The notes: a model not told the origin generated them from the sequence alone. Positions 1 through 64,000 are shown, numbered from the stretch's first letter. The stretch is DNA of 64,000 nt from Bacteroidota bacterium (GCA_006226545.1 SBGR01000061.1:122-64121), one strand, 5' to 3'. Program-made: numbers and translations.

Positions 1-49
1 GCTAAATCGGATTTGAAAAACCATCGCTAACACCCATTCAGAAAAAAAG

Positions 50-57
50 TAATTTTG
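50..57 (+). promoter_or_regulatory. Candidate Bacteroidetes sigma-A -7 box (TAATTTTG) upstream of the flippase gene
   Basis: Exact TAnnTTTG match (TAATTTTG) 7 nt upstream of the first ATG at 64. Identical octamer recurs upstream of two other genes in the window. Confidence 0.4.
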
Positions 58-63
58 AGCCGA

Positions 64-1521
64 ATGGCTTCGCGTTTCCTCTCCAACTTTTCTTTCAGCC
101 TGGTATTGAACCTACTTGTGAAGCTGTTCTGGGTATTCCAGATTGAGGTTACCGTGCAGAATGTTTTGGGCACGGAAGCTTACGGACGTTATTTTGAAGC
201 CTTTCAGTTTGCCTATATCTTCTTCATTCTATTAGACCTCGGCATCAGTAATTACAATAACCGCACGGTGGCGGGAGATGCGAGTAAACTGACTTCTTTG
301 TTTCCTTCCATGTTGGCCTTGAAACTGATCCTCGGACTGGTTTACATCGCTTTTTTGGCGGGAGCTGCGCAAGTGATGTCGTACGATGCAGAAGCACAAA
401 GACTTATTCTTTTTGTTGGAGTGAATCAGGCATTGATGTCGCTGATGCTATTTCTGCGATCCAACGTAAGTGGACTCCACCTTTACAAAACAGATGCGGT
501 GCTGTCCGTTTTAGATAGGTTGGTGATGGGACTTATCTGTGCGGCCATGTTATTCCTGCCTTGGCTCGATTCGTTTAGCATAGATCATTTCCTCTGGGCC
601 CAATTTATCGGCTATGCCACTGCCGTACTTTTGGCTTTTGTCACCTTGTTCAACAAAGGCATTCAACCGAAGCTGGTATTCAAGTTCAGCCTGCTTAAAG
701 ACATCCTACATAAGTCGTACACCTTCGCCCTGCTCTTCTTTTTAATGGGTTTGTATACCCGGGTGGATTCGGTGATGCTCGGAAGATTGCTGGAGAACGG
801 TGAGTTTGAAACGGGTTTGTATGCTTCGGCTTTCCGCATTTTAGATGCCGCCATCATCTTTACGGTTTTGCTTTCCAATTTGCTGCTTCCCATGTTTTCT
901 CGCTTTTTAGCGAAGGGTGAAGACCCGGCTCCTTTGGTTCGCGAGAGCTACCGCGTGGTGTTGGTGGTGGCCACCATCTTGCCTTTGGCTACCTGGTTTT
1001 TTAGCGATGAGTTATACGCCTTGATGTACAAACACAATCAAGAGGCCGGCGGACCATTATTTGGGTTTCTGATGTTGAACTTTATCCCGATGGCCTTTGG
1101 CTATATCTTCGGTACTTTGCTTACCGCCAAAGGAGAGATGAAGCTCTTAAACCTGATAAGCGTGGGTGGTTTGGCCTTGAACCTGGCCTTGAATTTCTGG
1201 CTTATTCCAAAACACGGAGCGATGGGCGCAACCGCAGCTACCATCCTGACTCAGAGCCTTGTAACTATATCGACTATCTACTTCACTTGTCGGTTTTTTA
1301 AGCTGGGTATATACGATTTCCTCTCTATTCGGGTTATTAGTTTTGTAGTTTCTAGCATAGGGGTATTTTACCTCGTAGCTAAACTGGAATGGTCGCTTTG
1401 GCCAAGCTTGGTTTTAGCCGGATTAGGAGCTGCTGCGATGAGCTTATTGTTTCGGGTTTTCAACTGGCGCGAGTTGCTGGATATGATTCGTCTTGGAAAA
1501 GGGAGCTCATCTACCACTTAA
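64..1521 (+). CDS. Polysaccharide biosynthesis protein, Wzx-like oligosaccharide flippase (multi-TM)
   Basis: About 485 aa, highly hydrophobic with roughly 12-14 predicted TM helices; typical polysaccharide-biosynthesis/MOP-flippase architecture. ORF track starts at TTG 55; first ATG at 64 is the more likely start. Confidence 0.65.
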   Translation: MASRFLSNFSFSLVLNLLVKLFWVFQIEVTVQNVLGTEAYGRYFEAFQFAYIFFILLDLGISNYNNRTVAGDASKLTSLFPSMLALKLILGLVYIAFLAGAAQVMSYDAEAQRLILFVGVNQALMSLMLFLRSNVSGLHLYKTDAVLSVLDRLVMGLICAAMLFLPWLDSFSIDHFLWAQFIGYATAVLLAFVTLFNKGIQPKLVFKFSLLKDILHKSYTFALLFFLMGLYTRVDSVMLGRLLENGEFETGLYASAFRILDAAIIFTVLLSNLLLPMFSRFLAKGEDPAPLVRESYRVVLVVATILPLATWFFSDELYALMYKHNQEAGGPLFGFLMLNFIPMAFGYIFGTLLTAKGEMKLLNLISVGGLALNLALNFWLIPKHGAMGATAATILTQSLVTISTIYFTCRFFKLGIYDFLSIRVISFVVSSIGVFYLVAKLEWSLWPSLVLAGLGAAAMSLLFRVFNWRELLDMIRLGKGSSSTT

Positions 1522-1526
1522 AAATG

Positions 1527-1534
1527 TAATTTTG
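1527..1534 (+). promoter_or_regulatory. Candidate -7 box TAATTTTG upstream of Wzz-like gene
   Basis: TAATTTTG 17 nt upstream of ATG 1551, in the 29-nt gap after the flippase stop. Confidence 0.35.
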
Positions 1535-1550
1535 CGCCAATTGTTTCGCG

Positions 1551-2561
1551 ATGTCCCAAAAGAATACCGAGTTTGATTTTAGTTTGGTGGAGGTAGTACG
1601 CTTCACCTTGAAGTGGAAATGGCATATTGCCATCATCACCGTTTTATCCGGAATAGCTGCTGCCGTATTCTCTGGTCCGCAGTTCATCACTCCGAAGTTT
1701 GAGAGTAAGGTAGTTTTCTATCCAACCACCATCAACTCCATCTCCAATGCCATCTTATCGGATGCGACTTTAAAGGAGACCGACGTTTTGGAGTTTGGTG
1801 AAGAGTCGGAAGCGGAGTACGCTTTGCAGATTTTGAATTCGGCGCCATTGATGGGCAAGGTAGTTCAGCGTTTCGATCTGATGAACCATTATGAGATTGA
1901 TCCTAACAGCGGCTACCCACAAACCAAATTGGCCGATGAAATTCGCCGCAACTTCAACTTCAAACGCACCGAACTTTTGTCGATAGAGATTTCGGTATTG
2001 GATAAAGACCCGCAGATGGCGGCCGATATCGCTAACTATATCTCTGCCGTTCTGGATACCACCAAAACCGAGATTCAACGTCAGGTTGCACAGAAGGCTT
2101 TCGACATCATCGCTCAAGAATACGAAGCCAAGCAAAAGGAGGTTGAGAACTTGCAAAACAAGATCAACCAGTTAACAGCAGGAAGCTCAGCTACTAGCAA
2201 TCCTTTCGCTAGAAAAAATAAAAAAGCTGCACGCCAAGATGCCTTAAGTAATGCCGCGGAATTAGGGGCAGGAGAAGGGAACTTGGGTACCATCTTACGA
2301 CTCACAGAGGGCCTTAGCTTGGAAGTGGAGCAACTTCAAAGCCTCAAAAAGAAATACGAAAAAGCGAAAGTGGATTTGGAAGAGTTTGTTCCACACCACT
2401 TTGAAATTAGCCCGGCCACACCGGCTGAGCGAAAAACCAAACCGGTACGTTCACTCATCGTTTTGGCTGCTACAGGTTCGGGTTTCTTGTTTGCGCTTTT
2501 CATCATCATCGTATTGGAGCGCTTACGTCAATCGCTTAAAACGCTTAAGGAGGAAAACTAG
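1551..2561 (+). CDS. Wzz-like polysaccharide chain-length determinant protein
   Basis: N-terminal TM (HIAIITVLSGIAAAVF), long coiled-coil periplasmic region, C-terminal TM (LIVLAATGSGFLFALFIIIVL). Wzz/PCP topology. Stop overlaps the next gene's GTG start (TAGTG). Confidence 0.55.
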   Translation: MSQKNTEFDFSLVEVVRFTLKWKWHIAIITVLSGIAAAVFSGPQFITPKFESKVVFYPTTINSISNAILSDATLKETDVLEFGEESEAEYALQILNSAPLMGKVVQRFDLMNHYEIDPNSGYPQTKLADEIRRNFNFKRTELLSIEISVLDKDPQMAADIANYISAVLDTTKTEIQRQVAQKAFDIIAQEYEAKQKEVENLQNKINQLTAGSSATSNPFARKNKKAARQDALSNAAELGAGEGNLGTILRLTEGLSLEVEQLQSLKKKYEKAKVDLEEFVPHHFEISPATPAERKTKPVRSLIVLAATGSGFLFALFIIIVLERLRQSLKTLKEEN

Positions 2562-3997
2562 TGCTTTCCAAAGCCAGTTTGCGGTGGTTTTACGGTGCCG
2601 GCCTAGGCTTTATTGCCCTGACGGTTCTGGGATTGCTGGCGGGTTTTCCGCTGGTTTATATCTTGCCGCTTGCGCTGTTGCTGGCTTTATTGGCTATCGT
2701 TTCTTCAGATAAGCTCCTTTACCTTACCGCCTTCTTGGTGCCGCTTTCGGTCACCGTTCACGACCTTGGCATGGGAGCCGGCATGAACTTGCCAACAGAG
2801 CCCTTGGTGATTGGCCTTATGCTCATCGCCATCTTCAAATTTGCTTTAGAAGGATTTAAGGATCAGGCCTTCTTAAAGCATCCCTTAACGCTACTTATCC
2901 TCTTCAATACAGCTTGGATATTGCTCACCACCTTTACGAGTACCATGCCGTTGGTATCGCTCAAGTTCTTCATTGCGCGTACCTGGTATATTATTGTATT
3001 CTACTTTTTTGCTTCACGCCTGTTTCAGTCGCTGGATAATATCAAACGGTTTTGGTCGATCTTGTTGTATTCAGCAGCTGCCGTGGTTTTGTTTGTGGTA
3101 GCGAGGCATAGCACATTTGGTTTTACGCGCGACAGCGTAACTACGGTGATACAACCTTTCTTCTGGATTCACGGTGTATATGCGGCCATGGTGGCTTATT
3201 TCATGCCCATCATGTTGGTATTCTTTATTGAAGGGAAGGCTTTATCGTTTTCGCCACTTCGCCGGAGCTTCTTTTTATTTTTCTCAGCCCTCTTTGCCTT
3301 TGCTGTGGTCTACAGCTATACCCGAGCAGCTTGGCTGAGTATCTTGGCAGCGATGGCGGCCTTGGTGGTGATTCTCATTCGCGTTAAGCCGGTGTGGATT
3401 TATTCGGTAAGTATCGTGGCTGTCTTGGGTCTCAGCTACTACCAAGGCGATATTTTAATGAAGTTGTCGCGCAACAAGACCGGCTCCAACTCCAAAAACA
3501 TGGAGAAGCATTTGCAGTCGGCCACCAACATTAAAAATGACCCTTCCAATCTGGAGCGCCTAAACCGTTGGAGCTGTGCATACCGCATGTACCAAGACAA
3601 ACCGATTTTGGGATTTGGTCCGGGCACCTATATGTTCCAGTACGCACCCTACCAGCTTTCGTATCAGAAAACGGTAATCAGCACCAACTTTGGAACATTA
3701 GGACATGCGCACAGCGAGTTTTTGGGTCCGCTGGCCGAGGGAGGCTTCATTGGCATGTTGAGTTGGTTGCTCATTTTTATCTATGCCTGTATTCGGGCTT
3801 TGTGGTTGAGCTATTATGCTAAAAGCAGGGAAGTGAGGGCTATAGCGATGGCATTGTTGCTCGGATTCCTGACCTATTTCGTTCACGGATTCCTTAATAG
3901 TTATTTTGATTACGATAAAATTGCGGTGCCTTTCTGGGCCACGCTTTCTATACTGGTAGTGCTAGATACCAAGGAAAAGCGCGAATTGCAGCAGTGA
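2561..3997 (+). CDS. O-antigen ligase / Wzy-like polymerase family membrane protein
   Basis: 478 aa, about 10-12 TM helices with a large loop in the C-terminal half, as in O-antigen ligase/Wzy_C proteins. GTG start coupled to upstream stop. Confidence 0.55.
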
Positions 3998-4043
3998 TTC
4001 CTTTTTCTTTTTTGAAATCCCGTTAAATTGCGACGGATTTAGC

Positions 4044-5315
4044 ATGAAAAAAGACAAGCAGATTTTCGACCTCATTGAGAAGGAATTAGAACGCCAAGAA
4101 GAAGGCATTGAGTTAATTGCTTCAGAGAATTTTGTGAGCAAGCAGGTGATGAAAGCCATGGGCTCCGTGCTCACCAACAAGTATGCGGAAGGCCTTCCGG
4201 GCAAACGTTACTACGGTGGATGTGAGGTAGTGGATCAGGTGGAACAATTGGCCATCGACCGCGTGAAAGAACTTTTCGGAGCTGCTTGGGCTAACGTACA
4301 GCCGCATTCGGGCGCTCAAGCCAATGCTGCAGTGATGTTAGGTGTATTGCAACCGGGCGATAAAATCCTGGGTTTTGACTTGTCGCATGGCGGTCACTTA
4401 ACACACGGTTCTCCGGTGAATTTCTCCGGTAAACTGTATGTGCCTAGCTTCTATGGTGTAGAAAAAGAAACCGGCACCATCGATTTCAATAAAATTGCTG
4501 AAACAGCTAAAAAAGAACAGCCGAAGCTTATCATCTGTGGAGCTTCTTCGTATTCCAGAGACTGGGATTATAAAACCTTAAGAGAGATTGCCGATTCTGT
4601 AGGCGCCTTGCTTTTGGCGGATATCAGTCACCCAAGTGGCCTAATCGCTACCAAGTACTTAAACAATCCGCTTCCACATTGCCATATCGTCACTTCTACC
4701 ACGCATAAAACCCTTCGCGGACCACGCGGTGGTGTTATTATGATGGGCGAAGACTTTGAGAATCCTTGGGGCTTGAAAACGCCTAAAGGAGAAACCAAAA
4801 TGATGTCGGCCATTCTGGATGGCGCTGTATTCCCGGGCACCCAAGGTGGTCCATTGGAGCACGTGATTGCCGCTAAAGCAGTAGCCTTCGGTGAGGCCTT
4901 AACTCCGGAGTATAAAGAATACTGCGGTCAAGTTATCCGTAATGCTCAAGCGATGGCCAAAGCCTTTGTTGAGAAAGGGTACGAGGTTATTTCGGGCGGA
5001 ACCGATAACCATTTGATGTTGATCGACCTTCGCTCGAAAGAATTGAACGGTAAACTGGCTGAAAACACCTTGGTGAAAGCGCATATTACCATCAACAAGA
5101 ACATGGTTCCGTTTGATGATAAGTCGCCGTTTGTTACCTCTGGCATGCGCATCGGCACGCCGGCTATTACCTCTAGAGGAATGGTGGAGAAGGATGTGGT
5201 TGAAGTAGTAAATTTGATTGATGAAGCCCTGATGAATCATGCTGATGATGAGGCTTTAGCGAAGATTGGCAAGAAGGTGAATAAGTTCATGAAGAACTTC
5301 CCGCTTTACGGCTAA
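4044..5315 (+). CDS. glyA: Serine hydroxymethyltransferase
   Basis: Canonical SHMT N-terminus (LIASENFVS...[18 protein letters not shown]) and PLP-lysine region ([14 protein letters not shown]). Confidence 0.95.
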
Positions 5316-5381
5316 GCTGATCATCAAGTAGTACTTTCAAAGGTTTTTCTTCTTTTCACGGGGCGCTCCAAGAAAAGCAAT

Positions 5382-5389
5382 TAATTTTG
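5382..5389 (+). promoter_or_regulatory. Candidate -7 box TAATTTTG upstream of FNR-like gene
   Basis: TAATTTTG 6 nt upstream of ATG 5395. Implies a leaderless or near-leaderless mRNA, as is common in Bacteroidetes. Confidence 0.35.
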
Positions 5390-5394
5390 CGGCC

Positions 5395-6093
5395 ATGGAT
5401 ACGTGGTATCAATGTGAGGTGCTTGAACGCAAGCCCCTGAGCAATAGTGTAATATCTTTGAAACTGGCCTATGCTGCCAGTCATACTTTTCTTCCTGGGC
5501 AATTCGTAATGCTTGATTTGCCCATTTCTGGCGATTTTTCAACGCGTAGCTATTCTATCGCTTCTGCTCCCAATACGGAGGGCTGGATTGAGCTCTGTAT
5601 TGTATTAAAACAAGACGGTGCAGGTACTCCTTATTTGTTTGAAGATGTACAAGCGGGCTCTGTTTTGAAGGTCAGCGATGCCCAAGGTCGGTTTATTATC
5701 GAAGACGGTGAAGAACCGGTTTGTTTGATCTCTACCGGCACGGGAATAGCGCCTTTCAGAAGTTTCATTCAGCATGTTCAGAACAGAGGAATAGACCGTG
5801 AAGTTCACCTGATTTTCGGGAATAGAACAGAATCGGATATTCTGTATGAAGCGGAATGGAGTCAGCTGGTAGAAGCGGGAAAACTCTCATTTTATCCGGT
5901 GCTTTCCAGAGCTTCTGAATCGTGGTCAGGTGTAAAAGGCTATGTGCATGAAGTCTACCCGAAATTGGCGGAGTCTAACCCAAATTGGATCTTCTACCTC
6001 TGCGGTTGGAGCACCATGGTGAAGGAAACAAAGAACAACTTGAAAGCCTTGGGCTTCTCTCGCAAACAGCTTAAGTTTGAACTTTACGACTAA
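5395..6093 (+). CDS. Ferredoxin-NADP reductase-like FAD/NAD(P)-binding oxidoreductase
   Basis: RSYSIAS FAD-binding motif (RxYS), GTGIAPFRS NAD(P)-binding motif, 232 aa two-domain FNR fold with no ferredoxin domain. Confidence 0.7.
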   Translation: MDTWYQCEVLERKPLSNSVISLKLAYAASHTFLPGQFVMLDLPISGDFSTRSYSIASAPNTEGWIELCIVLKQDGAGTPYLFEDVQAGSVLKVSDAQGRFIIEDGEEPVCLISTGTGIAPFRSFIQHVQNRGIDREVHLIFGNRTESDILYEAEWSQLVEAGKLSFYPVLSRASESWSGVKGYVHEVYPKLAESNPNWIFYLCGWSTMVKETKNNLKALGFSRKQLKFELYD

Positions 6094-7115
6094 TGCCGGG
6101 AAGTCTCAGAGATAGCTTGAATTACGCGAGTAAGTGGACCCTTCGCAAAGCGTGGAATGCCGGCCTGGTATACGCTTCGTACCATTGGTCGAAGGCCACA
6201 AAAAATGCGAAGCATTGGGGTCAGCCCATTAGCTTGAGTATAGAGCCCACAACTTCGTGTAATTTACGTTGTCCGCAATGCCCAAGTGGCCTCCGTTCGT
6301 TTACGCGACCGAAGGGTATGTTGCAAGGCGATTTGTTTCAGCAATTGATTGATGATCAAGCGGCGACTTTAACATACCTGACGCTTTATTTTCAGGGTGA
6401 ACCTTTCTTAAATCCGGATTTTCTTTCGATGGTGAAGTATGCCTCCGGTAAAGGAATTTACACCGCCACAAGCACCAATGCACACTACCTTACAGATGCT
6501 GTATGCGATAACATTGTACAGTCGGGTTTAGACCGATTGATTATCTCCATTGACGGGGTGGATCAGGAGGCATATGGTAAATACCGTTTGGGTGGAAAAC
6601 TGGACAAAGTATTGGATGGAACTCGAGCGATGATGAATGCTAAAAAGCGAGCAAAAGGCAAGGGTCCATTTGTGATTTGGCAGTTTATTGTTTTCGCTCA
6701 TAACGAGCATCAATTGCCTGATATAAAGCGTTTAGCGAAGGAATACGGCATTGATCAATTGGCTATAAAAACGGCGCAGATTTACGATTTCGAAGAGGGA
6801 AGTGATCTACTACCTCAACAGGAAAAATACAGTCGTTATGAGATGGTCGCAGCCGGGTTCAGAATCAAGAATAAATTACTCAACCATTGCTGGCGAATGT
6901 GGCAAGCCTGTGTCATCACTTGGGACGGTCTGGTTGTTCCCTGTTGCTTCGACAAAGATGCTACCCACCGCATGGGTGATTTGAAACAAACAAACTTCAA
7001 AGACATTTGGAATTCAGTCCCTTATCAAAACTTTAGAAATTCAGTATTGAAGGGTCGTTCAAACATTGATATCTGTCGCAACTGCACCGAAGGAACCAAA
7101 GTCTGGGAAGCCTGA
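6093..7115 (+). CDS. Radical SAM enzyme with C-terminal SPASM-type Cys-rich domain
   Basis: CNLRCPQC (CxxxCxxC) radical SAM cluster motif, GEPFLNPDF SAM-binding-like motif, and a C-terminal Cys cluster (CWRMWQAC...PCCFDKD...CRNC) typical of SPASM/twitch auxiliary clusters. ATG overlaps upstream TAA (TAATG). Confidence 0.75.
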   Translation: MPGSLRDSLNYASKWTLRKAWNAGLVYASYHWSKATKNAKHWGQPISLSIEPTTSCNLRCPQCPSGLRSFTRPKGMLQGDLFQQLIDDQAATLTYLTLYFQGEPFLNPDFLSMVKYASGKGIYTATSTNAHYLTDAVCDNIVQSGLDRLIISIDGVDQEAYGKYRLGGKLDKVLDGTRAMMNAKKRAKGKGPFVIWQFIVFAHNEHQLPDIKRLAKEYGIDQLAIKTAQIYDFEEGSDLLPQQEKYSRYEMVAAGFRIKNKLLNHCWRMWQACVITWDGLVVPCCFDKDATHRMGDLKQTNFKDIWNSVPYQNFRNSVLKGRSNIDICRNCTEGTKVWEA

Positions 7116-7327
7116 GGCAACGTTTGAATCACAAACCGGCTCTTTTTTATACAACCGCTCTAGGAAGCTTTGGGACAGCCAGTTGTGTAAATTATTTGTG
7201 CGCAGATGGAATTTCCCGTGATTAGTGGCACTTGGTCGAAATAAATATTGACCTTCAGCTGTTAATTAATTAACTTCGAGATATTGTTGTTTTTAAGTTT
7301 TTGACAGATAGTACTTTTAAAGCGCGT

Positions 7328-10300
7328 ATGAAAAAAATTCTACTTTTTCTCTTTGTGGTGATGTCACTCTTTGTGACGCGTGAAGCCGAGGCTTCGCACG
7401 TTATGGGTAGTGATATCGTTTACCGTTGTAAAGGAAATGGTAAGTATGAAATTACATTGAGGGTTTATCGGGATTGTAACGGTATTCAGGTATCGCAGGC
7501 CCCGGTAACAGCTCGTTGTAGTTCATCCACAGTTAGTATCACAGCTCAAACTAAAGTATCCGTTCGAGATATTACAGGTATTGATGCTCGTTGTCCGATT
7601 CAATCCCGTTGTAGCGGGTCTTTCCAGTATGGTGTTGAAGAACACATTTGGAAAATGGAAGTTGACTTGAGTAGCTATAGCTGCTGCGAGTGGACCTTGT
7701 CTTGGGAGCAGTGCTGCCGTAACGGTAACATTACTACTGGACAGGCCAACCAGAACTTCTTTACCACAGCAACGTTGAACAAATGTGTTACGCCTTGTAA
7801 CAGTTCACCAGATTTCACCAACCCTCCGGTAGCGATCATTTGCGCTAACCAGGATTTCGTGTTTAACAATGGTGCCTTGGATACCATTGATGCTGGTGAC
7901 TCATTGAGCTACTCACTTGTTCCGGGCTTACAGAGTTTGAACAATAACGTGACCTATACCGGTCAGTTTTCACCAACTCGTCCTTTGACCTTCTTTGGTT
8001 TCCCTAACCAGAACTTACAGTGGCCTGCCGGTTTCCGTTTGGATCCAACCACAGGTGACTTGTTGTTCCGTCCTACTCAGGTTAACCAGGTAGCGATTGT
8101 GGTAATTGAGGTTAAAGAATGGCGTCTGGTCAATGGGCAGATGCAAGTCGTCGGGCGAACGCGAAGGGACATGCAGATTATTGTCGTCTCGTGTCCGAAC
8201 AACAACGTACCAACCATCGATCCACCATACAGTGTTCAGGCTTGTGCCAACCAGCAGAAGTGTATCAACATTGTGACAGACGACGATGATCCGGGTGATA
8301 CGGTTCGTATTTCTTGGAACCGAGGTATTCCGGGTGCCACCTTTACGAATAACAATGGTCAGCAACGTTTGGCTACAGGCCAAGTTTGTTGGACTCCAAC
8401 AGATGCTCACGTATCGAATATTCCATACACTTTTACCGTCACGGCGAGGGATGATGCCTGCCCATTAGCGGGTCAGGCGGTCCGGGCCTTTAGTATCTTT
8501 GTCCGAGAAACGCCAAAAGCGGATCGGAACATACAAGTACTGAATTGCGGTAAGGTAGCTTTAAGCTATACGCCACTGAAAACCTATTCTGGTTTGACAG
8601 CGAGTTGGGTTATTCGAGATAGTCTGAACCGAGGCGTTTGGTCAGGAAACTCACAAACGGATACGGCATTCTTACAGCCGGGTGTTCACCGTGTATTCCT
8701 AACCTTACAAACCTCTACACCTTGTATTAACATTCTCTTCGACTCGATTATCGTTCCGGAGTTTGTGCAAATTCAGGTTCCTACAGACACCTTCGTTTGT
8801 GCGGGTAACCAACTTAATTTGAACTCTACCACCATCAACGGTGATGCTCCATACGAGTACCTCTGGACTCAAATTGATGAGACACAGTCGCCGGTGGATT
8901 CGCCAAGTACCGACCCTAATTTGAGTCTATTACCGGATTCAACGGTGAGGTATGTATTGCGTGTCAAAGACGATAATGGCTGTTATAACTGGGATACGGC
9001 AACGGTGCACTATTCTCCGTTACCACCGGTAAATGCCGGACTCGACGAGCGTGTTTGTAAAAATACATTTGTAACATTTGATGCAGGTAACGATACCATG
9101 ACATTGTCTTACCTCTGGTCTAATGGTGATACTACACGTGCCATTAGTGTTCAAGACAGTAATGCTTATGTGGTTCGGGTAACTGATTCCATGGGTTGTG
9201 TTAATAGAGATACCGTTAACCTGTTTGTGAACTCGGCAAAACCGGAATTAGGTAATAACCGAAACATTTGTGAAAACGATACAATCACCTTGTATGCGAC
9301 AAATGCAGATAGCTATTCATGGTATAACTTATCCGGATTTACAACCAGCCCATTGCCTCCTTCCATTGGAACAGGTGCAAGCTACTTTACTACCATAACT
9401 CAAAGTGTTGGGTTTGTTGTAAAAGGAGTTCAGACTTACCAAGGAGTTTCGTGTGAAGGTTTTGATACGGTAAGGGTTACAATGAATCCGCTTCCTGAGA
9501 TTTTCTTGAACCCTCAAGGACCGCATTGTGAAGACGTTAAGTTTGTCAACCTAGCTACCTATGTTCAGTATCCAACCTTAACCAATGGAACGTGGCGCAG
9601 TGAGCCTAACGCTACTTTGGTTAACAATAACCAGTTTAACGTAGACTCTTCCGGCGCAACACCAGCCGGATCACCTGGATTCCGTGTAGTTTACCGTGTA
9701 ACTGACAACAGGGGTTGCTCTAATGAAGCAGCGACTTTTGTGGATGTTGTTGCAAAACCTACCATCGTATTAAAGGATTTGGATGTTTGTGGAGACTTTG
9801 GATTATTAGCCTTAAACAACTTATTAACTACTCCACTACCAGGTGGTCAGATAGGAAACACCTTCTCATGGAAGAGTGCTGATAATTTGACGGTTGTTAA
9901 CAATAATATTAATACTATTAATCCGCTGGATCAGAAGCTTAACATCGCTAACCTTCCTCAAGGTGTTACTTATAGGTTATTGTATTCATTCACCAACAAT
10001 ACCACAACGTGTTCGAATACAGGTATTGCGAATGTGAGGGTAAATACGGTTCCAAATACTGATGCAGGTATACTAACACCTAAATGCTGGAATGAAGGTA
10101 TCGTAGATCTAAGCAGCGCTAATCCAAGCCCTGCGGGTGGTACGTGGTCTGTCTCTGTAGCAACTCCGGCTGCGCAAGCCGGTTTCTCAAATGGTATGTT
10201 CAATCCGACAGCCATCAATGCAGCTCAGTTTACAGCACAGAACTACTACTGGTTTAAGTATTCTTATACAAGTCCAGAAGGATGTAGCAAAGCGGACAGT

Positions 10301-11671
10301 GTGCAACTCATGATTAAAGGTATCCCTGACATTACCATCACTCCTTTATTGGGTATATGTGAGGATAGCGCGGCTATTAGTTTAACGAATAACGCGAATC
10401 CAAGAGGGGCAACTGGAGTTTGGACCGGTACGGGTGTAACTTCAAATATGTTTGATCCAGCAGCTGCTGGTGCGGGCTTCCATCAATTGGATTATGCTTA
10501 TACTGATCCAATTTCACAGTGTAGCAATACCGGTAATTTCACTATTGAAGTTCAGGCGAAACCTGAGATTCAATTCACCACACCAACGGCTAGTTGTGCT
10601 GGTGAGCCATTCAAACTGGATGTAAACTTGACAAATGCTCCGGGTATCCTTTGGGGACGTCAAGGCGACGGTGAGTTTGATGCAGTTGGTTCCGGTAGTG
10701 GAACATCTAGTTTAACAAATACATTCTACTATCCGGGTAATGGTGATATCGCGGCTCAGCAGTTTAGAATCTTTGCCGAGACAACAAATCCTAGATATTG
10801 CCAACCGGCTCGCGTAGATGAAACCATAGGCATCTACCCTATACCTACTGCTTCAATTTCAGCAGATGATTTGGAAGGATGTAATCCACATACGGTAAAC
10901 TTGGAGGCTGTAACCAATACCGGCCAAGGCGTTTACATCGAATGGGATTTCGGTGATGGCAATACGGTTTCAGGTAGAGACAACCAAAGAAATGCGGCTC
11001 ATACCTATACTACACCGGGTCAGTTTAACATCACCTTGTACTTGAGATCCGATACAAGCGTAGGAGCTTGTGAGAATACTGCAACACCGGTTGTTGCAAC
11101 AATTTTCCCAACTCCTGAGGCTGCAATGGATGCAAATCGTTGGAAAACAACAGTGGCCTTGCCAGGTGTTCAGTTCTACGATCGCTCAACCATCGATGGT
11201 GGTGGTACAATAAACTCTTGGTTGTGGAGCTTTGGCGACAGAAATGCGTCAACTTCTACCCAGCAGAATCCGTTCTTTGAATACCCAATTACAGAACCAA
11301 CCGATACAGGTGAGTTCATGGTACAGTTGATTGTAAACACACCAGACAACTGTCCTGATACTGCTTACCATCCAATGCAAATTGATCCGGATATTACCGT
11401 GTTCATTCCAAACGCGTTCACCCCGAACAATTTTGGTAAAGCTAGAAACGATAGGTTCTACGTAGTGGCAGATGGGTTTGAATCATTTGAAATCACCATC
11501 TATACCCGTTGGGGTGAAGTGGTTTACAAATCTGCCGACATTGAAGAAGGATGGGATGGTATGTACAAAAATGTTGAAGCTCAGCAGGATGTGTATGTTT
11601 ACTATGTTAAAGTGACATCCATGGCCGGCAAAGAGTTTGAATACTACGGTACAGTTACATTGCTCCGATAA
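7328..11671 (+). CDS. Large secreted T9SS type B sorting-domain (gliding motility-associated CTD) protein with Cys-rich N-terminal domain and PKD-like repeats
   Basis: Signal peptide MKKILLFLFVVMSLFVTREAEA. 12 Cys in the first ~130 mature residues. W.FGDG PKD-like motifs. C-terminus FIPNAFTPNNFGKARNDRFYV...WDGMYKN...YYVKV matches the type B CTD (FTPNGDGxND...W.G). ORF track start TTG 7301; the ATG at 7328 gives a proper signal peptide. Confidence 0.8.
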   Translation: MKKILLFLFVVMSLFVTREAEASHVMGSDIVYRCKGNGKYEITLRVYRDCNGIQVSQAPVTARCSSSTVSITAQTKVSVRDITGIDARCPIQSRCSGSFQYGVEEHIWKMEVDLSSYSCCEWTLSWEQCCRNGNITTGQANQNFFTTATLNKCVTPCNSSPDFTNPPVAIICANQDFVFNNGALDTIDAGDSLSYSLVPGLQSLNNNVTYTGQFSPTRPLTFFGFPNQNLQWPAGFRLDPTTGDLLFRPTQVNQVAIVVIEVKEWRLVNGQMQVVGRTRRDMQIIVVSCPNNNVPTIDPPYSVQACANQQKCINIVTDDDDPGDTVRISWNRGIPGATFTNNNGQQRLATGQVCWTPTDAHVSNIPYTFTVTARDDACPLAGQAVRAFSIFVRETPKADRNIQVLNCGKVALSYTPLKTYSGLTASWVIRDSLNRGVWSGNSQTDTAFLQPGVHRVFLTLQTSTPCINILFDSIIVPEFVQIQVPTDTFVCAGNQLNLNSTTINGDAPYEYLWTQIDETQSPVDSPSTDPNLSLLPDSTVRYVLRVKDDNGCYNWDTATVHYSPLPPVNAGLDERVCKNTFVTFDAGNDTMTLSYLWSNGDTTRAISVQDSNAYVVRVTDSMGCVNRDTVNLFVNSAKPELGNNRNICENDTITLYATNADSYSWYNLSGFTTSPLPPSIGTGASYFTTITQSVGFVVKGVQTYQGVSCEGFDTVRVTMNPLPEIFLNPQGPHCEDVKFVNLATYVQYPTLTNGTWRSEPNATLVNNNQFNVDSSGATPAGSPGFRVVYRVTDNRGCSNEAATFVDVVAKPTIVLKDLDVCGDFGLLALNNLLTTPLPGGQIGNTFSWKSADNLTVVNNNINTINPLDQKLNIANLPQGVTYRLLYSFTNNTTTCSNTGIANVRVNTVPNTDAGILTPKCWNEGIVDLSSANPSPAGGTWSVSVATPAAQAGFSNGMFNPTAINAAQFTAQNYYWFKYSYTSPEGCSKADSVQLMIKGIPDITITPLLGICEDSAAISLTNNANPRGATGVWTGTGVTSNMFDPAAAGAGFHQLDYAYTDPISQCSNTGNFTIEVQAKPEIQFTTPTASCAGEPFKLDVNLTNAPGILWGRQGDGEFDAVGSGSGTSSLTNTFYYPGNGDIAAQQFRIFAETTNPRYCQPARVDETIGIYPIPTASISADDLEGCNPHTVNLEAVTNTGQGVYIEWDFGDGNTVSGRDNQRNAAHTYTTPGQFNITLYLRSDTSVGACENTATPVVATIFPTPEAAMDANRWKTTVALPGVQFYDRSTIDGGGTINSWLWSFGDRNASTSTQQNPFFEYPITEPTDTGEFMVQLIVNTPDNCPDTAYHPMQIDPDITVFIPNAFTPNNFGKARNDRFYVVADGFESFEITIYTRWGEVVYKSADIEEGWDGMYKNVEAQQDVYVYYVKVTSMAGKEFEYYGTVTLLR

Positions 11672-11690
11672 TTAATCTGAATATTATTCA

Positions 11691-11722
11691 AAGGCTACTC
11701 ACTTGTGGGTAGCCTTTTTTTT
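11691..11722 (+). terminator. Intrinsic terminator after T9SS type B gene
   Basis: GGCTAC...GTAGCC stem followed by TTTTTTTT. Confidence 0.6.
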
Positions 11723-11858
11723 GCCATTTGGTTTGTGAAGGATGCCTTTCTTATGGAAATGGTGAGTTGATTGAGTAATCAATTCAGAAGGTTATGGGCA
11801 TTAAAAAAGCGAATCCTACCGGAGTAGAATTCGCTTTAGTATAAAGTTTAAGCTCAGC

Positions 11859-13112
11859 TTAGATGCTGAATGCTGCTTTTACTTGATCTACGTAATCTAG
11901 TTTTTCCCAAGTGAATAATTCAACATCAAGGCTAAGTTCATTGTCTTTTCCTTTGTTGAAAGTCTTGCGAACGGTTTCGTTATTTCTTCCCATGTGACCG
12001 TATGCAGCAGTTTCTGAATACATAGGGCTACGAAGCTTCAAACGAGTTTCAATGGCGTATGGACGAAGGTCGAATACTTGTTCTACGATGCGAGCGATTT
12101 CGCCATCGTTCATGTTCACTTTAGCTGTTCCGTAAGTGTTAACATAAACACCACATGGTTTAGCCACGCCGATGGCATAAGATACCTGAACTAAAACTTC
12201 ATCACATACTCCAGCAGCAACGAGGTTTTTAGCAATATGGCGAGTAGCATAAGCCGCTGAACGGTCTACTTTGGATGGGTCTTTTCCTGAGAATGCACCA
12301 CCACCGTGAGCGCCTTTTCCACCATAAGTATCAACGATAATTTTTCTTCCGGTTAAGCCGGTATCACCGTGAGGACCGCCAATAACAAATTTACCGGTCG
12401 GGTTAATGTGATACGTGATTTGGTCGTTGAACAAATGCTGCAATTCAGGTTTGATTTGCGCTTTGATACGCGGAATCAAAATGCTGATGATGTCATTTTT
12501 AATAACATTCAACATCATTTCTTCTGAATCAAAATCGTCGTGTTGTGTTGAAACAACAATAGTATCAATGCGAACAGGTTGGTTGTCGTCGTTGTATTCA
12601 ATGGTCACCTGGCTCTTAGCATCCGGGCGGAGGTAAGTCATGATTTTACCTTCTTTGCGGATTGCAGCAAGTTCTTCCAAGATTTTGTGTGCAAGATCCA
12701 AAGCCAAAGGCATATAGTTATCGGTTTCGCGTGTGGCATAACCGAACATCATTCCTTGGTCACCGGCACCTTGTTCTTCAGGGCTTTTACGCTCAACTCC
12801 CTGGTTGATATCAGGTGATTGTTCGTGAATGGCTGAAAGCACACCACACGAGTTTGCTTCAAACATGTATTCGCTTTTGGTATAACCGATTTTACGGATC
12901 ACACCGCGGGCAATATCCTGAACATCCAGGTAAGCATTCGATTTAACTTCACCGGCCAAAATAACCTGTCCGGTAGTAACCAAAGTTTCGCAGGCTACTT
13001 TAGAGCTTGGGTCGTAAGCCAAAAAATTATCTATCAAGGCATCGCTGATTTGGTCAGCTACTTTATCCGGATGCCCTTCAGAAACAGATTCAGAGGTAAA
13101 TAAATATGGCAT
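11859..13112 (-). CDS. metK: S-adenosylmethionine synthetase
   Basis: Canonical MetK N-terminus ([21 protein letters not shown]) and [16 protein letters not shown] motif. Confidence 0.95.
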
Positions 13113-13186
13113 ATTTTAAATTTAGAGATGCGAAAATAGCTTTTTCTAACGCTTGTTCAAAGCGGTTCAATGAAGCAAAATGGCAA

Positions 13187-13453
13187 TTAGCGAATCTGAA
13201 AATCAGACGATAGAATTTCCGTTGTGGTGTCTTGTTCAATAACCTCATCTACCCTCGATAATGGCGAGCCGGAATGCAAAAAGGCTTGGAGCTCGTTTAG
13301 TTGTTCTTCCGTTCCTTCGGCACAACAAAAAACAGATCCATCTGCATGATTTTGAACAAAACCTTGGAGCCCCAAAGACATCGCTTTTTCTTTGGTATAC
13401 TTTCTAAAAAAGACGCCTTGAACGCGTCCTTTGATGGTAAAGGTCTTTTGCAT
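13187..13453 (-). CDS. Acylphosphatase
   Basis: 88 aa; VQGVFFRKYT...GLQGFVQNHADGSV matches the acylphosphatase signatures. 1-nt overlap with radA stop. Confidence 0.75.
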   Translation of the reverse strand: MQKTFTIKGRVQGVFFRKYTKEKAMSLGLQGFVQNHADGSVFCCAEGTEEQLNELQAFLHSGSPLSRVDEVIEQDTTTEILSSDFQIR

Positions 13454-14808
13454 TAGCCAAAGAGGTATTGAAACAGTTCCTCCACTTTTTTCACCTGAAT
13501 CACTTCCATGTTCTTCGCTTTTTTAGCGAGTCCTTCCTTCGGAATATTGGTGAAAAACTTCTTGAAACCGAGCTTCTCAGCTTCTACAATGCGCTGTTCA
13601 ACCTTGCTCACAGGTCTGATTTCTCCCGATAATCCCACCTCGCCGGCAAAAACATAGTTGTAGGGAATAAAAAGGTCTTCGTAAGAGCTGAGTATCGCTG
13701 TCACAATCGCTAAATCCAATGCCGGATCTTCCAGTTTGAGTCCGCCGGTTATATTAATAAAGACATCTTGTTGAGCTAAGCGAAAGCCACATCGCTTTTC
13801 TAAAACTGCCAAAAGCATGTTCAAGCGCCGAAGGTCGTAGCCATTTACGTTACGCTGCGGAGTACCATAAACGGCGGAGCTAACCAAAGATTGCGCTTCA
13901 ATCATGAGTGGCCGGGCACCTTCCAAAGCTGCTCCGATGCAGATACCACTCAAGTCTTCGTTTTTATGGGATATCAGAATTTCAGAAGGATTGGCTACTT
14001 CACGTAAGCCGTCGTTCAACATTTCATAGATGCCTATTTCACTGGTTGAACCAAAACGGTTTTTAGAGGCTCTGAGCAAGCGGTAATTGTATTGCCTGTC
14101 GCCTTCAAACTGTAATACTGTATCCACCATGTGTTCCAGCACCTTTGGACCGGCAATGAAACCTTCTTTGGTAATATGTCCGATCAGAAATAAAGGTATG
14201 TCTCTTTGTTTGGCTACCCGAATCAATTCGTTGGTGCATTCTCTGATCTGAGAAACTGTTCCGGGGGCCGATTCAATTAAGTCGCTTTGCAAGGTTTGAA
14301 CCGAGTCAATCACGATGACATTCGGTTCTTCTTGATCTATTAAAGAGAGTATTTGCCTTAAATCAACGGTGCTTACCACATAACAATCTTCATTTCGAAT
14401 GCCGATACGGTCAGCGCGCATTTTAATCTGATTTTCGCTTTCCTCACCGGAGATATAGAGAAATTTACCCTGCATCTGCACGGCCAGTTGAAGAAGAAGT
14501 GTCGATTTACCGATGCCCGGTTCGCCTCCCAAAAGGATGGCAGAACCCGGAACCATACCTCCACCCAAAACGCGGTTTAGCTCATTATCGCTTGTAAGAA
14601 TGCGCACCGTATCTTGTTTGCTTAAGGTGTGCAAGGGGCTGACAGTCTTAATATTAGACTGTGCCTTGCCTTGGTATTTGCTTTTAGATTCAGGGGCAAT
14701 TTCTTCTACCAAAGTATTCCACTCTCCACAAGAGGGACATTTGCCTACCCATTTTGCTGAACGGTATGCACACTGCTGACAAACGAAGGAAGTTTTTTTT
14801 GATGCCAT
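13453..14808 (-). CDS. radA: DNA repair protein RadA/Sms
   Basis: C4 zinc ribbon CQQCAYRSAKWVGKCPSCGEWNT, Walker A GGEPGIGKST, KNRFG motif, Lon-like C-terminal domain. ORF track start 14895 has a 29-aa N-extension; ATG at 14808 (MASKKTSF) fits RadA. Confidence 0.93.
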   Translation of the reverse strand: MASKKTSFVCQQCAYRSAKWVGKCPSCGEWNTLVEEIAPESKSKYQGKAQSNIKTVSPLHTLSKQDTVRILTSDNELNRVLGGGMVPGSAILLGGEPGIGKSTLLLQLAVQMQGKFLYISGEESENQIKMRADRIGIRNEDCYVVSTVDLRQILSLIDQEEPNVIVIDSVQTLQSDLIESAPGTVSQIRECTNELIRVAKQRDIPLFLIGHITKEGFIAGPKVLEHMVDTVLQFEGDRQYNYRLLRASKNRFGSTSEIGIYEMLNDGLREVANPSEILISHKNEDLSGICIGAALEGARPLMIEAQSLVSSAVYGTPQRNVNGYDLRRLNMLLAVLEKRCGFRLAQQDVFINITGGLKLEDPALDLAIVTAILSSYEDLFIPYNYVFAGEVGLSGEIRPVSKVEQRIVEAEKLGFKKFFTNIPKEGLAKKAKNMEVIQVKKVEELFQYLFG

Positions 14809-14883
14809 TTCAACCCTGCGTGTAAAGATTACGTTAAATACTGATAAAAAGGGGAGCTTGGATTGCAATAAACAGAATTTTTC

Positions 14884-14891
14884 TATTTTTG
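14884..14891 (+). promoter_or_regulatory. Candidate -7 box TATTTTTG with TTG about 18 nt upstream, for exbB
   Basis: TATTTTTG matches TAnnTTTG. TTG at 14863-14865 sits at -33-like spacing. 36 nt upstream of ATG 14928. Confidence 0.35.
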
Positions 14892-14927
14892 CCACAACCC
14901 TTAATAGACCTTAATACAAACGTGATT

Positions 14928-15764
14928 ATGAAAAAGCTATTTGCGCTGTGTCTTGCTATCGGAATGATGTTCGGTACATTAACCCCGGCTTTCGCAACAG
15001 AAGAGGCCCCGGCTAACGACACTAGTACTAAAACCGAAGAAGCAGTACCAGCAGCCGCTCCTGCAGAAGAAGAAGCTGAAGAAGCAGCACCATCAACAGA
15101 GGTAACTGAAGATGTGGAAGACAAAGGAATCCACCAAGTTATCAAAGAGAAGTTTATCGAAGGTGATCCGTTCTGGATGACTCCGGTATTGATTGTATTG
15201 ATTCTAGGTCTGGCTGTTGCCATCGAAAGAATCATCACTTTGAGTCTTTCTACCATCAACAAAGACAAATTTGTAAAAGAAGTTGAAGAAGCCGTATTGA
15301 GCGGAGGTGTTGAAGCAGCTAAAGAAGTTTGCCGCAAGACCAAAGGTCCTATCGCTTCTATTTTCTACCAAGGCTTAGACCGCTCTAACGAAGGTATCAG
15401 CGTTGTAGAAAAAACCATCGTTTCTTATGGCTCAGTTCAAATGGGTCAGTTGGAAAGAGGTATGGTATGGTTATCCTTGTTTATCGCTCTTGCCCCAATG
15501 CTCGGGTTTATGGGTACGGTAATCGGTATGATCCAGGCCTTCGACCAAATCCAGGCTCAAGGTGATATCTCTCCAGCAGTAGTTGCGGGTGGTATTAAAG
15601 TAGCCCTCTTGACTACCGTAGCTGGTTTGATCGTTGCGATCTTCTTGCAATTGTTCTACAACTACATCGTTAACAAAGTAGACACCATGGTTAACAACAT
15701 GGAAGAAGCTTCTATTGACCTGGTAGACATCCTGGTTAAAAACAAAATTTCATCAACTAACTAA
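14928..15764 (+). CDS. exbB: MotA/TolQ/ExbB proton-channel family protein with Ala/Glu/Pro-rich N-terminal extension
   Basis: Signal/TM MKKLFALCLAIGMMF, about 60-aa low-complexity acidic extension, then the ExbB core with three TMs (LSLFIALAPMLGFMGTVIGM; ALLTTVAGLIVAI). Confidence 0.85.
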   Translation: MKKLFALCLAIGMMFGTLTPAFATEEAPANDTSTKTEEAVPAAAPAEEEAEEAAPSTEVTEDVEDKGIHQVIKEKFIEGDPFWMTPVLIVLILGLAVAIERIITLSLSTINKDKFVKEVEEAVLSGGVEAAKEVCRKTKGPIASIFYQGLDRSNEGISVVEKTIVSYGSVQMGQLERGMVWLSLFIALAPMLGFMGTVIGMIQAFDQIQAQGDISPAVVAGGIKVALLTTVAGLIVAIFLQLFYNYIVNKVDTMVNNMEEASIDLVDILVKNKISSTN

Positions 15765-15775
15765 GCCAACTCAAC

Positions 15776-16195
15776 ATGCAGAACGCATTTAAATTTATAC
15801 TTTATATCGCGGCAGCAGCACTCTGCATTGGTGTAGCAGTGGCTGTCTACGGTATGGAAGACGGAGCCTCTGCAGGCGCTAACGTCGGACTGATTACAAC
15901 CTATGTTTTGGCAGGTATTGCCATCGCAGGTGCGGTTGTATTCCCTATCGTTTACTTGATTCAACACCCTCAGCAGTTAGTTCGTGCAGCTATCGGTTTA
16001 GGAATTGTAGCAGTGTTGTACCTTGTGTCTTGGGCTATCTCAGGAAACGAAATCACCATTGCCTACGAGAAAGTTTCTTTCACATCAGCCTCTATGTCTA
16101 AGATTATTGGCGGAGGATTAATAATGATGTACATCATGATCATCGGAGTTTTGGTAGTAACCATTGCCTCCGAAGTGAAGAACATCCTTAAATAA
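15776..16195 (+). CDS. Small 4-TM membrane protein of unknown function, inserted between exbB and exbD
   Basis: 139 aa, four hydrophobic helices, no recognizable motif; co-oriented with tight spacing (11-nt and 6-nt gaps). Confidence 0.4.
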   Translation: MQNAFKFILYIAAAALCIGVAVAVYGMEDGASAGANVGLITTYVLAGIAIAGAVVFPIVYLIQHPQQLVRAAIGLGIVAVLYLVSWAISGNEITIAYEKVSFTSASMSKIIGGGLIMMYIMIIGVLVVTIASEVKNILK

Positions 16196-16201
16196 GTAAG
16201 C

Positions 16202-16747
16202 ATGTCAAGAAATAACAGATCGATACCGGAAATCAATGCAGGATCCATGGCGGATATCGCCTTCCTGTTGCTGATCTTCTTCCTGGTGACTACCACCATG
16301 GATTCAGATTCCGGTATCACGATCAAGTTGCCACCGCACGTGGAAGACTTGGAGGTTGAACCACCTCCGATCAAGAAAAGAAACGTGTTGGAAGTATTGG
16401 TTAACTCGAACAACCAGCTATTGGTGGAAGAGAAACTGATGCGCATAGAGCAACTTCGGGCGATGACTAAAAAGTTCATCACCAATAACGGTGCGGACCC
16501 TGATTTGAGTGATAACCCGTTGAAAGCGGTAGTATCCTTGAAGAATGACCGTGCAACATCGTATAAAGCCTATATCCAGGTTCAGAACGAATTGAAAGCG
16601 GCTTACCGTGAAGTTCGTGAGGATTATGCGCGTAACAAATTTGGAAGGACCTTCGATCAATTGTCTGTAGACAAGCAAAACGAAATCCTGACCATGTTCC
16701 CGCAGAAGATCTCTGAAGCAGAACCTGAAAAGATTGGACAGGAGTAA
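16202..16747 (+). CDS. exbD: Biopolymer transport protein ExbD/TolR
   Basis: N-terminal INAGSMADIAFLLLIFFLVTTT TM anchor typical of ExbD/TolR. Confidence 0.85.
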   Translation: MSRNNRSIPEINAGSMADIAFLLLIFFLVTTTMDSDSGITIKLPPHVEDLEVEPPPIKKRNVLEVLVNSNNQLLVEEKLMRIEQLRAMTKKFITNNGADPDLSDNPLKAVVSLKNDRATSYKAYIQVQNELKAAYREVREDYARNKFGRTFDQLSVDKQNEILTMFPQKISEAEPEKIGQE

Positions 16748-16752
16748 GCATT

Positions 16753-17226
16753 ATGGCGAAAATCAGAAAGAAAAAATCATCGGGTAGCCCCGGCATCAAT
16801 ACGGCATCTTTGCCGGATATTGTGTTCATGTTGTTATTCTTCTTCATGGTGGCTACCACCATGCGTGAAGTAACCTTGAAGGTAAAAAACAATACCCCTC
16901 AGGCTACTGAAATTGAAAAACTGACAAAGAAGTCATTGGTAACCTTCATCTATGTAGGTCCTCCAACCAGTCAATTGCAAGGTGAATTTGGTACTTCAAC
17001 CCGTATTCAGTTGAATGACGCATTCAAAACAAAAGATGATGTGCGTATGTTCATCGAAACTGAAAGAGCGAAGTTGAGACAGAATGATCAAAGCAAAATG
17101 ATTGTTTCTATTAAGTCTGACGTAGAATCTAAGATGGGAATTATTTCCGACATCAAACAAGAGCTGCGTAAGGCGAATGCCCTCAAACTTTCTTACTCTG
17201 TTAAGAAAGCAGAAAGTGCCTTTTAA
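16753..17226 (+). CDS. exbD: Second ExbD/TolR family protein
   Basis: SLPDIVFMLLFFFMVATT anchor; 157 aa; paralog of the upstream exbD. Confidence 0.8.
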   Translation: MAKIRKKKSSGSPGINTASLPDIVFMLLFFFMVATTMREVTLKVKNNTPQATEIEKLTKKSLVTFIYVGPPTSQLQGEFGTSTRIQLNDAFKTKDDVRMFIETERAKLRQNDQSKMIVSIKSDVESKMGIISDIKQELRKANALKLSYSVKKAESAF

Positions 17227-17246
17227 TTAAGAATCACGTTATACAT

Positions 17247-17277
17247 GAAAATCCCGGCCTAGGTCGGGATTTTTTTA
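17247..17277. terminator. Bidirectional intrinsic terminator between exbD2 (+) and thioredoxin-domain gene (-)
   Basis: AAAATCCCGGCCTAGGTCGGGATTTTTTT: A-run, 6-bp GC stem, T-run. Overlaps the stop of the minus-strand gene. Confidence 0.6.
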
Positions 17278-19290
17278 TGCTTTAAAGATGAGCGCTTCCG
17301 CCTCCTTTAAACTGTATACGGGCGTATAGCAGCTTTCATTTTCGCATACGTAGATTCGGCCGTCTGTGGCAGAACGTTCTTGGGTGAGAGGCAGTTGAGA
17401 GTTGGAACCGGTCTTTGCTAACAACACAGCACTGTGGTGCAAATGTGCTTCTATGCTGAATGCTTCTGCTTCGGCAGAACAGAGCTGGAATAGACCATAG
17501 GCTTCTTCTAAGAAACTGAGTCCCCAATAGGAATACCATGGGGCATATTTCAGGAATTGTGGTCTGATGGCTTGCAACATTTTCTCCACACGGGCCTTGT
17601 AAGCAGGTTCTCCAAAGTAATGGTAACGCTGATGCAATGCCCTACAAACCATGGCGTTGCCGGAAGAGATCACATCATCCGTAGCGTCTTTCTTCCTCAC
17701 TTGCAAATCGGCTTGCTCACTTGGCGTGAAGTAAAAAAGAACGGCTTCTTCATCGCTAAAACGATTTAAAATATCGTCTAGGATAACTTTGGCTTTCACT
17801 AAATAGCGCTCGTCAAAACAGACTTGGTACAATGCAGTATAGGCTAAACTGAGCGAAGCCAAGTCTTCTAAGAACGCAGGTACGCTTAGGCCTTGTTTGT
17901 ACACGCGGTAATACACTCCATCCTGGTACATCTCCGCTTCAATAAACTCGGCTAAGGCTAGGGCTTTATCAAGGTAGGCCGGATTTTGAAATGCGCGGTA
18001 AGCATCACATAGTCCTTCTAAGTAAAGGGCATTCCAAGATAGCAGCACTTTGTCGTCTAGAGCCGGCTCAATACGTTTGGCTCTTGATGCCAGCGCTGTG
18101 TTAACTGCATCTGCTTTTATGTGTAGCCATTGATTCAAGGGCATCTTGCGCAAAGCGGCATATTCGGCATTGCTAAAATGGGCATGCAGTATGTTTTTAC
18201 CGTCTTCCCAGTTTCCTTTCTCGGTAATACGGTAATAATCCAAGAGAAGTGGAGCCTGTTCACCCCAAAGCGCTTCAAGTTCAGCTTTGCTCCAAACGTA
18301 GTATTGCCCTTCTTCCCCTTCACTATCGGCATCCCACGAAGCAAAATAGGCTCCTTTCCCATTCGCCCATTTGTTATCGATAAAGGCAATGGTTTGCTCA
18401 ACAACGGTTTTATAAAGTGGATCTTGATTGTCACTATAGGCTTTGCTGTAAAGGGATAGGAGCTGGCCATTGTCGTATAACATTTTCTCAAAATGCGGCA
18501 CCAGCCATTGTCCATCTACCGAGTAGCGCGCAAAACCGCCACCAAGCTGATCGTAGATACCCCCAAGAGCCATTTTCTTTAACGTGAAATGAACGAAGGA
18601 TTTGATTTCCGCGTTTTGGCTTAGTTGCGCATAGCTCAACAAGAAATGGTAGTTATTAGGCAACGGAAACTTAGGTGTTCTGGCCATACCCCCGAACTGA
18701 TAGTCGAATTGTTTGGCCCAGTTGTTTACGATGTTTTGGAGGTCCTTAGCCTGGAGTTTATCCGATTCTTGTACTTGGAGAATATCCATGCTTTTGATTC
18801 CTTCAATCAATTTGGCTGCATAGTCTTCCGCTTCCGACCTACGGTTGATATAGAGGTCGCGGACCTGAAACAAAAGCTGATTCCAATTGGCATTGGGGAA
18901 ATAGGTACCGCCGTGAATTGGTCGGCCATCCGGTAAACAAAACATATTCAATGGCCAACCGCCGTGGCCGGAAATCAGCTGAACGGCATCCATGTAAAGC
19001 TGATCCACATCGGGTCTTTCTTCCCTATCCACCTTAATGCACACAAAAAATTCGTTCATGATATCAGCGGTATCTTTGTTTTCAAAAGATTCGCGTTCCA
19101 TCACATGGCACCAATGGCAGGCGGCATATCCAATACTCACCAAAACGGGTTTATCATCGCGTTTAGCGATGGCCCAAGCTTCATCGCCCCATTCCATCCA
19201 ATTTACCGGATTATGAGCATGTTGAAGCAAGTAAGGACTGCGGGCCTTGATCAGGCTATTCGTGTATTTTGGGGCTTCGTTATTATTCAT
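17275..19290 (-). CDS. Thioredoxin-domain protein of the DUF255/YyaL family (thioredoxin fold plus six-hairpin glycosidase-like domain)
   Basis: [45 protein letters not shown] is the characteristic DUF255 thioredoxin-like motif. ORF track start 19323; ATG at 19290 (MNNNEAPKY) avoids overlapping the divergent neighbour. Confidence 0.8.
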
Positions 19291-19306
19291 TAATTTTTGA
19301 CTCTCT

Positions 19307-20287
19307 ATGCGCGGAGCAAGCAAGTTATTGGTTTTTTGGTGTATTCTAGGATTGGCTTTTTCAGCAAAGGCTAGCGATAGCTTGAGCTATATGGCTGATT
19401 CCGTGCTTCATGCAGTGCAAGAAACCAGCGTCTCGAAACTGCAAGATTTGGTTCCAAGTTATGCCGACTTAAAAACAGTTTACGACTCGACCGACGAAGA
19501 AATGATGAATTACCAGATTGGTATTCGTCAGAAGGAGCTTGAATTCTTGACTCGTCGCGACATGAAACGATTGGCCAAGTTTGCTAAAAGAGAAAAAATT
19601 GGTCTGAATCGCTTAGAGAAGGTGGAGGAACATTTACCCATCGCTACCAACGAAAAAGGCTACCGCTATGCCCGCTCATTTATGCTCTGCAATGCGGGAA
19701 ACAGGCAGTTTAAATTGCACTTTGTATTGATTGAATTAAATAATCAATGGTTTTACGGTGAAGGTTTGAGCATTGAAGAGATTCAAGTAGCGAAGGAAAT
19801 TGTTCCCGACTACGATAAGATCGACGCGGATTTAGAAAAGCGAAGAGAAGACAGGGAAAAGGCGAGGCTCAAAGCCATTGAAGACAAACGAAAGGCAGAA
19901 GAGGCGGAGAAGAAGCGCATTGAAAAGGAGGAATTGGAGAAGAAGAAGCAAGCTGAAAAAGAGGAGAAGGCTCGCTTGAAAAAGGAGAAAGAAGAAAAGA
20001 AGCAGAAGGAAAAGGAAGAGAAGGAACGTTTGAAAAAGGAGAAGGAGCTGAAGAAGAAACAGGAGCAGGAGGAAAAAGAACGCCTAAAGAAAGAAAAGGA
20101 AGAGCAGAAGAAGAAAGAACTGGAAGAGAAGGAGCGCTTAAAGAAGGAGAAGGAGAAACGTTTGAAAAAGGAAAAAGAGGAGCGCGAAGAGCGATTGAAA
20201 AAAGAGAAGAAAGAGAGGGAAAGACAGAAGAAGGAAGAGGAGGAGAAGAAAAAGAACCAGCCGGATAGTACCGGCCGGAACAATTAG
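19307..20287 (+). CDS. Secreted protein with C-terminal [10 protein letters not shown]-type charged tandem repeat (ER/K single-alpha-helix-like)
   Basis: Signal peptide [22 protein letters not shown], about 150-aa globular domain, then about 145 aa of E/K/R-only 18-aa periodic repeats. The two minus-strand ORFs across this region are repeat artifacts. Confidence 0.5.
19829..20261 (+). repeat. Imperfect 54-nt (18-codon) tandem repeat array encoding the [18 protein letters not shown]-like units
   Basis: GAGAAGGAACG(T/C)TTGAAAAAGGAGAAGGAG-like unit recurs about 5-7 times; purine-rich (GAR)n composition. Confidence 0.7.
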
Positions 20288-20871
20288 GCTTTCCAGCGCT
20301 TGGTGGTATCGAGCATATAGTCGATGAAGAGCTCCATTCCGCGATCAAATTCGGCATTGCCTAGCGATTGACCTTCGGCATCCAGCACCTGTTTGATAAA
20401 CTGGATCTCGAAACTTTTCGGGTTGGTCATCGCTGAGATATTCAATACACTGATAATTTTATCTACCACATAACCGAGCTGTACCGTAGGCATTCGTCCA
20501 CCGCGGCCGGTACTCACACCCACAAAGGAGAATACCTTATTCTGCCAGATGGGGAGAAATGGTTTATCGGCTAAACGGTGTATCAAGTTAACGAGCTCGG
20601 CAGAAGGGAACCAGTTGTATTCTGGCGTTGCCATGATGATGGAATCGGCTTCCGTCATGGCCGCTACTAAACGGGCTTGAAAAGGAGTTAAGGCCTCCGG
20701 TTGTATATCAGGGCCATTGAAAAATGGAATATCAAAATCTTCAAAGCTGACTACGTTAACCTTGCGTGCGCCTCTTTCAAGAAGAACGCGTTCAAGGCCT
20801 TTGCAGGCTCTGAGGGTGCTGCTATTGGTACGGGATGAACCCGATAGAATTGTCACAATCATGGGTTTCAA
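20284..20871 (-). CDS. NADPH-dependent FMN reductase family (flavodoxin-like) oxidoreductase
   Basis: MIVTILSGSSRTNSSTL...IMATPEYNWFPSAELVNLIHRL matches the NADPH-dependent FMN reductase / ArsH-SsuE-like signature. Confidence 0.75.
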   Translation of the reverse strand: MKPMIVTILSGSSRTNSSTLRACKGLERVLLERGARKVNVVSFEDFDIPFFNGPDIQPEALTPFQARLVAAMTEADSIIMATPEYNWFPSAELVNLIHRLADKPFLPIWQNKVFSFVGVSTGRGGRMPTVQLGYVVDKIISVLNISAMTNPKSFEIQFIKQVLDAEGQSLGNAEFDRGMELFIDYMLDTTKRWKA

Positions 20872-20961
20872 AATTAGTTTAGAATTGAATGGATAAAAAT
20901 TTTTTCATTCCGCTGTAACTTTATACTCAGCTTCGCGTAAAAGCAGTGTAATCGATTTAGG

Positions 20962-21447
20962 GTGACAACAAACGAATACAATTTATGTGTGGATCAGTTT
21001 GCCGATAGGCTCTTCCGATTTCTGTTAAAGAATACAGGAAATGAAGACCTAGCGCGCGATCTGGTGCAAGATTGTTTTGAGAAGTTGTGGATGAAGAAAG
21101 AGAACGTAGATTTTGAGCGAAGCAAATCCTATTTGTTTACCATGGCGCACAATGCCATGATTGATCAGTGGAGAAAAGACAAAGGCCACCAAGACATCGC
21201 CGATTATGAAGAGCAGGTGGGCTATGAGCAAAACCAATATTCAGGTTTGCGCCCAATCATAGAACGCGCTTTGGCTAAGTTGCCGGAGATTCAGCGGTCT
21301 GTGCTTTTACTGCGCGATTACGAAGGATATGATTATGCAGAGATTGGCCGCATTTGCGAATTGAATGAATCGCAAGTGAAGGTGTATATCTACCGGGCCC
21401 GTGTGGCCATGAAAAATTATTTAGGCGCTTTAAATCTGGTGGTATGA
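20962..21447 (+). CDS. ECF-subfamily RNA polymerase sigma-70 factor
   Basis: Region 2 (DLVQDCFEKLWMK...YLFTMAHNAMIDQWRK) and region 4 HTH (LLRDYEGYDYAEIGRICELNESQVKVYIYRAR). Confidence 0.85.
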   Translation: MTTNEYNLCVDQFADRLFRFLLKNTGNEDLARDLVQDCFEKLWMKKENVDFERSKSYLFTMAHNAMIDQWRKDKGHQDIADYEEQVGYEQNQYSGLRPIIERALAKLPEIQRSVLLLRDYEGYDYAEIGRICELNESQVKVYIYRARVAMKNYLGALNLVV

Positions 21448-22460
21448 TTACGCGAGAGAACTACACCGTATTTACAGAAGATTTCATCGCGGGCAAATTG
21501 AGTCCGGAGATGGAAGAAGCCTATATGGCCTTTTTGGAAGCCAACCCGGATTTGATGGACATTGACTTAGAAGAATCCGATGCTAAGTTGGATGATGGCT
21601 TTTTAAGTCAATTGAAGAAACCTATTCAAATTGATGAGCAGAATTTGGATGAAGCCATCATCGCTCAACTAGAAGGCGATTTAAACCAAGAGGAAGAAGA
21701 GCGATTGGAGGCCTTCATGCTGGCCCATCCGGAAAGAGAGGAAGACAGAAAACTCATCGCTTTAACGGTATTAAGGCCGTCTATTGGTGAGTATTTCCCA
21801 AATAAAAATGTACTGTATAAAAAAGGAGGCTTCCGCATTCCGCCGGCCATCTGGTATTCAGCAGCAGCCTCTGTATTGATTGCTGCCTTATGGATATACG
21901 GAACGGGTAAAAATGAACTTAATCCAACTGAGCCGGTTTTCAGTCAGGTAGAAACCTTTACCCAAGAAGAAGTGAAGCCTAAAGCGTTTGAAGAGATTAA
22001 GTCGGAAGTGTCTACCACGCCAAGTAAAGAACAAGAAGCTAACCCTTTAGCTCCGAAACGCGTTAACCGCCAGAGTCCACAACGCCATATCCCGGCCATT
22101 ACCCCGGAAGAAGCGCCGCAAATTAAAAGGTTGGAATCCTTGCCGGTTATCATGGCATCGCTTAATGAAACTGAACCTAGCCTGACCGTGAGTCAACTTC
22201 AGGTGGCGCATTATGATATTTCCTTTAGCGATTTGGAGCTGGAGGCGGAAAAACAAGATCAGACTCTTTTGCAGTACGCTTACAAGAAGTTGCGAAAGAC
22301 AGTCGGACAAGACGAACGTGTAGTTCCTGAAAATGAAATCCCACATGATGCGGCTACGATTGTTGCAGACAAGGTACGTAGCTATGTGGGCTTCAATGAA
22401 AGCCAGGAAACCGTGTCATTCCGCATTGGAAACTTCGAGCTGAAGAGAAAAAAGAGATAA
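21444..22460 (+). CDS. Putative anti-sigma factor (single-pass membrane protein) coupled to the ECF sigma gene
   Basis: ATGA start/stop overlap with the sigma gene; one central TM (IPPAIWYSAAASVLIAALWIYG); acidic N-terminal cytoplasmic part. No diagnostic motif seen. Confidence 0.45.
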   Translation: MITRENYTVFTEDFIAGKLSPEMEEAYMAFLEANPDLMDIDLEESDAKLDDGFLSQLKKPIQIDEQNLDEAIIAQLEGDLNQEEEERLEAFMLAHPEREEDRKLIALTVLRPSIGEYFPNKNVLYKKGGFRIPPAIWYSAAASVLIAALWIYGTGKNELNPTEPVFSQVETFTQEEVKPKAFEEIKSEVSTTPSKEQEANPLAPKRVNRQSPQRHIPAITPEEAPQIKRLESLPVIMASLNETEPSLTVSQLQVAHYDISFSDLELEAEKQDQTLLQYAYKKLRKTVGQDERVVPENEIPHDAATIVADKVRSYVGFNESQETVSFRIGNFELKRKKR

Positions 22461-22523
22461 AATTTCACTTTTCCTGTAACATCTATTCGATGGGTTCGTA
22501 ACAGGAGAAACAAACAAGAAAAA

Positions 22524-23405
22524 ATGAAAACATTAAAGACTATACTAAGTAGCGCAATGATGCTCGCCTTGACTGGAGGGGCTTTCGCGCAGACAGAACC
22601 TGCAGATACTACAAATCAACCTAAGGTAAATGCAGAGGTAACCAAAAAGGGAAACGCAGCGGAAGACGATAGAATCGTATTTCCGGTTGAAGGTGGCCGA
22701 TTGATCGTCATTTTTGAAGCGGACTCACACAAAGTGGCCAAGACCGATTCGCTTAAAAAACCGTTTAAGAAAAGAGAGGCAGAACCGCGCGATTTTTGGG
22801 CAGGTATGGATTTCGGATTCAACGGATACCTTACTCCATCAGGTAATACAGACATGACAGCCGGAAACGAGCATTTCAACTACCGCATGGGCAAGTCTAC
22901 CTACCTTGGATTCAACCTTTTTGAGAAAGACATCAAGCTATACAAACACCATGTGGTTTTGCTGACCGGTTTGGGTATCGACTACAATAACTACCGTTTC
23001 GCCCAAGATGTAAATCCTTTTGAGGCGGCAGACAGTAACGGCATGCGTACACAGAAAGACTATATCACCAATCGCTTAAAAACCTTCCATGCCACAGTTC
23101 CTTTGATGCTTGGATTGGATTTTAGCAAGCCGGGTAAAAACGGATTGCACATGGCAGCCGGTGTTGTGGGAAGTGTTCGTTTTGCTTCGTATACCAAAGA
23201 AAAGGTGAGAATTGAAGGTGGTCAATACAAACAAAACACCCACAACGATTTCAACCTGAATCCTTTCAGAGTAAATGCACAAGCCCGCGTTGGCTACGGA
23301 GACTTCACACTCTTCGCTAATTACGCACTCACACCGATGTTCAAGAAGGATGTAGGCATGCCTGAGGTCTATCCGTTCAGCTTCGGTGTATCATTCGGCG
23401 GATAA
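22524..23405 (+). CDS. Outer membrane beta-barrel protein (porin/OmpA-like barrel family)
   Basis: Signal peptide ending AFAQ, alternating hydrophobic beta-strand pattern, C-terminal aromatic-rich strand (FSFGVSFGG). Confidence 0.5.
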   Translation: MKTLKTILSSAMMLALTGGAFAQTEPADTTNQPKVNAEVTKKGNAAEDDRIVFPVEGGRLIVIFEADSHKVAKTDSLKKPFKKREAEPRDFWAGMDFGFNGYLTPSGNTDMTAGNEHFNYRMGKSTYLGFNLFEKDIKLYKHHVVLLTGLGIDYNNYRFAQDVNPFEAADSNGMRTQKDYITNRLKTFHATVPLMLGLDFSKPGKNGLHMAAGVVGSVRFASYTKEKVRIEGGQYKQNTHNDFNLNPFRVNAQARVGYGDFTLFANYALTPMFKKDVGMPEVYPFSFGVSFGG

Positions 23406-23446
23406 GCTCAATTCATACATTAGTTATACTTGCGTAAGCCCGGGAC

Positions 23447-24361
23447 TTAGGTTCCGGGTTTTTTTGCTTTATCGAAAAACAATAAGCAGAGCCAAGCATT
23501 CACTACCTCATGTTTAGCGAGGAAATGTTTGGCAGCCTCGAAGAGTTCGTATTCCAGTGAGTCGGTATGGTGGGCAAAACGTTTTACCATGTCTTTAGCG
23601 AATTCGCTTTGTTCAAATTCAGCCACTAAATCGTCGCCCGGAATGGCTTCAACATTAGCAAGCTGTCCCAATTGATTGCCGGTTAGGAAACTGCTAAACC
23701 GTATAAATTCCGGCAGTTGATCATACCCAATGCCTTTGTTGCGAACGGGTTTTTCGATTTCAAATAAAGCATCTCCATACGCTTTACAATACCAATCGGC
23801 ACCTAAGCGAGCCACCAGCTGAATCTTATTCTGATCAATCTTGCCATCAGCATCAAGCACTTCTTCGTTGATGTGCATGCGCAGGATCTCGCAAATCACC
23901 AAATTCCCTGCACCACCTTCTTGTCCGGTTTCTATGATATCACGCACCTTGCATTCAATTTGTACCGGCGATTCTTTCACTCTGGGAGCTTTAATGACTT
24001 CAGACGGCAGTTCGGTAAAGCCCGATTTCACAAATTCATTCACGCCTTTCGCGTACTCTGTGCTGGCTAGCGACATCTGCCAAACCATATCGTGGTTCAC
24101 CACATTGATGCATACCTCCATGGTTTCTTTGATGTTCTCTAGGGTATGCTTAATGGTATTGTCGCGCACCCTTCTAGAAGGAGAAAAAATCAAGGTAGTT
24201 GGGTTGCTGCCAAAGACGTTAAAAAAGGAATACGGGCTTAGGTTCACGTTACCTTCAGCGTCTACAGTGCTTGCAAAGCAGATGGGACGAGGGGCAACGG
24301 AAGAAAGCAGATAGGCGTGTAGTTTGGCCGTCGGGATGGCGTGTGGATCAATGCTCAGCAT
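23447..24361 (-). CDS. Flavin reductase-like FMN-binding domain protein
   Basis: LSSVAPRPICFASTVDAEGNVNLSPYSFFNVFGSNPTTLIFSP matches the flavin reductase-like domain; 304 aa with C-terminal extension. Confidence 0.7.
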   Translation of the reverse strand: MLSIDPHAIPTAKLHAYLLSSVAPRPICFASTVDAEGNVNLSPYSFFNVFGSNPTTLIFSPSRRVRDNTIKHTLENIKETMEVCINVVNHDMVWQMSLASTEYAKGVNEFVKSGFTELPSEVIKAPRVKESPVQIECKVRDIIETGQEGGAGNLVICEILRMHINEEVLDADGKIDQNKIQLVARLGADWYCKAYGDALFEIEKPVRNKGIGYDQLPEFIRFSSFLTGNQLGQLANVEAIPGDDLVAEFEQSEFAKDMVKRFAHHTDSLEYELFEAAKHFLAKHEVVNAWLCLLFFDKAKKPGT

Positions 24362-24499
24362 GAGGCGAATTTAGGATTTTGCTCTTGCTTTTGGAATCGG
24401 GGATTAAGTCAAAATAACCAATACTAAGTAGATACACGGGGAGGAGTTTTATCTTATTTCGTAAAGTTTTACCTTGGCTTTGTACTTAATAATCAAACC

Positions 24500-25216
24500 A
24501 TGAAAGATACCCTGAAATCATCTAATGGAATCGACACGTTCGAGTTGCAAAGCATCAAGGCTGTACGTGTTACTCAAGATCAATACAACGTAACCTTTGT
24601 GGGGAGCGATAATGGTGCAGGTACCAATCCTGTAACTCTCGCCTCAATGTATGACCCGGCTCAACATGTTTGCTTGTGGAATCTGGGAACCATTAACCCG
24701 GTTGACTTGTATAAAAACAACCCTATTCAAATTGATTTTGCGCCGTACAATACCGCTCCATTAAACGGATCGATGCCCGAAATTGAGGTAGAAGCCACGG
24801 CAGAAGAACCGAATGTTAAAAAGAAAAAGGGAGGGGTTACAATCGGTAACTCAAATGTGCCACCTCCAACATCAGTAGTTCCTACAGTGAGTAACCAACA
24901 AATTTGTGCAGATATCAGTATCGAAGAGCTTGAGATGAAATCAGCCGGACAGAATCTGCAAATCAAGGTTACCTATCAAGTAGAGGGTACGTCTTACAAT
25001 TATAAAAACAATACCTATACGCCATTGGCCGAAGAATATGATTTATTGAGTTTAAACTTTGAGCCTGACCCACAAAGTGCACCACCCAATGGTCCGGTTA
25101 CACAGAATATCACTATTCCCTATACCCCTGGCCAAAAAATAATTATCACCTTCATGGAATCCGGTAAAACGGGCATCCCTGATACTAAAAAAGCACTATT
25201 CTACCTCGAATGCTAA
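24500..25216 (+). CDS. Hypothetical protein (no signal peptide), first gene of a three-gene unit with TPR sensor kinase and response regulator
   Basis: 238 aa, no recognizable motif; 7-nt overlap with the downstream kinase gene. Confidence 0.35.
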   Translation: MKDTLKSSNGIDTFELQSIKAVRVTQDQYNVTFVGSDNGAGTNPVTLASMYDPAQHVCLWNLGTINPVDLYKNNPIQIDFAPYNTAPLNGSMPEIEVEATAEEPNVKKKKGGVTIGNSNVPPPTSVVPTVSNQQICADISIEELEMKSAGQNLQIKVTYQVEGTSYNYKNNTYTPLAEEYDLLSLNFEPDPQSAPPNGPVTQNITIPYTPGQKIIITFMESGKTGIPDTKKALFYLEC

Positions 25217-26997
25217 AAAGAACGCTGTTATTCTTGCTTACCATTCTAAGCTTGACCTTAAGTCAAGTTTGGGCGCAGAATTTTGATTCGTTACTCATCG
25301 CATACGATGGTGTGGCGCCTGAACTTTCCGTTCAAGAAAAACTGGATAAGCTGAAGGCAGTGGAGACTTTAGCCCGTGATAAGAAAAACAACGATGCCTT
25401 AGCCAATACATTAAGACGCATTGGCATCGTTCGTTTTCATTCAGGCGAATTGGAAAACGCTAGTAAGGCCTTGTTGGAAGCCCTTAGACTTCAGCAGGAA
25501 AATGGCAACCGATTCGGCGTGTTGAGTACCTTCATTACACTTGGAAACGTTTATTTCAAGATTGGTCAATCCAGCCAAGCCATTCGCTACTATGAAGAAG
25601 CGGCTGAAGAGGCAGAAGCCTTAAATTATAAAGTGACGCTGAAGAACATTTACCTGAATTTAGGACAGTTCTTAACCGAGGAATCGCGTTACGTTGAGGC
25701 AGAAAAATACCTTATGAGGGGCATTTCTTTCCTAGACAGCGTTAGCGATGTCTCGGATATCCCGTACTACAATGGTGCTCTTGGGTTTTTGTATTTGCAA
25801 ACAGGCGACTATGCCAAATCTAGAAATTACCTGGAGCGGGCTCGCGTTGGGTTTAATGCAGACCATAACCTTTACGGTTACGCTCAAAGCACACGGAATC
25901 TAGCCTTTGTGCTGAAAGACATCAAAAAGGTGGACAGCGCATTCCAGTATATGCAGCTGGCATTGGATTCTGCCATGATTGCGGAAGAGCCGGAAACGGT
26001 AATTGAAATTGCGCAAGACCTCGGAAGCTGGTACCTGGAAGTGGGAGACACACTAGGTTCGTTTCACTTTATAGAATTGGCCAACCGATTAAAAGATTCT
26101 GTTATCAATGAGGCAGGGATTGAACGACTCATTGAAGCTGAGCAGAAATACCGCAGTGAAAGCAAGAGCAAGGAACTGAAGGTACAGAAGGAAACACTGC
26201 GCCAACGGAATTACCTGATATTATCTCTAACCATTGCCCTAGGCCTAGGTCTCCTAGCCTTCCTTTTGTATCGCTATGTGCGTTTGCAGAAAGAGAAATT
26301 GGTAAAGGCTGAACTCGAGAAGAAATCGATAGAGATTGATCAATTACTCCGACAACAGGAATTGAGCACCTTGCAAGCCCAGATGCAAGGTCAGAATGAA
26401 GAGCGAGACCGGATCGCTCGAGACTTGCATGATAGGCTAGGAAGTTTACTCTCCACCATCAAATTACAGTTCAGCCATTTTGAAGGCAGACTCACGCAAA
26501 TTGAATCGGAGTTTAAGTCGACATACGGCAATATGATGACGCTAATCGATACGGCTTACGATGAGATTAGGCAGATTTCACACGACCTTTCTTCTGGAAC
26601 ATTAAACAAATTCGGATTCAACAAGGCCGTGCAAGAATTGGTGCAAGCCATCCAAGATGTGAACCCAATCCAGATCCACTACCTCTCCAATAAAGTCCCG
26701 ATTGAAGATTATACGCAAATCACAGAATCGCTTTACCGTATTATACAAGAGTTATTGAGCAATACGTTGAAATACGCCGAAGCGAGTGAGGTCAATATTC
26801 AATTATCGCTTTTCAATGGAACGCTGAGCTTCACTTACGAAGACGACGGAAAGGGATTTGATCAGAAAGTGGCGGAGCAGAAGGATGGTATCGGAATGCT
26901 GAATATTAAAAACAGGGTGGAGATGATGCAAGGAACATTGAATATCGATACCAGCCCTGGGCATGGTGTAACTGTAATGATTGAAATACCTTTATAG
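25210..26997 (+). CDS. TPR-repeat sensor histidine kinase (HisKA_3/NarL-type kinase core)
   Basis: Signal peptide, TPR-like repeats, one TM (YLILSLTIALGLGLLAFLLYRYV), coiled coil, H-box ARDLHDRLGSLLS (HisKA_3), HATPase motifs (DDGKGF, GIGMLNIKNRVEMMQG). Confidence 0.85.
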   Translation: MLKRTLLFLLTILSLTLSQVWAQNFDSLLIAYDGVAPELSVQEKLDKLKAVETLARDKKNNDALANTLRRIGIVRFHSGELENASKALLEALRLQQENGNRFGVLSTFITLGNVYFKIGQSSQAIRYYEEAAEEAEALNYKVTLKNIYLNLGQFLTEESRYVEAEKYLMRGISFLDSVSDVSDIPYYNGALGFLYLQTGDYAKSRNYLERARVGFNADHNLYGYAQSTRNLAFVLKDIKKVDSAFQYMQLALDSAMIAEEPETVIEIAQDLGSWYLEVGDTLGSFHFIELANRLKDSVINEAGIERLIEAEQKYRSESKSKELKVQKETLRQRNYLILSLTIALGLGLLAFLLYRYVRLQKEKLVKAELEKKSIEIDQLLRQQELSTLQAQMQGQNEERDRIARDLHDRLGSLLSTIKLQFSHFEGRLTQIESEFKSTYGNMMTLIDTAYDEIRQISHDLSSGTLNKFGFNKAVQELVQAIQDVNPIQIHYLSNKVPIEDYTQITESLYRIIQELLSNTLKYAEASEVNIQLSLFNGTLSFTYEDDGKGFDQKVAEQKDGIGMLNIKNRVEMMQGTLNIDTSPGHGVTVMIEIPL

Positions 26998-26998
26998 C

Positions 26999-27640
26999 AT
27001 GATTAAAGTAGCGCTAGCAGACGATCACGAAATGTTTACCGAAGGCTTGGCCTCGGTATTCAAAAACAGCGATAGTATTAAAGTCATTCATCGCTCAAAT
27101 TCCGGCGAACAGCTTTTAGAGCGAATCAAAGAAGAGACGCCGGATGTGGTTTTGCTAGACATCACCATGCCGGGCGCCAAAGGCGATTCCGTTGCTGCTG
27201 AAATACTACGACGCTACCCGGATGTTAAAATCATCATGTTAACCATGCATCAGTCGGCTGATTATGTGCTTCCTTTGGTCGATTTAGGCGTACATGGTTT
27301 CATGCTGAAGAATGCCACCAATATTGAATTGCAATCGGCCATACAATTGGTTAACAGCGGAAAAAAATACTTTACCGAAGAAGCGGTGAAGGTCATCTCC
27401 AGAAGGAATATCCAAGAAGAGAAGGAAGATATCCAGCTTACGCGCAGGGAACACCAAATTTTGCAGTTACTCTACGAAGGATTGAGTGCAGCAGACATGG
27501 CAGAACGCATGTTTATCTCACAGTATACCGTGTTCAAACACCGTCAGAACCTACTGAACAAATGCGGATGTAAAAGTGCCACACAGCTGGTGAACTTTGC
27601 TATTTCTAAAGGCTGGATTAGCCTTCCATCAGAAGATTAA
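26999..27640 (+). CDS. NarL/LuxR-family response regulator
   Basis: Receiver domain (ALADDHEMF...VVLLDITMPG) plus LuxR HTH (LTRREHQILQLLYEGLSAADMAERMFISQYTVFKHRQNLLNKCG). ORF track uses TTG 26981; the ATG at 26999 lies just past the kinase stop. Confidence 0.9.
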   Translation: MIKVALADDHEMFTEGLASVFKNSDSIKVIHRSNSGEQLLERIKEETPDVVLLDITMPGAKGDSVAAEILRRYPDVKIIMLTMHQSADYVLPLVDLGVHGFMLKNATNIELQSAIQLVNSGKKYFTEEAVKVISRRNIQEEKEDIQLTRREHQILQLLYEGLSAADMAERMFISQYTVFKHRQNLLNKCGCKSATQLVNFAISKGWISLPSED

Positions 27641-27678
27641 GAGAAGAACGGAGTCCTCAAACTCCGAACTCAAACTAC

Positions 27679-29889
27679 TTAGGCCATTGCTTTCTCGATG
27701 CGGGTATCGTATGGCTCTTGGAATGCAGCGATGCTTCCGAAGTTTTCACCGTTTACCACAGCGTTTGTTCCGGCTACGATTCCAATTTCCATCACGTCAG
27801 CACCTGCATTGGCTACAATGTCTTTCACGGCTTGTACTTCGCTCGCTTTAACGCTTAATACCACGCGGCTCTGACCTTCACCAAACAAGAATGCATCTTT
27901 ACGCATTTCGCTAGGGCAAGACATTTCAAAACCGAGTCCGGAAGCAAAGCCCGATTCCAATAAGGAAATCAATAAACCGCCTTCGGAGATATCGTGTGCA
28001 GAGGCTACTTTACCGGATTGAATGGCACTCAAAACTGCCGCTTGTACAGCTTTTTCAGTTTCCATATCAAAGTTAGGAGCCGGTGATTTTTCTACCTTGT
28101 GAATATTAACCAAGTATTGGCTTGATGCGATGTCTTCGGTTACCGGTCCAACAAGCAAGAGCACATCGCCTTCTGCTTGGAAAGCCAAGCCGGTGCGGTG
28201 TTCAGGTTTCTCAATCAAACCAACCATACCAATTGTCGGAGTTGGGAATACAGCCGTACCGTCGATGGTAGACTGGTTGTAGAAACTTACGTTACCGCCG
28301 GTTACCGGGGTTCCTAACGCTTCACACGCCTCTTTCATGCCTTGGATAGCACCAACAAACTGGTAATAAACCTCAGGGTTATAAGGGTTACCGAAGTTCA
28401 AGCAGTTGGTAATCGCTACCGGAACACCACCTGTACAAACGATGTTACGCGCAGCTTCACTCACGGCAATGGCGCCACCCTTTTGCGGGTTAGCGTATAC
28501 GAAACGGCTATTGCAATCTACGGTCAAGGCTAAAGAGCGCTCGGTATCGCGGATCATTACAACGGCAGCATCGGAAGCTTTATTAGTGCTTTGGTTGATG
28601 GTACCTACCATGCTATCGTACTGACGGTAGATCCATCTTTTAGAAGCGATATTCGGAAGGTTAACGAGTTCCATCGCTACCGCTTTAAGGTTGCTAGGAA
28701 CAGTCACCTTATCGGCATCAAACTTTGCAATTTCTTCAAAGTATTTTGGCTCAGTGTATTCGCGGTGGTAAACCGGAGCACCTCCACCCAATACCAATGA
28801 TTCAGCAGGGATATCGGCACAAAGTTCACCGTGCATGTAGTATTGCACACGGCCGGTATCCGTTACCTCACCAATTTGAGCATAGGTCAAATCCCATTTT
28901 TCAAAGATCTCTTCAGCTGCTTTTTCTTCTCCTTTGTTTAGGATCACCAACATACGTTCTTGCGATTCAGACAAGAGGATTTCCCAGTCTTTCATATCCG
29001 GCTGACGCATTGGAACGCGATCCAAATGGATTACCATTCCGGTTTCGCTTTTAGCAGACATTTCTGCGGTGGAGCAAGTAATACCTGCTGCGCCCATGTC
29101 TTGCATACCTACTACCGTGTTGGTAGCGATTAATTCCATGCTGGCCTCTAGGATAAGCTTCTCCCAGAAAGGGTCGCCAACCTGAACAGATGGAAGGTCT
29201 TCGTGAGAATCTTCTGAGATATCTTTTGAAGCGAAAGCCGCTCCGTGGATACCGTCTTTTCCGGTAGCTGCACCGAAAATGTATACCGGGTTACCCGGCC
29301 CGTCTGCCGAGGCAGAAACAGTCTTGCCGTGTTCAACGATACCAACAGACATGGCATTCACCAGGTTATTGGTATGGTAGCAATCTTCAAAGTAAACTTC
29401 GCCGCCAACGGTTGGGATACCGAAAGCATTACCGTAATCGCCAATGCCTTTAACTACACCGCGCATTAACCATTTGGTGCGGTCTGTTTCCAACTTACCG
29501 AAACGCAAAGAGTTTAATTGAGCGATAGGGCGAGCACCCATGGAGAAGATATCGCGGTTGATACCACCTACTCCTGTAGCTGCACCTTGATAAGGTTCAA
29601 TAGCAGAAGGGTGGTTATGTGATTCAATTTTAAAGCAACAAGCGAGGCCATTTCCAATGTCGACCAGTCCGGCATTTTCTTCACCGGCTTTTGCCAACAT
29701 GCGGTCTGATTCACGCGGAAGTGTTTTCAGCCAAACAATGGAATTTTTGTAGGAGCAATGCTCACTCCACATAACGGAATAAATGCTGAGCTCAGTGAAG
29801 TTAGGCGTGCGGCCCAATACCTCTTTGATTTTGTCAAATTCTTCCGGAAGGATTCCTAGTTCCTTAGCTGTTTCTACGGTTACCTGCAT
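27679..29889 (-). CDS. purL: Phosphoribosylformylglycinamidine synthase subunit PurL
   Basis: N-terminus SIYSVMWSEHCSYKNS and AIR-synthase-related domain repeats; 736 aa. Confidence 0.95.
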   Translation of the reverse strand: MQVTVETAKELGILPEEFDKIKEVLGRTPNFTELSIYSVMWSEHCSYKNSIVWLKTLPRESDRMLAKAGEENAGLVDIGNGLACCFKIESHNHPSAIEPYQGAATGVGGINRDIFSMGARPIAQLNSLRFGKLETDRTKWLMRGVVKGIGDYGNAFGIPTVGGEVYFEDCYHTNNLVNAMSVGIVEHGKTVSASADGPGNPVYIFGAATGKDGIHGAAFASKDISEDSHEDLPSVQVGDPFWEKLILEASMELIATNTVVGMQDMGAAGITCSTAEMSAKSETGMVIHLDRVPMRQPDMKDWEILLSESQERMLVILNKGEEKAAEEIFEKWDLTYAQIGEVTDTGRVQYYMHGELCADIPAESLVLGGGAPVYHREYTEPKYFEEIAKFDADKVTVPSNLKAVAMELVNLPNIASKRWIYRQYDSMVGTINQSTNKASDAAVVMIRDTERSLALTVDCNSRFVYANPQKGGAIAVSEAARNIVCTGGVPVAITNCLNFGNPYNPEVYYQFVGAIQGMKEACEALGTPVTGGNVSFYNQSTIDGTAVFPTPTIGMVGLIEKPEHRTGLAFQAEGDVLLLVGPVTEDIASSQYLVNIHKVEKSPAPNFDMETEKAVQAAVLSAIQSGKVASAHDISEGGLLISLLESGFASGLGFEMSCPSEMRKDAFLFGEGQSRVVLSVKASEVQAVKDIVANAGADVMEIGIVAGTNAVVNGENFGSIAAFQEPYDTRIEKAMA

Positions 29890-29952
29890 GTTGTTTGATT
29901 AATCGCTGCAAAGGTAGGAGAATCAAGGTGCTATGCAAAGGGCTCGGAACAC

Positions 29953-29981
29953 AAAAAAAGCCGACTGAAAGTCGGCTTTTG
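29953..29981. terminator. Bidirectional intrinsic terminator upstream of purL
   Basis: AAAAAAAGCCGACTGAAAGTCGGCTTTT: A-run, 7-bp stem, T-run. Terminates the small upstream minus-strand genes before purL. Confidence 0.6.
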
Positions 29982-30014
29982 AAGAAACTTGAAACAAACA
30001 CTATACACGGATTG

Positions 30015-30218
30015 TCAGTTGCCTGACACATATTTAACGTGAAAAAAATGCTGAACGTATATGCTATCCGAAATTTCTAGGGTGTCCAAAAGGTCTTCGG
30101 TTTCGGGGTTCAAAGGAAGGGGGTAAGTAGAGTGGCCATCCCGGTGTACTTCAAGGTAAACAGACAGACTTATCCCTAGAATTAAAAACAATAAAAGCGA
30201 GAAGGCGTATTTTCCCAT
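30015..30218 (-). CDS. Small hydrophobic peptide (67 aa), N-terminal TM/signal-like helix with SVYLE motif
   Basis: MGKYAFSLLLFLILGISLSVYLEVHRDG...; paralogous to the 48-aa ORF immediately upstream. Confidence 0.35.
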   Translation of the reverse strand: MGKYAFSLLLFLILGISLSVYLEVHRDGHSTYPLPLNPETEDLLDTLEISDSIYVQHFFHVKYVSGN

Positions 30219-30254
30219 GGTAGGGATATATACGAACTGTTTCGCTTCTTGGAT

Positions 30255-30401
30255 TTAACCCAATCGAGAACCGTCTCTGCTGTATTCAATCAATGGATCT
30301 CCATGTCTAACAGGCTTGTTGCGAAAGTTCTCCAAGTAAACGCATAGAACCGTTAGAATGATTAGCAGGGCAAAAAGGCTGAGACTAACTTTTCCTTTCA
30401 T
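30255..30401 (-). CDS. Small hydrophobic peptide (48 aa), paralog of the 67-aa ORF; not in the ORF track because it is under 60 aa
   Basis: Hand translation of the minus strand: MKGKVSLSLFALLIILTVLCVYLENFRNKPVRHGDPLIEYSRDGSRLG. Shares M.GK..SL.LF.LI.L..(S/C)VYLE..R with the neighbour (about 13 of 27 identical). Confidence 0.3.
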   Translation of the reverse strand: MKGKVSLSLFALLIILTVLCVYLENFRNKPVRHGDPLIEYSRDGSRLG

Positions 30402-30641
30402 AATCTTCGGTAGCAAAGTAAAAGACGGGCAGCTTAACGGGTTCTACTCAATTTTGGGTATTTAGCTGCGTCCGTACTTCTCGATTTGGTTTTTCATTCG
30501 ATGCCGATTTATCACTTTGGTTTAATCCGGTATTATTTTCAGGTTAAATAGCATTCAAAACAGCTAAATTATTTTTCGAGGCCATTGCATGAATGCCGCG
30601 CCACGACTATCTTTGGGAACACTCATTCTTGAACCTGAACC

Positions 30642-31205
30642 ATGACGGAATTTTTTGAGGGCATGGAACCGCTTCTGCGGACCTTTTGGTATATCGCCCT
30701 ACCAACCAGTTTAGTTTTTATAATTCAAACCATCATGACCTTCATGGGCACCGATGCGGGCGATGGTGTAGAGGCCGATTTTGATTCGGACTTAGACGGG
30801 GCAGAAGCACCGTTTCAGCTGTATTCTTTGCGAAACCTAATCAACTTCTTACTGGGTTTTTCTTGGTCAGGTATCTCCTTTTACGATCAAATCGCTTCGT
30901 CGGCCTTGCTCATTGCAATCTCTGCCGCCGTAGGTGTTTTGTTTGTGGTGCTTTTTTTCCTCATCATCCGTCAGATGCTGAAACTGTCTGAAGACAATAG
31001 CTTCCGCATGGAAGAGTGTATTGGAAAAACCGCTGAGGTCTATTCCCGCATTCCGGGAACCAAATCGGGCAAAGGAAAAGTAACCTTAAGCGTACGCGGC
31101 TCAACCCGCGAATTGGACGCTGTAACCCTTGGCGAAGAAATCAGTTCGGGCACCATGGTTAAGGTGGTTGAAGTTTTAAGCGATAATATTTTACGAGTAG
31201 AATAA
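30642..31205 (+). CDS. NfeD-like membrane protein (flotillin-associated; C-terminal OB-fold)
   Basis: Three TM helices then soluble C-terminal domain (GKGKVTLSVRGSTRELDAVTLGEEISSGTMVKVVEV). Gene immediately precedes the flotillin gene, the classical NfeD-SPFH arrangement. Confidence 0.65.
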   Translation: MTEFFEGMEPLLRTFWYIALPTSLVFIIQTIMTFMGTDAGDGVEADFDSDLDGAEAPFQLYSLRNLINFLLGFSWSGISFYDQIASSALLIAISAAVGVLFVVLFFLIIRQMLKLSEDNSFRMEECIGKTAEVYSRIPGTKSGKGKVTLSVRGSTRELDAVTLGEEISSGTMVKVVEVLSDNILRVE

Positions 31206-31214
31206 TCCCTCTTT

Positions 31215-32786
31215 ATGTTTTCATCAATTGCGATAATCATTGTGGCAGTGGTGGTGTTTTTCGTCACCATTACAGCCCTCATCTCGCGCTACAAGCGCTG
31301 TCCTTCCGACAAAATTTTAGTAGTCTACGGTAGAACCGGTGGAACTTCCGCTCGCTGTATCCACGGCGGTGGTGCGTTTATCTGGCCGGTAATTCAAGAC
31401 TATGCCTACCTCGATTTGAAACCAATCTCCATCGAGGCTAACCTAACCAATGCCTTGAGCCGTCAGAATATCCGTGTGGATGTACCTTGTCGATTTACCA
31501 TCGCTATCACCACAGACCCGGATAACATGAACACGGCAGCTGAGCGTTTGCTCGGCTTAAGTGCAAGTGAAATTCAAGAGTTAGCGAAAGACATCCTTTT
31601 CGGTCAGCTCCGTTTGGTGGTAGCTACCATGACCATCGAAGAAATCAACTCCGACCGCGATAAGTTCTTGGAAAACATCTCCAAAAACATCGATTCAGAA
31701 TTGCGTAAAATTGGTCTGAAACTAATCAACGTAAACGTTACCGATATCAAGGACGAGTCTGGTTATATCGAAGCCTTGGGTAAAGAAGCGGCAGCAAAAG
31801 CAATCAACGAAGCGAAAATATCCGTTGCTGAACAAGAGAAAATAGGTGAAACCGGTAAGGCCTTGGCCGACCGCGAAAAAGACACGCAGATCGCAGAAAC
31901 ACACCGCGACCGCGACGTGAAAATTGCCATCACCAACAAAGACCGTGAAATTAGTATTGCTTCGGCAGAGAAGGATGAATCTATTGGTAAGGCAGTTGCT
32001 GAACGAGATACCCGTGTGAAAGTGGCTGAGGCAAATGCCATCGCGATCACAGGTGAGAATACGGCTAAAATTGAAATCGCCAACTCCGATGCTTTGCGTC
32101 GCCAAAGGGAAGCAGAATCACTCCGTATCGCCATTACCGCAGAGAAGGTAGAACAAGCCAAAGCTTTGCAAGAGGCTTACGAAGCAGAGAAGAATGCAGA
32201 ATTAGCGCGTTCTGAAAGAGAACGCTCCTCACAGATCGCTAACGTAGTGGTACCGGCTGAAATCGCTAGACAAAAAGCCATCATCGATGCAGAGGCGGAA
32301 GCGGAACAGATCCGTGTGAAAGCAAAAGCGGAGGCAGATGCGATTTACGCTAAGATGGAGTCAGAAGCGAAAGGTCTCTTTGAAATCTTGACCAAACAGG
32401 CCGAAGGTTACAAAGACGTGGTTGCCGCTGCAGGTGGAGACCCAACACAAGCCTTCCAATTGCTCCTCATTGAGAAATTGCCTGAGCTTGTTAAGACACA
32501 GGTGGATGCGATTAAGAACATTAAAATCGATAAGGTTACCGTTTGGGATAGCGGCAATGGAAATGGCGATGGCAAGGGTGGAGGAACATCCAACTTTGTT
32601 TCCGGACTGATGCACAGCGTTCCACCATTGAACGACCTATTCAATATGGCCGGCTTGAATTTGCCTAATTACCTTAAAGGCGATGGCTACGATAAAGCCG
32701 TTCAGGTGGATGCCGAAGAAGTAAAAGACGTCCAGAAGAAAAAGACCAAGCCTAAGGTAGATCCTGAGGCGCCTAAGGAAGACTAA
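31215..32786 (+). CDS. Flotillin / SPFH (band 7) family protein
   Basis: N-terminal membrane anchor, SPFH domain, long Ala/Glu-rich coiled coil (AEANAIAITGENTAKIEIANSDALRRQREAESLRIAITAEKVEQAKALQEAYEAE). Confidence 0.85.
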   Translation: MFSSIAIIIVAVVVFFVTITALISRYKRCPSDKILVVYGRTGGTSARCIHGGGAFIWPVIQDYAYLDLKPISIEANLTNALSRQNIRVDVPCRFTIAITTDPDNMNTAAERLLGLSASEIQELAKDILFGQLRLVVATMTIEEINSDRDKFLENISKNIDSELRKIGLKLINVNVTDIKDESGYIEALGKEAAAKAINEAKISVAEQEKIGETGKALADREKDTQIAETHRDRDVKIAITNKDREISIASAEKDESIGKAVAERDTRVKVAEANAIAITGENTAKIEIANSDALRRQREAESLRIAITAEKVEQAKALQEAYEAEKNAELARSERERSSQIANVVVPAEIARQKAIIDAEAEAEQIRVKAKAEADAIYAKMESEAKGLFEILTKQAEGYKDVVAAAGGDPTQAFQLLLIEKLPELVKTQVDAIKNIKIDKVTVWDSGNGNGDGKGGGTSNFVSGLMHSVPPLNDLFNMAGLNLPNYLKGDGYDKAVQVDAEEVKDVQKKKTKPKVDPEAPKED

Positions 32787-32791
32787 GTCTA

Positions 32792-32817
32792 AAGCCACCC
32801 TCGGGTGGCTTTTTTTA
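32792..32817 (+). terminator. Intrinsic terminator after flotillin gene
   Basis: AGCCACCC TCG GGTGGCT followed by TTTTTTT. Confidence 0.65.
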
Positions 32818-32830
32818 AACCCTCTGAACG

Positions 32831-33475
32831 GTGAATAATCTTAGCGAAATGAAAAACCTGAACCTAGCAATCTTGTGTTGCCTTCTGTTTGCAGCCTTAC
32901 CGGCAACTGCTCAGCGTATAGCGAGCGATAGCGTCTATTATAACGGTAAGTTAATCAGCAAAGCAGAGTACGATAAAGAACAGAAACGGAAAGCGTACAA
33001 AAACTTTCATACCTATATGATGCCCGGCGTTTCTTACCTGATCTACACACCCAAGCGCGCAGACAGCCTGGGAAGCTATACCGGCATCAATATCGATTAC
33101 TTGATTTCGGCTCGTGTATCACAAAATACCAACCCGGGTCCCAGTCACGTGAGGTTTTACGGTAAATTATCCATTTTGGGTTCCAGTAAATCGGAGATGC
33201 CCTCCATCTTGAATTACGGATTGGGGCTGAATCTCTCGGTAGAGAAATACCCGAACCGGAGGTTTTTCATTCCGTATTTTGGATTGGAGAGTGGAGGAAT
33301 GGCGCAGCGCGGTTATGGAAATACCCTTCAGTTTACCCCTTTGTTAGGGATGCACATTGTAGCCCAAAGTAATCTCTTTGTAAACATTCATGCAGGCTAT
33401 GTCTACCCTATTAAAAACTTTGACCAATACCAAGGTTGGACGGCCCAAGCCGGTTTCAACTTTGCCTTATGGTAA
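32831..33475 (+). CDS. Hypothetical secreted protein
   Basis: Signal peptide (MKNLNLAILCCLLFAALPATAQ). C-terminal half has a beta-strand-like alternating pattern. No motif recognized. Confidence 0.4.
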   Translation: MNNLSEMKNLNLAILCCLLFAALPATAQRIASDSVYYNGKLISKAEYDKEQKRKAYKNFHTYMMPGVSYLIYTPKRADSLGSYTGINIDYLISARVSQNTNPGPSHVRFYGKLSILGSSKSEMPSILNYGLGLNLSVEKYPNRRFFIPYFGLESGGMAQRGYGNTLQFTPLLGMHIVAQSNLFVNIHAGYVYPIKNFDQYQGWTAQAGFNFALW

Positions 33476-33477
33476 AA

Positions 33478-33507
33478 GAAAAAGCCACCCCGAGAGGTGG
33501 CTTTTCT
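33478..33507. terminator. Bidirectional terminator between hypothetical gene (+) and acnA (-)
   Basis: AAAAAGCCACCCCGAGAGGTGGCTTTTCT: A-run, stem GCCACC/GGTGGC, T-run. Confidence 0.6.
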
Positions 33508-33526
33508 AATTCTATTCAATTCCTAA

Positions 33527-35794
33527 TTAGGCATTGGCATTTTTGCGAATGATGTTCAAGGCAGCACCTGCTTTGAACCATTCAATTTGCTGTTCGTTGT
33601 AGCTGTGGTTTGCCACGATGGTTTCCATGGTTCCATCGGTATGGTTCAAGACCACTTTCAATGGAGTGCCTGGAGTGAACTCAGTCAAGCCGATGATATC
33701 GATATCGTCGTCTTCACGAATTTTATCGTAATCAGCCGGGTTAGCGAAGGTCAAGGCCAACATACCTTGTTTCTTCAAGTTGGTTTCGTGGATACGAGCG
33801 AAAGATTTCACCAATACAGCACGAACTCCTAGGTGACGAGGTTCCATTGCTGCGTGTTCGCGGGAAGATCCTTCACCGTAGTTTTCGTCGCCTACTACGA
33901 TAGTACCAATTCCGGAAGCTTTGTAAGCACGCTGTACATCAGGCACTGCACCTTCAGCACCGTGAATCTGGCTCTTCACTGAGTTGGTTTTCTCGTTGAA
34001 GTAGTTCACTGCACCAATCAAGAGGTTATTGGAGATATTGTCCAAGTGACCGCGGAACTTCAACCATGGACCAGCCATAGAGATATGATCCGTTGTACAT
34101 TTTCCTTTGGCTTTGATGAGGAGTTTCAAACCGGTGAGGTTTTTTCCTTCCCAAGCTTGGAATGGATCCAGTAACTGTAAACGATTAGAAGCCGGGTCTA
34201 CAATCACTTGCACACCTGAGCCGTCTTCAGCCGGAGCTTGGTATCCGGCATCTTCTACCGCGAAACCTTTGGTTGGCAACTCATCGCCTTTTGGCGGGTC
34301 AAGTTTTACTTGCTCACCGTTTTCATTGGTCAAGGTATCGGTCAATGGGTTAAAGCCCAAATCGCCGGCAATCGCTAAAGCAGTTACCAATTCCGGTGAA
34401 CCTACAAACGCATAGGTGTTCGGGTTACCGTCGGCACGTTTAGCAAAGTTTCTGTTGAAAGAGTGAACGATGGTGTTCTTCTCTTGTTTCTCAGCACCTA
34501 CACGGTTCCACATACCGATGCATGGTCCGCAAGCGTTAGCAAACACTTTCGCTCCAATCTGATCAAATACTTCCAAGAAGCCGTCGCGCTCAATGGTATA
34601 ACGTACTTGCTCAGAACCCGGAGTGATGGTGAATTCTGCTTTGGTCTTCAATTTTTTATCGGCTACCTGCTGAGCAAGGCTCACGGCACGGCTGATGTCT
34701 TCGTAAGAAGAGTTGGTACAAGAACCAATCAAACCTACTTCCACTTTCATTGGCCAACCGTTTTTCTCAGCCGTTTCTTTCATCTTGGAAATTGGCGTAG
34801 CCAAATCCGGCGTAAAAGGTCCGTTGAGGTGCGGCTCCAAAGTGCTCAAGTCGATTTCAATCACTTGATCAAAATATTGCTCAGGGTTAGCGTATACTTC
34901 AGCATCACCGGTCAAATGAGCTTTAATGCCATTCGCTAGTTCTGCTACGTCAGCACGGCCGGTAGCGCGGAGGTAACGCTCCATGCTCTCGTCGTAACCG
35001 AAGGTTGAAGTAGTTGCTCCGATTTCAGCACCCATGTTACAGATGGTACCTTTACCGGTACAGCTCAGGTTTGTAGCACCCTCGCCGAAATATTCTACGA
35101 TAGCACCGGTACCACCTTTTACGGTAAGGATACCTGCTACTTTCAAGATCACGTCTTTGGCTGAAGCCCAACCGTTTAATTTACCGGTCAACTTCACACC
35201 AATCAGTTTAGGGAATTTCAGCTCCCAAGGTAGGCCGGCCATAACGTCGCACGCATCAGCACCACCAACACCAATCGCTACCATACCCAAACCACCGGCG
35301 TTCACCGTATGGGAGTCAGTACCAATCATCATACCGCCCGGGAAGGCGTAGTTTTCCAATACCACCTGGTGGATGATACCTGCACCCGGCTTCCAGAAAC
35401 CGATGCCGTATTTATTGGAAACAGAAGCCAAGAAATTGTAAACCTCTTTGCTCTCTTCATTGGCTACCGCCAAATCTTTATCTGCTCCAACTTGGGCAGT
35501 AATCAAGTGATCGCAATGTACGGTAGAGGGAACCGCTACTTTCGGACGACCCGCTTGCATAAACTGCAAAAGGGCCATCTGAGCTGTTGCATCCTGCATG
35601 GCAACGCGATCCGGAGCGAAGTCTACATAAGACTTACCACGCTCAAAGGACTCAGAGGCGTTACCATCCCACAAATGCGCATAAAGAATTTTTTCAGCAA
35701 GCGTCAAAGGCTTACCCACAGCATTACGGGCAGCTTCGATTCGCTCAGGGAAGCGGCTATAAACCGCTTTTATCATGTCGAGATCAAATACCAT
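33527..35794 (-). CDS. acnA: Aconitate hydratase
   Basis: 755 aa; aconitase family signatures ([19 protein letters not shown]) including the Fe-S ligand Cys residues and the C-terminal swivel domain. Confidence 0.93.
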
Positions 35795-35993
35795 AGTTGT
35801 TCGTTAAATTATTCGCTAACACAGGGCGACAAAGTTAGAATTTTCACGCTTTTTATTGCAGTCTTGCGGGCTAATTTTCAGGCTTCTAATTTGACTTTTT
35901 TCATTCTTGGTTTAGATGGCTTTTGAGTGATGATTTTTTAGTCCTCCGCTTTTGCATTTTACATGAAAAGGGAACCGATGGAATTGCGCATCT

Positions 35994-36290
35994 TTGCCCA
36001 TGATGGAAGACAAATTGCTCACGGTAACCCACGATTTGGTCAAGCAAAATTTCGATATAGACCAACAAGAACTTTTTGTGGAAGAAGCCTTGGCCAAACG
36101 CATCGAAGAGCTGATGAATTCCAATCCCATCCTCCTCAAAAGTATCTTTTACCGTATCGACTTAAACGAAAGCAAATTGGGCATGGCCCTCGTGAGCATG
36201 CAAGGCCCGGAGCTTTTTATAGAACTCGCACGTCAGGTTATTGAGCGATTGAAATTAAAAGCCGAAACGAGGTTGAAATACTCGAAGTAG
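35994..36290 (+). CDS. Hypothetical small protein
   Basis: 98-aa ORF, no motif; could start at an internal Met (MEDKLL). Confidence 0.3.
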   Translation: MPMMEDKLLTVTHDLVKQNFDIDQQELFVEEALAKRIEELMNSNPILLKSIFYRIDLNESKLGMALVSMQGPELFIELARQVIERLKLKAETRLKYSK

Positions 36291-36459
36291 GAAAAGTAAG
36301 ACTGTAGGATTGTAGGATTGTTGAACTGATTTCCTCGGATGTAATAACGTTTTTTACCTAAATCATTTATCATGTCGTACCTTGTATCGGTTTTGTAGCC
36401 TGAGTGTTTCATAATGTATGTTTGGCTAGAACGATTGTTAATGATACGCGGTAGAAATT

Positions 36460-37176
36460 ATGGTTGTATGCATGAAAACACGGCTTAAATGGAAAGTGAG
36501 CCTATGGGCAATGGCGGCAGTCTCAGCTATCTTTTTCCTACAAAGTTGTAAGCCTGAAATTCCGCCTACTAAGGGTCCTGTTCGTTATGAAATTGATGAT
36601 TTCATATTTAATACATTCCTGTTTTCAATGGGATCCTGGTGGGCATTAGTCGATACCGTTTCCGGAGATCGTGATACGTTAATGATAACAGAGAGTGTGG
36701 CTCAGCATCAGAATGTATATGAAGGATCGGAATTTAAGTTTTACAGATTCTATTATAATTCGCGAGTGTGGTCTACGTCAGCTCAGAAATCTTGGCTAAC
36801 TGAATATCTTTCTAATTCTTATTCTACAATTCAAGATAATTCATATCCTCAGTTTCAAATTTATAAAGATTCCAAAATATGGAATTTCTATTTGAATGGG
36901 TCTGAACTTGGAGATTCCTTACTCATTACTGCGGCCGTTATGGATGGTGTGAAAAAGGAGAATTATTTCACGGTACAAGGGAGTGGTGACTCTCTCTTAG
37001 TTAATGGAAAATGGCGTCTTGGGAAGTATAAAGCCTTTAAGCATAGTAATGTTCCTGAAGCTGAATTTGTTGATCAGTACTATGTGTTTCAAGAGCATTT
37101 TGGCTTAGTTTCTTTTAAAAGTGATGGTTCTCATTATGTCGTGGAGAACAGTGAGCTATTTCCGGTAATTCGGTAG
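36460..37176 (+). CDS. Hypothetical lipoprotein
   Basis: Lipobox-like FFLQSC after a hydrophobic signal peptide. Asn/Ser/Tyr-rich beta-rich body. Confidence 0.4.
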   Translation: MVVCMKTRLKWKVSLWAMAAVSAIFFLQSCKPEIPPTKGPVRYEIDDFIFNTFLFSMGSWWALVDTVSGDRDTLMITESVAQHQNVYEGSEFKFYRFYYNSRVWSTSAQKSWLTEYLSNSYSTIQDNSYPQFQIYKDSKIWNFYLNGSELGDSLLITAAVMDGVKKENYFTVQGSGDSLLVNGKWRLGKYKAFKHSNVPEAEFVDQYYVFQEHFGLVSFKSDGSHYVVENSELFPVIR

Positions 37177-37272
37177 AAATTTTGGAATGAAAAAGTAGTG
37201 ATTCCCGGTATGCTCCTGATAATTTTTGGGAGGGTGTAGGATTGTTAGATCGATTTAATCTTTGTCCTTTAC

Positions 37273-39729
37273 CTACAACCTGAAAATGAAGTTCAAGTTC
37301 ACGCGGCGGGAGGTAAGGTAATTCGGTACGGCGTAGGTTTGTCCGTTTACATCGCGCACCCAGATAAAGGAGGCCGTATTCGCTACACCTAAAATATTAA
37401 ACACATCCAGGCTTACCCAAGCCGTATGGAAATTCGACCAGAACTTGCCTTTGGCCGGCCTGTTTGGCGAAATGAATTCCCTGCTGAAACCCATGTCTAC
37501 CCTGCGGTAAGCCGGAATTCTAAACTCGTCGTTATAGCGGTATAAACCACCCAAGAAATAAGGTAAGCCGGAGCCGAATACCACGTTCACATGTACTTTG
37601 TATTCTTCGTGACGAGGCAACTCATCCTGGAAGAAAATACCCAGGTTGATGCGCTGATCCGTTGGACGGCGAAGCCAATCGCTCACTTGTTCTGCACCAT
37701 TCAAATCGGTGTACTTGATGCGTTCGCGGGTATGCAAAAAGCTCAAGCTAAACCACGACTCCAGTCCTTTGATAAACTCACCATTCACGCGGGTATCAAT
37801 ACCGGTGGCATAGCCTTGTGCATTGTTATTGGCGTAATACCGAATGCGGACGTTCTCGTAGTAATAGGGAATCAAGTTATCGAGGTCCTTGTAATACACT
37901 TCGCTAAAAAACTTAAACGTACGGCCCCACATCTCAAAGTAGGTATCAGCACCCAAAACGTAATGGATGGAACGTTGGGCCTTCACATCGGTTCTGACGG
38001 TGCCGTCTAAGGATCTTAATTCTCTGTAAAATGGTGGCTGATAGTAAACGCCCCAAGCGGCCTTTAGCACATAGTCGCGTTTTTTAAGTGAATCAGTAGC
38101 CACTTTAAAATTGTGTTTTCTGTTGGGTTCAAAAGAAAACTGCATGCGCGGACTCACTAAACTTTGTCCGTTGAGGTCCCAGTAGTTGTAACGCAAGCCG
38201 GCATTGAACAACATATTGCGCTCCCGGTCGAGGTCCCAAGTCTGTTCTACAAAGGCTGTCACCCTATTGGAGTTCAGGTTGTTTTTACCGCGTATGGTAG
38301 AATACAAAAACAGCGAATCGCCTGAATTATTTGGAATGCTATAGTCAGCGGAGTCGTTATACACCCATTCGTTCAATACGTCGTTGATGATCTCTTTGCG
38401 GTAGTCTGCACCGTAACGCAGGTTCCACTGGTTTTTGGTGTATAATCCACGAAATGCAGCAGTATACGCTTGCACCTGCAATTCGTTCCGAGCGTGGTTG
38501 ATAAAGTAGCCGGCACCTCGGTTAAACTTAGCCTGCCCGAAGGTGCTTGAGCCAAGGTCCTTGTCTAACTCATCCAAGCGATAAGCTCCTTCCACGGTAT
38601 AGTATTCCCGTTCATTGGAGGTAATGGCCGAAGCGATGAGTTTGTATTGGCTGTGGTTATTTGGAGTAAATTTTAGGGTAAGGGCATTGGTGCTGGTGAG
38701 GTAACGCATCAGCTCAGCCCCGTTAAAGAATACGGTAAGCTGCAAAGCCTGGGAAACGGTACCAAAGCTGGTTCGCTGACTTTCCGGCACAAACAAATAG
38801 CGATTGGAAGCCACGGCACCCAACCAACTCAGGTTCCAACGGGAGTCGAGGTCGTATTGCACCAGCGACTGCACATCCATAAACCTTGGCTGGTAATTGC
38901 CTTGCACGTCTAGGCTACCAAACAGATAAGCATTGGAACGAAAACGTGAACCCACCAGATAGCGAAATCTTGGTCCCTTTTTCCCTTCCACATACAAGGA
39001 GGCACCCAAGAAATTGATGTTTCCCCCAACACTGAAGCTATCCGGGTTACGGTATCTGATGTCCAAAACCGAACTCAGTTTATCGCCATACCGGGCAGAA
39101 AACCCACCGGCCGAAAATTCGATATTGTCTACTAAATCTGAGTTGATAAAACTGAGTCCTTCTTGCTGTCCGCTGCGGATTAACTGCGGACGGTAAATTT
39201 CTATGTCGTTAACGTAGATGAGGTTCTCGTCGTAGTTGCCGCCGCGCACATTGAAGCCGGAGCTGAGCTCATTATTACCTGAGGCAACGCCCAGTGTTTT
39301 TAATATGTTTTCAAAGTTCCCACTTGGGTTAGAGAAGCGTTTGAACTCACCGGGCTTTAAGGTAATCACCGAAATTTTTGTTCGGTCTCTTTGCGAGCCA
39401 ATTTCAAACTCGGTGCCTTCTACCGTGCCGCGCATGCGCACGTCCAATGTTTTGGTTTCACCGGCTTTGATGGCCGCAACCTTGATCTTTTTGGTTATAC
39501 TTTGGTATTGAAAGGTCAGGGTGAATGCCGTATCAGCAGGAACCTCCAGGTTAAACTCTCCATGGAGGTTGGTGGTGCTGTAGTGGTTGCTTGAGTTGTA
39601 GACCACATAAGCATACTCTAATGGTTTTCCGGAAGTGGAATCGAGCAATTTACCTGTCACCTTTGCTTTTTGGCCATAGGATGAGAATCCGGCCAGAAGG
39701 AGCAGAAGGAGGGTCAGGTAGCGAGTCAT
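37273..39729 (-). CDS. TonB-dependent receptor (CarboxypepD_reg-like N-domain, plug, 22-strand barrel)
   Basis: Signal peptide, N-terminal carboxypeptidase-regulatory-like domain (KVTGKLLDSTSGKPLEYAYVVY), plug-region motifs (NVRGGNYDENLIYVNDIEIY), long barrel. Confidence 0.85.
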   Translation of the reverse strand: MTRYLTLLLLLLAGFSSYGQKAKVTGKLLDSTSGKPLEYAYVVYNSSNHYSTTNLHGEFNLEVPADTAFTLTFQYQSITKKIKVAAIKAGETKTLDVRMRGTVEGTEFEIGSQRDRTKISVITLKPGEFKRFSNPSGNFENILKTLGVASGNNELSSGFNVRGGNYDENLIYVNDIEIYRPQLIRSGQQEGLSFINSDLVDNIEFSAGGFSARYGDKLSSVLDIRYRNPDSFSVGGNINFLGASLYVEGKKGPRFRYLVGSRFRSNAYLFGSLDVQGNYQPRFMDVQSLVQYDLDSRWNLSWLGAVASNRYLFVPESQRTSFGTVSQALQLTVFFNGAELMRYLTSTNALTLKFTPNNHSQYKLIASAITSNEREYYTVEGAYRLDELDKDLGSSTFGQAKFNRGAGYFINHARNELQVQAYTAAFRGLYTKNQWNLRYGADYRKEIINDVLNEWVYNDSADYSIPNNSGDSLFLYSTIRGKNNLNSNRVTAFVEQTWDLDRERNMLFNAGLRYNYWDLNGQSLVSPRMQFSFEPNRKHNFKVATDSLKKRDYVLKAAWGVYYQPPFYRELRSLDGTVRTDVKAQRSIHYVLGADTYFEMWGRTFKFFSEVYYKDLDNLIPYYYENVRIRYYANNNAQGYATGIDTRVNGEFIKGLESWFSLSFLHTRERIKYTDLNGAEQVSDWLRRPTDQRINLGIFFQDELPRHEEYKVHVNVVFGSGLPYFLGGLYRYNDEFRIPAYRRVDMGFSREFISPNRPAKGKFWSNFHTAWVSLDVFNILGVANTASFIWVRDVNGQTYAVPNYLTSRRVNLNFIFRL

Positions 39730-39766
39730 GCGTCTTTAAGGCAACGGGTTCAGGCGGCCTTTAGTA

Positions 39767-40417
39767 TCAAGAAAAGGTTTTTAATCGATGAATCATGTTC
39801 TTCGGATCTGCATCAGCAAATACCGCGTTACCGGCTACCAACACATCAGCACCTGTTTCAACCAGCTTTTGGATATTGCCTGCTCCCACGCCGCCGTCAA
39901 TTTCGATTAAGGCTTTGGAACCGCTTTTAGCGATAAGTTCTTTGGTATCGCGAATCTTTTTATAGGTATTCTCAATGAACTTTTGTCCGCCGAAGCCTGG
40001 ATTTACGCTCATCAACAATACAAGGTCAATATCGGCGATGCAATCTTCCAAAACAGAAACAGGGGTATGCGGATTCAAAGCTACACCGGCTTTGATGCCC
40101 ATGTCTTTGATGGCATGAATGCTACGGTGCACGTGGGTGCTGGCTTCGTAATGGAAGCTGATCACCTCGGCGCCTGCATCTTTAAAATCTTGGAAATAAC
40201 GCTCAGGTTGCACAATCATCAAATGCACATCAAGTGGTTTGGTGGCATGTTTCTGAATGGATTTCAATACCGGAAAACCGAATGAAATATTGGGAACAAA
40301 AACACCGTCCATCACATCGATATGGAACCAATCTGCCTCGCTCGCGTTGATCATTTCTACATCGCGTTGCAAGTTGCCGAAATCGGCAGAAAGTATTGAA
40401 GGCGCAATCTTATGCAT
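39767..40417 (-). CDS. rpe: Ribulose-phosphate 3-epimerase
   Basis: MHKIAPSILSADFGNLQRDVEMI...HIDVMDGVFVPNISFG canonical Rpe N-terminus. Confidence 0.95.
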   Translation of the reverse strand: MHKIAPSILSADFGNLQRDVEMINASEADWFHIDVMDGVFVPNISFGFPVLKSIQKHATKPLDVHLMIVQPERYFQDFKDAGAEVISFHYEASTHVHRSIHAIKDMGIKAGVALNPHTPVSVLEDCIADIDLVLLMSVNPGFGGQKFIENTYKKIRDTKELIAKSGSKALIEIDGGVGAGNIQKLVETGADVLVAGNAVFADADPKNMIHRLKTFS

Positions 40418-40442
40418 GGCGCAAAGGTAGAGAATTGAAGTT

Positions 40443-40537
40443 GGATTGTTGGACTGTGGGATTGTTAGACTGAGTGTAGGATAGTTGAATGTTTTCTGTT
40501 TGGTGATAGCTCAACCTTAACCTTAACCTCAACCTTA
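40443..40537 (+). repeat. Repeat-rich intergenic segment: 3 imperfect tandem copies of GGATTGTT(A/G)GACTG followed by (AACCTT)x4 hexamer microsatellite
   Basis: Direct reading: TTGGATTGTTGGACTG TGGGATTGTTAGACTG AGTGTAGGATAGTTGAATG ... AACCTTAACCTTAACCTCAACCTTA in the rpe/DUF721 intergenic gap. Confidence 0.7.
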
Positions 40538-40541
40538 TTTC

Positions 40542-40829
40542 TCAATGCACCACGATATCCGTGATATAGCCTTTTCCAAACTTCGCATCGATGAGTTCAA
40601 TGATTTGGTCTTTGGAATAGCGGATTTCTTGCTTGAGTGGGGCAGAGCCGATCACCAAATGCAGCTCCTTGCCTTTGAGCCAAAGTTTTTCGGTCTTTTT
40701 AGCGATGAGTGGGCCAACCACTTCTTCCCAAGAATTGACCAGGTTCACTTCGTTCACCTTGCTTTTCAGCCGGTACATCTGAAGTACTTCCTCCAATACT
40801 TTTCCCAGTGGTTTAATGTCGTTTCCCAT
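40542..40829 (-). CDS. DUF721-type small protein typically encoded downstream of recF
   Basis: 95 aa; position immediately after recF (1-nt overlap) and size match the conserved recF-associated DUF721 protein. Confidence 0.6.
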   Translation of the reverse strand: MGNDIKPLGKVLEEVLQMYRLKSKVNEVNLVNSWEEVVGPLIAKKTEKLWLKGKELHLVIGSAPLKQEIRYSKDQIIELIDAKFGKGYITDIVVH

Positions 40830-41905
40830 TATAAAGCGATGAGCTGAATTGGCTTATCCAGCGTTTCAAAGATACGACACACACGTTCAGGATGCGTATC
40901 ACTAATAAAAATCTGTCCGTAGCCGGTACCCGCCACCCTGGCCATCAGCTGCGTAGCCCGTTGTTCATCCAGCTTCTCAAAAATATCATCCAAAAGAAGC
41001 ACAGGCGCAAAGCCTTTCTGGACTTTCAGAAAGTCGAATTGCGCTAGCTTGAGGGCAATCAGGAAACTTTTAATCTGACCTTGAGAGCCGAATTTCTTCA
41101 GTGCATAGCCGTTTAAAGTAAACTTCAAATCGTCCTTGTGAAGTCCGCCATCGGTACGTCCAATGTCGAGGTCTTTGCTTCGGTTCGCTTTTAAAAGCTG
41201 TTCCATGTTTTGGTCGGCCAAATCGCTTTCGTATACCAAGCCGGTAGATTCTTTAGCCTGACTCAGTTCTTTATAATGCATTTCAAACAGCGGACTAAAT
41301 TCTGCCACGAAGGCCTTTCGCTTACCATATAAATAGGTAGCCGCCTTGTTTAGTTGGTGGTCTAGGCTGTCAAGCAAGTGATGGTCTACATAACCGGATT
41401 CATTGAATTGCTTCAGCGCTTTATTGCGGTGTTCCAAAGCACGGCCGTATACGATGAGTTCTTGCAGGTAGTTCTGGTCGGTTTGCGAAAGAAGCTGGTC
41501 CATGAATTTCCGACGTTCATCGCTGTATTCGTTGATAAGGCGGATATCGCCCGGGGCAATCATTACCACCGGCATTTTTCCAATGTGGTCAGAGAGGCGT
41601 TGGTACTCTTCCTTATTAAAGCGAAAGGTTTTGCCTTCGCCCCGTTTCACCATGCAAGCCACTTCTTGCTCTTCGTCGAAAAGCACTTTAGCGAATACAG
41701 CATAAAAATCCTGCTCGTGCTGGATATTGGCCAACTCTGCATGCTGGAAATAGGAGCGACACATGCACAGGAGGTAAATAGCGTCGAGCACATTGGTTTT
41801 ACCCGCTCCGTTGGGGCCATGAAACACCACGATGTCTTCCTCAAACCTAAACTGGGCTTTGCTGTGGTTTTTAAACGTATTGAGTTTGAGGACTTGAAAC
41901 TTCAT
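40829..41905 (-). CDS. recF: DNA replication and repair protein RecF
   Basis: Walker A GPNGAGKTNVLDAIY, RecF signature and C-terminal Walker B region (LLLDDIFEKLDEQR). Confidence 0.95.
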   Translation of the reverse strand: MKFQVLKLNTFKNHSKAQFRFEEDIVVFHGPNGAGKTNVLDAIYLLCMCRSYFQHAELANIQHEQDFYAVFAKVLFDEEQEVACMVKRGEGKTFRFNKEEYQRLSDHIGKMPVVMIAPGDIRLINEYSDERRKFMDQLLSQTDQNYLQELIVYGRALEHRNKALKQFNESGYVDHHLLDSLDHQLNKAATYLYGKRKAFVAEFSPLFEMHYKELSQAKESTGLVYESDLADQNMEQLLKANRSKDLDIGRTDGGLHKDDLKFTLNGYALKKFGSQGQIKSFLIALKLAQFDFLKVQKGFAPVLLLDDIFEKLDEQRATQLMARVAGTGYGQIFISDTHPERVCRIFETLDKPIQLIAL

Positions 41906-41983
41906 TTTATGGGTTTTTCACTCTGAAAAGCAGCAATTGTGGAATAGCTAAAAAAAGCTATTTTTGCGCTTCTGAGTAGAATC

Positions 41984-42979
41984 ATGGCAAAAGAAAAGTT
42001 CAACAAAGAAACCTATCTGAACTGGTATGAACAAATGCTGATGATGCGCCGTTTCGAAGAGAAATGCGCACAGCTTTATGGCCAGCAAAAGATCAAAGGA
42101 TTCTGTCACTTATACATTGGTCAAGAGGCGGTAGTTGCCGGTTTAATGTCGGCTATCACCAAAGACGATAAAGTTATCACCGCATACCGCGATCACGGAC
42201 ATGCTTTGGGTTGTGGAGTTACGCCAAACGAAATCATGGCTGAGCTTTACGGTAAAGCTACCGGTTGTTCTAAAGGCAAAGGCGGGTCTATGCACTTGTT
42301 TAGCAAGGAGCATAACTTCTTTGGCGGACACGGTATCGTTGGCGGTCAGATTCCGCTCGGTGCTGGTATAGCGATGGCAGAACAGTACAACGGAACCAAA
42401 AACGTATGCGTATGTTTTATGGGCGATGGCGCTGTTCGTCAAGGTGCATTGAACGAAACTTTCAACATGGCGATGTTGTGGAAACTCCCGGTAATCTTCG
42501 TTTGCGAAAACAACGGTTACGCCATGGGTACTTCCGTTCAACGTACTACCAACTTAGAAGACATCTACAAATTAGGCTTGGCCTATGATATGCCTTGTGG
42601 TCCGGTTGACGGAATGCAATGTGAAACCGTTCACGATGCATTTGCAGAAGCCGTAGCGCGCGCTAGAAACGGAGAAGGACCTACCTTCTTAGAAATGCGT
42701 ACTTACCGCTACAGAGGTCACTCCATGTCTGACCCGGCTAAATACAGAAGCAAAGAAGAGGTTGAAGAATACAAAGCAAAAGATCCAATCGAAAGGGTGA
42801 AAGCGGTAATCCTGAAAAAGAAATGGGCTACCGAACAAGAACTTGACGCCATGGAAGATAAGGTGATGGCTGAGGTGAATGCGAGCGTTGAGTTTGCAGA
42901 AAACTCACCTTTCCCAACAGCAGAAGATTTGTATGCCGACGTATACCAACAAGAAGACTATCCATTCATTATTGAATAA
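41984..42979 (+). CDS. pdhA: Pyruvate dehydrogenase (acetoin/2-oxoacid dehydrogenase) E1 component alpha subunit, TPP-dependent
   Basis: E1-alpha motifs: YRDHGHALGCG, GDGAVRQGALNE TPP-binding fold, YRYRGHSMSDPAKYR phosphorylation-loop-like motif. Confidence 0.88.
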   Translation: MAKEKFNKETYLNWYEQMLMMRRFEEKCAQLYGQQKIKGFCHLYIGQEAVVAGLMSAITKDDKVITAYRDHGHALGCGVTPNEIMAELYGKATGCSKGKGGSMHLFSKEHNFFGGHGIVGGQIPLGAGIAMAEQYNGTKNVCVCFMGDGAVRQGALNETFNMAMLWKLPVIFVCENNGYAMGTSVQRTTNLEDIYKLGLAYDMPCGPVDGMQCETVHDAFAEAVARARNGEGPTFLEMRTYRYRGHSMSDPAKYRSKEEVEEYKAKDPIERVKAVILKKKWATEQELDAMEDKVMAEVNASVEFAENSPFPTAEDLYADVYQQEDYPFIIE

Positions 42980-42987
42980 GACAAACC

Positions 42988-43686
42988 ATGACTAAGAAAC
43001 ACGAGCAAGACGAACTCGATATCGATAAGGCACTCCAACAGGAATTTACCAGAGCGGAAAATTTCTTCAACTCTAACCGCAAAACCATCCTTTATGTGTT
43101 GGCCGGTTTGGTAATTGGTGTTGTGGGTTATGTAGGGTATACTGAAATGATTCAGAAGCCTGCAGAACAAGAAGCACAAACCTATTTGTCTGTCGTTCAA
43201 AAGCAATTTGAAGTTGATTCATTCAACTTGGTAGTGAATGGTAACGGCACTGATTTAAGTGCTTTGGATATCATCGACGATTTCGGATCAACCAAAGCAG
43301 GTAACCTGGCTCATTTCTATGCAGGCAGAAGCTACTTGGCAATGGGGCAATTTGAAGAGGCTGTTGATCATTTGAAAAGCTTTAAGAGCGATGATAAAAT
43401 CGTGAGTTCTTTAGCGATGGGATTGGCAGCAGACGCACAATCTGAATTGGGTCAACATGGTGAAGCAGCCGACCTTTACATGAAAGCAGCTTTGAACGAT
43501 GACAATGCGATGACTGCTCCAATCTTATTGAAGAAAGCCGGTTTGCATTACGAAAAAGCGGGCGACTTTGAAAAAGCAGTACGTGCCTATACCCGCATTC
43601 AAGAAGAGTACAAAGAGACTCCTGAATTTGCAGAAATCGTTAAATACATTAACCGCGCTAAAGCTCGCGGCGGTATGCTAGACTAA
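42988..43686 (+). CDS. Membrane-anchored tetratricopeptide-repeat protein
   Basis: N-terminal TM (ILYVLAGLVIGVVGYVGY) followed by TPR-like helical repeats. Confidence 0.5.
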   Translation: MTKKHEQDELDIDKALQQEFTRAENFFNSNRKTILYVLAGLVIGVVGYVGYTEMIQKPAEQEAQTYLSVVQKQFEVDSFNLVVNGNGTDLSALDIIDDFGSTKAGNLAHFYAGRSYLAMGQFEEAVDHLKSFKSDDKIVSSLAMGLAADAQSELGQHGEAADLYMKAALNDDNAMTAPILLKKAGLHYEKAGDFEKAVRAYTRIQEEYKETPEFAEIVKYINRAKARGGMLD

Positions 43687-44165
43687 TGGCTACACATTTA
43701 AAAAATCTTTCAACGTATGACCCGGACAGTATCCCTGACGGGTCATCGTTTCATATAGGGATTGCTGTTGCGGAGTGGAATCACGACGTTACCGGCAAAC
43801 TTCTCGAAGGCTGTTTGGATGCACTGGGTAAAGCGGGCGTTCCAGAGGCCAATATCACCGTTAACTGGGTACCGGGTACTTTTGAGTTGCCTTTGGCTTG
43901 CCAATGGCTAGCGAAAGAAAACAAGATGGATGCAGTAATCGGAATTGGCTGTGTGATTCAAGGAGAAACCCGTCACTTTGATTTTATCTGCCAAGCTACC
44001 GCTACCGCTATGCAAGATGTGGCGTTAAGCAGCAATAAACCTTGCATCTTCGGGGTATTGACTACTGATAACCTGGAACAAGCCTTAGACCGCAGCGGAG
44101 GTAAACACGGTAACAAAGGCGTAGAAGCGGCCGTTACTGCGTTGAAAATGCTTGGAATTCGCTAA
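43686..44165 (+). CDS. ribH: 6,7-dimethyl-8-ribityllumazine synthase
   Basis: IGIAVAEWNHDVTGKLLEGCLDAL ... VPGTFELPLA ... GIGCVIQGETRHFDFI lumazine synthase signatures. Confidence 0.93.
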   Translation: MATHLKNLSTYDPDSIPDGSSFHIGIAVAEWNHDVTGKLLEGCLDALGKAGVPEANITVNWVPGTFELPLACQWLAKENKMDAVIGIGCVIQGETRHFDFICQATATAMQDVALSSNKPCIFGVLTTDNLEQALDRSGGKHGNKGVEAAVTALKMLGIR

Positions 44166-44173
44166 TTTGAGCT

Positions 44174-44539
44174 GTGCCGGTTAAGTACCTCAAAGGAAGA
44201 ATACAGAGTTTTCGTTATGCCTTAAAAGGCCTCAAGGCTATGTTCTATAGCCACGAGAATTTCAAAATACATTTATTGGCCGCCTTGGTGGTGCATGCTG
44301 CCGGGTTCTATTATTCGGTAGCGCTACGCGATTGGGCTGTACTCTGGATTTGCATTACCGTGGTCTTGGCTGCCGAGGTATTCAATACGGCAGTGGAGGA
44401 AATCATTAACCTACTTCATCCGGAACATCACCCCAAAGCAGGATTGATTAAAGACATTGCCGCCGCAGCCGTATTGCTCACGGCAATCGGAAGTGTGGTT
44501 TGTGGCCTTCTAATCTTTTGGCCTTATGTTTTTGCTTAA
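44174..44539 (+). CDS. dgkA: Diacylglycerol kinase family protein
   Basis: 121 aa, 3 TM; SFRYALKG...HENFKIHLLAALVV...AEVFNTAVEEIINL matches prokaryotic DgkA. Confidence 0.8.
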   Translation: MPVKYLKGRIQSFRYALKGLKAMFYSHENFKIHLLAALVVHAAGFYYSVALRDWAVLWICITVVLAAEVFNTAVEEIINLLHPEHHPKAGLIKDIAAAAVLLTAIGSVVCGLLIFWPYVFA

Positions 44540-45513
44540 GAATTGGCTGTAAGGTTCAGCTTTTTGTAACAATCATCGATACTCTTCAATAACAAGTTAA
44601 TATACTGATTGCGGTATTTCTCTGCCGAAAGAGAGATCAGCATACCCTTGGAAGCAAGGTCGTTAATCCACTCCTGAGTTTCATAGCAGTACTGAGGGTG
44701 TTCGGTTTTCAGATAGCCGTAGCCGTAATTGCTTTTGTAAGTGGTAAGCTCAGAACCAAATCCGAGCAACATATTCATTTCGCCGGTATTCAATTCGCTG
44801 TGAAATAGCTGCAGATCGCCGGCTTCCCAATCTTGAAATTGCTTTTTGCCTGAGGCACACCAGCTGCGTACTATTTCAACAATAGAACGAAGTTCTTCCA
44901 ATAAGGTCACTGCATACGCATCTGTAATCAGGTGGTTCTCGTGGCTGTAAAGGATTTGTTTTAAGGTACTATCCAAAGGCACCGATCCCCATACTTCTTT
45001 GGAATTGGCGGCAAGCCAACGTTTCAGAATCTGAGTACACATGTTGATGAGCTCCGGGTTTTGCTCTTCCGGGTTTTCCGGATCGTGGATCTCATCGCCG
45101 CTAAATACCATGAGCTTAAACTGTAACAGCGCAGGCGAAAGGAAATGCAAGAAGAAAGGCAAGTCGTCAGACGAGAGCAGAATGCTCAAGTTAGAGCGGC
45201 GGTGCACCAGTTCCATCTGGTTGCTAATCTCTTGCAAAAACAAGAAGCTATCGTATCCGTAAGCTGGTCGAGCGTATACAAAGGTCACCTCTTCAATGGA
45301 GTCGATAGGGAAGAGCAAACTTTGTTTAAGATTGAGTTTGCGTTGAATTAGCAAAAGTTCAGAATAAGTCAAGGCCGATTGACCACGCATACGGCGGTAA
45401 ATTGAGTCTACACTCGTTTCCAATATATCAGCTAGCTCTTGAGCCAAGTTAAAACTACTGGGAACGGCATCTTTCAATCGCTCAAAAAAAGCAACCTGTT
45501 CTTTGTTATCCAT
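44536..45513 (-). CDS. Hypothetical protein with N-terminal helix-turn-helix-like segment (putative regulator)
   Basis: N-terminal LAQELADILETSVDSIYRRMRGQSALTYSELLLIQRKL resembles an HTH. Remainder has no motif. Divergent from the downstream secreted protein gene. Confidence 0.35.
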   Translation of the reverse strand: MDNKEQVAFFERLKDAVPSSFNLAQELADILETSVDSIYRRMRGQSALTYSELLLIQRKLNLKQSLLFPIDSIEEVTFVYARPAYGYDSFLFLQEISNQMELVHRRSNLSILLSSDDLPFFLHFLSPALLQFKLMVFSGDEIHDPENPEEQNPELINMCTQILKRWLAANSKEVWGSVPLDSTLKQILYSHENHLITDAYAVTLLEELRSIVEIVRSWCASGKKQFQDWEAGDLQLFHSELNTGEMNMLLGFGSELTTYKSNYGYGYLKTEHPQYCYETQEWINDLASKGMLISLSAEKYRNQYINLLLKSIDDCYKKLNLTANS

Positions 45514-45704
45514 CCTAAATCAATTTGCAATATATGCAACTCTTCAGGCACTCGGAGCGGGATTCTTGCGAAATGTGCAAAACACCTCGCGTGAGGCTAA
45601 CTGCTTCTGCAAAATTCCTTAAAAATTTCTGAGCGAGTTGCAGTATTCAATTTTAACAGGCCGCTGACAGAACCCAGCTTTGCAGTACACAAACAGACAG
45701 TCTT

Positions 45705-46820
45705 ATGAAAATGACAATCAAGTATGTAGTAGTGCTTTTAGTAGCCCTTTTAAGTTTGGAGGTTAAAGCCGGCGAAACAAAAAAAGAAGTGTATGCCGTA
45801 TTGAATGTAGATGTGAGCGGAACAAATAACGTTGACCGCAAACAGTTGGGGAATATCTTACGAATGCACTTAGAAAAAACCGATTCATTCCAGGTAATTG
45901 ACAAATACGATATGGCTTACCTCTTGGCAGACGAAGCCGATAAATTTGAATACTGTTACGGCAAACTCTGCTTAACTGAATTAGGTAAGAAGATTAAGGC
46001 CGATAAAGTAGTGAGCGGCACTGTAGATGTGATGGGCGACATGATTATCGTGACCCTTCGCAGGGTGGATGTGGCTAGTGGCGAAATTGATAAAACGCTG
46101 GTGAAAGAATACCTCAACCTGACAGTTGAGTTGGGCTATATGCTTCAGATTAGTTTGAATGAGTTATTAGGCTTACCTAACCCGGAAGCCTTGGTGGTGA
46201 GCTTAACTAAAAAAGACGCCTTCGCAAATACACACAATACACCTTTTTCACCACGATTGGCAGTTGACGGACCTCGTTTTGGCATGTCGGGCATCGCCGG
46301 GAAATCGGCTAAGATTTTATTGAGGGAAGAAAACCAAGGCGGATTTAACGCTTACCCCATGAGTTTTCATTTTGGTTACCAGTTTGAAAAGCAGTACCTC
46401 AACGAAGGGAACTTTCAGGCCCTATTTGAATTCATCCCAATGTTAACCGGATTAGAACAAGGTCGTGTTTCTGCCAGCTTCACCTTGATGAACGGCATTC
46501 GCTCTAACCGCAACGGATGGGAGTTTGCCTTTGGTCCGACTATATCAACCGTTAAAATTGCCAACGTTGCACAAGATGCTACCGGCAACTGGTTAACAGA
46601 ATCGATGTGGAAGGAATTGCATCCCGGACTTATGCCGGAGAATGGTTTTAGAAAACAATTGGATAGCAGAGGAGAGATTAAACTGGATGCCGGCTTTGTG
46701 CTCGGTATAGGTAAAACATTCCGCTCCGGTAATTTGAATATTCCGGTCAATCTTTTTGTGGTACCGAAAAAAGACGATTTCAAGTTTGGAATTTCTGTGG
46801 GATACAACTCTTCGCGCTAG
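45705..46820 (+). CDS. Secreted protein with CsgG/LpoB/TolB-N-like N-terminal domain and beta-rich C-terminal domain (possible outer membrane protein)
   Basis: Signal peptide; YAVLNVDVSG...FQVIDKYD...DKVVSGTVDVMGDMIIVTLRRVDVASGEI follows the beta-alpha-beta-beta pattern of the CsgG/LpoB-type fold. C-terminal half has alternating strands (FKFGISVGYNSSR end). Confidence 0.35.
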   Translation: MKMTIKYVVVLLVALLSLEVKAGETKKEVYAVLNVDVSGTNNVDRKQLGNILRMHLEKTDSFQVIDKYDMAYLLADEADKFEYCYGKLCLTELGKKIKADKVVSGTVDVMGDMIIVTLRRVDVASGEIDKTLVKEYLNLTVELGYMLQISLNELLGLPNPEALVVSLTKKDAFANTHNTPFSPRLAVDGPRFGMSGIAGKSAKILLREENQGGFNAYPMSFHFGYQFEKQYLNEGNFQALFEFIPMLTGLEQGRVSASFTLMNGIRSNRNGWEFAFGPTISTVKIANVAQDATGNWLTESMWKELHPGLMPENGFRKQLDSRGEIKLDAGFVLGIGKTFRSGNLNIPVNLFVVPKKDDFKFGISVGYNSSR

Positions 46821-46844
46821 GGAGCGAAGGGTTTATAGAAAGGG

Positions 46845-46870
46845 AAAGCCGGCGTTAAGCCGGCTTTTTT
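46845..46870 (+). terminator. Intrinsic terminator after 45705..46820
   Basis: GCCGGC GTTAA GCCGGC followed by TTTTTT. Confidence 0.65.
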
Positions 46871-47181
46871 ATTTCGTGTTTACTAACCCCTTAGTAAAGA
46901 CAGAATCCCTGTTTCGCGTATGAAATTCACTTAAAAAACGCAGAATGAATACAGAAGGTTGGATAGGGACAAAAAAAAAGCCGGACGGAGCCGGCTGGTT
47001 TTTAACTGAGCAGGTCAAAAACCTATTACGCACTAGGCGCAACCAAACTTAAGGGGCAAGGGGATCAAGTACTTGTTAATAATCAGCACTTTACTAGGTT
47101 CTGAGGTTCATTCCCTTCTGGTTCCTTGTTTGCTTGGTTTCGTATTAGACTACAAAACGAGTTTTCGGTTGCCTAGGTTTG

Positions 47182-47216
47182 AAAAAAAATTTCCGCCGCA
47201 GGGGGCGGAAACTTTT
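47182..47216 (-). terminator. Intrinsic terminator after T9SS paralog C (bidirectional shape)
   Basis: AAAAAAAATTTCCGCCGCAGGGGGCGGAAACTTTT; on the minus strand the stem is followed by TTTTTTTT, 15 nt after the stop at 47231. Confidence 0.65.
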
Positions 47217-47230
47217 CCTGTTATTAAAAA

Positions 47231-50200
47231 CTACTCACTCTTCGTAATCTTATAAACGGTGAAAGCCTGATCAGAGTAGACGTATAAGAAGTATACTCCT
47301 TTAGGTAATTCACCTAAGTATAACTCCAACGAATTGAAATTATTTTCCGTTGTCACCGAAATAATTTTTCCGTTCAGATCTCTTACTTCTGCGTTGATAA
47401 CCGGATTAGCACCATTCGATTCAACGTATAACTTGTCTTTAACCGGGTTCGGGTAAATACGGAAACTGGAGGCTGGCAATTGAACCGAAAGGGTTTTGAG
47501 GTCGATACTTTGTGTGTTCACTTCAAAATTTAACTCATCGCTCGATTCATTGCTTGAATTCAAGGTAACAAAGTAGGTAGCGGTGCTTTTTCCTGGAATA
47601 TCAACGGAAACCTTATAGGTGCCGTAAGCCAAGTCTTTGAATTCATACCTGCCCGCATTGAAGGTATAGGTCACGGCCACAGGCTTATCTTGCGTATCAA
47701 AGAGATTTACTTGAATACCATCTAATCCGGCGCCATTTTTATTAGCCCCCTGACTAATATAGCCTCCAATAAATCCTGGTCCACCTGGATTGGTTCCTAG
47801 AACCATGTCTAGAGTAAAGCCACCATAGGTCCAAATATGATGTTGGTTAGCGTAGAAGTTAGACGAGATTTTATGTCCTCCCGTCCATTGAGTGGAATTT
47901 GTCATGTAGGTAGGGAGGTAATCGGAATAGTATTTAGATCCCGGTAATAACGCACCTTTAATCATGGTATACCCTGTAGAAGGCAAGCAACTGAAGTCGA
48001 CCCAAATTCCTGAATCAACGCCACTATAGAGGGTGATGGAGTCATTGGATCCAATGGTCCAGTTGGTAGAATCAACCGTAATAAAATAGATACGGATGGA
48101 GTCGTAATCATTCAATACCTGACCGTTAAATTGAAGGTATACGAAGTAGTCGTTACTTGCTACTCTACCACAATGGCTTATTTGGAAGTTTCTGCTTCCC
48201 GTACAAACCGGATTTCCGTTGTTGTCGAGTCTAACGCTATTAACCGTAAAGTTGCCGGATTCTGGAAAAACATAGGTTAAACTATCACCCTGAACACTGT
48301 CAACCGTGTTTCCATGGCTGATATACCATTTCATCGCTTGTTGATTAATTACAGCCGGTGGGGCCACAAATTGGAAGGCAAATGAACCAAGTTGATGGAA
48401 TGTTTCGGAACCACACGGGGGGTAACTCGTCACCCATTGCGCAGAACTGTCTTTACACGTGGTTGAATTAATGGTTAGGGTTACCAAATGCGATCCATGC
48501 GTATTAAAGGTTCTTGTTTGAGAAGCGCCAGAGTAGAAACCGGCATTGTCAAAAGTCCAACGGTAGCTTGAACTAGGTAGGCTTTGAAAATCTGCGGTAA
48601 ACGTAAGCTTGTTCGGGGTGATATAATTGGAGCTGAAATTAGCTGTACAAGGAGAGTTTCGTGGAACATATACCTGAATACTGTCCTTTTGATTTACACA
48701 TAAACCGCTGCTGTCGGTCATGGTGAGTCTGATGGTATAATTTCCAGAATCTTTGAAGAAGATGTGTGGGTTACCAAAACCGAGGCTTTGGAAGGTACCG
48801 CCATCTAAATCCCAAGTGTAGATCGCTCTATTTTGGCCCGACAAATAATTCAAAACAGTGCCATTTAAGCTGTATTGAATAAAGTTTGAATCGGCATAAG
48901 GCGTTCTGTTTAACACCAATTTACACTGAGACGTATCGGTGATAAAGATGCTATCAACAGCAGAAGCCGAAGTGAAATTATTGTAGGCATGGTAGTTTAC
49001 ATAATGCCATCCCGGAGTGGTAAACCAGTAAGGGCCCGAGTTTAAGCTGATAAGAGTGTCTGTTTGATCAACCACCATGTATTGTTGGTATTTGTATCCT
49101 TTGCTTGTCTGTTTCAAGGTATACATACCTGTTCCGGCTGTGGCAGGCGTAACGCTATGGCTTAAGATGTAAACCTGGGTATCCAACATCGCGGAGAAGT
49201 TGACTACCAAACTATCGTGGCAACCGTTTCCATTATTCCAAACCAATTTGGCTGTTTTTGCACCGGTATGGCTGAAGATATGGTAAGCTGTTGGTCCGGG
49301 GCGAATGGAATCTTCAATGTACCAGAGGTAGGTATGAAATGGACGGAATCCTTGAAAGGAGAATACATAGCGGAGGCTATCGGAAACGAAGGTATTGTAG
49401 TTTGGTACCGGCGTTGTGCAATCTAGGCCAACACCAACGGTTCGGCTGAAACTATCAATGCAGCTTCCATTCTTAATTTTTAATTTGATGGTAAAACTAT
49501 CCGGCCACTGAAATGTATGGTTAATGCTTGAGCCGCTACCGGTCGTATTGTCTCCGAAGTCCCAAGTATAAGTTGTAGGCAAAGCCGATAATATGGAAGA
49601 AGAATCTTTGCAGTAGGCCGAAGCACTAGTTGGAAGAATATCCCGAACTCCAAAATATGCATCGCAATTTGTATTGATGTAGGCAGTATCATAGCTGGTA
49701 ATGGTGCAGTTGGTGATGTTATCTGTAACGGTATGGCTAATGCCGTAAACACCATCTTGAGTATAGGTATGTGTTGGATTTACGGAAGTGGAGGTTTGTC
49801 CATCGCCAAAAGTCCAGACATGACTTAAATAGGCATGATTTTGAGCTGATTGCAATTGAATATCGCGTAAATTGGATTGAAGCGAAAACTGACTATTGCA
49901 AGGGTAGCTCACGCGTACAGTATCCGTTAAGGTTTCTTCGCAATGGCCGTTGGCTGCTCTAACCCTATGTTGAGCCAAGTAAACCCCGGGTTGAGCATAG
50001 GTATGATTGATAGCGATGGTATTTGAGCTATCGCCATCACCATAAAACCAAGTATGCTGTAAGCTTTGATGATAGCTAACAGGGTAAAACGAGGATGTCA
50101 GGGCAGTATCGTAGTGGTTGAATGCCGCATTGCACTGGGGGCTACAGTGTAAAGTGATGTTGATATTGACATAGTTCCCCGTATAACTGGTGGTATAGGT

Positions 50201-50485
50201 TTTCCAGATTCCGCAATCTTGGTAATTCACCGTAATCTGATTGCCGGTATATCCGGAACTTACCACAAAACTATCTACGCGGTATCCTCCCGAAGCATAG
50301 CTTCCGGTGAGGCTCAGTGCATTTGGATTAGCCGTACTATCACTATTCCGAATGGATGCGTTCACAGTGAAGTTTGGCGCTACATTAAAGGTGTCTGCAA
50401 AGGAGACACTCACGGATAGGTATTGGGCTTTTGCTGTTCCTAAAAGGAATAAACTAAAGAGGCATAAAAGTAGGAGACGTTTCAT
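47231..50485 (-). CDS. T9SS type A C-terminal sorting-domain cargo protein, PKD-rich, paralog C (about 1084 aa)
   Basis: Signal peptide MKRLLLLCLFSLFLLGTAKAQ; W.FGDG PKD-like motifs; conserved module GGYISQGANKNGAGLDGIQVNLF...GRYEFKDLAYGTYKV (CarboxypepD_reg/SdrD-B-like); C-terminal Por_Secre_tail-like ...KLYVESNG...AEVRDLNGKII...LPKGVYFLYVYS... ORF track start 50524 is an upstream in-frame extension. Confidence 0.8.
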   Translation of the reverse strand: MKRLLLLCLFSLFLLGTAKAQYLSVSVSFADTFNVAPNFTVNASIRNSDSTANPNALSLTGSYASGGYRVDSFVVSSGYTGNQITVNYQDCGIWKTYTTSYTGNYVNINITLHCSPQCNAAFNHYDTALTSSFYPVSYHQSLQHTWFYGDGDSSNTIAINHTYAQPGVYLAQHRVRAANGHCEETLTDTVRVSYPCNSQFSLQSNLRDIQLQSAQNHAYLSHVWTFGDGQTSTSVNPTHTYTQDGVYGISHTVTDNITNCTITSYDTAYINTNCDAYFGVRDILPTSASAYCKDSSSILSALPTTYTWDFGDNTTGSGSSINHTFQWPDSFTIKLKIKNGSCIDSFSRTVGVGLDCTTPVPNYNTFVSDSLRYVFSFQGFRPFHTYLWYIEDSIRPGPTAYHIFSHTGAKTAKLVWNNGNGCHDSLVVNFSAMLDTQVYILSHSVTPATAGTGMYTLKQTSKGYKYQQYMVVDQTDTLISLNSGPYWFTTPGWHYVNYHAYNNFTSASAVDSIFITDTSQCKLVLNRTPYADSNFIQYSLNGTVLNYLSGQNRAIYTWDLDGGTFQSLGFGNPHIFFKDSGNYTIRLTMTDSSGLCVNQKDSIQVYVPRNSPCTANFSSNYITPNKLTFTADFQSLPSSSYRWTFDNAGFYSGASQTRTFNTHGSHLVTLTINSTTCKDSSAQWVTSYPPCGSETFHQLGSFAFQFVAPPAVINQQAMKWYISHGNTVDSVQGDSLTYVFPESGNFTVNSVRLDNNGNPVCTGSRNFQISHCGRVASNDYFVYLQFNGQVLNDYDSIRIYFITVDSTNWTIGSNDSITLYSGVDSGIWVDFSCLPSTGYTMIKGALLPGSKYYSDYLPTYMTNSTQWTGGHKISSNFYANQHHIWTYGGFTLDMVLGTNPGGPGFIGGYISQGANKNGAGLDGIQVNLFDTQDKPVAVTYTFNAGRYEFKDLAYGTYKVSVDIPGKSTATYFVTLNSSNESSDELNFEVNTQSIDLKTLSVQLPASSFRIYPNPVKDKLYVESNGANPVINAEVRDLNGKIISVTTENNFNSLELYLGELPKGVYFLYVYSDQAFTVYKITKSE

Positions 50486-50541
50486 AAGCTGTAGGTCTTT
50501 GTAATTAGACTTCAAGATGGTCAATGGGTTGCCTGCAATAG

Positions 50542-50574
50542 AAAAAAAAGCCGACCCCTCAGGCCGGCTCTTTC
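50542..50574 (-). terminator. Intrinsic terminator after T9SS paralog B
   Basis: AAAAAAAAGCCGACCCCTCAGGCCGGCTCTTTCT; on the minus strand the stem AGCCGGCC/GGTCGGCT is followed by TTTTTTTT. Near-identical copy at 53948-53980. Confidence 0.65.
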
Positions 50575-50577
50575 TGC

Positions 50578-53500
50578 TTACTGTTTAACGATGCGTATTC
50601 GACTGAGGTAGGTTTCATCACCGGCCGTAAGTAAATACACTCCGGATGGTAAGGCACTCAAATCAAGTTCGATTTCCGTATCGCTATAGCGATTTGGTTG
50701 AATCGCAATTTGCTTTCCGTTCACATCGCGTAATTCTGTCCATTTTAAGGGGTACTTGCTCGTACTAGCAATGCGCACTTTTCCCGTAGTTGGGTTTGGA
50801 TACGCTTTGAAAACGCTCGACTTTATCACGGCCAAATGGTTGATCACACCAATGTCTTTGCTGTTGATTTCAAAATCAATATCGTCTACAGATTTAGTGC
50901 TTTGGCTTAGCGTCACATAATGAATAGAAGGAAGTTTTCCCGGAATCTCTACCATGAGTTTATAGCTTCCATACGGAATATTATTGAACTCATACCTTCC
51001 GGCATTGAAGCTATAGGTATAGGTCACAGGCTGATCATCCAGGGTATACAGATTGATTTGGATACCGTCTAGTCCGGCGCCATTTTTATTGGCTCCTTGG
51101 CTCACATAACCACCGATGAATCCAGAGCCGCCCGGGTTATTTCCCCTCCGCATATTGATGTTGGCAAATTGGTAACCAATGCGATTCACATAATGGTTTG
51201 CATTGCTCCACAAGGTGGCAGAATCAGAATAGGTAGGCAGAAAATCACTGTAGTATTTGCTTCCGGCCATGCATGCAGCCTTTACCAAAATAGGTCCTTG
51301 CACACAAGTCAAATTGAAGTGGAAAAAGCCGGTATCCGTATTTCTCAAGGTCATGGAATCATAAGCCGCTAAAATGCCTAAGCTGCTGTTATAGGTAATT
51401 ACGTATACTTTAAGAGAATCAAAGTCAGCTCTTAAGGTATCATCAAATGAAACTTGGCCTAACAAGATTTGATAGGATTGACCTAGAAGTCCGCAGTTAT
51501 TCAAGGTAAGGCTAGTTGTCTTAATGCAGCTCGTACTAGCCGCATTGTTTGATGGATCAACCGCAGTAGCTTTAACCATATAATTGCCTTGACTAGCATA
51601 AACATGTGAAATGGTATCGCTTGCAGTTATTTGAATGGTGCCATCTCCAAAGTCCCAACGGGTGCTTGAGAAATTGGAAACAGTGCTGCCTCGCTTAAAC
51701 AAGATTTCATAAGGCAGGGTTTGAGAGTAGTTAAAGTTCGCATTGCAATTAGCATTGGAATAGATGGTCAACTGAGAACTTTGAATACAACCTTGACTTG
51801 TCTTGAAGATGGTAAGTTTAACCGTTTTTAGACCGGTTGTACTGTATTCGTGCACCGGGTATTTCAAATTACTGATGGAGCCATCTCCAAAGTCCCACGC
51901 ATAGGTGTCGGCTAAGGTATCAGTTGGGGTGAACCTGTATTTGGCTGTGCTTATAGCATGGGCATTGAATGTAGCGATACAGTTACCGCCGTTTTGCGCA
52001 TTGGTGATGGACATTATCGTATCTGCACTTAACGAACATAAGCCTAGGCTATCATTTACCTCAAGTTTTACTTGGTATTGGCCATTGTATTGGTAAGTAT
52101 GCGTTGTACTTGAATATTCGTTATCCAAACTATCACCATCTCCAAATACCCAATGGTACTTGAGCTTTAATCCAATGGCGGAATAGTGCGAATTATTGTA
52201 GGCGATATTGGAATAGTAACTCACCTTGCCACTCGGGCTGGAGTATTGACTTTTCGTGATTTTCCGATCCGGACTCCCAAAATAACATTGATTACTTTGA
52301 CTTTGAACAGTTACCGTTAGCGAGTCTCTGAAATTGGCATTCCATACCACCATTTTTACCTGGTAGGTGCCGGCTTGCAGGTACCAATGCGACTTATAAT
52401 TAAAATTGGTATAGCGGAATCCGGTGGAGTCCCGTGTTCCGTCGCCGTAGTCTATGTACCCGCCGGTTTTGTATCCTTTACCGAAACCTAAGAAGCTAAA
52501 GAATCCGGAATTCTCGCCATGCGTTATTCGAATGGAGTCGAGAACCAAAGAGCTATCGTAAGGCATTCGAACTCGGTAGTTAAAACTGTCCAAACAATTG
52601 AGTTTATTATCGAGGTATAAGCGAATATCCACGCTGTCTTGCGAAACGGAGGTATACGCACTTGAATACCCGTTAGAACGGCTGTTGTCAGGCCATTTCC
52701 AAGAATAGTCTGCTCCATTGATAACGTCTGTATAATTTACGTAGATGGAATAGTTCTGTCCGTATGGCGCATACTGTTGGCTCAAGTTGATTAGCGGCTT
52801 ACGGCAATCCATGCCTACCGAGTCTTGTCTGTAAGCGGTATCAATGCAGGTTCCATTTTGCAATATGAGTCTCACCGTTTTAACACCCGGGCTATTGAAA
52901 CCTAAATGGATGGTTCCATTGCTTGTATAGGTATTGCCGCTTTCTGTTTCCCAGTAGAAACGAGTAAAATAACTTGAGTTGTAAGTGGAAGAGTCTATAG
53001 TGACAAGGTTATTGATGGTATTGCCATCCCTTAAGCCAAATTTAGCCTCACACGAATTGTTCACGTAGACCATATAGGTTTGCGATTTATAACAGCCGTT
53101 TCCGCTAATGGTATGGACTACACTGTACGCACCATATTGCGAATAAGTATGTGTTGGATCTATGGAATTACTGGTGCTGCCATCGCCGAAGTTCCATGTA
53201 TGATTCCAGCTTTGATCTTTGTATCTCGATTTAAAATCCACTTTGAGTTCTTCACCTCTGTATTCAAAATCTGCAGAACAGGGGATATTGATGTAGAGGG
53301 TACTTCGGGCTGTGTCTGAACAACCCAATTGGGCATTGCTTACGATATGGACTATGTCATAGCTACCGGAAGTGAAATAAAAATAACTCGGTGAAGTTTG
53401 AGTTGACGTAGCACCATTGCCAAAATCCCAGAAGTGCGAATAGCCTGAAAGTTGTTGGTGCGGGGTAAATTGAATAAGCTGATTGTTCGTTGAGCCGATA

Positions 53501-53874
53501 TTGTATCCGGCAAAACATGGAGGATCACATGGCAGGGTGATAACAAGATTTAAATACCAATTAGATGAGCTAAAGAAGGTATCGATCTTATGCCAAGAAC
53601 CGCATGCAAAGTAGTTGATGGTGATAAGCCTGGAAGTATAAGAAGTGGTGGTATAAAATGAATCTGCCGCTACTCCGGGTCCAAGGTATACGCCATTGTA
53701 TTGAAAGGCTTGGGTTACGGTTGCGCTATCTGAGTTGTTTACAGAAGTAGGCACTGCAACAGGCCAATTACCATTATTGGCATCCTTGTATTCAATATAG
53801 ACGCCTCCGCTAGATTGGGCATTGGCGGAGAGCATCCATAACAGGCAAACTATAGATAAGATGAGCTTTTTCAT
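50578..53874 (-). CDS. T9SS type A C-terminal sorting-domain cargo protein, PKD-rich, paralog B (about 1098 aa)
   Basis: Signal peptide MKKLILSIVCLLWMLSANAQ; same N-terminal CG.W...PC.P.C.A(G/F)N motifs, same C-terminal GANKNGAGLDGIQINLY...GRYEFNNIPYGSYKL module and CTD as paralogs A and C. ORF track start 53943 (GTG) includes a 23-aa extension across the terminator. Confidence 0.8.
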   Translation of the reverse strand: MKKLILSIVCLLWMLSANAQSSGGVYIEYKDANNGNWPVAVPTSVNNSDSATVTQAFQYNGVYLGPGVAADSFYTTTSYTSRLITINYFACGSWHKIDTFFSSSNWYLNLVITLPCDPPCFAGYNIGSTNNQLIQFTPHQQLSGYSHFWDFGNGATSTQTSPSYFYFTSGSYDIVHIVSNAQLGCSDTARSTLYINIPCSADFEYRGEELKVDFKSRYKDQSWNHTWNFGDGSTSNSIDPTHTYSQYGAYSVVHTISGNGCYKSQTYMVYVNNSCEAKFGLRDGNTINNLVTIDSSTYNSSYFTRFYWETESGNTYTSNGTIHLGFNSPGVKTVRLILQNGTCIDTAYRQDSVGMDCRKPLINLSQQYAPYGQNYSIYVNYTDVINGADYSWKWPDNSRSNGYSSAYTSVSQDSVDIRLYLDNKLNCLDSFNYRVRMPYDSSLVLDSIRITHGENSGFFSFLGFGKGYKTGGYIDYGDGTRDSTGFRYTNFNYKSHWYLQAGTYQVKMVVWNANFRDSLTVTVQSQSNQCYFGSPDRKITKSQYSSPSGKVSYYSNIAYNNSHYSAIGLKLKYHWVFGDGDSLDNEYSSTTHTYQYNGQYQVKLEVNDSLGLCSLSADTIMSITNAQNGGNCIATFNAHAISTAKYRFTPTDTLADTYAWDFGDGSISNLKYPVHEYSTTGLKTVKLTIFKTSQGCIQSSQLTIYSNANCNANFNYSQTLPYEILFKRGSTVSNFSSTRWDFGDGTIQITASDTISHVYASQGNYMVKATAVDPSNNAASTSCIKTTSLTLNNCGLLGQSYQILLGQVSFDDTLRADFDSLKVYVITYNSSLGILAAYDSMTLRNTDTGFFHFNLTCVQGPILVKAACMAGSKYYSDFLPTYSDSATLWSNANHYVNRIGYQFANINMRRGNNPGGSGFIGGYVSQGANKNGAGLDGIQINLYTLDDQPVTYTYSFNAGRYEFNNIPYGSYKLMVEIPGKLPSIHYVTLSQSTKSVDDIDFEINSKDIGVINHLAVIKSSVFKAYPNPTTGKVRIASTSKYPLKWTELRDVNGKQIAIQPNRYSDTEIELDLSALPSGVYLLTAGDETYLSRIRIVKQ

Positions 53875-53947
53875 AGGCTTGAATTTTATGTTGGACAGAA
53901 TTTGGCACTGAGGGTTGCCTCCGTTTCGATAAAGAATCAACACGCAT

Positions 53948-53980
53948 AAAAAAAGCCGACCCTCAGGCCGGCTCTTTCTC
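53948..53980 (-). terminator. Intrinsic terminator after T9SS paralog A
   Basis: AAAAAAAGCCGACCCTCAGGCCGGCTCTTTCTC; same hairpin as at 50542. Confidence 0.65.
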
Positions 53981-53993
53981 TCTCGCTAAATAA

Positions 53994-55991
53994 TTACTGT
54001 TTAATGATGCGCAATCGGCTAATCAGCTGGTCGTTGCCGGCTTCTATCAGGTATACACCCGATTCTAATCCGCCCAAATCCAACTCCAATTTATCCGGTC
54101 CGGCCTGACGCATTTGCACCACGCGAACCTTACCTTGAATGTCCATCACGCGCACAAAGGTCAGCTCTTCACCCAGTGTACTTTCTATCGTGAGCTTCTC
54201 CGCCACCGGGTTAGGGTAGGCTTTGAAAAGGTTCGCACGTACGGCAAACGCAGAATTCAATACACTGATATCGGTTGAGTTCACCTCAAAATTGAGGTCG
54301 TCTGCACTTTGTTTCGCTTGACTCAAAGTAACGTAGTGTATAGACGAGGTCTTGCCCGGAATCTCCACCAAAACCTTATAGCTGCCCAGAGCTAAGTTGC
54401 TAAACTCATACCTGCCTGCATTGAAGGTAGTGGCAAAAGCGACGGGTTGATCCGTTGCGGTAAACAGCGTCACCTGTATCCCGTCTAGTCCGGCACCGTT
54501 TTTATTGGCTCCTTGGTTGATATAGCCACCAATAAATCCCGGTCCGCCCGGATTGGTTCCGGCAATCATGTGAATCTGAATTCCGAAATTGTTATTCGGG
54601 TTGAACTCCCTTGCCGCCGACCACAATACAGCGCTATCTGCATAGGTAGGAAGGTAGGAGCTATACAGTGATGAACCCGGCATTAATGCGGCTTTAAAGA
54701 GGTTACGTTGGTTGTAATCGCAGTCTTCAAAATAGAACCAGCCGGAGTCTTGGTTGTAAATCACCAAAGAGTCTAAGGCGGTTAAAGTTTGGTTTACAGA
54801 ATCGTAAGCGATGCGGTAAACTTTAGCCGAATCATAGGCCGTCATGAAGGAAGTAGGGAAGATAACCTGCCCGTGGTAACCCGCCGGGAATCCTACTTTA
54901 CCGCAGTTGTTCAATACCGTAGATTGTGTGGTATAGCAGGCTTGAACATTGTTCACCAATACATTGCAACGGAAGCCAAAGTTCCCTGCACCAGGTAAAG
55001 TCACCGTGATATTATGTCCTGTAACCGTTGAATTGATGCCCGGTCCGGAGATAACCCATTCCGAGGTGCCTACGCTTGAATCGTTGCGGGTGAGCCTGAA
55101 CTGAAATGGACTAAGCCAAGTTTTGGTAAAGGATGCATCGCAGTTTTGTGTTACGGTATTAAAGGTCCTGAAGGTGCTGTCAATACAACCTTGCCCGAAA
55201 ATAGTGAGATATGCGGTATAGGTATTTGCAGCGGCATATTGGTGGTAAATGGTGTCAACCGCGGAGGAGGTGAAATTCTGCATGTTGCCATCGCCAAAAT
55301 TCAGTTGGCAGTTTCTGCCTGCAGGCCAAGTATTGGCAATAAACTCAACGTTATTATTGCTCATCACATTGTAGTCGAGGTTGGTAGTGCAAGAGCTGTC
55401 GACGAAAATCATTTGTACCGAAGAATCTTGGCAATAAGAGCCTTGCTTCACCGTATGTGCTAAGAGGTGATTTCCGGCTCCGGTGATGTATTGACCGTGC
55501 GTTCTGCTGTTGGAGATAAGCACATTGTCGAGGTACCAAGCATGTGCTGAGTTAACATCGGTTGAAGACATGCTCAGGTAGCTAAACATATCGATGCCGT
55601 AGTTAAAGCTAGCATCGCAGGTATAGGTGCAGGGTAAGGTAAATACGTGAGCGATGGTACTGTTTTGACTTAAGACGGTGTCAAACTGAACGGTTGTTCC
55701 ACAGACGTTCACAGAAAAGGAAATTTGGTTGCCGGTATAACTGGCAGGAATCGTTACCGAATCAATGATGCGGTAGGTGCCGGTATTGCCGCCGTAATAG
55801 CCGGAATAGGCCATGTCGTAAAAAGCTTGTCCGTTGGTGCTGGAATCGGTGTTGGTGACTTCCAAGGTTAGATTGCTTGGCCATAAGTTGCCGTTAGCAT
55901 CCTTGAAAGTCATCTCATAGTACTGAATAAATTGGGCCTGAGCGGTCCAAGCGCTGATGAGGAACATCAGCAGTAAACTAAGTTTTTTCAT
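53994..55991 (-). CDS. T9SS type A C-terminal sorting-domain cargo protein, paralog A (665 aa)
   Basis: Signal peptide MKKLSLLLMFLISAWTAQAQ; shared N-terminal and C-terminal modules (GGYINQGANKNGAGLDGIQVTLF...GRYEFSNLALGSYKV) and CTD (KLTIESTLGEELTFVRVMDIQGK...LESGVYLIEAGN). Starts 27 nt after the GT2 stop. Confidence 0.8.
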   Translation of the reverse strand: MKKLSLLLMFLISAWTAQAQFIQYYEMTFKDANGNLWPSNLTLEVTNTDSSTNGQAFYDMAYSGYYGGNTGTYRIIDSVTIPASYTGNQISFSVNVCGTTVQFDTVLSQNSTIAHVFTLPCTYTCDASFNYGIDMFSYLSMSSTDVNSAHAWYLDNVLISNSRTHGQYITGAGNHLLAHTVKQGSYCQDSSVQMIFVDSSCTTNLDYNVMSNNNVEFIANTWPAGRNCQLNFGDGNMQNFTSSAVDTIYHQYAAANTYTAYLTIFGQGCIDSTFRTFNTVTQNCDASFTKTWLSPFQFRLTRNDSSVGTSEWVISGPGINSTVTGHNITVTLPGAGNFGFRCNVLVNNVQACYTTQSTVLNNCGKVGFPAGYHGQVIFPTSFMTAYDSAKVYRIAYDSVNQTLTALDSLVIYNQDSGWFYFEDCDYNQRNLFKAALMPGSSLYSSYLPTYADSAVLWSAAREFNPNNNFGIQIHMIAGTNPGGPGFIGGYINQGANKNGAGLDGIQVTLFTATDQPVAFATTFNAGRYEFSNLALGSYKVLVEIPGKTSSIHYVTLSQAKQSADDLNFEVNSTDISVLNSAFAVRANLFKAYPNPVAEKLTIESTLGEELTFVRVMDIQGKVRVVQMRQAGPDKLELDLGGLESGVYLIEAGNDQLISRLRIIKQ

Positions 55992-56018
55992 AGGTTGCGA
56001 TTTTACTTTTAGACAACA

Positions 56019-57134
56019 CTATGCGTAGTGGGTTGTCTCAAAATCGCGACCCTTCCATTTTTTTTTGCTCGGTAAAAGGAAATAGATCGGGGTTACCAAT
56101 GAGAGGAAAACGGAGTAAAACTCGTAGAATACAAAACGCAAGAAGCTGCTTTTCTGTCCAACCAAAATACTCAATGTGCTGAGGGCAAAAGACTGAATCA
56201 AAAAACGGGTGAACCAGAGGTAAAGGGCCATCTGCGGAAAGAAGATCAAGCCTAAAATCAGAAAGGGTTGAAATGATCCGAAGAGCACCAACAGCATTTT
56301 CCAATACAAAGGCAAACCTTGTCCGCCCGTAAGCCAACGTTTTCTTTGCTGCATCAAGGTGCCCCAGGTTGGAGCAGGTTCGGAGCCATTGGTATTGGCC
56401 GCTTCACAGAGGTGAATGGCCTTCCACCCGGCTTCTTTTATCGCTTTATACAAAAGGAAATCTTCAGTGATGCTGAAGGGCAGTTTCTCATAACCGCCGG
56501 TAGCCCAATAGGCCTCTTTTCGCACAGCCATATTATTTCCCACCGCTGTGGCGCCCAGTCCAACACGGTCGAACGCAAAGAGTATCCCCATAAAATACAG
56601 CCAATCCAAATGCTGCATCCGGGCAAACCCTGATTTACCGCTGATGGTTGTTGTGGCACTCACGCAGCCAATACCTTCTGTAAACCTTGGCATCATGGAG
56701 CTCACCCAGGTAGTGGGCACTTCAATATCGGCATCGGTAATAAAGAAAAAGTCACCCTGAGCTGCATGGGCTAGATGGGCTAATACATTGGCCTTCTTGC
56801 GGGCATTGCCCAATTCCGATTCAATCTCAATCAGCTTAAAACGCGGATCTTTATCGCAAAAGGCTTGCACCAATTCTGCTGTGCGGTCTTCGCTTTGGTC
56901 GTTGCCAATCAGAAACTCCAAACGGTCTGCCGGGTAATCCAGCTGAGCCAAACTCGCTAAACAGGCCATGATGTGTTCTTCTTCGTTGCGCGCTGCCACC
57001 AGCACGCTTACCAAAGGGTAGCTTTCATTTTTCGACTTCTTTTCATCGGCTTTGCCAAAGGCCTGCAATAACATCGCTAGCACAAAAGCCTGAACAAACA
57101 AGTAGAGGAAAAGCGGAATCAGTAATAGAATCAC
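56019..57134 (-). CDS. Processive membrane family-2 glycosyltransferase (NodC/PgaC/IcaA/BcsA-like synthase)
   Basis: N-terminal TM, GT2 domain with DxD (FITDADIEV), G....R (GNNMAVRKEAY), TED (SITEDFLL) and Q.xRW (LMQQRKRWLTGG) motifs, then three or four C-terminal TMs. GTG start overlaps the deacetylase stop (GTGA). Confidence 0.8.
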   Translation of the reverse strand: MILLLIPLFLYLFVQAFVLAMLLQAFGKADEKKSKNESYPLVSVLVAARNEEEHIMACLASLAQLDYPADRLEFLIGNDQSEDRTAELVQAFCDKDPRFKLIEIESELGNARKKANVLAHLAHAAQGDFFFITDADIEVPTTWVSSMMPRFTEGIGCVSATTTISGKSGFARMQHLDWLYFMGILFAFDRVGLGATAVGNNMAVRKEAYWATGGYEKLPFSITEDFLLYKAIKEAGWKAIHLCEAANTNGSEPAPTWGTLMQQRKRWLTGGQGLPLYWKMLLVLFGSFQPFLILGLIFFPQMALYLWFTRFLIQSFALSTLSILVGQKSSFLRFVFYEFYSVFLSLVTPIYFLLPSKKKWKGRDFETTHYA

Positions 57135-57745
57135 AGGGCCTTGAATTGAAATCCGCGTTGGTGAAAATGTTCGAGGTAATCAGGCAATAGCTGAATCAAA
57201 TTATGCCGCGCTTTTTCGCTGTCGTGAAACAGGATAATCGACCCGGCCTCGCTGTGTTTCTTCAAAGCATAAGCACTTTCGGCCACGTCTAAATCTTTCT
57301 CGTAATCGCGTGAAAGTAAGGTCCACATGATCACTTTATAATCCGACTTCTTCAGTTTCAAAGCTTGCAAGGGCCCAATTTTGCCGTAAGGCGGACGAAA
57401 CAATTTGGTGTCGGTTAAGGCCTCACATTGTTCAATATTGGAGAGGTAAAAATCGTTTCCCGACTTCCACCCGTTCAGGTGGTTGAAGGTGTGGTTACCT
57501 AGCGAATGTCCTTCGGCTTGAATACGTTCTACCACCTCGGGGTAACGTTCTACATTGTCGCCAACACAGAAGAAGGTAGCCTTGGCTTGGAAGGCATTAA
57601 GTTGGTCCAAAACCCAAGGCGTAATCTCCGGGTGCGGGCCATCATCAAACGTAAGGTAGATAACAGGTTCTTTCTCTTTACTCACCTTCCAAGTGAGCAA
57701 AGGATTGAAGAGTTGAAATATTCCCGGTGTTGTATACCGATACAT
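57131..57745 (-). CDS. NodB-homology polysaccharide deacetylase (cytoplasmic; no signal peptide)
   Basis: All NodB-domain motifs present: TFDDGP, HSLGNHTFNH, RPPYG, LFHD. 204 aa, as for NodB/chitooligosaccharide deacetylases. Confidence 0.85.
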   Translation of the reverse strand: MYRYTTPGIFQLFNPLLTWKVSKEKEPVIYLTFDDGPHPEITPWVLDQLNAFQAKATFFCVGDNVERYPEVVERIQAEGHSLGNHTFNHLNGWKSGNDFYLSNIEQCEALTDTKLFRPPYGKIGPLQALKLKKSDYKVIMWTLLSRDYEKDLDVAESAYALKKHSEAGSIILFHDSEKARHNLIQLLPDYLEHFHQRGFQFKAL

Positions 57746-57817
57746 TTTTTGATTTTATCGAGCCTCGCTCAGTCATGACAAAGAATTTATTTCCTTTGTT
57801 GCTGGAGATTAAGCCCT

Positions 57818-59242
57818 ATGCCTAACGCAAAGATAATTTTATCCTTCACTTTACTGCTCCTTCTCATTAGCCCGGCTCAGGCACAGAAGGCGTGGACCTT
57901 GGAGGAATGTATTAGTCATGCGCATCAAAATAACCTGAACATCAAACTTCAGGAGATCAATGTGCAGACGGCTAAAATCAATTTAACCGAGGCGCGTATG
58001 CAGCCACTGCCGAGCTTAAATGCTACGGTGAATCAAGGTTATAACTTCGGACGTTCCATCGACCCTTTTACCAACCAGTTTGTGGTGTCGAGCTTGAGCA
58101 ATTCCAGAGCGAGTTTGTCTACCGGTATTACGCTCTTCAACGGTTTCCAGATTTACAATAACATGCAGTCGCGCAAGCACCTTTTCACGGCTAGCAAGTT
58201 CGATTTGGAGGTGAGTAAAAACGACCTCGGACTCAATATCGCTAATGCCTACCTGCAGGTCCTTTTCGCTAAAGAACTGGTGAAAAGCAATGAAGCACGT
58301 TTGCAAAGCAGCGAGGTGCAATTGCAGACCCAACAGAAATTTAAAGAAGCCGGACGGGTGGCTGAAAATGCTGTACTCGATATGGAGGCCCAGGTGGCCA
58401 ACGATAAACTCAATTTGGTGAATGCGCAGAATCAGCTCACCATGGCGAACCTTTCACTTTTTCAGTTTCTAGACCTAAACCCCGACAGCAATCAAGTGGC
58501 TGTTCCCGCCTTGGATTCCATTCCGGATGCCGGCGTGTTTAGCGCAGACCAATTGTATACTGCGTATGTGCAGTACGCACCTGAGTTGAAGGCAGCCAAT
58601 GCCCGACTCGAATCCGGTATCTACAGCTTGAGAGCAGCACGCGGCGCCTATTATCCTCGTTTGCTTTTGGGTGCCGATATCAATACTGTTTATTCGGAAA
58701 GTAACTTGCAACGCAGTTCCAGTGTTTTGGGTTACAGCCGATTGTACGATGCCAATGGCAATGTGATTAGCACCGTTCCGGTAAATACGTTTACAAGCGA
58801 TGGGGTAACGCCATTCTCTCGTCAGCTTTCAGATAACCTTGGACAGACGGTGGGTTTCTCACTCAGCATCCCGATTTTCAATAATTACCGCACCTTGGCT
58901 TCGGTAAAACGGGCGCATCTCAGTTATGAAAGCACGCGCATCAATAGCCTGCTCACGGAAAATACCTTGAAGCGTCAGATTACCCAGGCCTATACCGAAT
59001 ACACGGCTGCTAAGAGTCGCTATACCGCTTCGAAACAAAGTATGGACGCCCAGAAAGCGAGTTTAGACAATGCAGCGAAAAGACTAGCGGCCAACTTGAT
59101 TAGCACGGCTGATTACCGCGTATTGCAAAGCAATTATGAGGTGGCCGAGACCAATTATATTCAAGCGAAATACGAGCTCATGTTTCGCTATAAAATCATC
59201 GACTTTTACAAACACGGAAGTATAAAAGCGCCAAACGAATAA
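57818..59242 (+). CDS. TolC-family outer membrane efflux protein
   Basis: Signal peptide ending AQAQ, two long coiled-coil/helical repeats with intervening beta segments; 474 aa. Confidence 0.85.
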   Translation: MPNAKIILSFTLLLLLISPAQAQKAWTLEECISHAHQNNLNIKLQEINVQTAKINLTEARMQPLPSLNATVNQGYNFGRSIDPFTNQFVVSSLSNSRASLSTGITLFNGFQIYNNMQSRKHLFTASKFDLEVSKNDLGLNIANAYLQVLFAKELVKSNEARLQSSEVQLQTQQKFKEAGRVAENAVLDMEAQVANDKLNLVNAQNQLTMANLSLFQFLDLNPDSNQVAVPALDSIPDAGVFSADQLYTAYVQYAPELKAANARLESGIYSLRAARGAYYPRLLLGADINTVYSESNLQRSSSVLGYSRLYDANGNVISTVPVNTFTSDGVTPFSRQLSDNLGQTVGFSLSIPIFNNYRTLASVKRAHLSYESTRINSLLTENTLKRQITQAYTEYTAAKSRYTASKQSMDAQKASLDNAAKRLAANLISTADYRVLQSNYEVAETNYIQAKYELMFRYKIIDFYKHGSIKAPNE

Positions 59243-59246
59243 GGCT

Positions 59247-60557
59247 ATGGCTAAGAAGAAAAACAGAAAATGGATTTACATCGGTGGCGCATTGATCATC
59301 GTTTTTGGAACTTTGGTAGCGGTTAAGGCAAACCAAAAAACCAAACACGCCGTAAGCGTTGCCAAGGCCGAAGAAGCACAGATTACTGAGATTGTGGCTG
59401 CCAATGGTGTAGTACAACCGGAAGTGGAAGTGAAAATCAGCTCGGAGGTATCGGGTGAGATTGTAGACTTATACGTGAAAGAAGGCGATTCAGTAAAAGC
59501 CGGCATGCTGCTTTTGCAGGTGAATCCGGATATCAGCCAAAGTAACGTGGAACGCGCCATGGCTTCGGTACAAAATGCCAGAGCCAATTTTGAAGCGAGC
59601 AAAGCACGACTTGGTCAGGCGCAGGCTCGATTTAAGCAAGTGCAAGAGCAATTCAAACGCAACGAAAAACTGTTTAGAGAAAAGGTAATTGCCGAGGCTG
59701 AATACCAAATCTCCCGTGCCGATTTTGAAAGTGCCGAAGGCGAAGTTTCAGCAGCAGAGAAGGCCGTTGAAGCAGCTCGGTATACCGTAAAAAGTTTGGA
59801 GTCAACCTTAAGCGGCGAACAAAAGAGTTTGCAAAGAACCAGCATCTATGCGCCAATGGACGGCATCGTTTCTAAGCTGAATGTGAAAAAGGGCGAACGT
59901 GTTTTGGGTACCATTCAGATGTCGGGAACGGAACTTTTGCGCATCGCCGATTTCTCCAGCATGGAGCTAAACGTTGATGTAGGAGAAAGCGATATCATCC
60001 GCGTTAAAGTGGGCGATACCGCAGAGATAGAAGTAGACGCACACGATAAAGTGATCTTCAAAGGCGTGGTTCGGGAAGTAGCCAACTCGGCGAAGAACTT
60101 GGGCGTAAGCACCACAGACCAAGCCACCAATTTTGAAGTGAAGATCAGCATCTTGCCTTCTTCCTATGCGGAGTTGAAAGCCAAGTATCCAGACAAAGCA
60201 TCGCCATTTTTTCCGGGTATGTCGGGCATGGCTGAAATACACACCAATACTGTACGTAATGCCATTGCGGTTCCCATCGAAGCGGTAAGTACCCGTCAGC
60301 GCACGGATAGCACGGATAAAAAAGGAGAAAGCAAGACTACTGAAATAGTGTTTAAATTTGTCGACGGAAAAGCCGTTGAGGTGAAGGTGAAAACCGGTAT
60401 CCAAGACAATAACCTGATCCAGATTTTGGAAGGTGTTGACACGGGGATGCAGGTGATTACCGCACCGTACTTCTTGGTTGCCAAAGACCTTAAAGATGGC
60501 GACGAAGTAATGATTACGGACAAGGACAATTTGTACAAAAACACGAAGAAAGATTGA
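59247..60557 (+). CDS. HlyD/MacA-family periplasmic adaptor subunit (membrane fusion protein)
   Basis: N-terminal TM (WIYIGGALIIVFGTLVAV), biotinyl-lipoyl-like segment, long coiled-coil hairpin, beta-barrel and membrane-proximal domains (GIVSKLNVKKGERV...). Confidence 0.85.
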   Translation: MAKKKNRKWIYIGGALIIVFGTLVAVKANQKTKHAVSVAKAEEAQITEIVAANGVVQPEVEVKISSEVSGEIVDLYVKEGDSVKAGMLLLQVNPDISQSNVERAMASVQNARANFEASKARLGQAQARFKQVQEQFKRNEKLFREKVIAEAEYQISRADFESAEGEVSAAEKAVEAARYTVKSLESTLSGEQKSLQRTSIYAPMDGIVSKLNVKKGERVLGTIQMSGTELLRIADFSSMELNVDVGESDIIRVKVGDTAEIEVDAHDKVIFKGVVREVANSAKNLGVSTTDQATNFEVKISILPSSYAELKAKYPDKASPFFPGMSGMAEIHTNTVRNAIAVPIEAVSTRQRTDSTDKKGESKTTEIVFKFVDGKAVEVKVKTGIQDNNLIQILEGVDTGMQVITAPYFLVAKDLKDGDEVMITDKDNLYKNTKKD

Positions 60558-61552
60558 AGATAGCGGTTATTGGTGGCGGTAGTTGGGCCACAGCACTGGT
60601 TAAATTAATTAGCGATAAAGGGCTGGGCAAAGGCATTGAACTCACCTGGTGGTTGCGCCGCCAAGAGAGCATTGAGCACCTCAAGAAATACAAACACAAC
60701 CCGGATTACCTCAGTTCGGTGGTATTGCCAACCGAGCAGATCAATTTAACTACTTCATTGCCCGAGGCCATTGCCGATGTGGAGATGGTTATCTTAGCCA
60801 TTCCTTCGGCCTTCCTCTACGATCAACTCCAAGAACTTCCGGAGGATGCCTTCCAAGGTAAATGGGTGGCAAGCGCCATCAAAGGAGTGGTTCCGCAAAC
60901 CTATGAGGTGGTTGGAACCTACCTGAAGAACCGTTTCAAGATGCCGGAGAAGGACCTTTTGGTGATAGGCGGTCCTTGCCATGCTGAGGAGGTGGCGCTG
61001 GAAAAACTTTCTTTCTTAACCATCGCTTCAGGCTCACAGGCTAGTGCAGACAAGCTTGCTGCTATTCTGGAGTCGCGCTTCTTGAAAACCTCCACCAGCC
61101 TTGATTTGTACGGAACTGAATATGGCGCTGTTTTGAAAAATGTCTATGCCATCGCTAGTGGCATCTGCCACGGCTTAGGTTATGGCGATAATTTCCAGGC
61201 GGTATTGATGAGCCAAGCCATCAAAGAGATGGAGTATTTCTTGGATCAGGTGAGTCCGATGGAACGTGATGTAAACGACCACGTCTACTTGGGCGATTTG
61301 CTCGTTACAGCGTATTCCCAGTTTTCTCGTAACCGCACCTTTGGTAACATGATAGGCAAAGGCTATAGCGTCAAGTTTGCGCAGCTGGAGATGAACATGG
61401 TGGCAGAAGGTTATTATGCTACCAAGAGCATGCACGAGCTTCTTTGGAAGCTCAAAATCAATATGCCAATTCTGGAGGCCGTTTACAATATCATCTACCA
61501 GAATGCCATTCCGAAAAATGAGGCTCGCCGCCTGATAGAAACATTTGACTAA
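60554..61552 (+). CDS. gpsA: NAD(P)H-dependent glycerol-3-phosphate dehydrogenase
   Basis: KIAVIGGGSWATALVKL Rossmann motif and C-terminal GpsA region (NFQAVLMSQAIKEM...). TTG start overlaps the MFP stop. Confidence 0.93.
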   Translation: MKIAVIGGGSWATALVKLISDKGLGKGIELTWWLRRQESIEHLKKYKHNPDYLSSVVLPTEQINLTTSLPEAIADVEMVILAIPSAFLYDQLQELPEDAFQGKWVASAIKGVVPQTYEVVGTYLKNRFKMPEKDLLVIGGPCHAEEVALEKLSFLTIASGSQASADKLAAILESRFLKTSTSLDLYGTEYGAVLKNVYAIASGICHGLGYGDNFQAVLMSQAIKEMEYFLDQVSPMERDVNDHVYLGDLLVTAYSQFSRNRTFGNMIGKGYSVKFAQLEMNMVAEGYYATKSMHELLWKLKINMPILEAVYNIIYQNAIPKNEARRLIETFD

Positions 61553-61604
61553 AAGATGATGTTGCGCTGACATTGTGCCGTGGGCAAGATTTTACCTTTG
61601 GTCC

Positions 61605-62528
61605 ATGAGGCTGCGCATCCTGCTTTTCATTCCCTTCTTTCTCTTGCTGACTGCTTGGGGATTCTTCGGTCACCGGACTATCAACAATACCGCGATCTAC
61701 GCCCTACCCGAGCCACTCATTCATTTTTATAAGGCGCACGCCAACTACCTCACCGAACATTCAGTGGATGCCGACAAGCGCAGGCACATGGTAGAGGAAG
61801 AACCGGTTAGGCATTACCTCGACGCTGATTATTACGAACAAGCCTTGCCTCTGGATACCATTCCGCATTATTGGAATCAAGCCATCCAATGCTTTAGCGA
61901 AGACACCATCAAAGCCTACGGCATTGGTCCTTGGCACTTGGAGAAACAAGTCTATTTTTTGCAAAAAGCCTTTAGCGAAAAAGACATCGCTCGCATACTC
62001 AAGCTAAGCGCTGATGTGGGCCACTATACCGCCGATCTGCACGTTCCTTTGCATACTTCGCTCAACTACAACGGACAACTTACCAACCAAGTGGGTATCC
62101 ATGCCTTTTGGGAATCGAGGTTGCCGGAGCTCTTTGCAGAAGACTATAGCTTCTTTGTAGGCAAAGCCGAGTATATCCCGAACATTAATAAAGCCATCTG
62201 GACAGCCTTCGAGGCCTCCGTGGCAGCCCGCGATTCGGTATTGCGCTTTGAAAAACAACTGGACTCAACTTTCAAAGGAGAAAAGTATGCCTTTGAAGAC
62301 CGAGGCAAAGGATTGGTGAAGACTTATAGCAAAGCCTATTCAAAGGCTTACCACGAGATGCTTTCCGGTCAAGTAGAGCGACGCATGCAGGCGGCTATCA
62401 AGCTGCTTGCCGACCTCTGGTATACCGCTTGGGTGAATGCCGGCTCGCCGGATTTAGGAGAAGCGCCAAAACTTGCGCCGCCGGATTCCTCAGAATTGGT
62501 TAGTCCTAAGCTCGGCGACCACGACTAA
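61605..62528 (+). CDS. Secreted zinc-dependent S1/P1 nuclease / phospholipase C superfamily protein
   Basis: Signal peptide then WGFFGHRTI (W.GH start of mature S1/P1-type enzymes), HYLDAD and GHYTADLHVPLHTS (resembling D.HQPLH). ORF track start 61575. Confidence 0.5.
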   Translation: MRLRILLFIPFFLLLTAWGFFGHRTINNTAIYALPEPLIHFYKAHANYLTEHSVDADKRRHMVEEEPVRHYLDADYYEQALPLDTIPHYWNQAIQCFSEDTIKAYGIGPWHLEKQVYFLQKAFSEKDIARILKLSADVGHYTADLHVPLHTSLNYNGQLTNQVGIHAFWESRLPELFAEDYSFFVGKAEYIPNINKAIWTAFEASVAARDSVLRFEKQLDSTFKGEKYAFEDRGKGLVKTYSKAYSKAYHEMLSGQVERRMQAAIKLLADLWYTAWVNAGSPDLGEAPKLAPPDSSELVSPKLGDHD

Positions 62529-62588
62529 AGACCAAATTGCTCGCAGTTCTCGTTGGACTTAGAGAAAACGGCTAAATTTGGTTGACCT

Positions 62589-63800
62589 ATGAAATTTCTC
62601 CTATCACTTATCCTGTTACTTTCAGCTCTGCTAACTCAGGCCCAAGTGGCTGTTGAGCTGCCGAAGATGAATGTGGTCTATATCGGCCTAGACAATCCGC
62701 TGAATGTGGTGGTGCAAGGGGTGCCGAGGGAATACATGAAGATTCAAAGCACCGGAAATTGCCAGGTACTGGATACCAATGAATCCTATATTCTGAGATG
62801 CCGTAGAAGAGGAGATGAAAAGCTGCTTATTGTAAATTCACAAACCGGTGATACTCTTGGTGAAAGGTCGGTTCGTGTTCGTTCCATTCCCAAACCGGAA
62901 TTACGCTTTGGCACCTTGGAGTCAGGGTCTCATTCTAGAGGAGCCATTATGGCTCAACCCGGTTTGTATGCGACCTTAGGAGAAGGCTTTGCCTATGAAG
63001 GGGTAAAGTATGTGGTGGACTCAGCCTTGGTGATTTTAGAATCTTTTGAAGCAACGGTTGTTTGCAAGCAAAAGGGAACACGCACGCCATTGGAATTACG
63101 CGCTGCCATGCGCTCTGATTTCACACGCTTATTGGTGGTAGAGCCTTATGTGACAAGCATAGAAACCGATGAGCATTTGCTGGTATCCCCTTTATACATT
63201 ACGAATCGTTCGCTTACCGCCAAGGCAGTTGCGTTCTTTCCAAGCGCGAGCTGGGAAAAGACGATTCCGGAGCTGGGACAGTGCATCAGCCTCATGCACG
63301 ATTCCATTGTGTATTTTGAAGAGGGAAAACGCCATCTCGTTATTTCTAAAAGAGGAAAAGCAGGGCTTCCGAATGATTTACTGCATACGTCGGATAGAGA
63401 TACTGTTTTGCATATTGCACAGGGTCAATACCATTCATTTTACCCCGCCAATGTGAGAAAAGAAGAAGGGGAAGTGAGATTCTTGAGTGATACCTTGTTT
63501 AAGGCAAATGTTGAAGGTGTTAAAATGCTTTTAGCCGCTGGAATTGAACTCGCAAGCATACCTTACAGTGTTGAGATGAAATTAGATCACCACTATTACC
63601 CTGTTGGGGAATGGAAATATTATTACCCCAATGGAAAGTTAAAAGCTCAGGGAACCTATTCGATAGACGGGGTATTTGATAATGATACATGGTCTTTTGA
63701 GGATTATTCTCCAACAACACTTCAAATCAAACGGACAGGCATCTGGTATTTCTTCAATGACCAAGGTGAATTGGTGGAAAAGATCAACTACGATAAGTGA
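62589..63800 (+). CDS. Hypothetical secreted protein with C-terminal MORN/YwqK-like repeats
   Basis: Signal peptide ending TQAQ; C-terminal GEWKYYYPNGKLKAQGTY...G.W.FFNDQGEL repeats resemble MORN-variant (YwqK) repeats. Confidence 0.35.
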   Translation: MKFLLSLILLLSALLTQAQVAVELPKMNVVYIGLDNPLNVVVQGVPREYMKIQSTGNCQVLDTNESYILRCRRRGDEKLLIVNSQTGDTLGERSVRVRSIPKPELRFGTLESGSHSRGAIMAQPGLYATLGEGFAYEGVKYVVDSALVILESFEATVVCKQKGTRTPLELRAAMRSDFTRLLVVEPYVTSIETDEHLLVSPLYITNRSLTAKAVAFFPSASWEKTIPELGQCISLMHDSIVYFEEGKRHLVISKRGKAGLPNDLLHTSDRDTVLHIAQGQYHSFYPANVRKEEGEVRFLSDTLFKANVEGVKMLLAAGIELASIPYSVEMKLDHHYYPVGEWKYYYPNGKLKAQGTYSIDGVFDNDTWSFEDYSPTTLQIKRTGIWYFFNDQGELVEKINYDK

Positions 63801-64000
63801 GAGGGTCGCGGGATATGCGTCGTAAGTAGCGGGTATCGGGCTTTAGAAGTGAAGTCATTCGTTTTAGTATCAATGTTTTACTAGGGAATTAGATAGTCTA
63901 AATGTCTTAATGTCTTTTAGTCTGAATGTCAGGAAGCATCGCCTCCTTGTGTTTAAAAATTAAATTGGTTTAATTGCGGTACCTCTCTAATTTTGGTCGC

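Follow-up and report, generated by a model that had tools for sequence, protein, structure and literature searches.

A conserved four-gene module of Bacteroidota joins a cytoplasmic deacetylase and a membrane glycosyltransferase to a divergent TolC–MacA-type adaptor pair and may produce lipid-linked glucosamine

Gene content and organization of the locus

The stretch of DNA analyzed here, referred to as the window, comprises 64,000 nucleotides from a Bacteroidota bacterium (GCA_006226545.1, SBGR01000061.1:122-64121). A preliminary description had proposed that a deacetylase, a glycosyltransferase of the GT2 family, three T9SS cargo proteins, a TolC-family protein and a periplasmic adaptor (MFP) form a single surface system in this window, and all eight of the open reading frames that it named were found at the coordinates it gave:

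47231-50524, minus strand: T9SS cargo paralogue A, 1097 aa, PKD-rich, with Por_Secre_tail and CarboxypepD_reg/SdrD_B domains
50578-53943, minus strand: T9SS cargo paralogue B, 1121 aa, PKD-rich, with Por_Secre_tail and CarboxypepD_reg/SdrD_B domains
53994-55991, minus strand: T9SS cargo paralogue C, 665 aa, a clade-specific passenger, with Por_Secre_tail and CarboxypepD_reg/SdrD_B domains
56019-57134, minus strand: membrane GT2, 371 aa, Glycos_transf_2 and Glyco_transf_21, with D,D,TED,QRKRW and a conserved C-terminal WKGR motif
57131-57745, minus strand: CE4 (NodB-homology) deacetylase, 204 aa, cytoplasmic, Polysacc_deac_1 (96 bits)
57746-57817: divergent intergenic region, 72 nt, between the deacetylase and TolC
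57818-59242, plus strand: TolC-family outer-membrane factor, 474 aa, with a signal peptide, OEP in two repeats (169 bits), type_I_sec_TolC (125 bits)
59247-60557, plus strand: MacA-like periplasmic adaptor (MFP), 436 aa, with an N-terminal membrane anchor, RND_mfp (160 bits), MacA (100 bits)
60554-61552, plus strand: gpsA (glycerol-3-phosphate dehydrogenase), above the cutoff of its NCBIfam subfamily model

We confirmed the 72-nt gap between the divergent genes, as well as the uninterrupted run of the TolC and MFP genes into gpsA, which overlaps the MFP stop. The stop of the deacetylase gene and the start of the GT2 gene share a GTGA that was read directly in the sequence, and this 4-nt overlap recurs in approximately 40 of 56 related loci; translational coupling of the pair is thus supported. 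Inside the 72-nt gap lies TTGTCA-18-TAAAAT (57781-57752, minus strand), which looks more like a promoter than any other site in the region; at 57754-57761 on this minus strand it is overlapped by a recurrent TCGATAAA motif. Between GT2 and the first T9SS gene there is a 27-nt gap in which no terminator-like site was found, and T9SS paralogue C is possibly co-transcribed with GT2. An Rfam scan of the window returned no RNA family.

The four-gene core is conserved across diverse genomic contexts

The preliminary description had suggested asking whether TolC and MFP genes accompany the GT2 and the deacetylase in other genomes. Eighty genomes were fetched with the GT2, and grouping their GT2s at 55% identity gave 17 clusters. 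In 13 of these 17 clusters the window's arrangement was found, with the deacetylase and GT2 genes transcribed in one direction and TolC and MFP in the other. The core is kept at 40-50% identity and occurs in 23 different outer contexts. TolC is adjacent and divergent in 50 of 71 GT2 loci and MFP is present in 41 of 66; both are present in 41 of the 54 loci that have a deacetylase and enough flank. A search started from the MFP also recovered the module. The gpsA gene follows MFP frequently, not constantly (25 of 64 loci), and is one of several glycerolipid genes, along with lgt and a DAGK/YegS-type kinase, that recur beside the module. The deacetylase is the hub of the module: it adjoins GT2 in 62 of 77 loci of the GT2-centered set, and it remains beside TolC-MFP in loci where GT2 is absent.

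Exceptions to this arrangement comprise GT2 alone (one cluster, 15 loci), deacetylase-GT2 pairs without TolC, and deacetylase with TolC-MFP but without GT2. In other lineages the deacetylase family stands beside a GT-C glycosyltransferase, beside gltX/TatD, or beside TolC-MFP without GT2. This GT-C enzyme is TMEM260-like, and in 13 of 19 loci a gap of 0-22 nt separates it from the orthologous deacetylase that follows; neither the window nor the GT2-centered loci contain a GT-C gene. When loci were instead sampled around the deacetylase, TolC was adjacent in 8 of 46 and GT2 in 4 of 55. The deacetylase against which this sample was ranked came from a lineage in which GT2 is unlinked, which biases the sample against the module. 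The association of the four genes is therefore supported but not universal. No earlier description of the module in Bacteroidota was found in the literature searched, and we regard it as real and apparently undescribed.

The three T9SS proteins behave differently. They are paralogues (30-43% identity), each with a signal-peptide-like N-terminus and a C-terminal Por_Secre_tail, the features of T9SS type A cargo. The earlier characterization of all three as PKD-rich fits the two larger proteins, while the 665-aa paralogue has only one sub-threshold PKD match. T9SS genes are found with the module in just 5 of 80 loci, all from the window's own clade (L001, L002, L003, L005 and L052), so they are local passengers; in other clusters the gene downstream of GT2 is TatD, lgt, MeaB, PNPase or another. 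A role as glycan-binding or surface-anchoring partners of the GT2 product, for which the 27-nt gap and the presence of one to three paralogues after GT2 in all five closest relatives could be cited, is very improbable and largely refuted by the neighborhood data, as the genes are missing from the other 75 loci and from every other GT2 cluster, and a Pfam scan detected no lectin or carbohydrate-binding domain.

The deacetylase is a conserved cytoplasmic CE4 enzyme

The deacetylase had been credited with all five NodB motifs. These are present and conserved, with TFDDGP, H85/H89, R117-P-P, D147 and H174 kept in at least 95% of 57 homologues, but motif 4 is a variant (SRDY). The protein is 29% identical to Sinorhizobium meliloti NodB and scores 95 bits against a NodB family cutoff of 240. 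The reported lack of a signal peptide was borne out: the N-terminus is not hydrophobic, with a Kyte-Doolittle maximum of 0.69 versus approximately 2.5 for TolC, MFP and GT2, and none of the 57 homologues (182-229 aa) has a hydrophobic N-terminus or signal peptide. Deacetylation must therefore come before export.

The GT2 has affinities to both lipid glycosyltransferases and processive synthases

The GT2 had been proposed to be a processive β-glycan synthase in the size class of NodC, PgaC and IcaA. Its motifs are real: D134xD136, T223-E-D225 and Q263-R-K-R-W267 do not vary among 18 homologues, and in a set of 81 sequences they reach at least 90% conservation. The size class needs a small correction, as the GT2 with its 371 aa falls below NodC (426 aa) and PgaC (441 aa) in length. 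The processive assignment is not established; the D..D..TED..QxxRW motif set also occurs in non-processive lipid glycosyltransferases.

Several comparisons point toward lipid glycosyltransferases. Among NCBIfam models, the top match of the GT2 is that of the lipid GlcNAc-transferase HpnI (373 positions), with 74 bits over positions 17-363 against a cutoff of 310; authentic synthases score 37-44 bits on this model with partial coverage. Its best sequence match among solved structures is ceramide glucosyltransferase, a non-processive GT21 enzyme (E 2.7e-16). In Pfam, the generic Glycos_transf_2 model leads with 71.0 bits and Glyco_transf_21 is second with 69.8 bits, 1.2 bits lower; for NodC and PgaC, by contrast, Glyco_transf_21 trails the other GT2 models by a wide margin. 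The GT2 passes the gathering score of 21.7 for Glyco_transf_21, as do authentic NodC and PgaC (47 bits).

Other comparisons point toward synthases. On a profile of the GT2 family PgaC scores 75.7 bits and ceramide glucosyltransferase 62.6 bits, so that the processive class is not refuted; a Bacillus GT2 encoded beside an annotated diguanylate cyclase gene reaches 132.9 bits on this profile over nearly its full length. The hhalign comparison with PgaC gave 99.2% probability over 314 columns, membrane part included, and tblastn aligned 86-90% of the GT2 length with NodC. On the family models themselves the GT2 scores 72 bits for PgaC_IcaA (cutoff 422.3; Escherichia coli PgaC scores 648) and 44 bits for NodC (cutoff 550). 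Its scores in the comparison with ArnC and GtrB are 23-35 bits (ArnC 23). A search of plasmid records for HpnI or Pgt references returned only NodC, PgaC/HmsR and CelA relatives at 24-29% identity.

The AlphaFold model of the GT2 (pLDDT 89) has one N-terminal and three C-terminal helices. A Foldseek search of the PDB placed its fold nearest to hyaluronan synthase (TM-score 0.72) and also BcsA, in a library that predates the ceramide glucosyltransferase structures. Few residues of the membrane helices are at least 90% conserved in the 81 sequences (W278, F288, K/R310, Q314 and Y340), and the C-terminal membrane part alone, used as a single sequence or as a 16-sequence profile, found no meaningful match in the PDB. 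Homology thus places the GT2 only partly in a non-processive family: its motifs occur in both classes, HpnI and the GT21 enzyme are its best matches among NCBIfam models and solved structures, respectively, and its affinity to these equals that to PgaC.

The adaptor is MacA-like and has no adjacent pump

The best solved match of the MFP is MacA, over residues 2-283, although it scores 100 bits on the MacA equivalog against a cutoff of 342. The MFP family has recorded YknX-type barrel and C-terminal domains, and its match to DevB is sub-threshold. In agreement with the preliminary description, a Pfam scan of the window's open reading frames of at least 150 aa, covering all but a few of them, identified no ABC, RND or MFS pump. 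Likewise, no inner-membrane pump stands beside the MFP in any of approximately 50 loci, MacB/DevC-type permeases and ATPases are missing from every locus examined, and the module contains no flippase or ABC gene.

We also considered GldAFG as the missing pump. In one organism (L084 and L089 are 100% identical), genuine gldA, gldF and gldG come after the deacetylase. For four other gldG loci (43-54% identity), none of the four module genes (deacetylase, GT2, TolC, MFP) was found within 10 kb. GldAFG is therefore unsupported as a conserved association of the module, although it may act with the module from an unlinked position.

Comparison with known systems

The module resembles PgaABCD/IcaADBC in having a GT2 of the same superfamily and a CE4-type deacetylase. 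It differs in that no PgaD- or BcsB-like partner, IcaD or PgaA-type porin was found in the window or the 80 related loci, and in that its deacetylase is cytoplasmic rather than periplasmic. PgaB, annotated as a 672-aa deacetylase/hydrolase in the E. coli pga locus, acts outside the cytoplasm. A partly deacetylated, secreted PNAG-like polymer, as first proposed, is consequently unlikely. In order and size the genes resemble nodB-nodC, where a cytoplasmic CE4 deacetylase of approximately 200 aa likewise lies directly upstream of a membrane GT2. However, the module scores far under the NodB and NodC cutoffs, and NodA acyltransferase and an adjacent NodIJ-type ABC-2 exporter are absent from the window and related loci, with TolC and MFP standing there instead.

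The preliminary description knew of no such combination described as a unit in Bacteroidota. A precedent does exist: a GT2 synthase with an HlyD-type MFP and TolC has been described for a rhizobial mixed-linkage glucan and for cyanobacterial cellulose (PMC13438883). In the BgsA-BgsB-TolC and cyanobacterial synthase-HlyD-TolC systems, as in the module, a D,D,D,QxxRW GT2 is genetically tied to an adaptor and TolC with no classical pump; BgsA is described as a synthase of larger size that carries several transmembrane domains and binds c-di-GMP through a C-terminal domain (PMC13438883), while the module has a 371-aa GT2 with approximately four helices and no regulatory domain, a cytoplasmic deacetylase within the unit and a MacA-type adaptor. 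MacAB-TolC and DevBCA-HgdD share with the module an adaptor closest to MacA and an adjacent TolC partner; the MacB/DevC-type permease and ATPase that define them are absent from the module loci.

An established two-step route first attaches GlcNAc to a lipid and then removes the N-acetyl group, as in HpnI/HpnK for bacteriohopanetetrol (PMC12583986), GpgS/GpgD for Pseudomonas GlcN-phosphatidylglycerol (PMC12713373), HexS/HexD for a Clostridioides difficile aminoglycolipid (PMC10128005) and Lgm for lipid A (PMC4993483). The module GT2 is colinear with HpnI over its full length and equal in size, but scores far under the HpnI cutoff, and there are no hopanoid genes nearby. Like the module as we read it, GpgSDF and HexSDF combine a glycosyltransferase and a deacetylase to make an amino-sugar membrane lipid, and GpgD is predicted to be cytoplasmic (PMC12713373). 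They differ in that GpgS is a GT4 enzyme (PMC12713373) and HexS carries the annotation of a monogalactosyldiacylglycerol synthase (PMC10128005), neither being a QxxRW-type GT2, and in that both operons have a flippase and lack TolC and MFP. With Arn/Lgm the module shares the cytoplasmic CE4 enzyme; its GT2 is not ArnC-like, and GT-C enzymes accompany the orthologous deacetylases of other lineages. The sugar donors of GT-C enzymes are lipid-phosphate-linked. HpnK belongs to a deacetylase family other than CE4.

Interpretation of the module

Our preferred explanation, held tentatively with a probability of roughly 0.4, is that the product is a lipid-linked GlcNAc converted to GlcN rather than a secreted polysaccharide. 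The conserved unit is two back-to-back operons, deacetylase-GT2 and TolC-MacA-type adaptor, the latter often running into gpsA. At the inner membrane, GT2 would work on the inner face and transfer GlcNAc from UDP-GlcNAc to a membrane lipid acceptor, which could be a lipid carrier or a glycerolipid; there the deacetylase would remove the acetyl group to yield a glucosamine-bearing lipid or lipid-linked intermediate. TolC and MFP, which share the 72-nt promoter region, would have a functional connection to this product, whether as its export route to the outer membrane or as a co-regulated envelope defense, and their ABC-type inner-membrane energizer would be encoded elsewhere. The T9SS proteins lie outside the system. 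What the data show is the gene content, the motifs, the coupling, the cytoplasmic deacetylase, the conserved neighborhood and the lack of a nearby pump; which sugar is used, which lipid accepts it and how TolC and MFP are connected to the product is what we infer. A carrier-lipid variant is weakened, as the GT2 is not ArnC/GtrB-like.

Consistent with a lipid-linked product are the full-length HpnI match, ceramide glucosyltransferase as best solved match, the second rank of Glyco_transf_21, the four membrane helices with few conserved residues, the lack of a PgaD/BcsB-like partner, the deacetylase without signal peptide, the two-step precedents from HpnI/HpnK to Lgm, the GT-C-coupled orthologous deacetylases, the recurrent glycerolipid genes, the MacA-type MFP and the conservation of the module. 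Against it stand the higher profile score of PgaC, the still higher score of the Bacillus GT2 and the nearest solved folds, which are processive synthases. Without a flippase or ABC gene in the module, a lipid product also needs unlinked partners, whereas a synthase would be self-sufficient.

It is doubtful that the four genes have no direct link, with TolC-MFP(-gpsA) and deacetylase-GT2(-TatD/lgt) neighbors through slowly decaying ancestral synteny and TolC/MFP serving unlinked MacB-type efflux pumps. Every gene pair is found apart in some loci, the deacetylase-centered sample has few TolC or GT2 neighbors, and the unrelated housekeeping genes gpsA and TatD also recur, indicating that synteny persists here. 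However, that sample is the biased one, the core survives in most GT2 clusters at low identity while its outer flanks differ, and the divergent deacetylase-TolC junction is retained after GT2 loss.

Unlikely, too, is a pump-less tripartite glycan exporter, in which a processive GT2 would polymerize a GlcNAc-type oligomer or polymer and dock, as the inner-membrane component, to MFP and TolC; as part of this unlikely scheme the deacetylase would act NodB-like on the cytoplasmic, non-reducing end. Only this model makes the four genes self-sufficient, and it would account for the consistent lack of a pump beside the MFP. The hyaluronan synthase-like and BcsA-like fold, the PgaC and NodC alignments, the nodB-nodC-like gene order and sizes, and the BgsAB-TolC and cyanobacterial precedents also favor it. 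Yet a polymer translocated during its synthesis is out of reach of a cytoplasmic deacetylase, approximately four poorly conserved helices would form a poor channel, and the scores lie far under the synthase cutoffs. Furthermore, MacA/YknX-type MFPs, with their membrane-proximal C-terminal domain, partner ABC pumps having periplasmic domains, and TolC/MFP and GT2 are apart in several lineages. Its strongest form, a self-contained, ATPase-free trans-envelope secretion machine widespread in Bacteroidota, whose GT2 would both polymerize a GlcNAc/GlcN-type glycan and partner the MacA-like adaptor and TolC, is more improbable still; if true, it would imply a previously unrecognized surface or secreted chitosan-like glycan in these bacteria.

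Significance

These comparisons caution that the D,D,D,QxxRW motif set alone does not identify a processive polysaccharide synthase. At E<1e-10 the GT2 family counts over 1,500 members, with 575 confirmed stretches in species-representative genomes, and if the link between the four genes is functional, the module would represent a widespread, unstudied envelope system in Bacteroidota. Uncharacterized aminoglycolipids have been reported from members of this phylum (PMC9076710). Should the product be lipid-linked glucosamine, the module would provide a gene basis for such aminoglycolipids in Bacteroidota polar-lipid profiles and would point to cationic lipids as a means of controlling envelope charge, comparable to MprF, Arn, Hex and Gpg. 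Should the GT2 instead be a synthase, the recently recognized GT2-MFP-TolC secretion principle would gain a further phylum and an amino sugar among its products. Both readings give the orphan TolC-MacA pair a testable partner or substrate context.

Organization of the locus

Mapping of ORFs reproduced exactly the gene coordinates of the preliminary description, and gave a module in which a TolC gene and an adaptor gene (MFP, MacA-like and periplasmic) are divergent from a coupled pair encoding a CE4/NodB-homology deacetylase (204 aa) and a membrane glycosyltransferase, GT2 (371 aa).

Features of the window; genes from 47231 to 61552 were annotated with Pfam and NCBIfam
55-1521: Polysacc_synt flippase of a Wzx/Wzy-type locus
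between flippase and Wzy_C-like gene: unassigned 336-aa ORF of the same locus
2561-3997: Wzy_C/O-antigen-ligase-like protein of the same locus
47231-50524, minus strand: T9SS type-A cargo protein
50578-53943, minus strand: T9SS type-A cargo protein
53994-55991, minus strand: T9SS type-A cargo protein, the smallest of three
56019-57134, minus strand: GT2
57131-57745, minus strand: CE4 polysaccharide deacetylase
57818-59242, plus strand: TolC-family protein
59247-60557, plus strand: HlyD/MacA-type adaptor (MFP)
60554-61552, plus strand: gpsA

The deacetylase stop and GT2 start overlap in GTGA, as read in the sequence, and about 40 of 56 loci share this 4-nt overlap. Because a simple ORF caller set the starts in the fetched loci, intergenic lengths are approximate. 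The window ORFs scanned against Pfam include no efflux pump. The 72-nt gap between the two gene pairs (57746-57817) holds the strongest promoter-like site within 46800-61700, TTGTCA-18-TAAAAT at 57781-57752, which faces the deacetylase. Its -10-like hexamer overlaps the TCGATAAA/TCGATTAA motif (TCGATAAA / TCGA[TC]TAA; 57754-57761, minus strand), a pattern defined post hoc that lies upstream of the deacetylase in 20/60 loci versus about 0.013 expected per locus, at -16 in L002, L003, L005 and L052 and at -38 to -107 in L019-L079. Because the pattern was defined after being seen and the loci are related, we regard this motif only as a lead.

The three T9SS cargo paralogues are 30-43% identical to one another, each with an N-terminus resembling a signal peptide; in the smallest, the PKD match stays below threshold. 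Among the 80 GT2-centred loci, cargo genes follow GT2 only in the five closest relatives, which essentially refutes the proposal that they act as surface partners of the enzymes. Elsewhere, a 1,456-aa protein (7301-11671) carries PKD domains and a CHU_C (type B) T9SS C-terminal signal, a sorting class different from that of the type-A paralogues.

The remaining window is ordinary Bacteroidota chromosome. It includes the separate Wzx/Wzy-type glycan locus at its start (55-3997) and a TPR-containing HisKA_3 histidine kinase gene overlapped by a LuxR-type response regulator gene (25210-27640), about 30 kb from the module and with no evident link to it. In the window and its clade (L001-L005 and L052, 59-64% identity), gpsA is followed by an ORF, of 317 aa in the window (61575-62528), that matches zinc-dependent phospholipase C and S1/P1 nuclease below threshold. 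A 403-aa ORF (62589-63800), conserved beside the locus only in the closest relatives, weakly and partially matches the C-terminal region of PorM/GldM, a T9SS motor protein (41 bits versus a cutoff of 180).

Conservation of the gene neighbourhood

A GT2 profile search of species-representative genomes yielded 80 GT2-centred loci, which were scored by tblastn, and scanning metagenomes with a deacetylase profile headed by the L084 sequence yielded 80 deacetylase-centred loci; each sample was ranked by similarity to its query and is phylogenetically non-independent. After correction for truncated flanks, GT2 was accompanied by the deacetylase in 62/77, TolC in 50/71, MFP in 41/66 and gpsA in 25/64 loci. 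Where the deacetylase was present with sufficient flank, TolC was found in 47 of 54 loci and TolC together with MFP in 41 of 54. The arrangement was always MFP<-TolC | deacetylase->GT2, and 23 different outer contexts surround the full module. When GT2 sequences were clustered at 55% identity, 13 of the 17 clusters contained the full module, 15 the deacetylase and TolC, and 16 the deacetylase; one cluster (15 loci) has GT2 alone in a PPIase/MoxR-like context. As the preliminary description had it for the window, no pump follows MFP in any GT2-centred locus, the next gene being gpsA, a DUF2279 protein, small membrane proteins, a pyrE-like gene or others.

A search centred on MFP homologues (47-52% identity) recovered the full module in L081 and L082/L083. 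In L084/L089 and L088, the deacetylase is divergent from TolC-MFP and GT2 is absent; of the module's elements, the deacetylase-TolC junction is therefore the one that persists most.

Several neighbours were seen beside these genes. Glycerolipid genes recur, as at L012:11118-12785 and in about 20 other loci: in addition to gpsA after MFP (25/64 loci; 60554-61552 in the window), lgt directly follows GT2 in about 20 loci, and a DAGK_cat/YegS-type lipid kinase gene adjoins lgt in about 15. L084 (741-6503) and L089 come from one organism, in which gldA, two short FGE-sulfatase genes, gldF and gldG come after the deacetylase on its strand, and this whole group adjoins TolC-MFP-gpsA. These Gld proteins exceed the NCBIfam cutoffs and form the gliding-motility ABC-2 transporter. 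Four other gldG loci lack the module; the association is thus confined to a single lineage, and a conserved link between GldAFG and the module is unsupported.

In the deacetylase-centred sample, TolC was adjacent in only 8/46 and GT2 in 4/55 loci. Two contexts dominate: in 19 loci (including L096, L098, L117, L134, L141, L149 and L157) the small cytoplasmic deacetylase lies downstream, on the same strand, of an about 1,090-aa TMEM260-like (PF11028) GT-C glycosyltransferase, 0-22 nt from it in 13 cases; the other context reads gltX | deacetylase - unknown gene - TatD. Deacetylases from the same context group together, with identities between groups (43-45%) close to those within groups (47-52%), which fits one orthologous family whose neighbourhood varies by lineage. 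The reference deacetylase by which this sample was ranked came from a lineage with an unlinked GT2, a bias against the module; the sample nonetheless establishes that the module is not universal. For the lineages with GT-C beside the deacetylase, this coupling suggests an Arn/Lgm-like pathway via a lipid-linked amino sugar.

GT2 lies between lipid glycosyltransferases and polysaccharide synthases

The GT2 family has 1,572 matches at E<1e-10, mostly of 360-385 aa and about 45% identity. D134xD136, T223-E-D225 and Q263-R-K-R-W267 do not vary among 18 members and reach at least 90% conservation in 81, and a C-terminal W360-K-x-R363 motif is conserved to the same degree; judged from sequence, the D,D,TED,QxxRW motifs do not settle processivity. 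By sequence, the best solved-structure match is ceramide glucosyltransferase (62.6 bits, E 2.7e-16), with BcsA at about 31 bits. Among NCBIfam models, the hopanoid GlcNAc-transferase HpnI ranks first (74.3 bits, aligned over model positions 17-363 of 373); PgaC_IcaA is on a par with it (72.0 bits), NodC trails at 44.2 bits, and none of the three scores comes near its family cutoff. For calibration, genuine NodC, PgaC and a Bacillus GT2 cover the HpnI model only in part and reach no more than 37-44 bits on it; they match Pfam Glyco_transf_21 at 47-52 bits, well under their 90-116 bits on Glyco_tranf_2_3. The window GT2 ranks these models the other way (69.8 versus 51.4 bits) and has no Pfam match to Chitin_synth_2.

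Counting against a lipid glycosyltransferase, PgaC and NodC score 75.7 and 46.6 bits on the GT2-family profile, and a Bacillus thuringiensis plasmid GT2 scores 132.9 bits over nearly the full length. The gene immediately upstream of the latter, a 433-aa protein and the closest tested relative outside the phylum, is annotated as a 251-aa diguanylate cyclase (L087:4084-6137; NZ_CP151868.1). hhalign paired GT2 with PgaC at 99.2% probability over 314 columns. The AlphaFold model is confident (pLDDT 89, pTM 0.87) and predicts one N-terminal helix, a GT-A domain, an interface helix with QRKRW and three more long helices. Hyaluronan synthase (TM-score 0.72) and BcsA (about 0.58) came out as the folds closest to it in a library of solved structures without ceramide glucosyltransferase. 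Few residues of the membrane helices are conserved. We conclude that GT2 represents a distinct family of small membrane enzymes between the lipid (GT21/HpnI) and synthase (PgaC/NodC) groups, whose product is not assignable from sequence.

Proposed function of the module

Catalytic CE4 residues are at least 95% conserved among 57 deacetylase homologues of 182-229 aa. The closest solved relatives are peptidoglycan GlcNAc deacetylases, and identity to NodB is 29%. The N-terminus is not hydrophobic (Kyte-Doolittle maximum 0.69 versus about 2.5 in three membrane or secreted neighbours), from which we place the enzyme in the cytoplasm; deacetylation must then come before export. MacA, including its N-terminal anchor, is the best solved match of MFP, whose family carries YknX-type barrel and C-terminal domains. 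Adaptors of the MacA/YknX type normally partner MacB-type ABC pumps with periplasmic domains, which argues for an unlinked ABC partner and against GT2 as the inner-membrane component.

The best-supported reading, with a probability of roughly 0.4, is a lipid-linked route. On the cytoplasmic face of the membrane, GT2 would attach GlcNAc to a lipid, and this product would then be deacetylated to GlcN-lipid by the CE4 enzyme; we infer both sugar and acceptor. TolC and the MacA-like adaptor share the location of this route's genes and probably their regulation, and an ABC energiser for them would be encoded elsewhere. This reading is favoured by the location of the deacetylase in the cytoplasm, by a GT2 membrane part that is small and little conserved, by the full-length affinity of GT2 to HpnI and ceramide glucosyltransferase, by the operon-like coupling of orthologous deacetylases to GT-C in other lineages, and by the recurrent gpsA, lgt and DAGK/YegS-type neighbours. 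It also fits established GlcNAc-lipid to GlcN-lipid pathways, namely HpnI/HpnK (PMC12583986), GpgSD (PMC12713373), HexSD (PMC10128005) and Lgm (PMC4993483).

A null model of decaying ancestral synteny, in which the genes are neighbours only, is less probable but keeps some weight, since every pair of these genes is separated in one lineage or another and housekeeping genes recur as neighbours too. The main functional rival, a pump-less GT2-MFP-TolC exporter, is somewhat less probable still: it alone accounts for a pump never being nearby and has a precedent in BgsAB-TolC (PMC13438883), but a cytoplasmic deacetylase and a GT2 of four helices are poorly compatible with it. That similar exporter also overturns the earlier view that the combination lacks precedent. 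The module resembles Bgs/Xcs only in its genetic architecture. Tested for membership, the module fell outside Pga/Ica, NodBC, HpnIK and MacAB-TolC, and the PNAG-like polymer first proposed does not hold.

No earlier description of the module was found in the literature searched. It represents a variant either of two-step GlcN-lipid logic, now tied to TolC/MFP, or of the synthase-MFP-TolC principle, and it is both widespread and testable.
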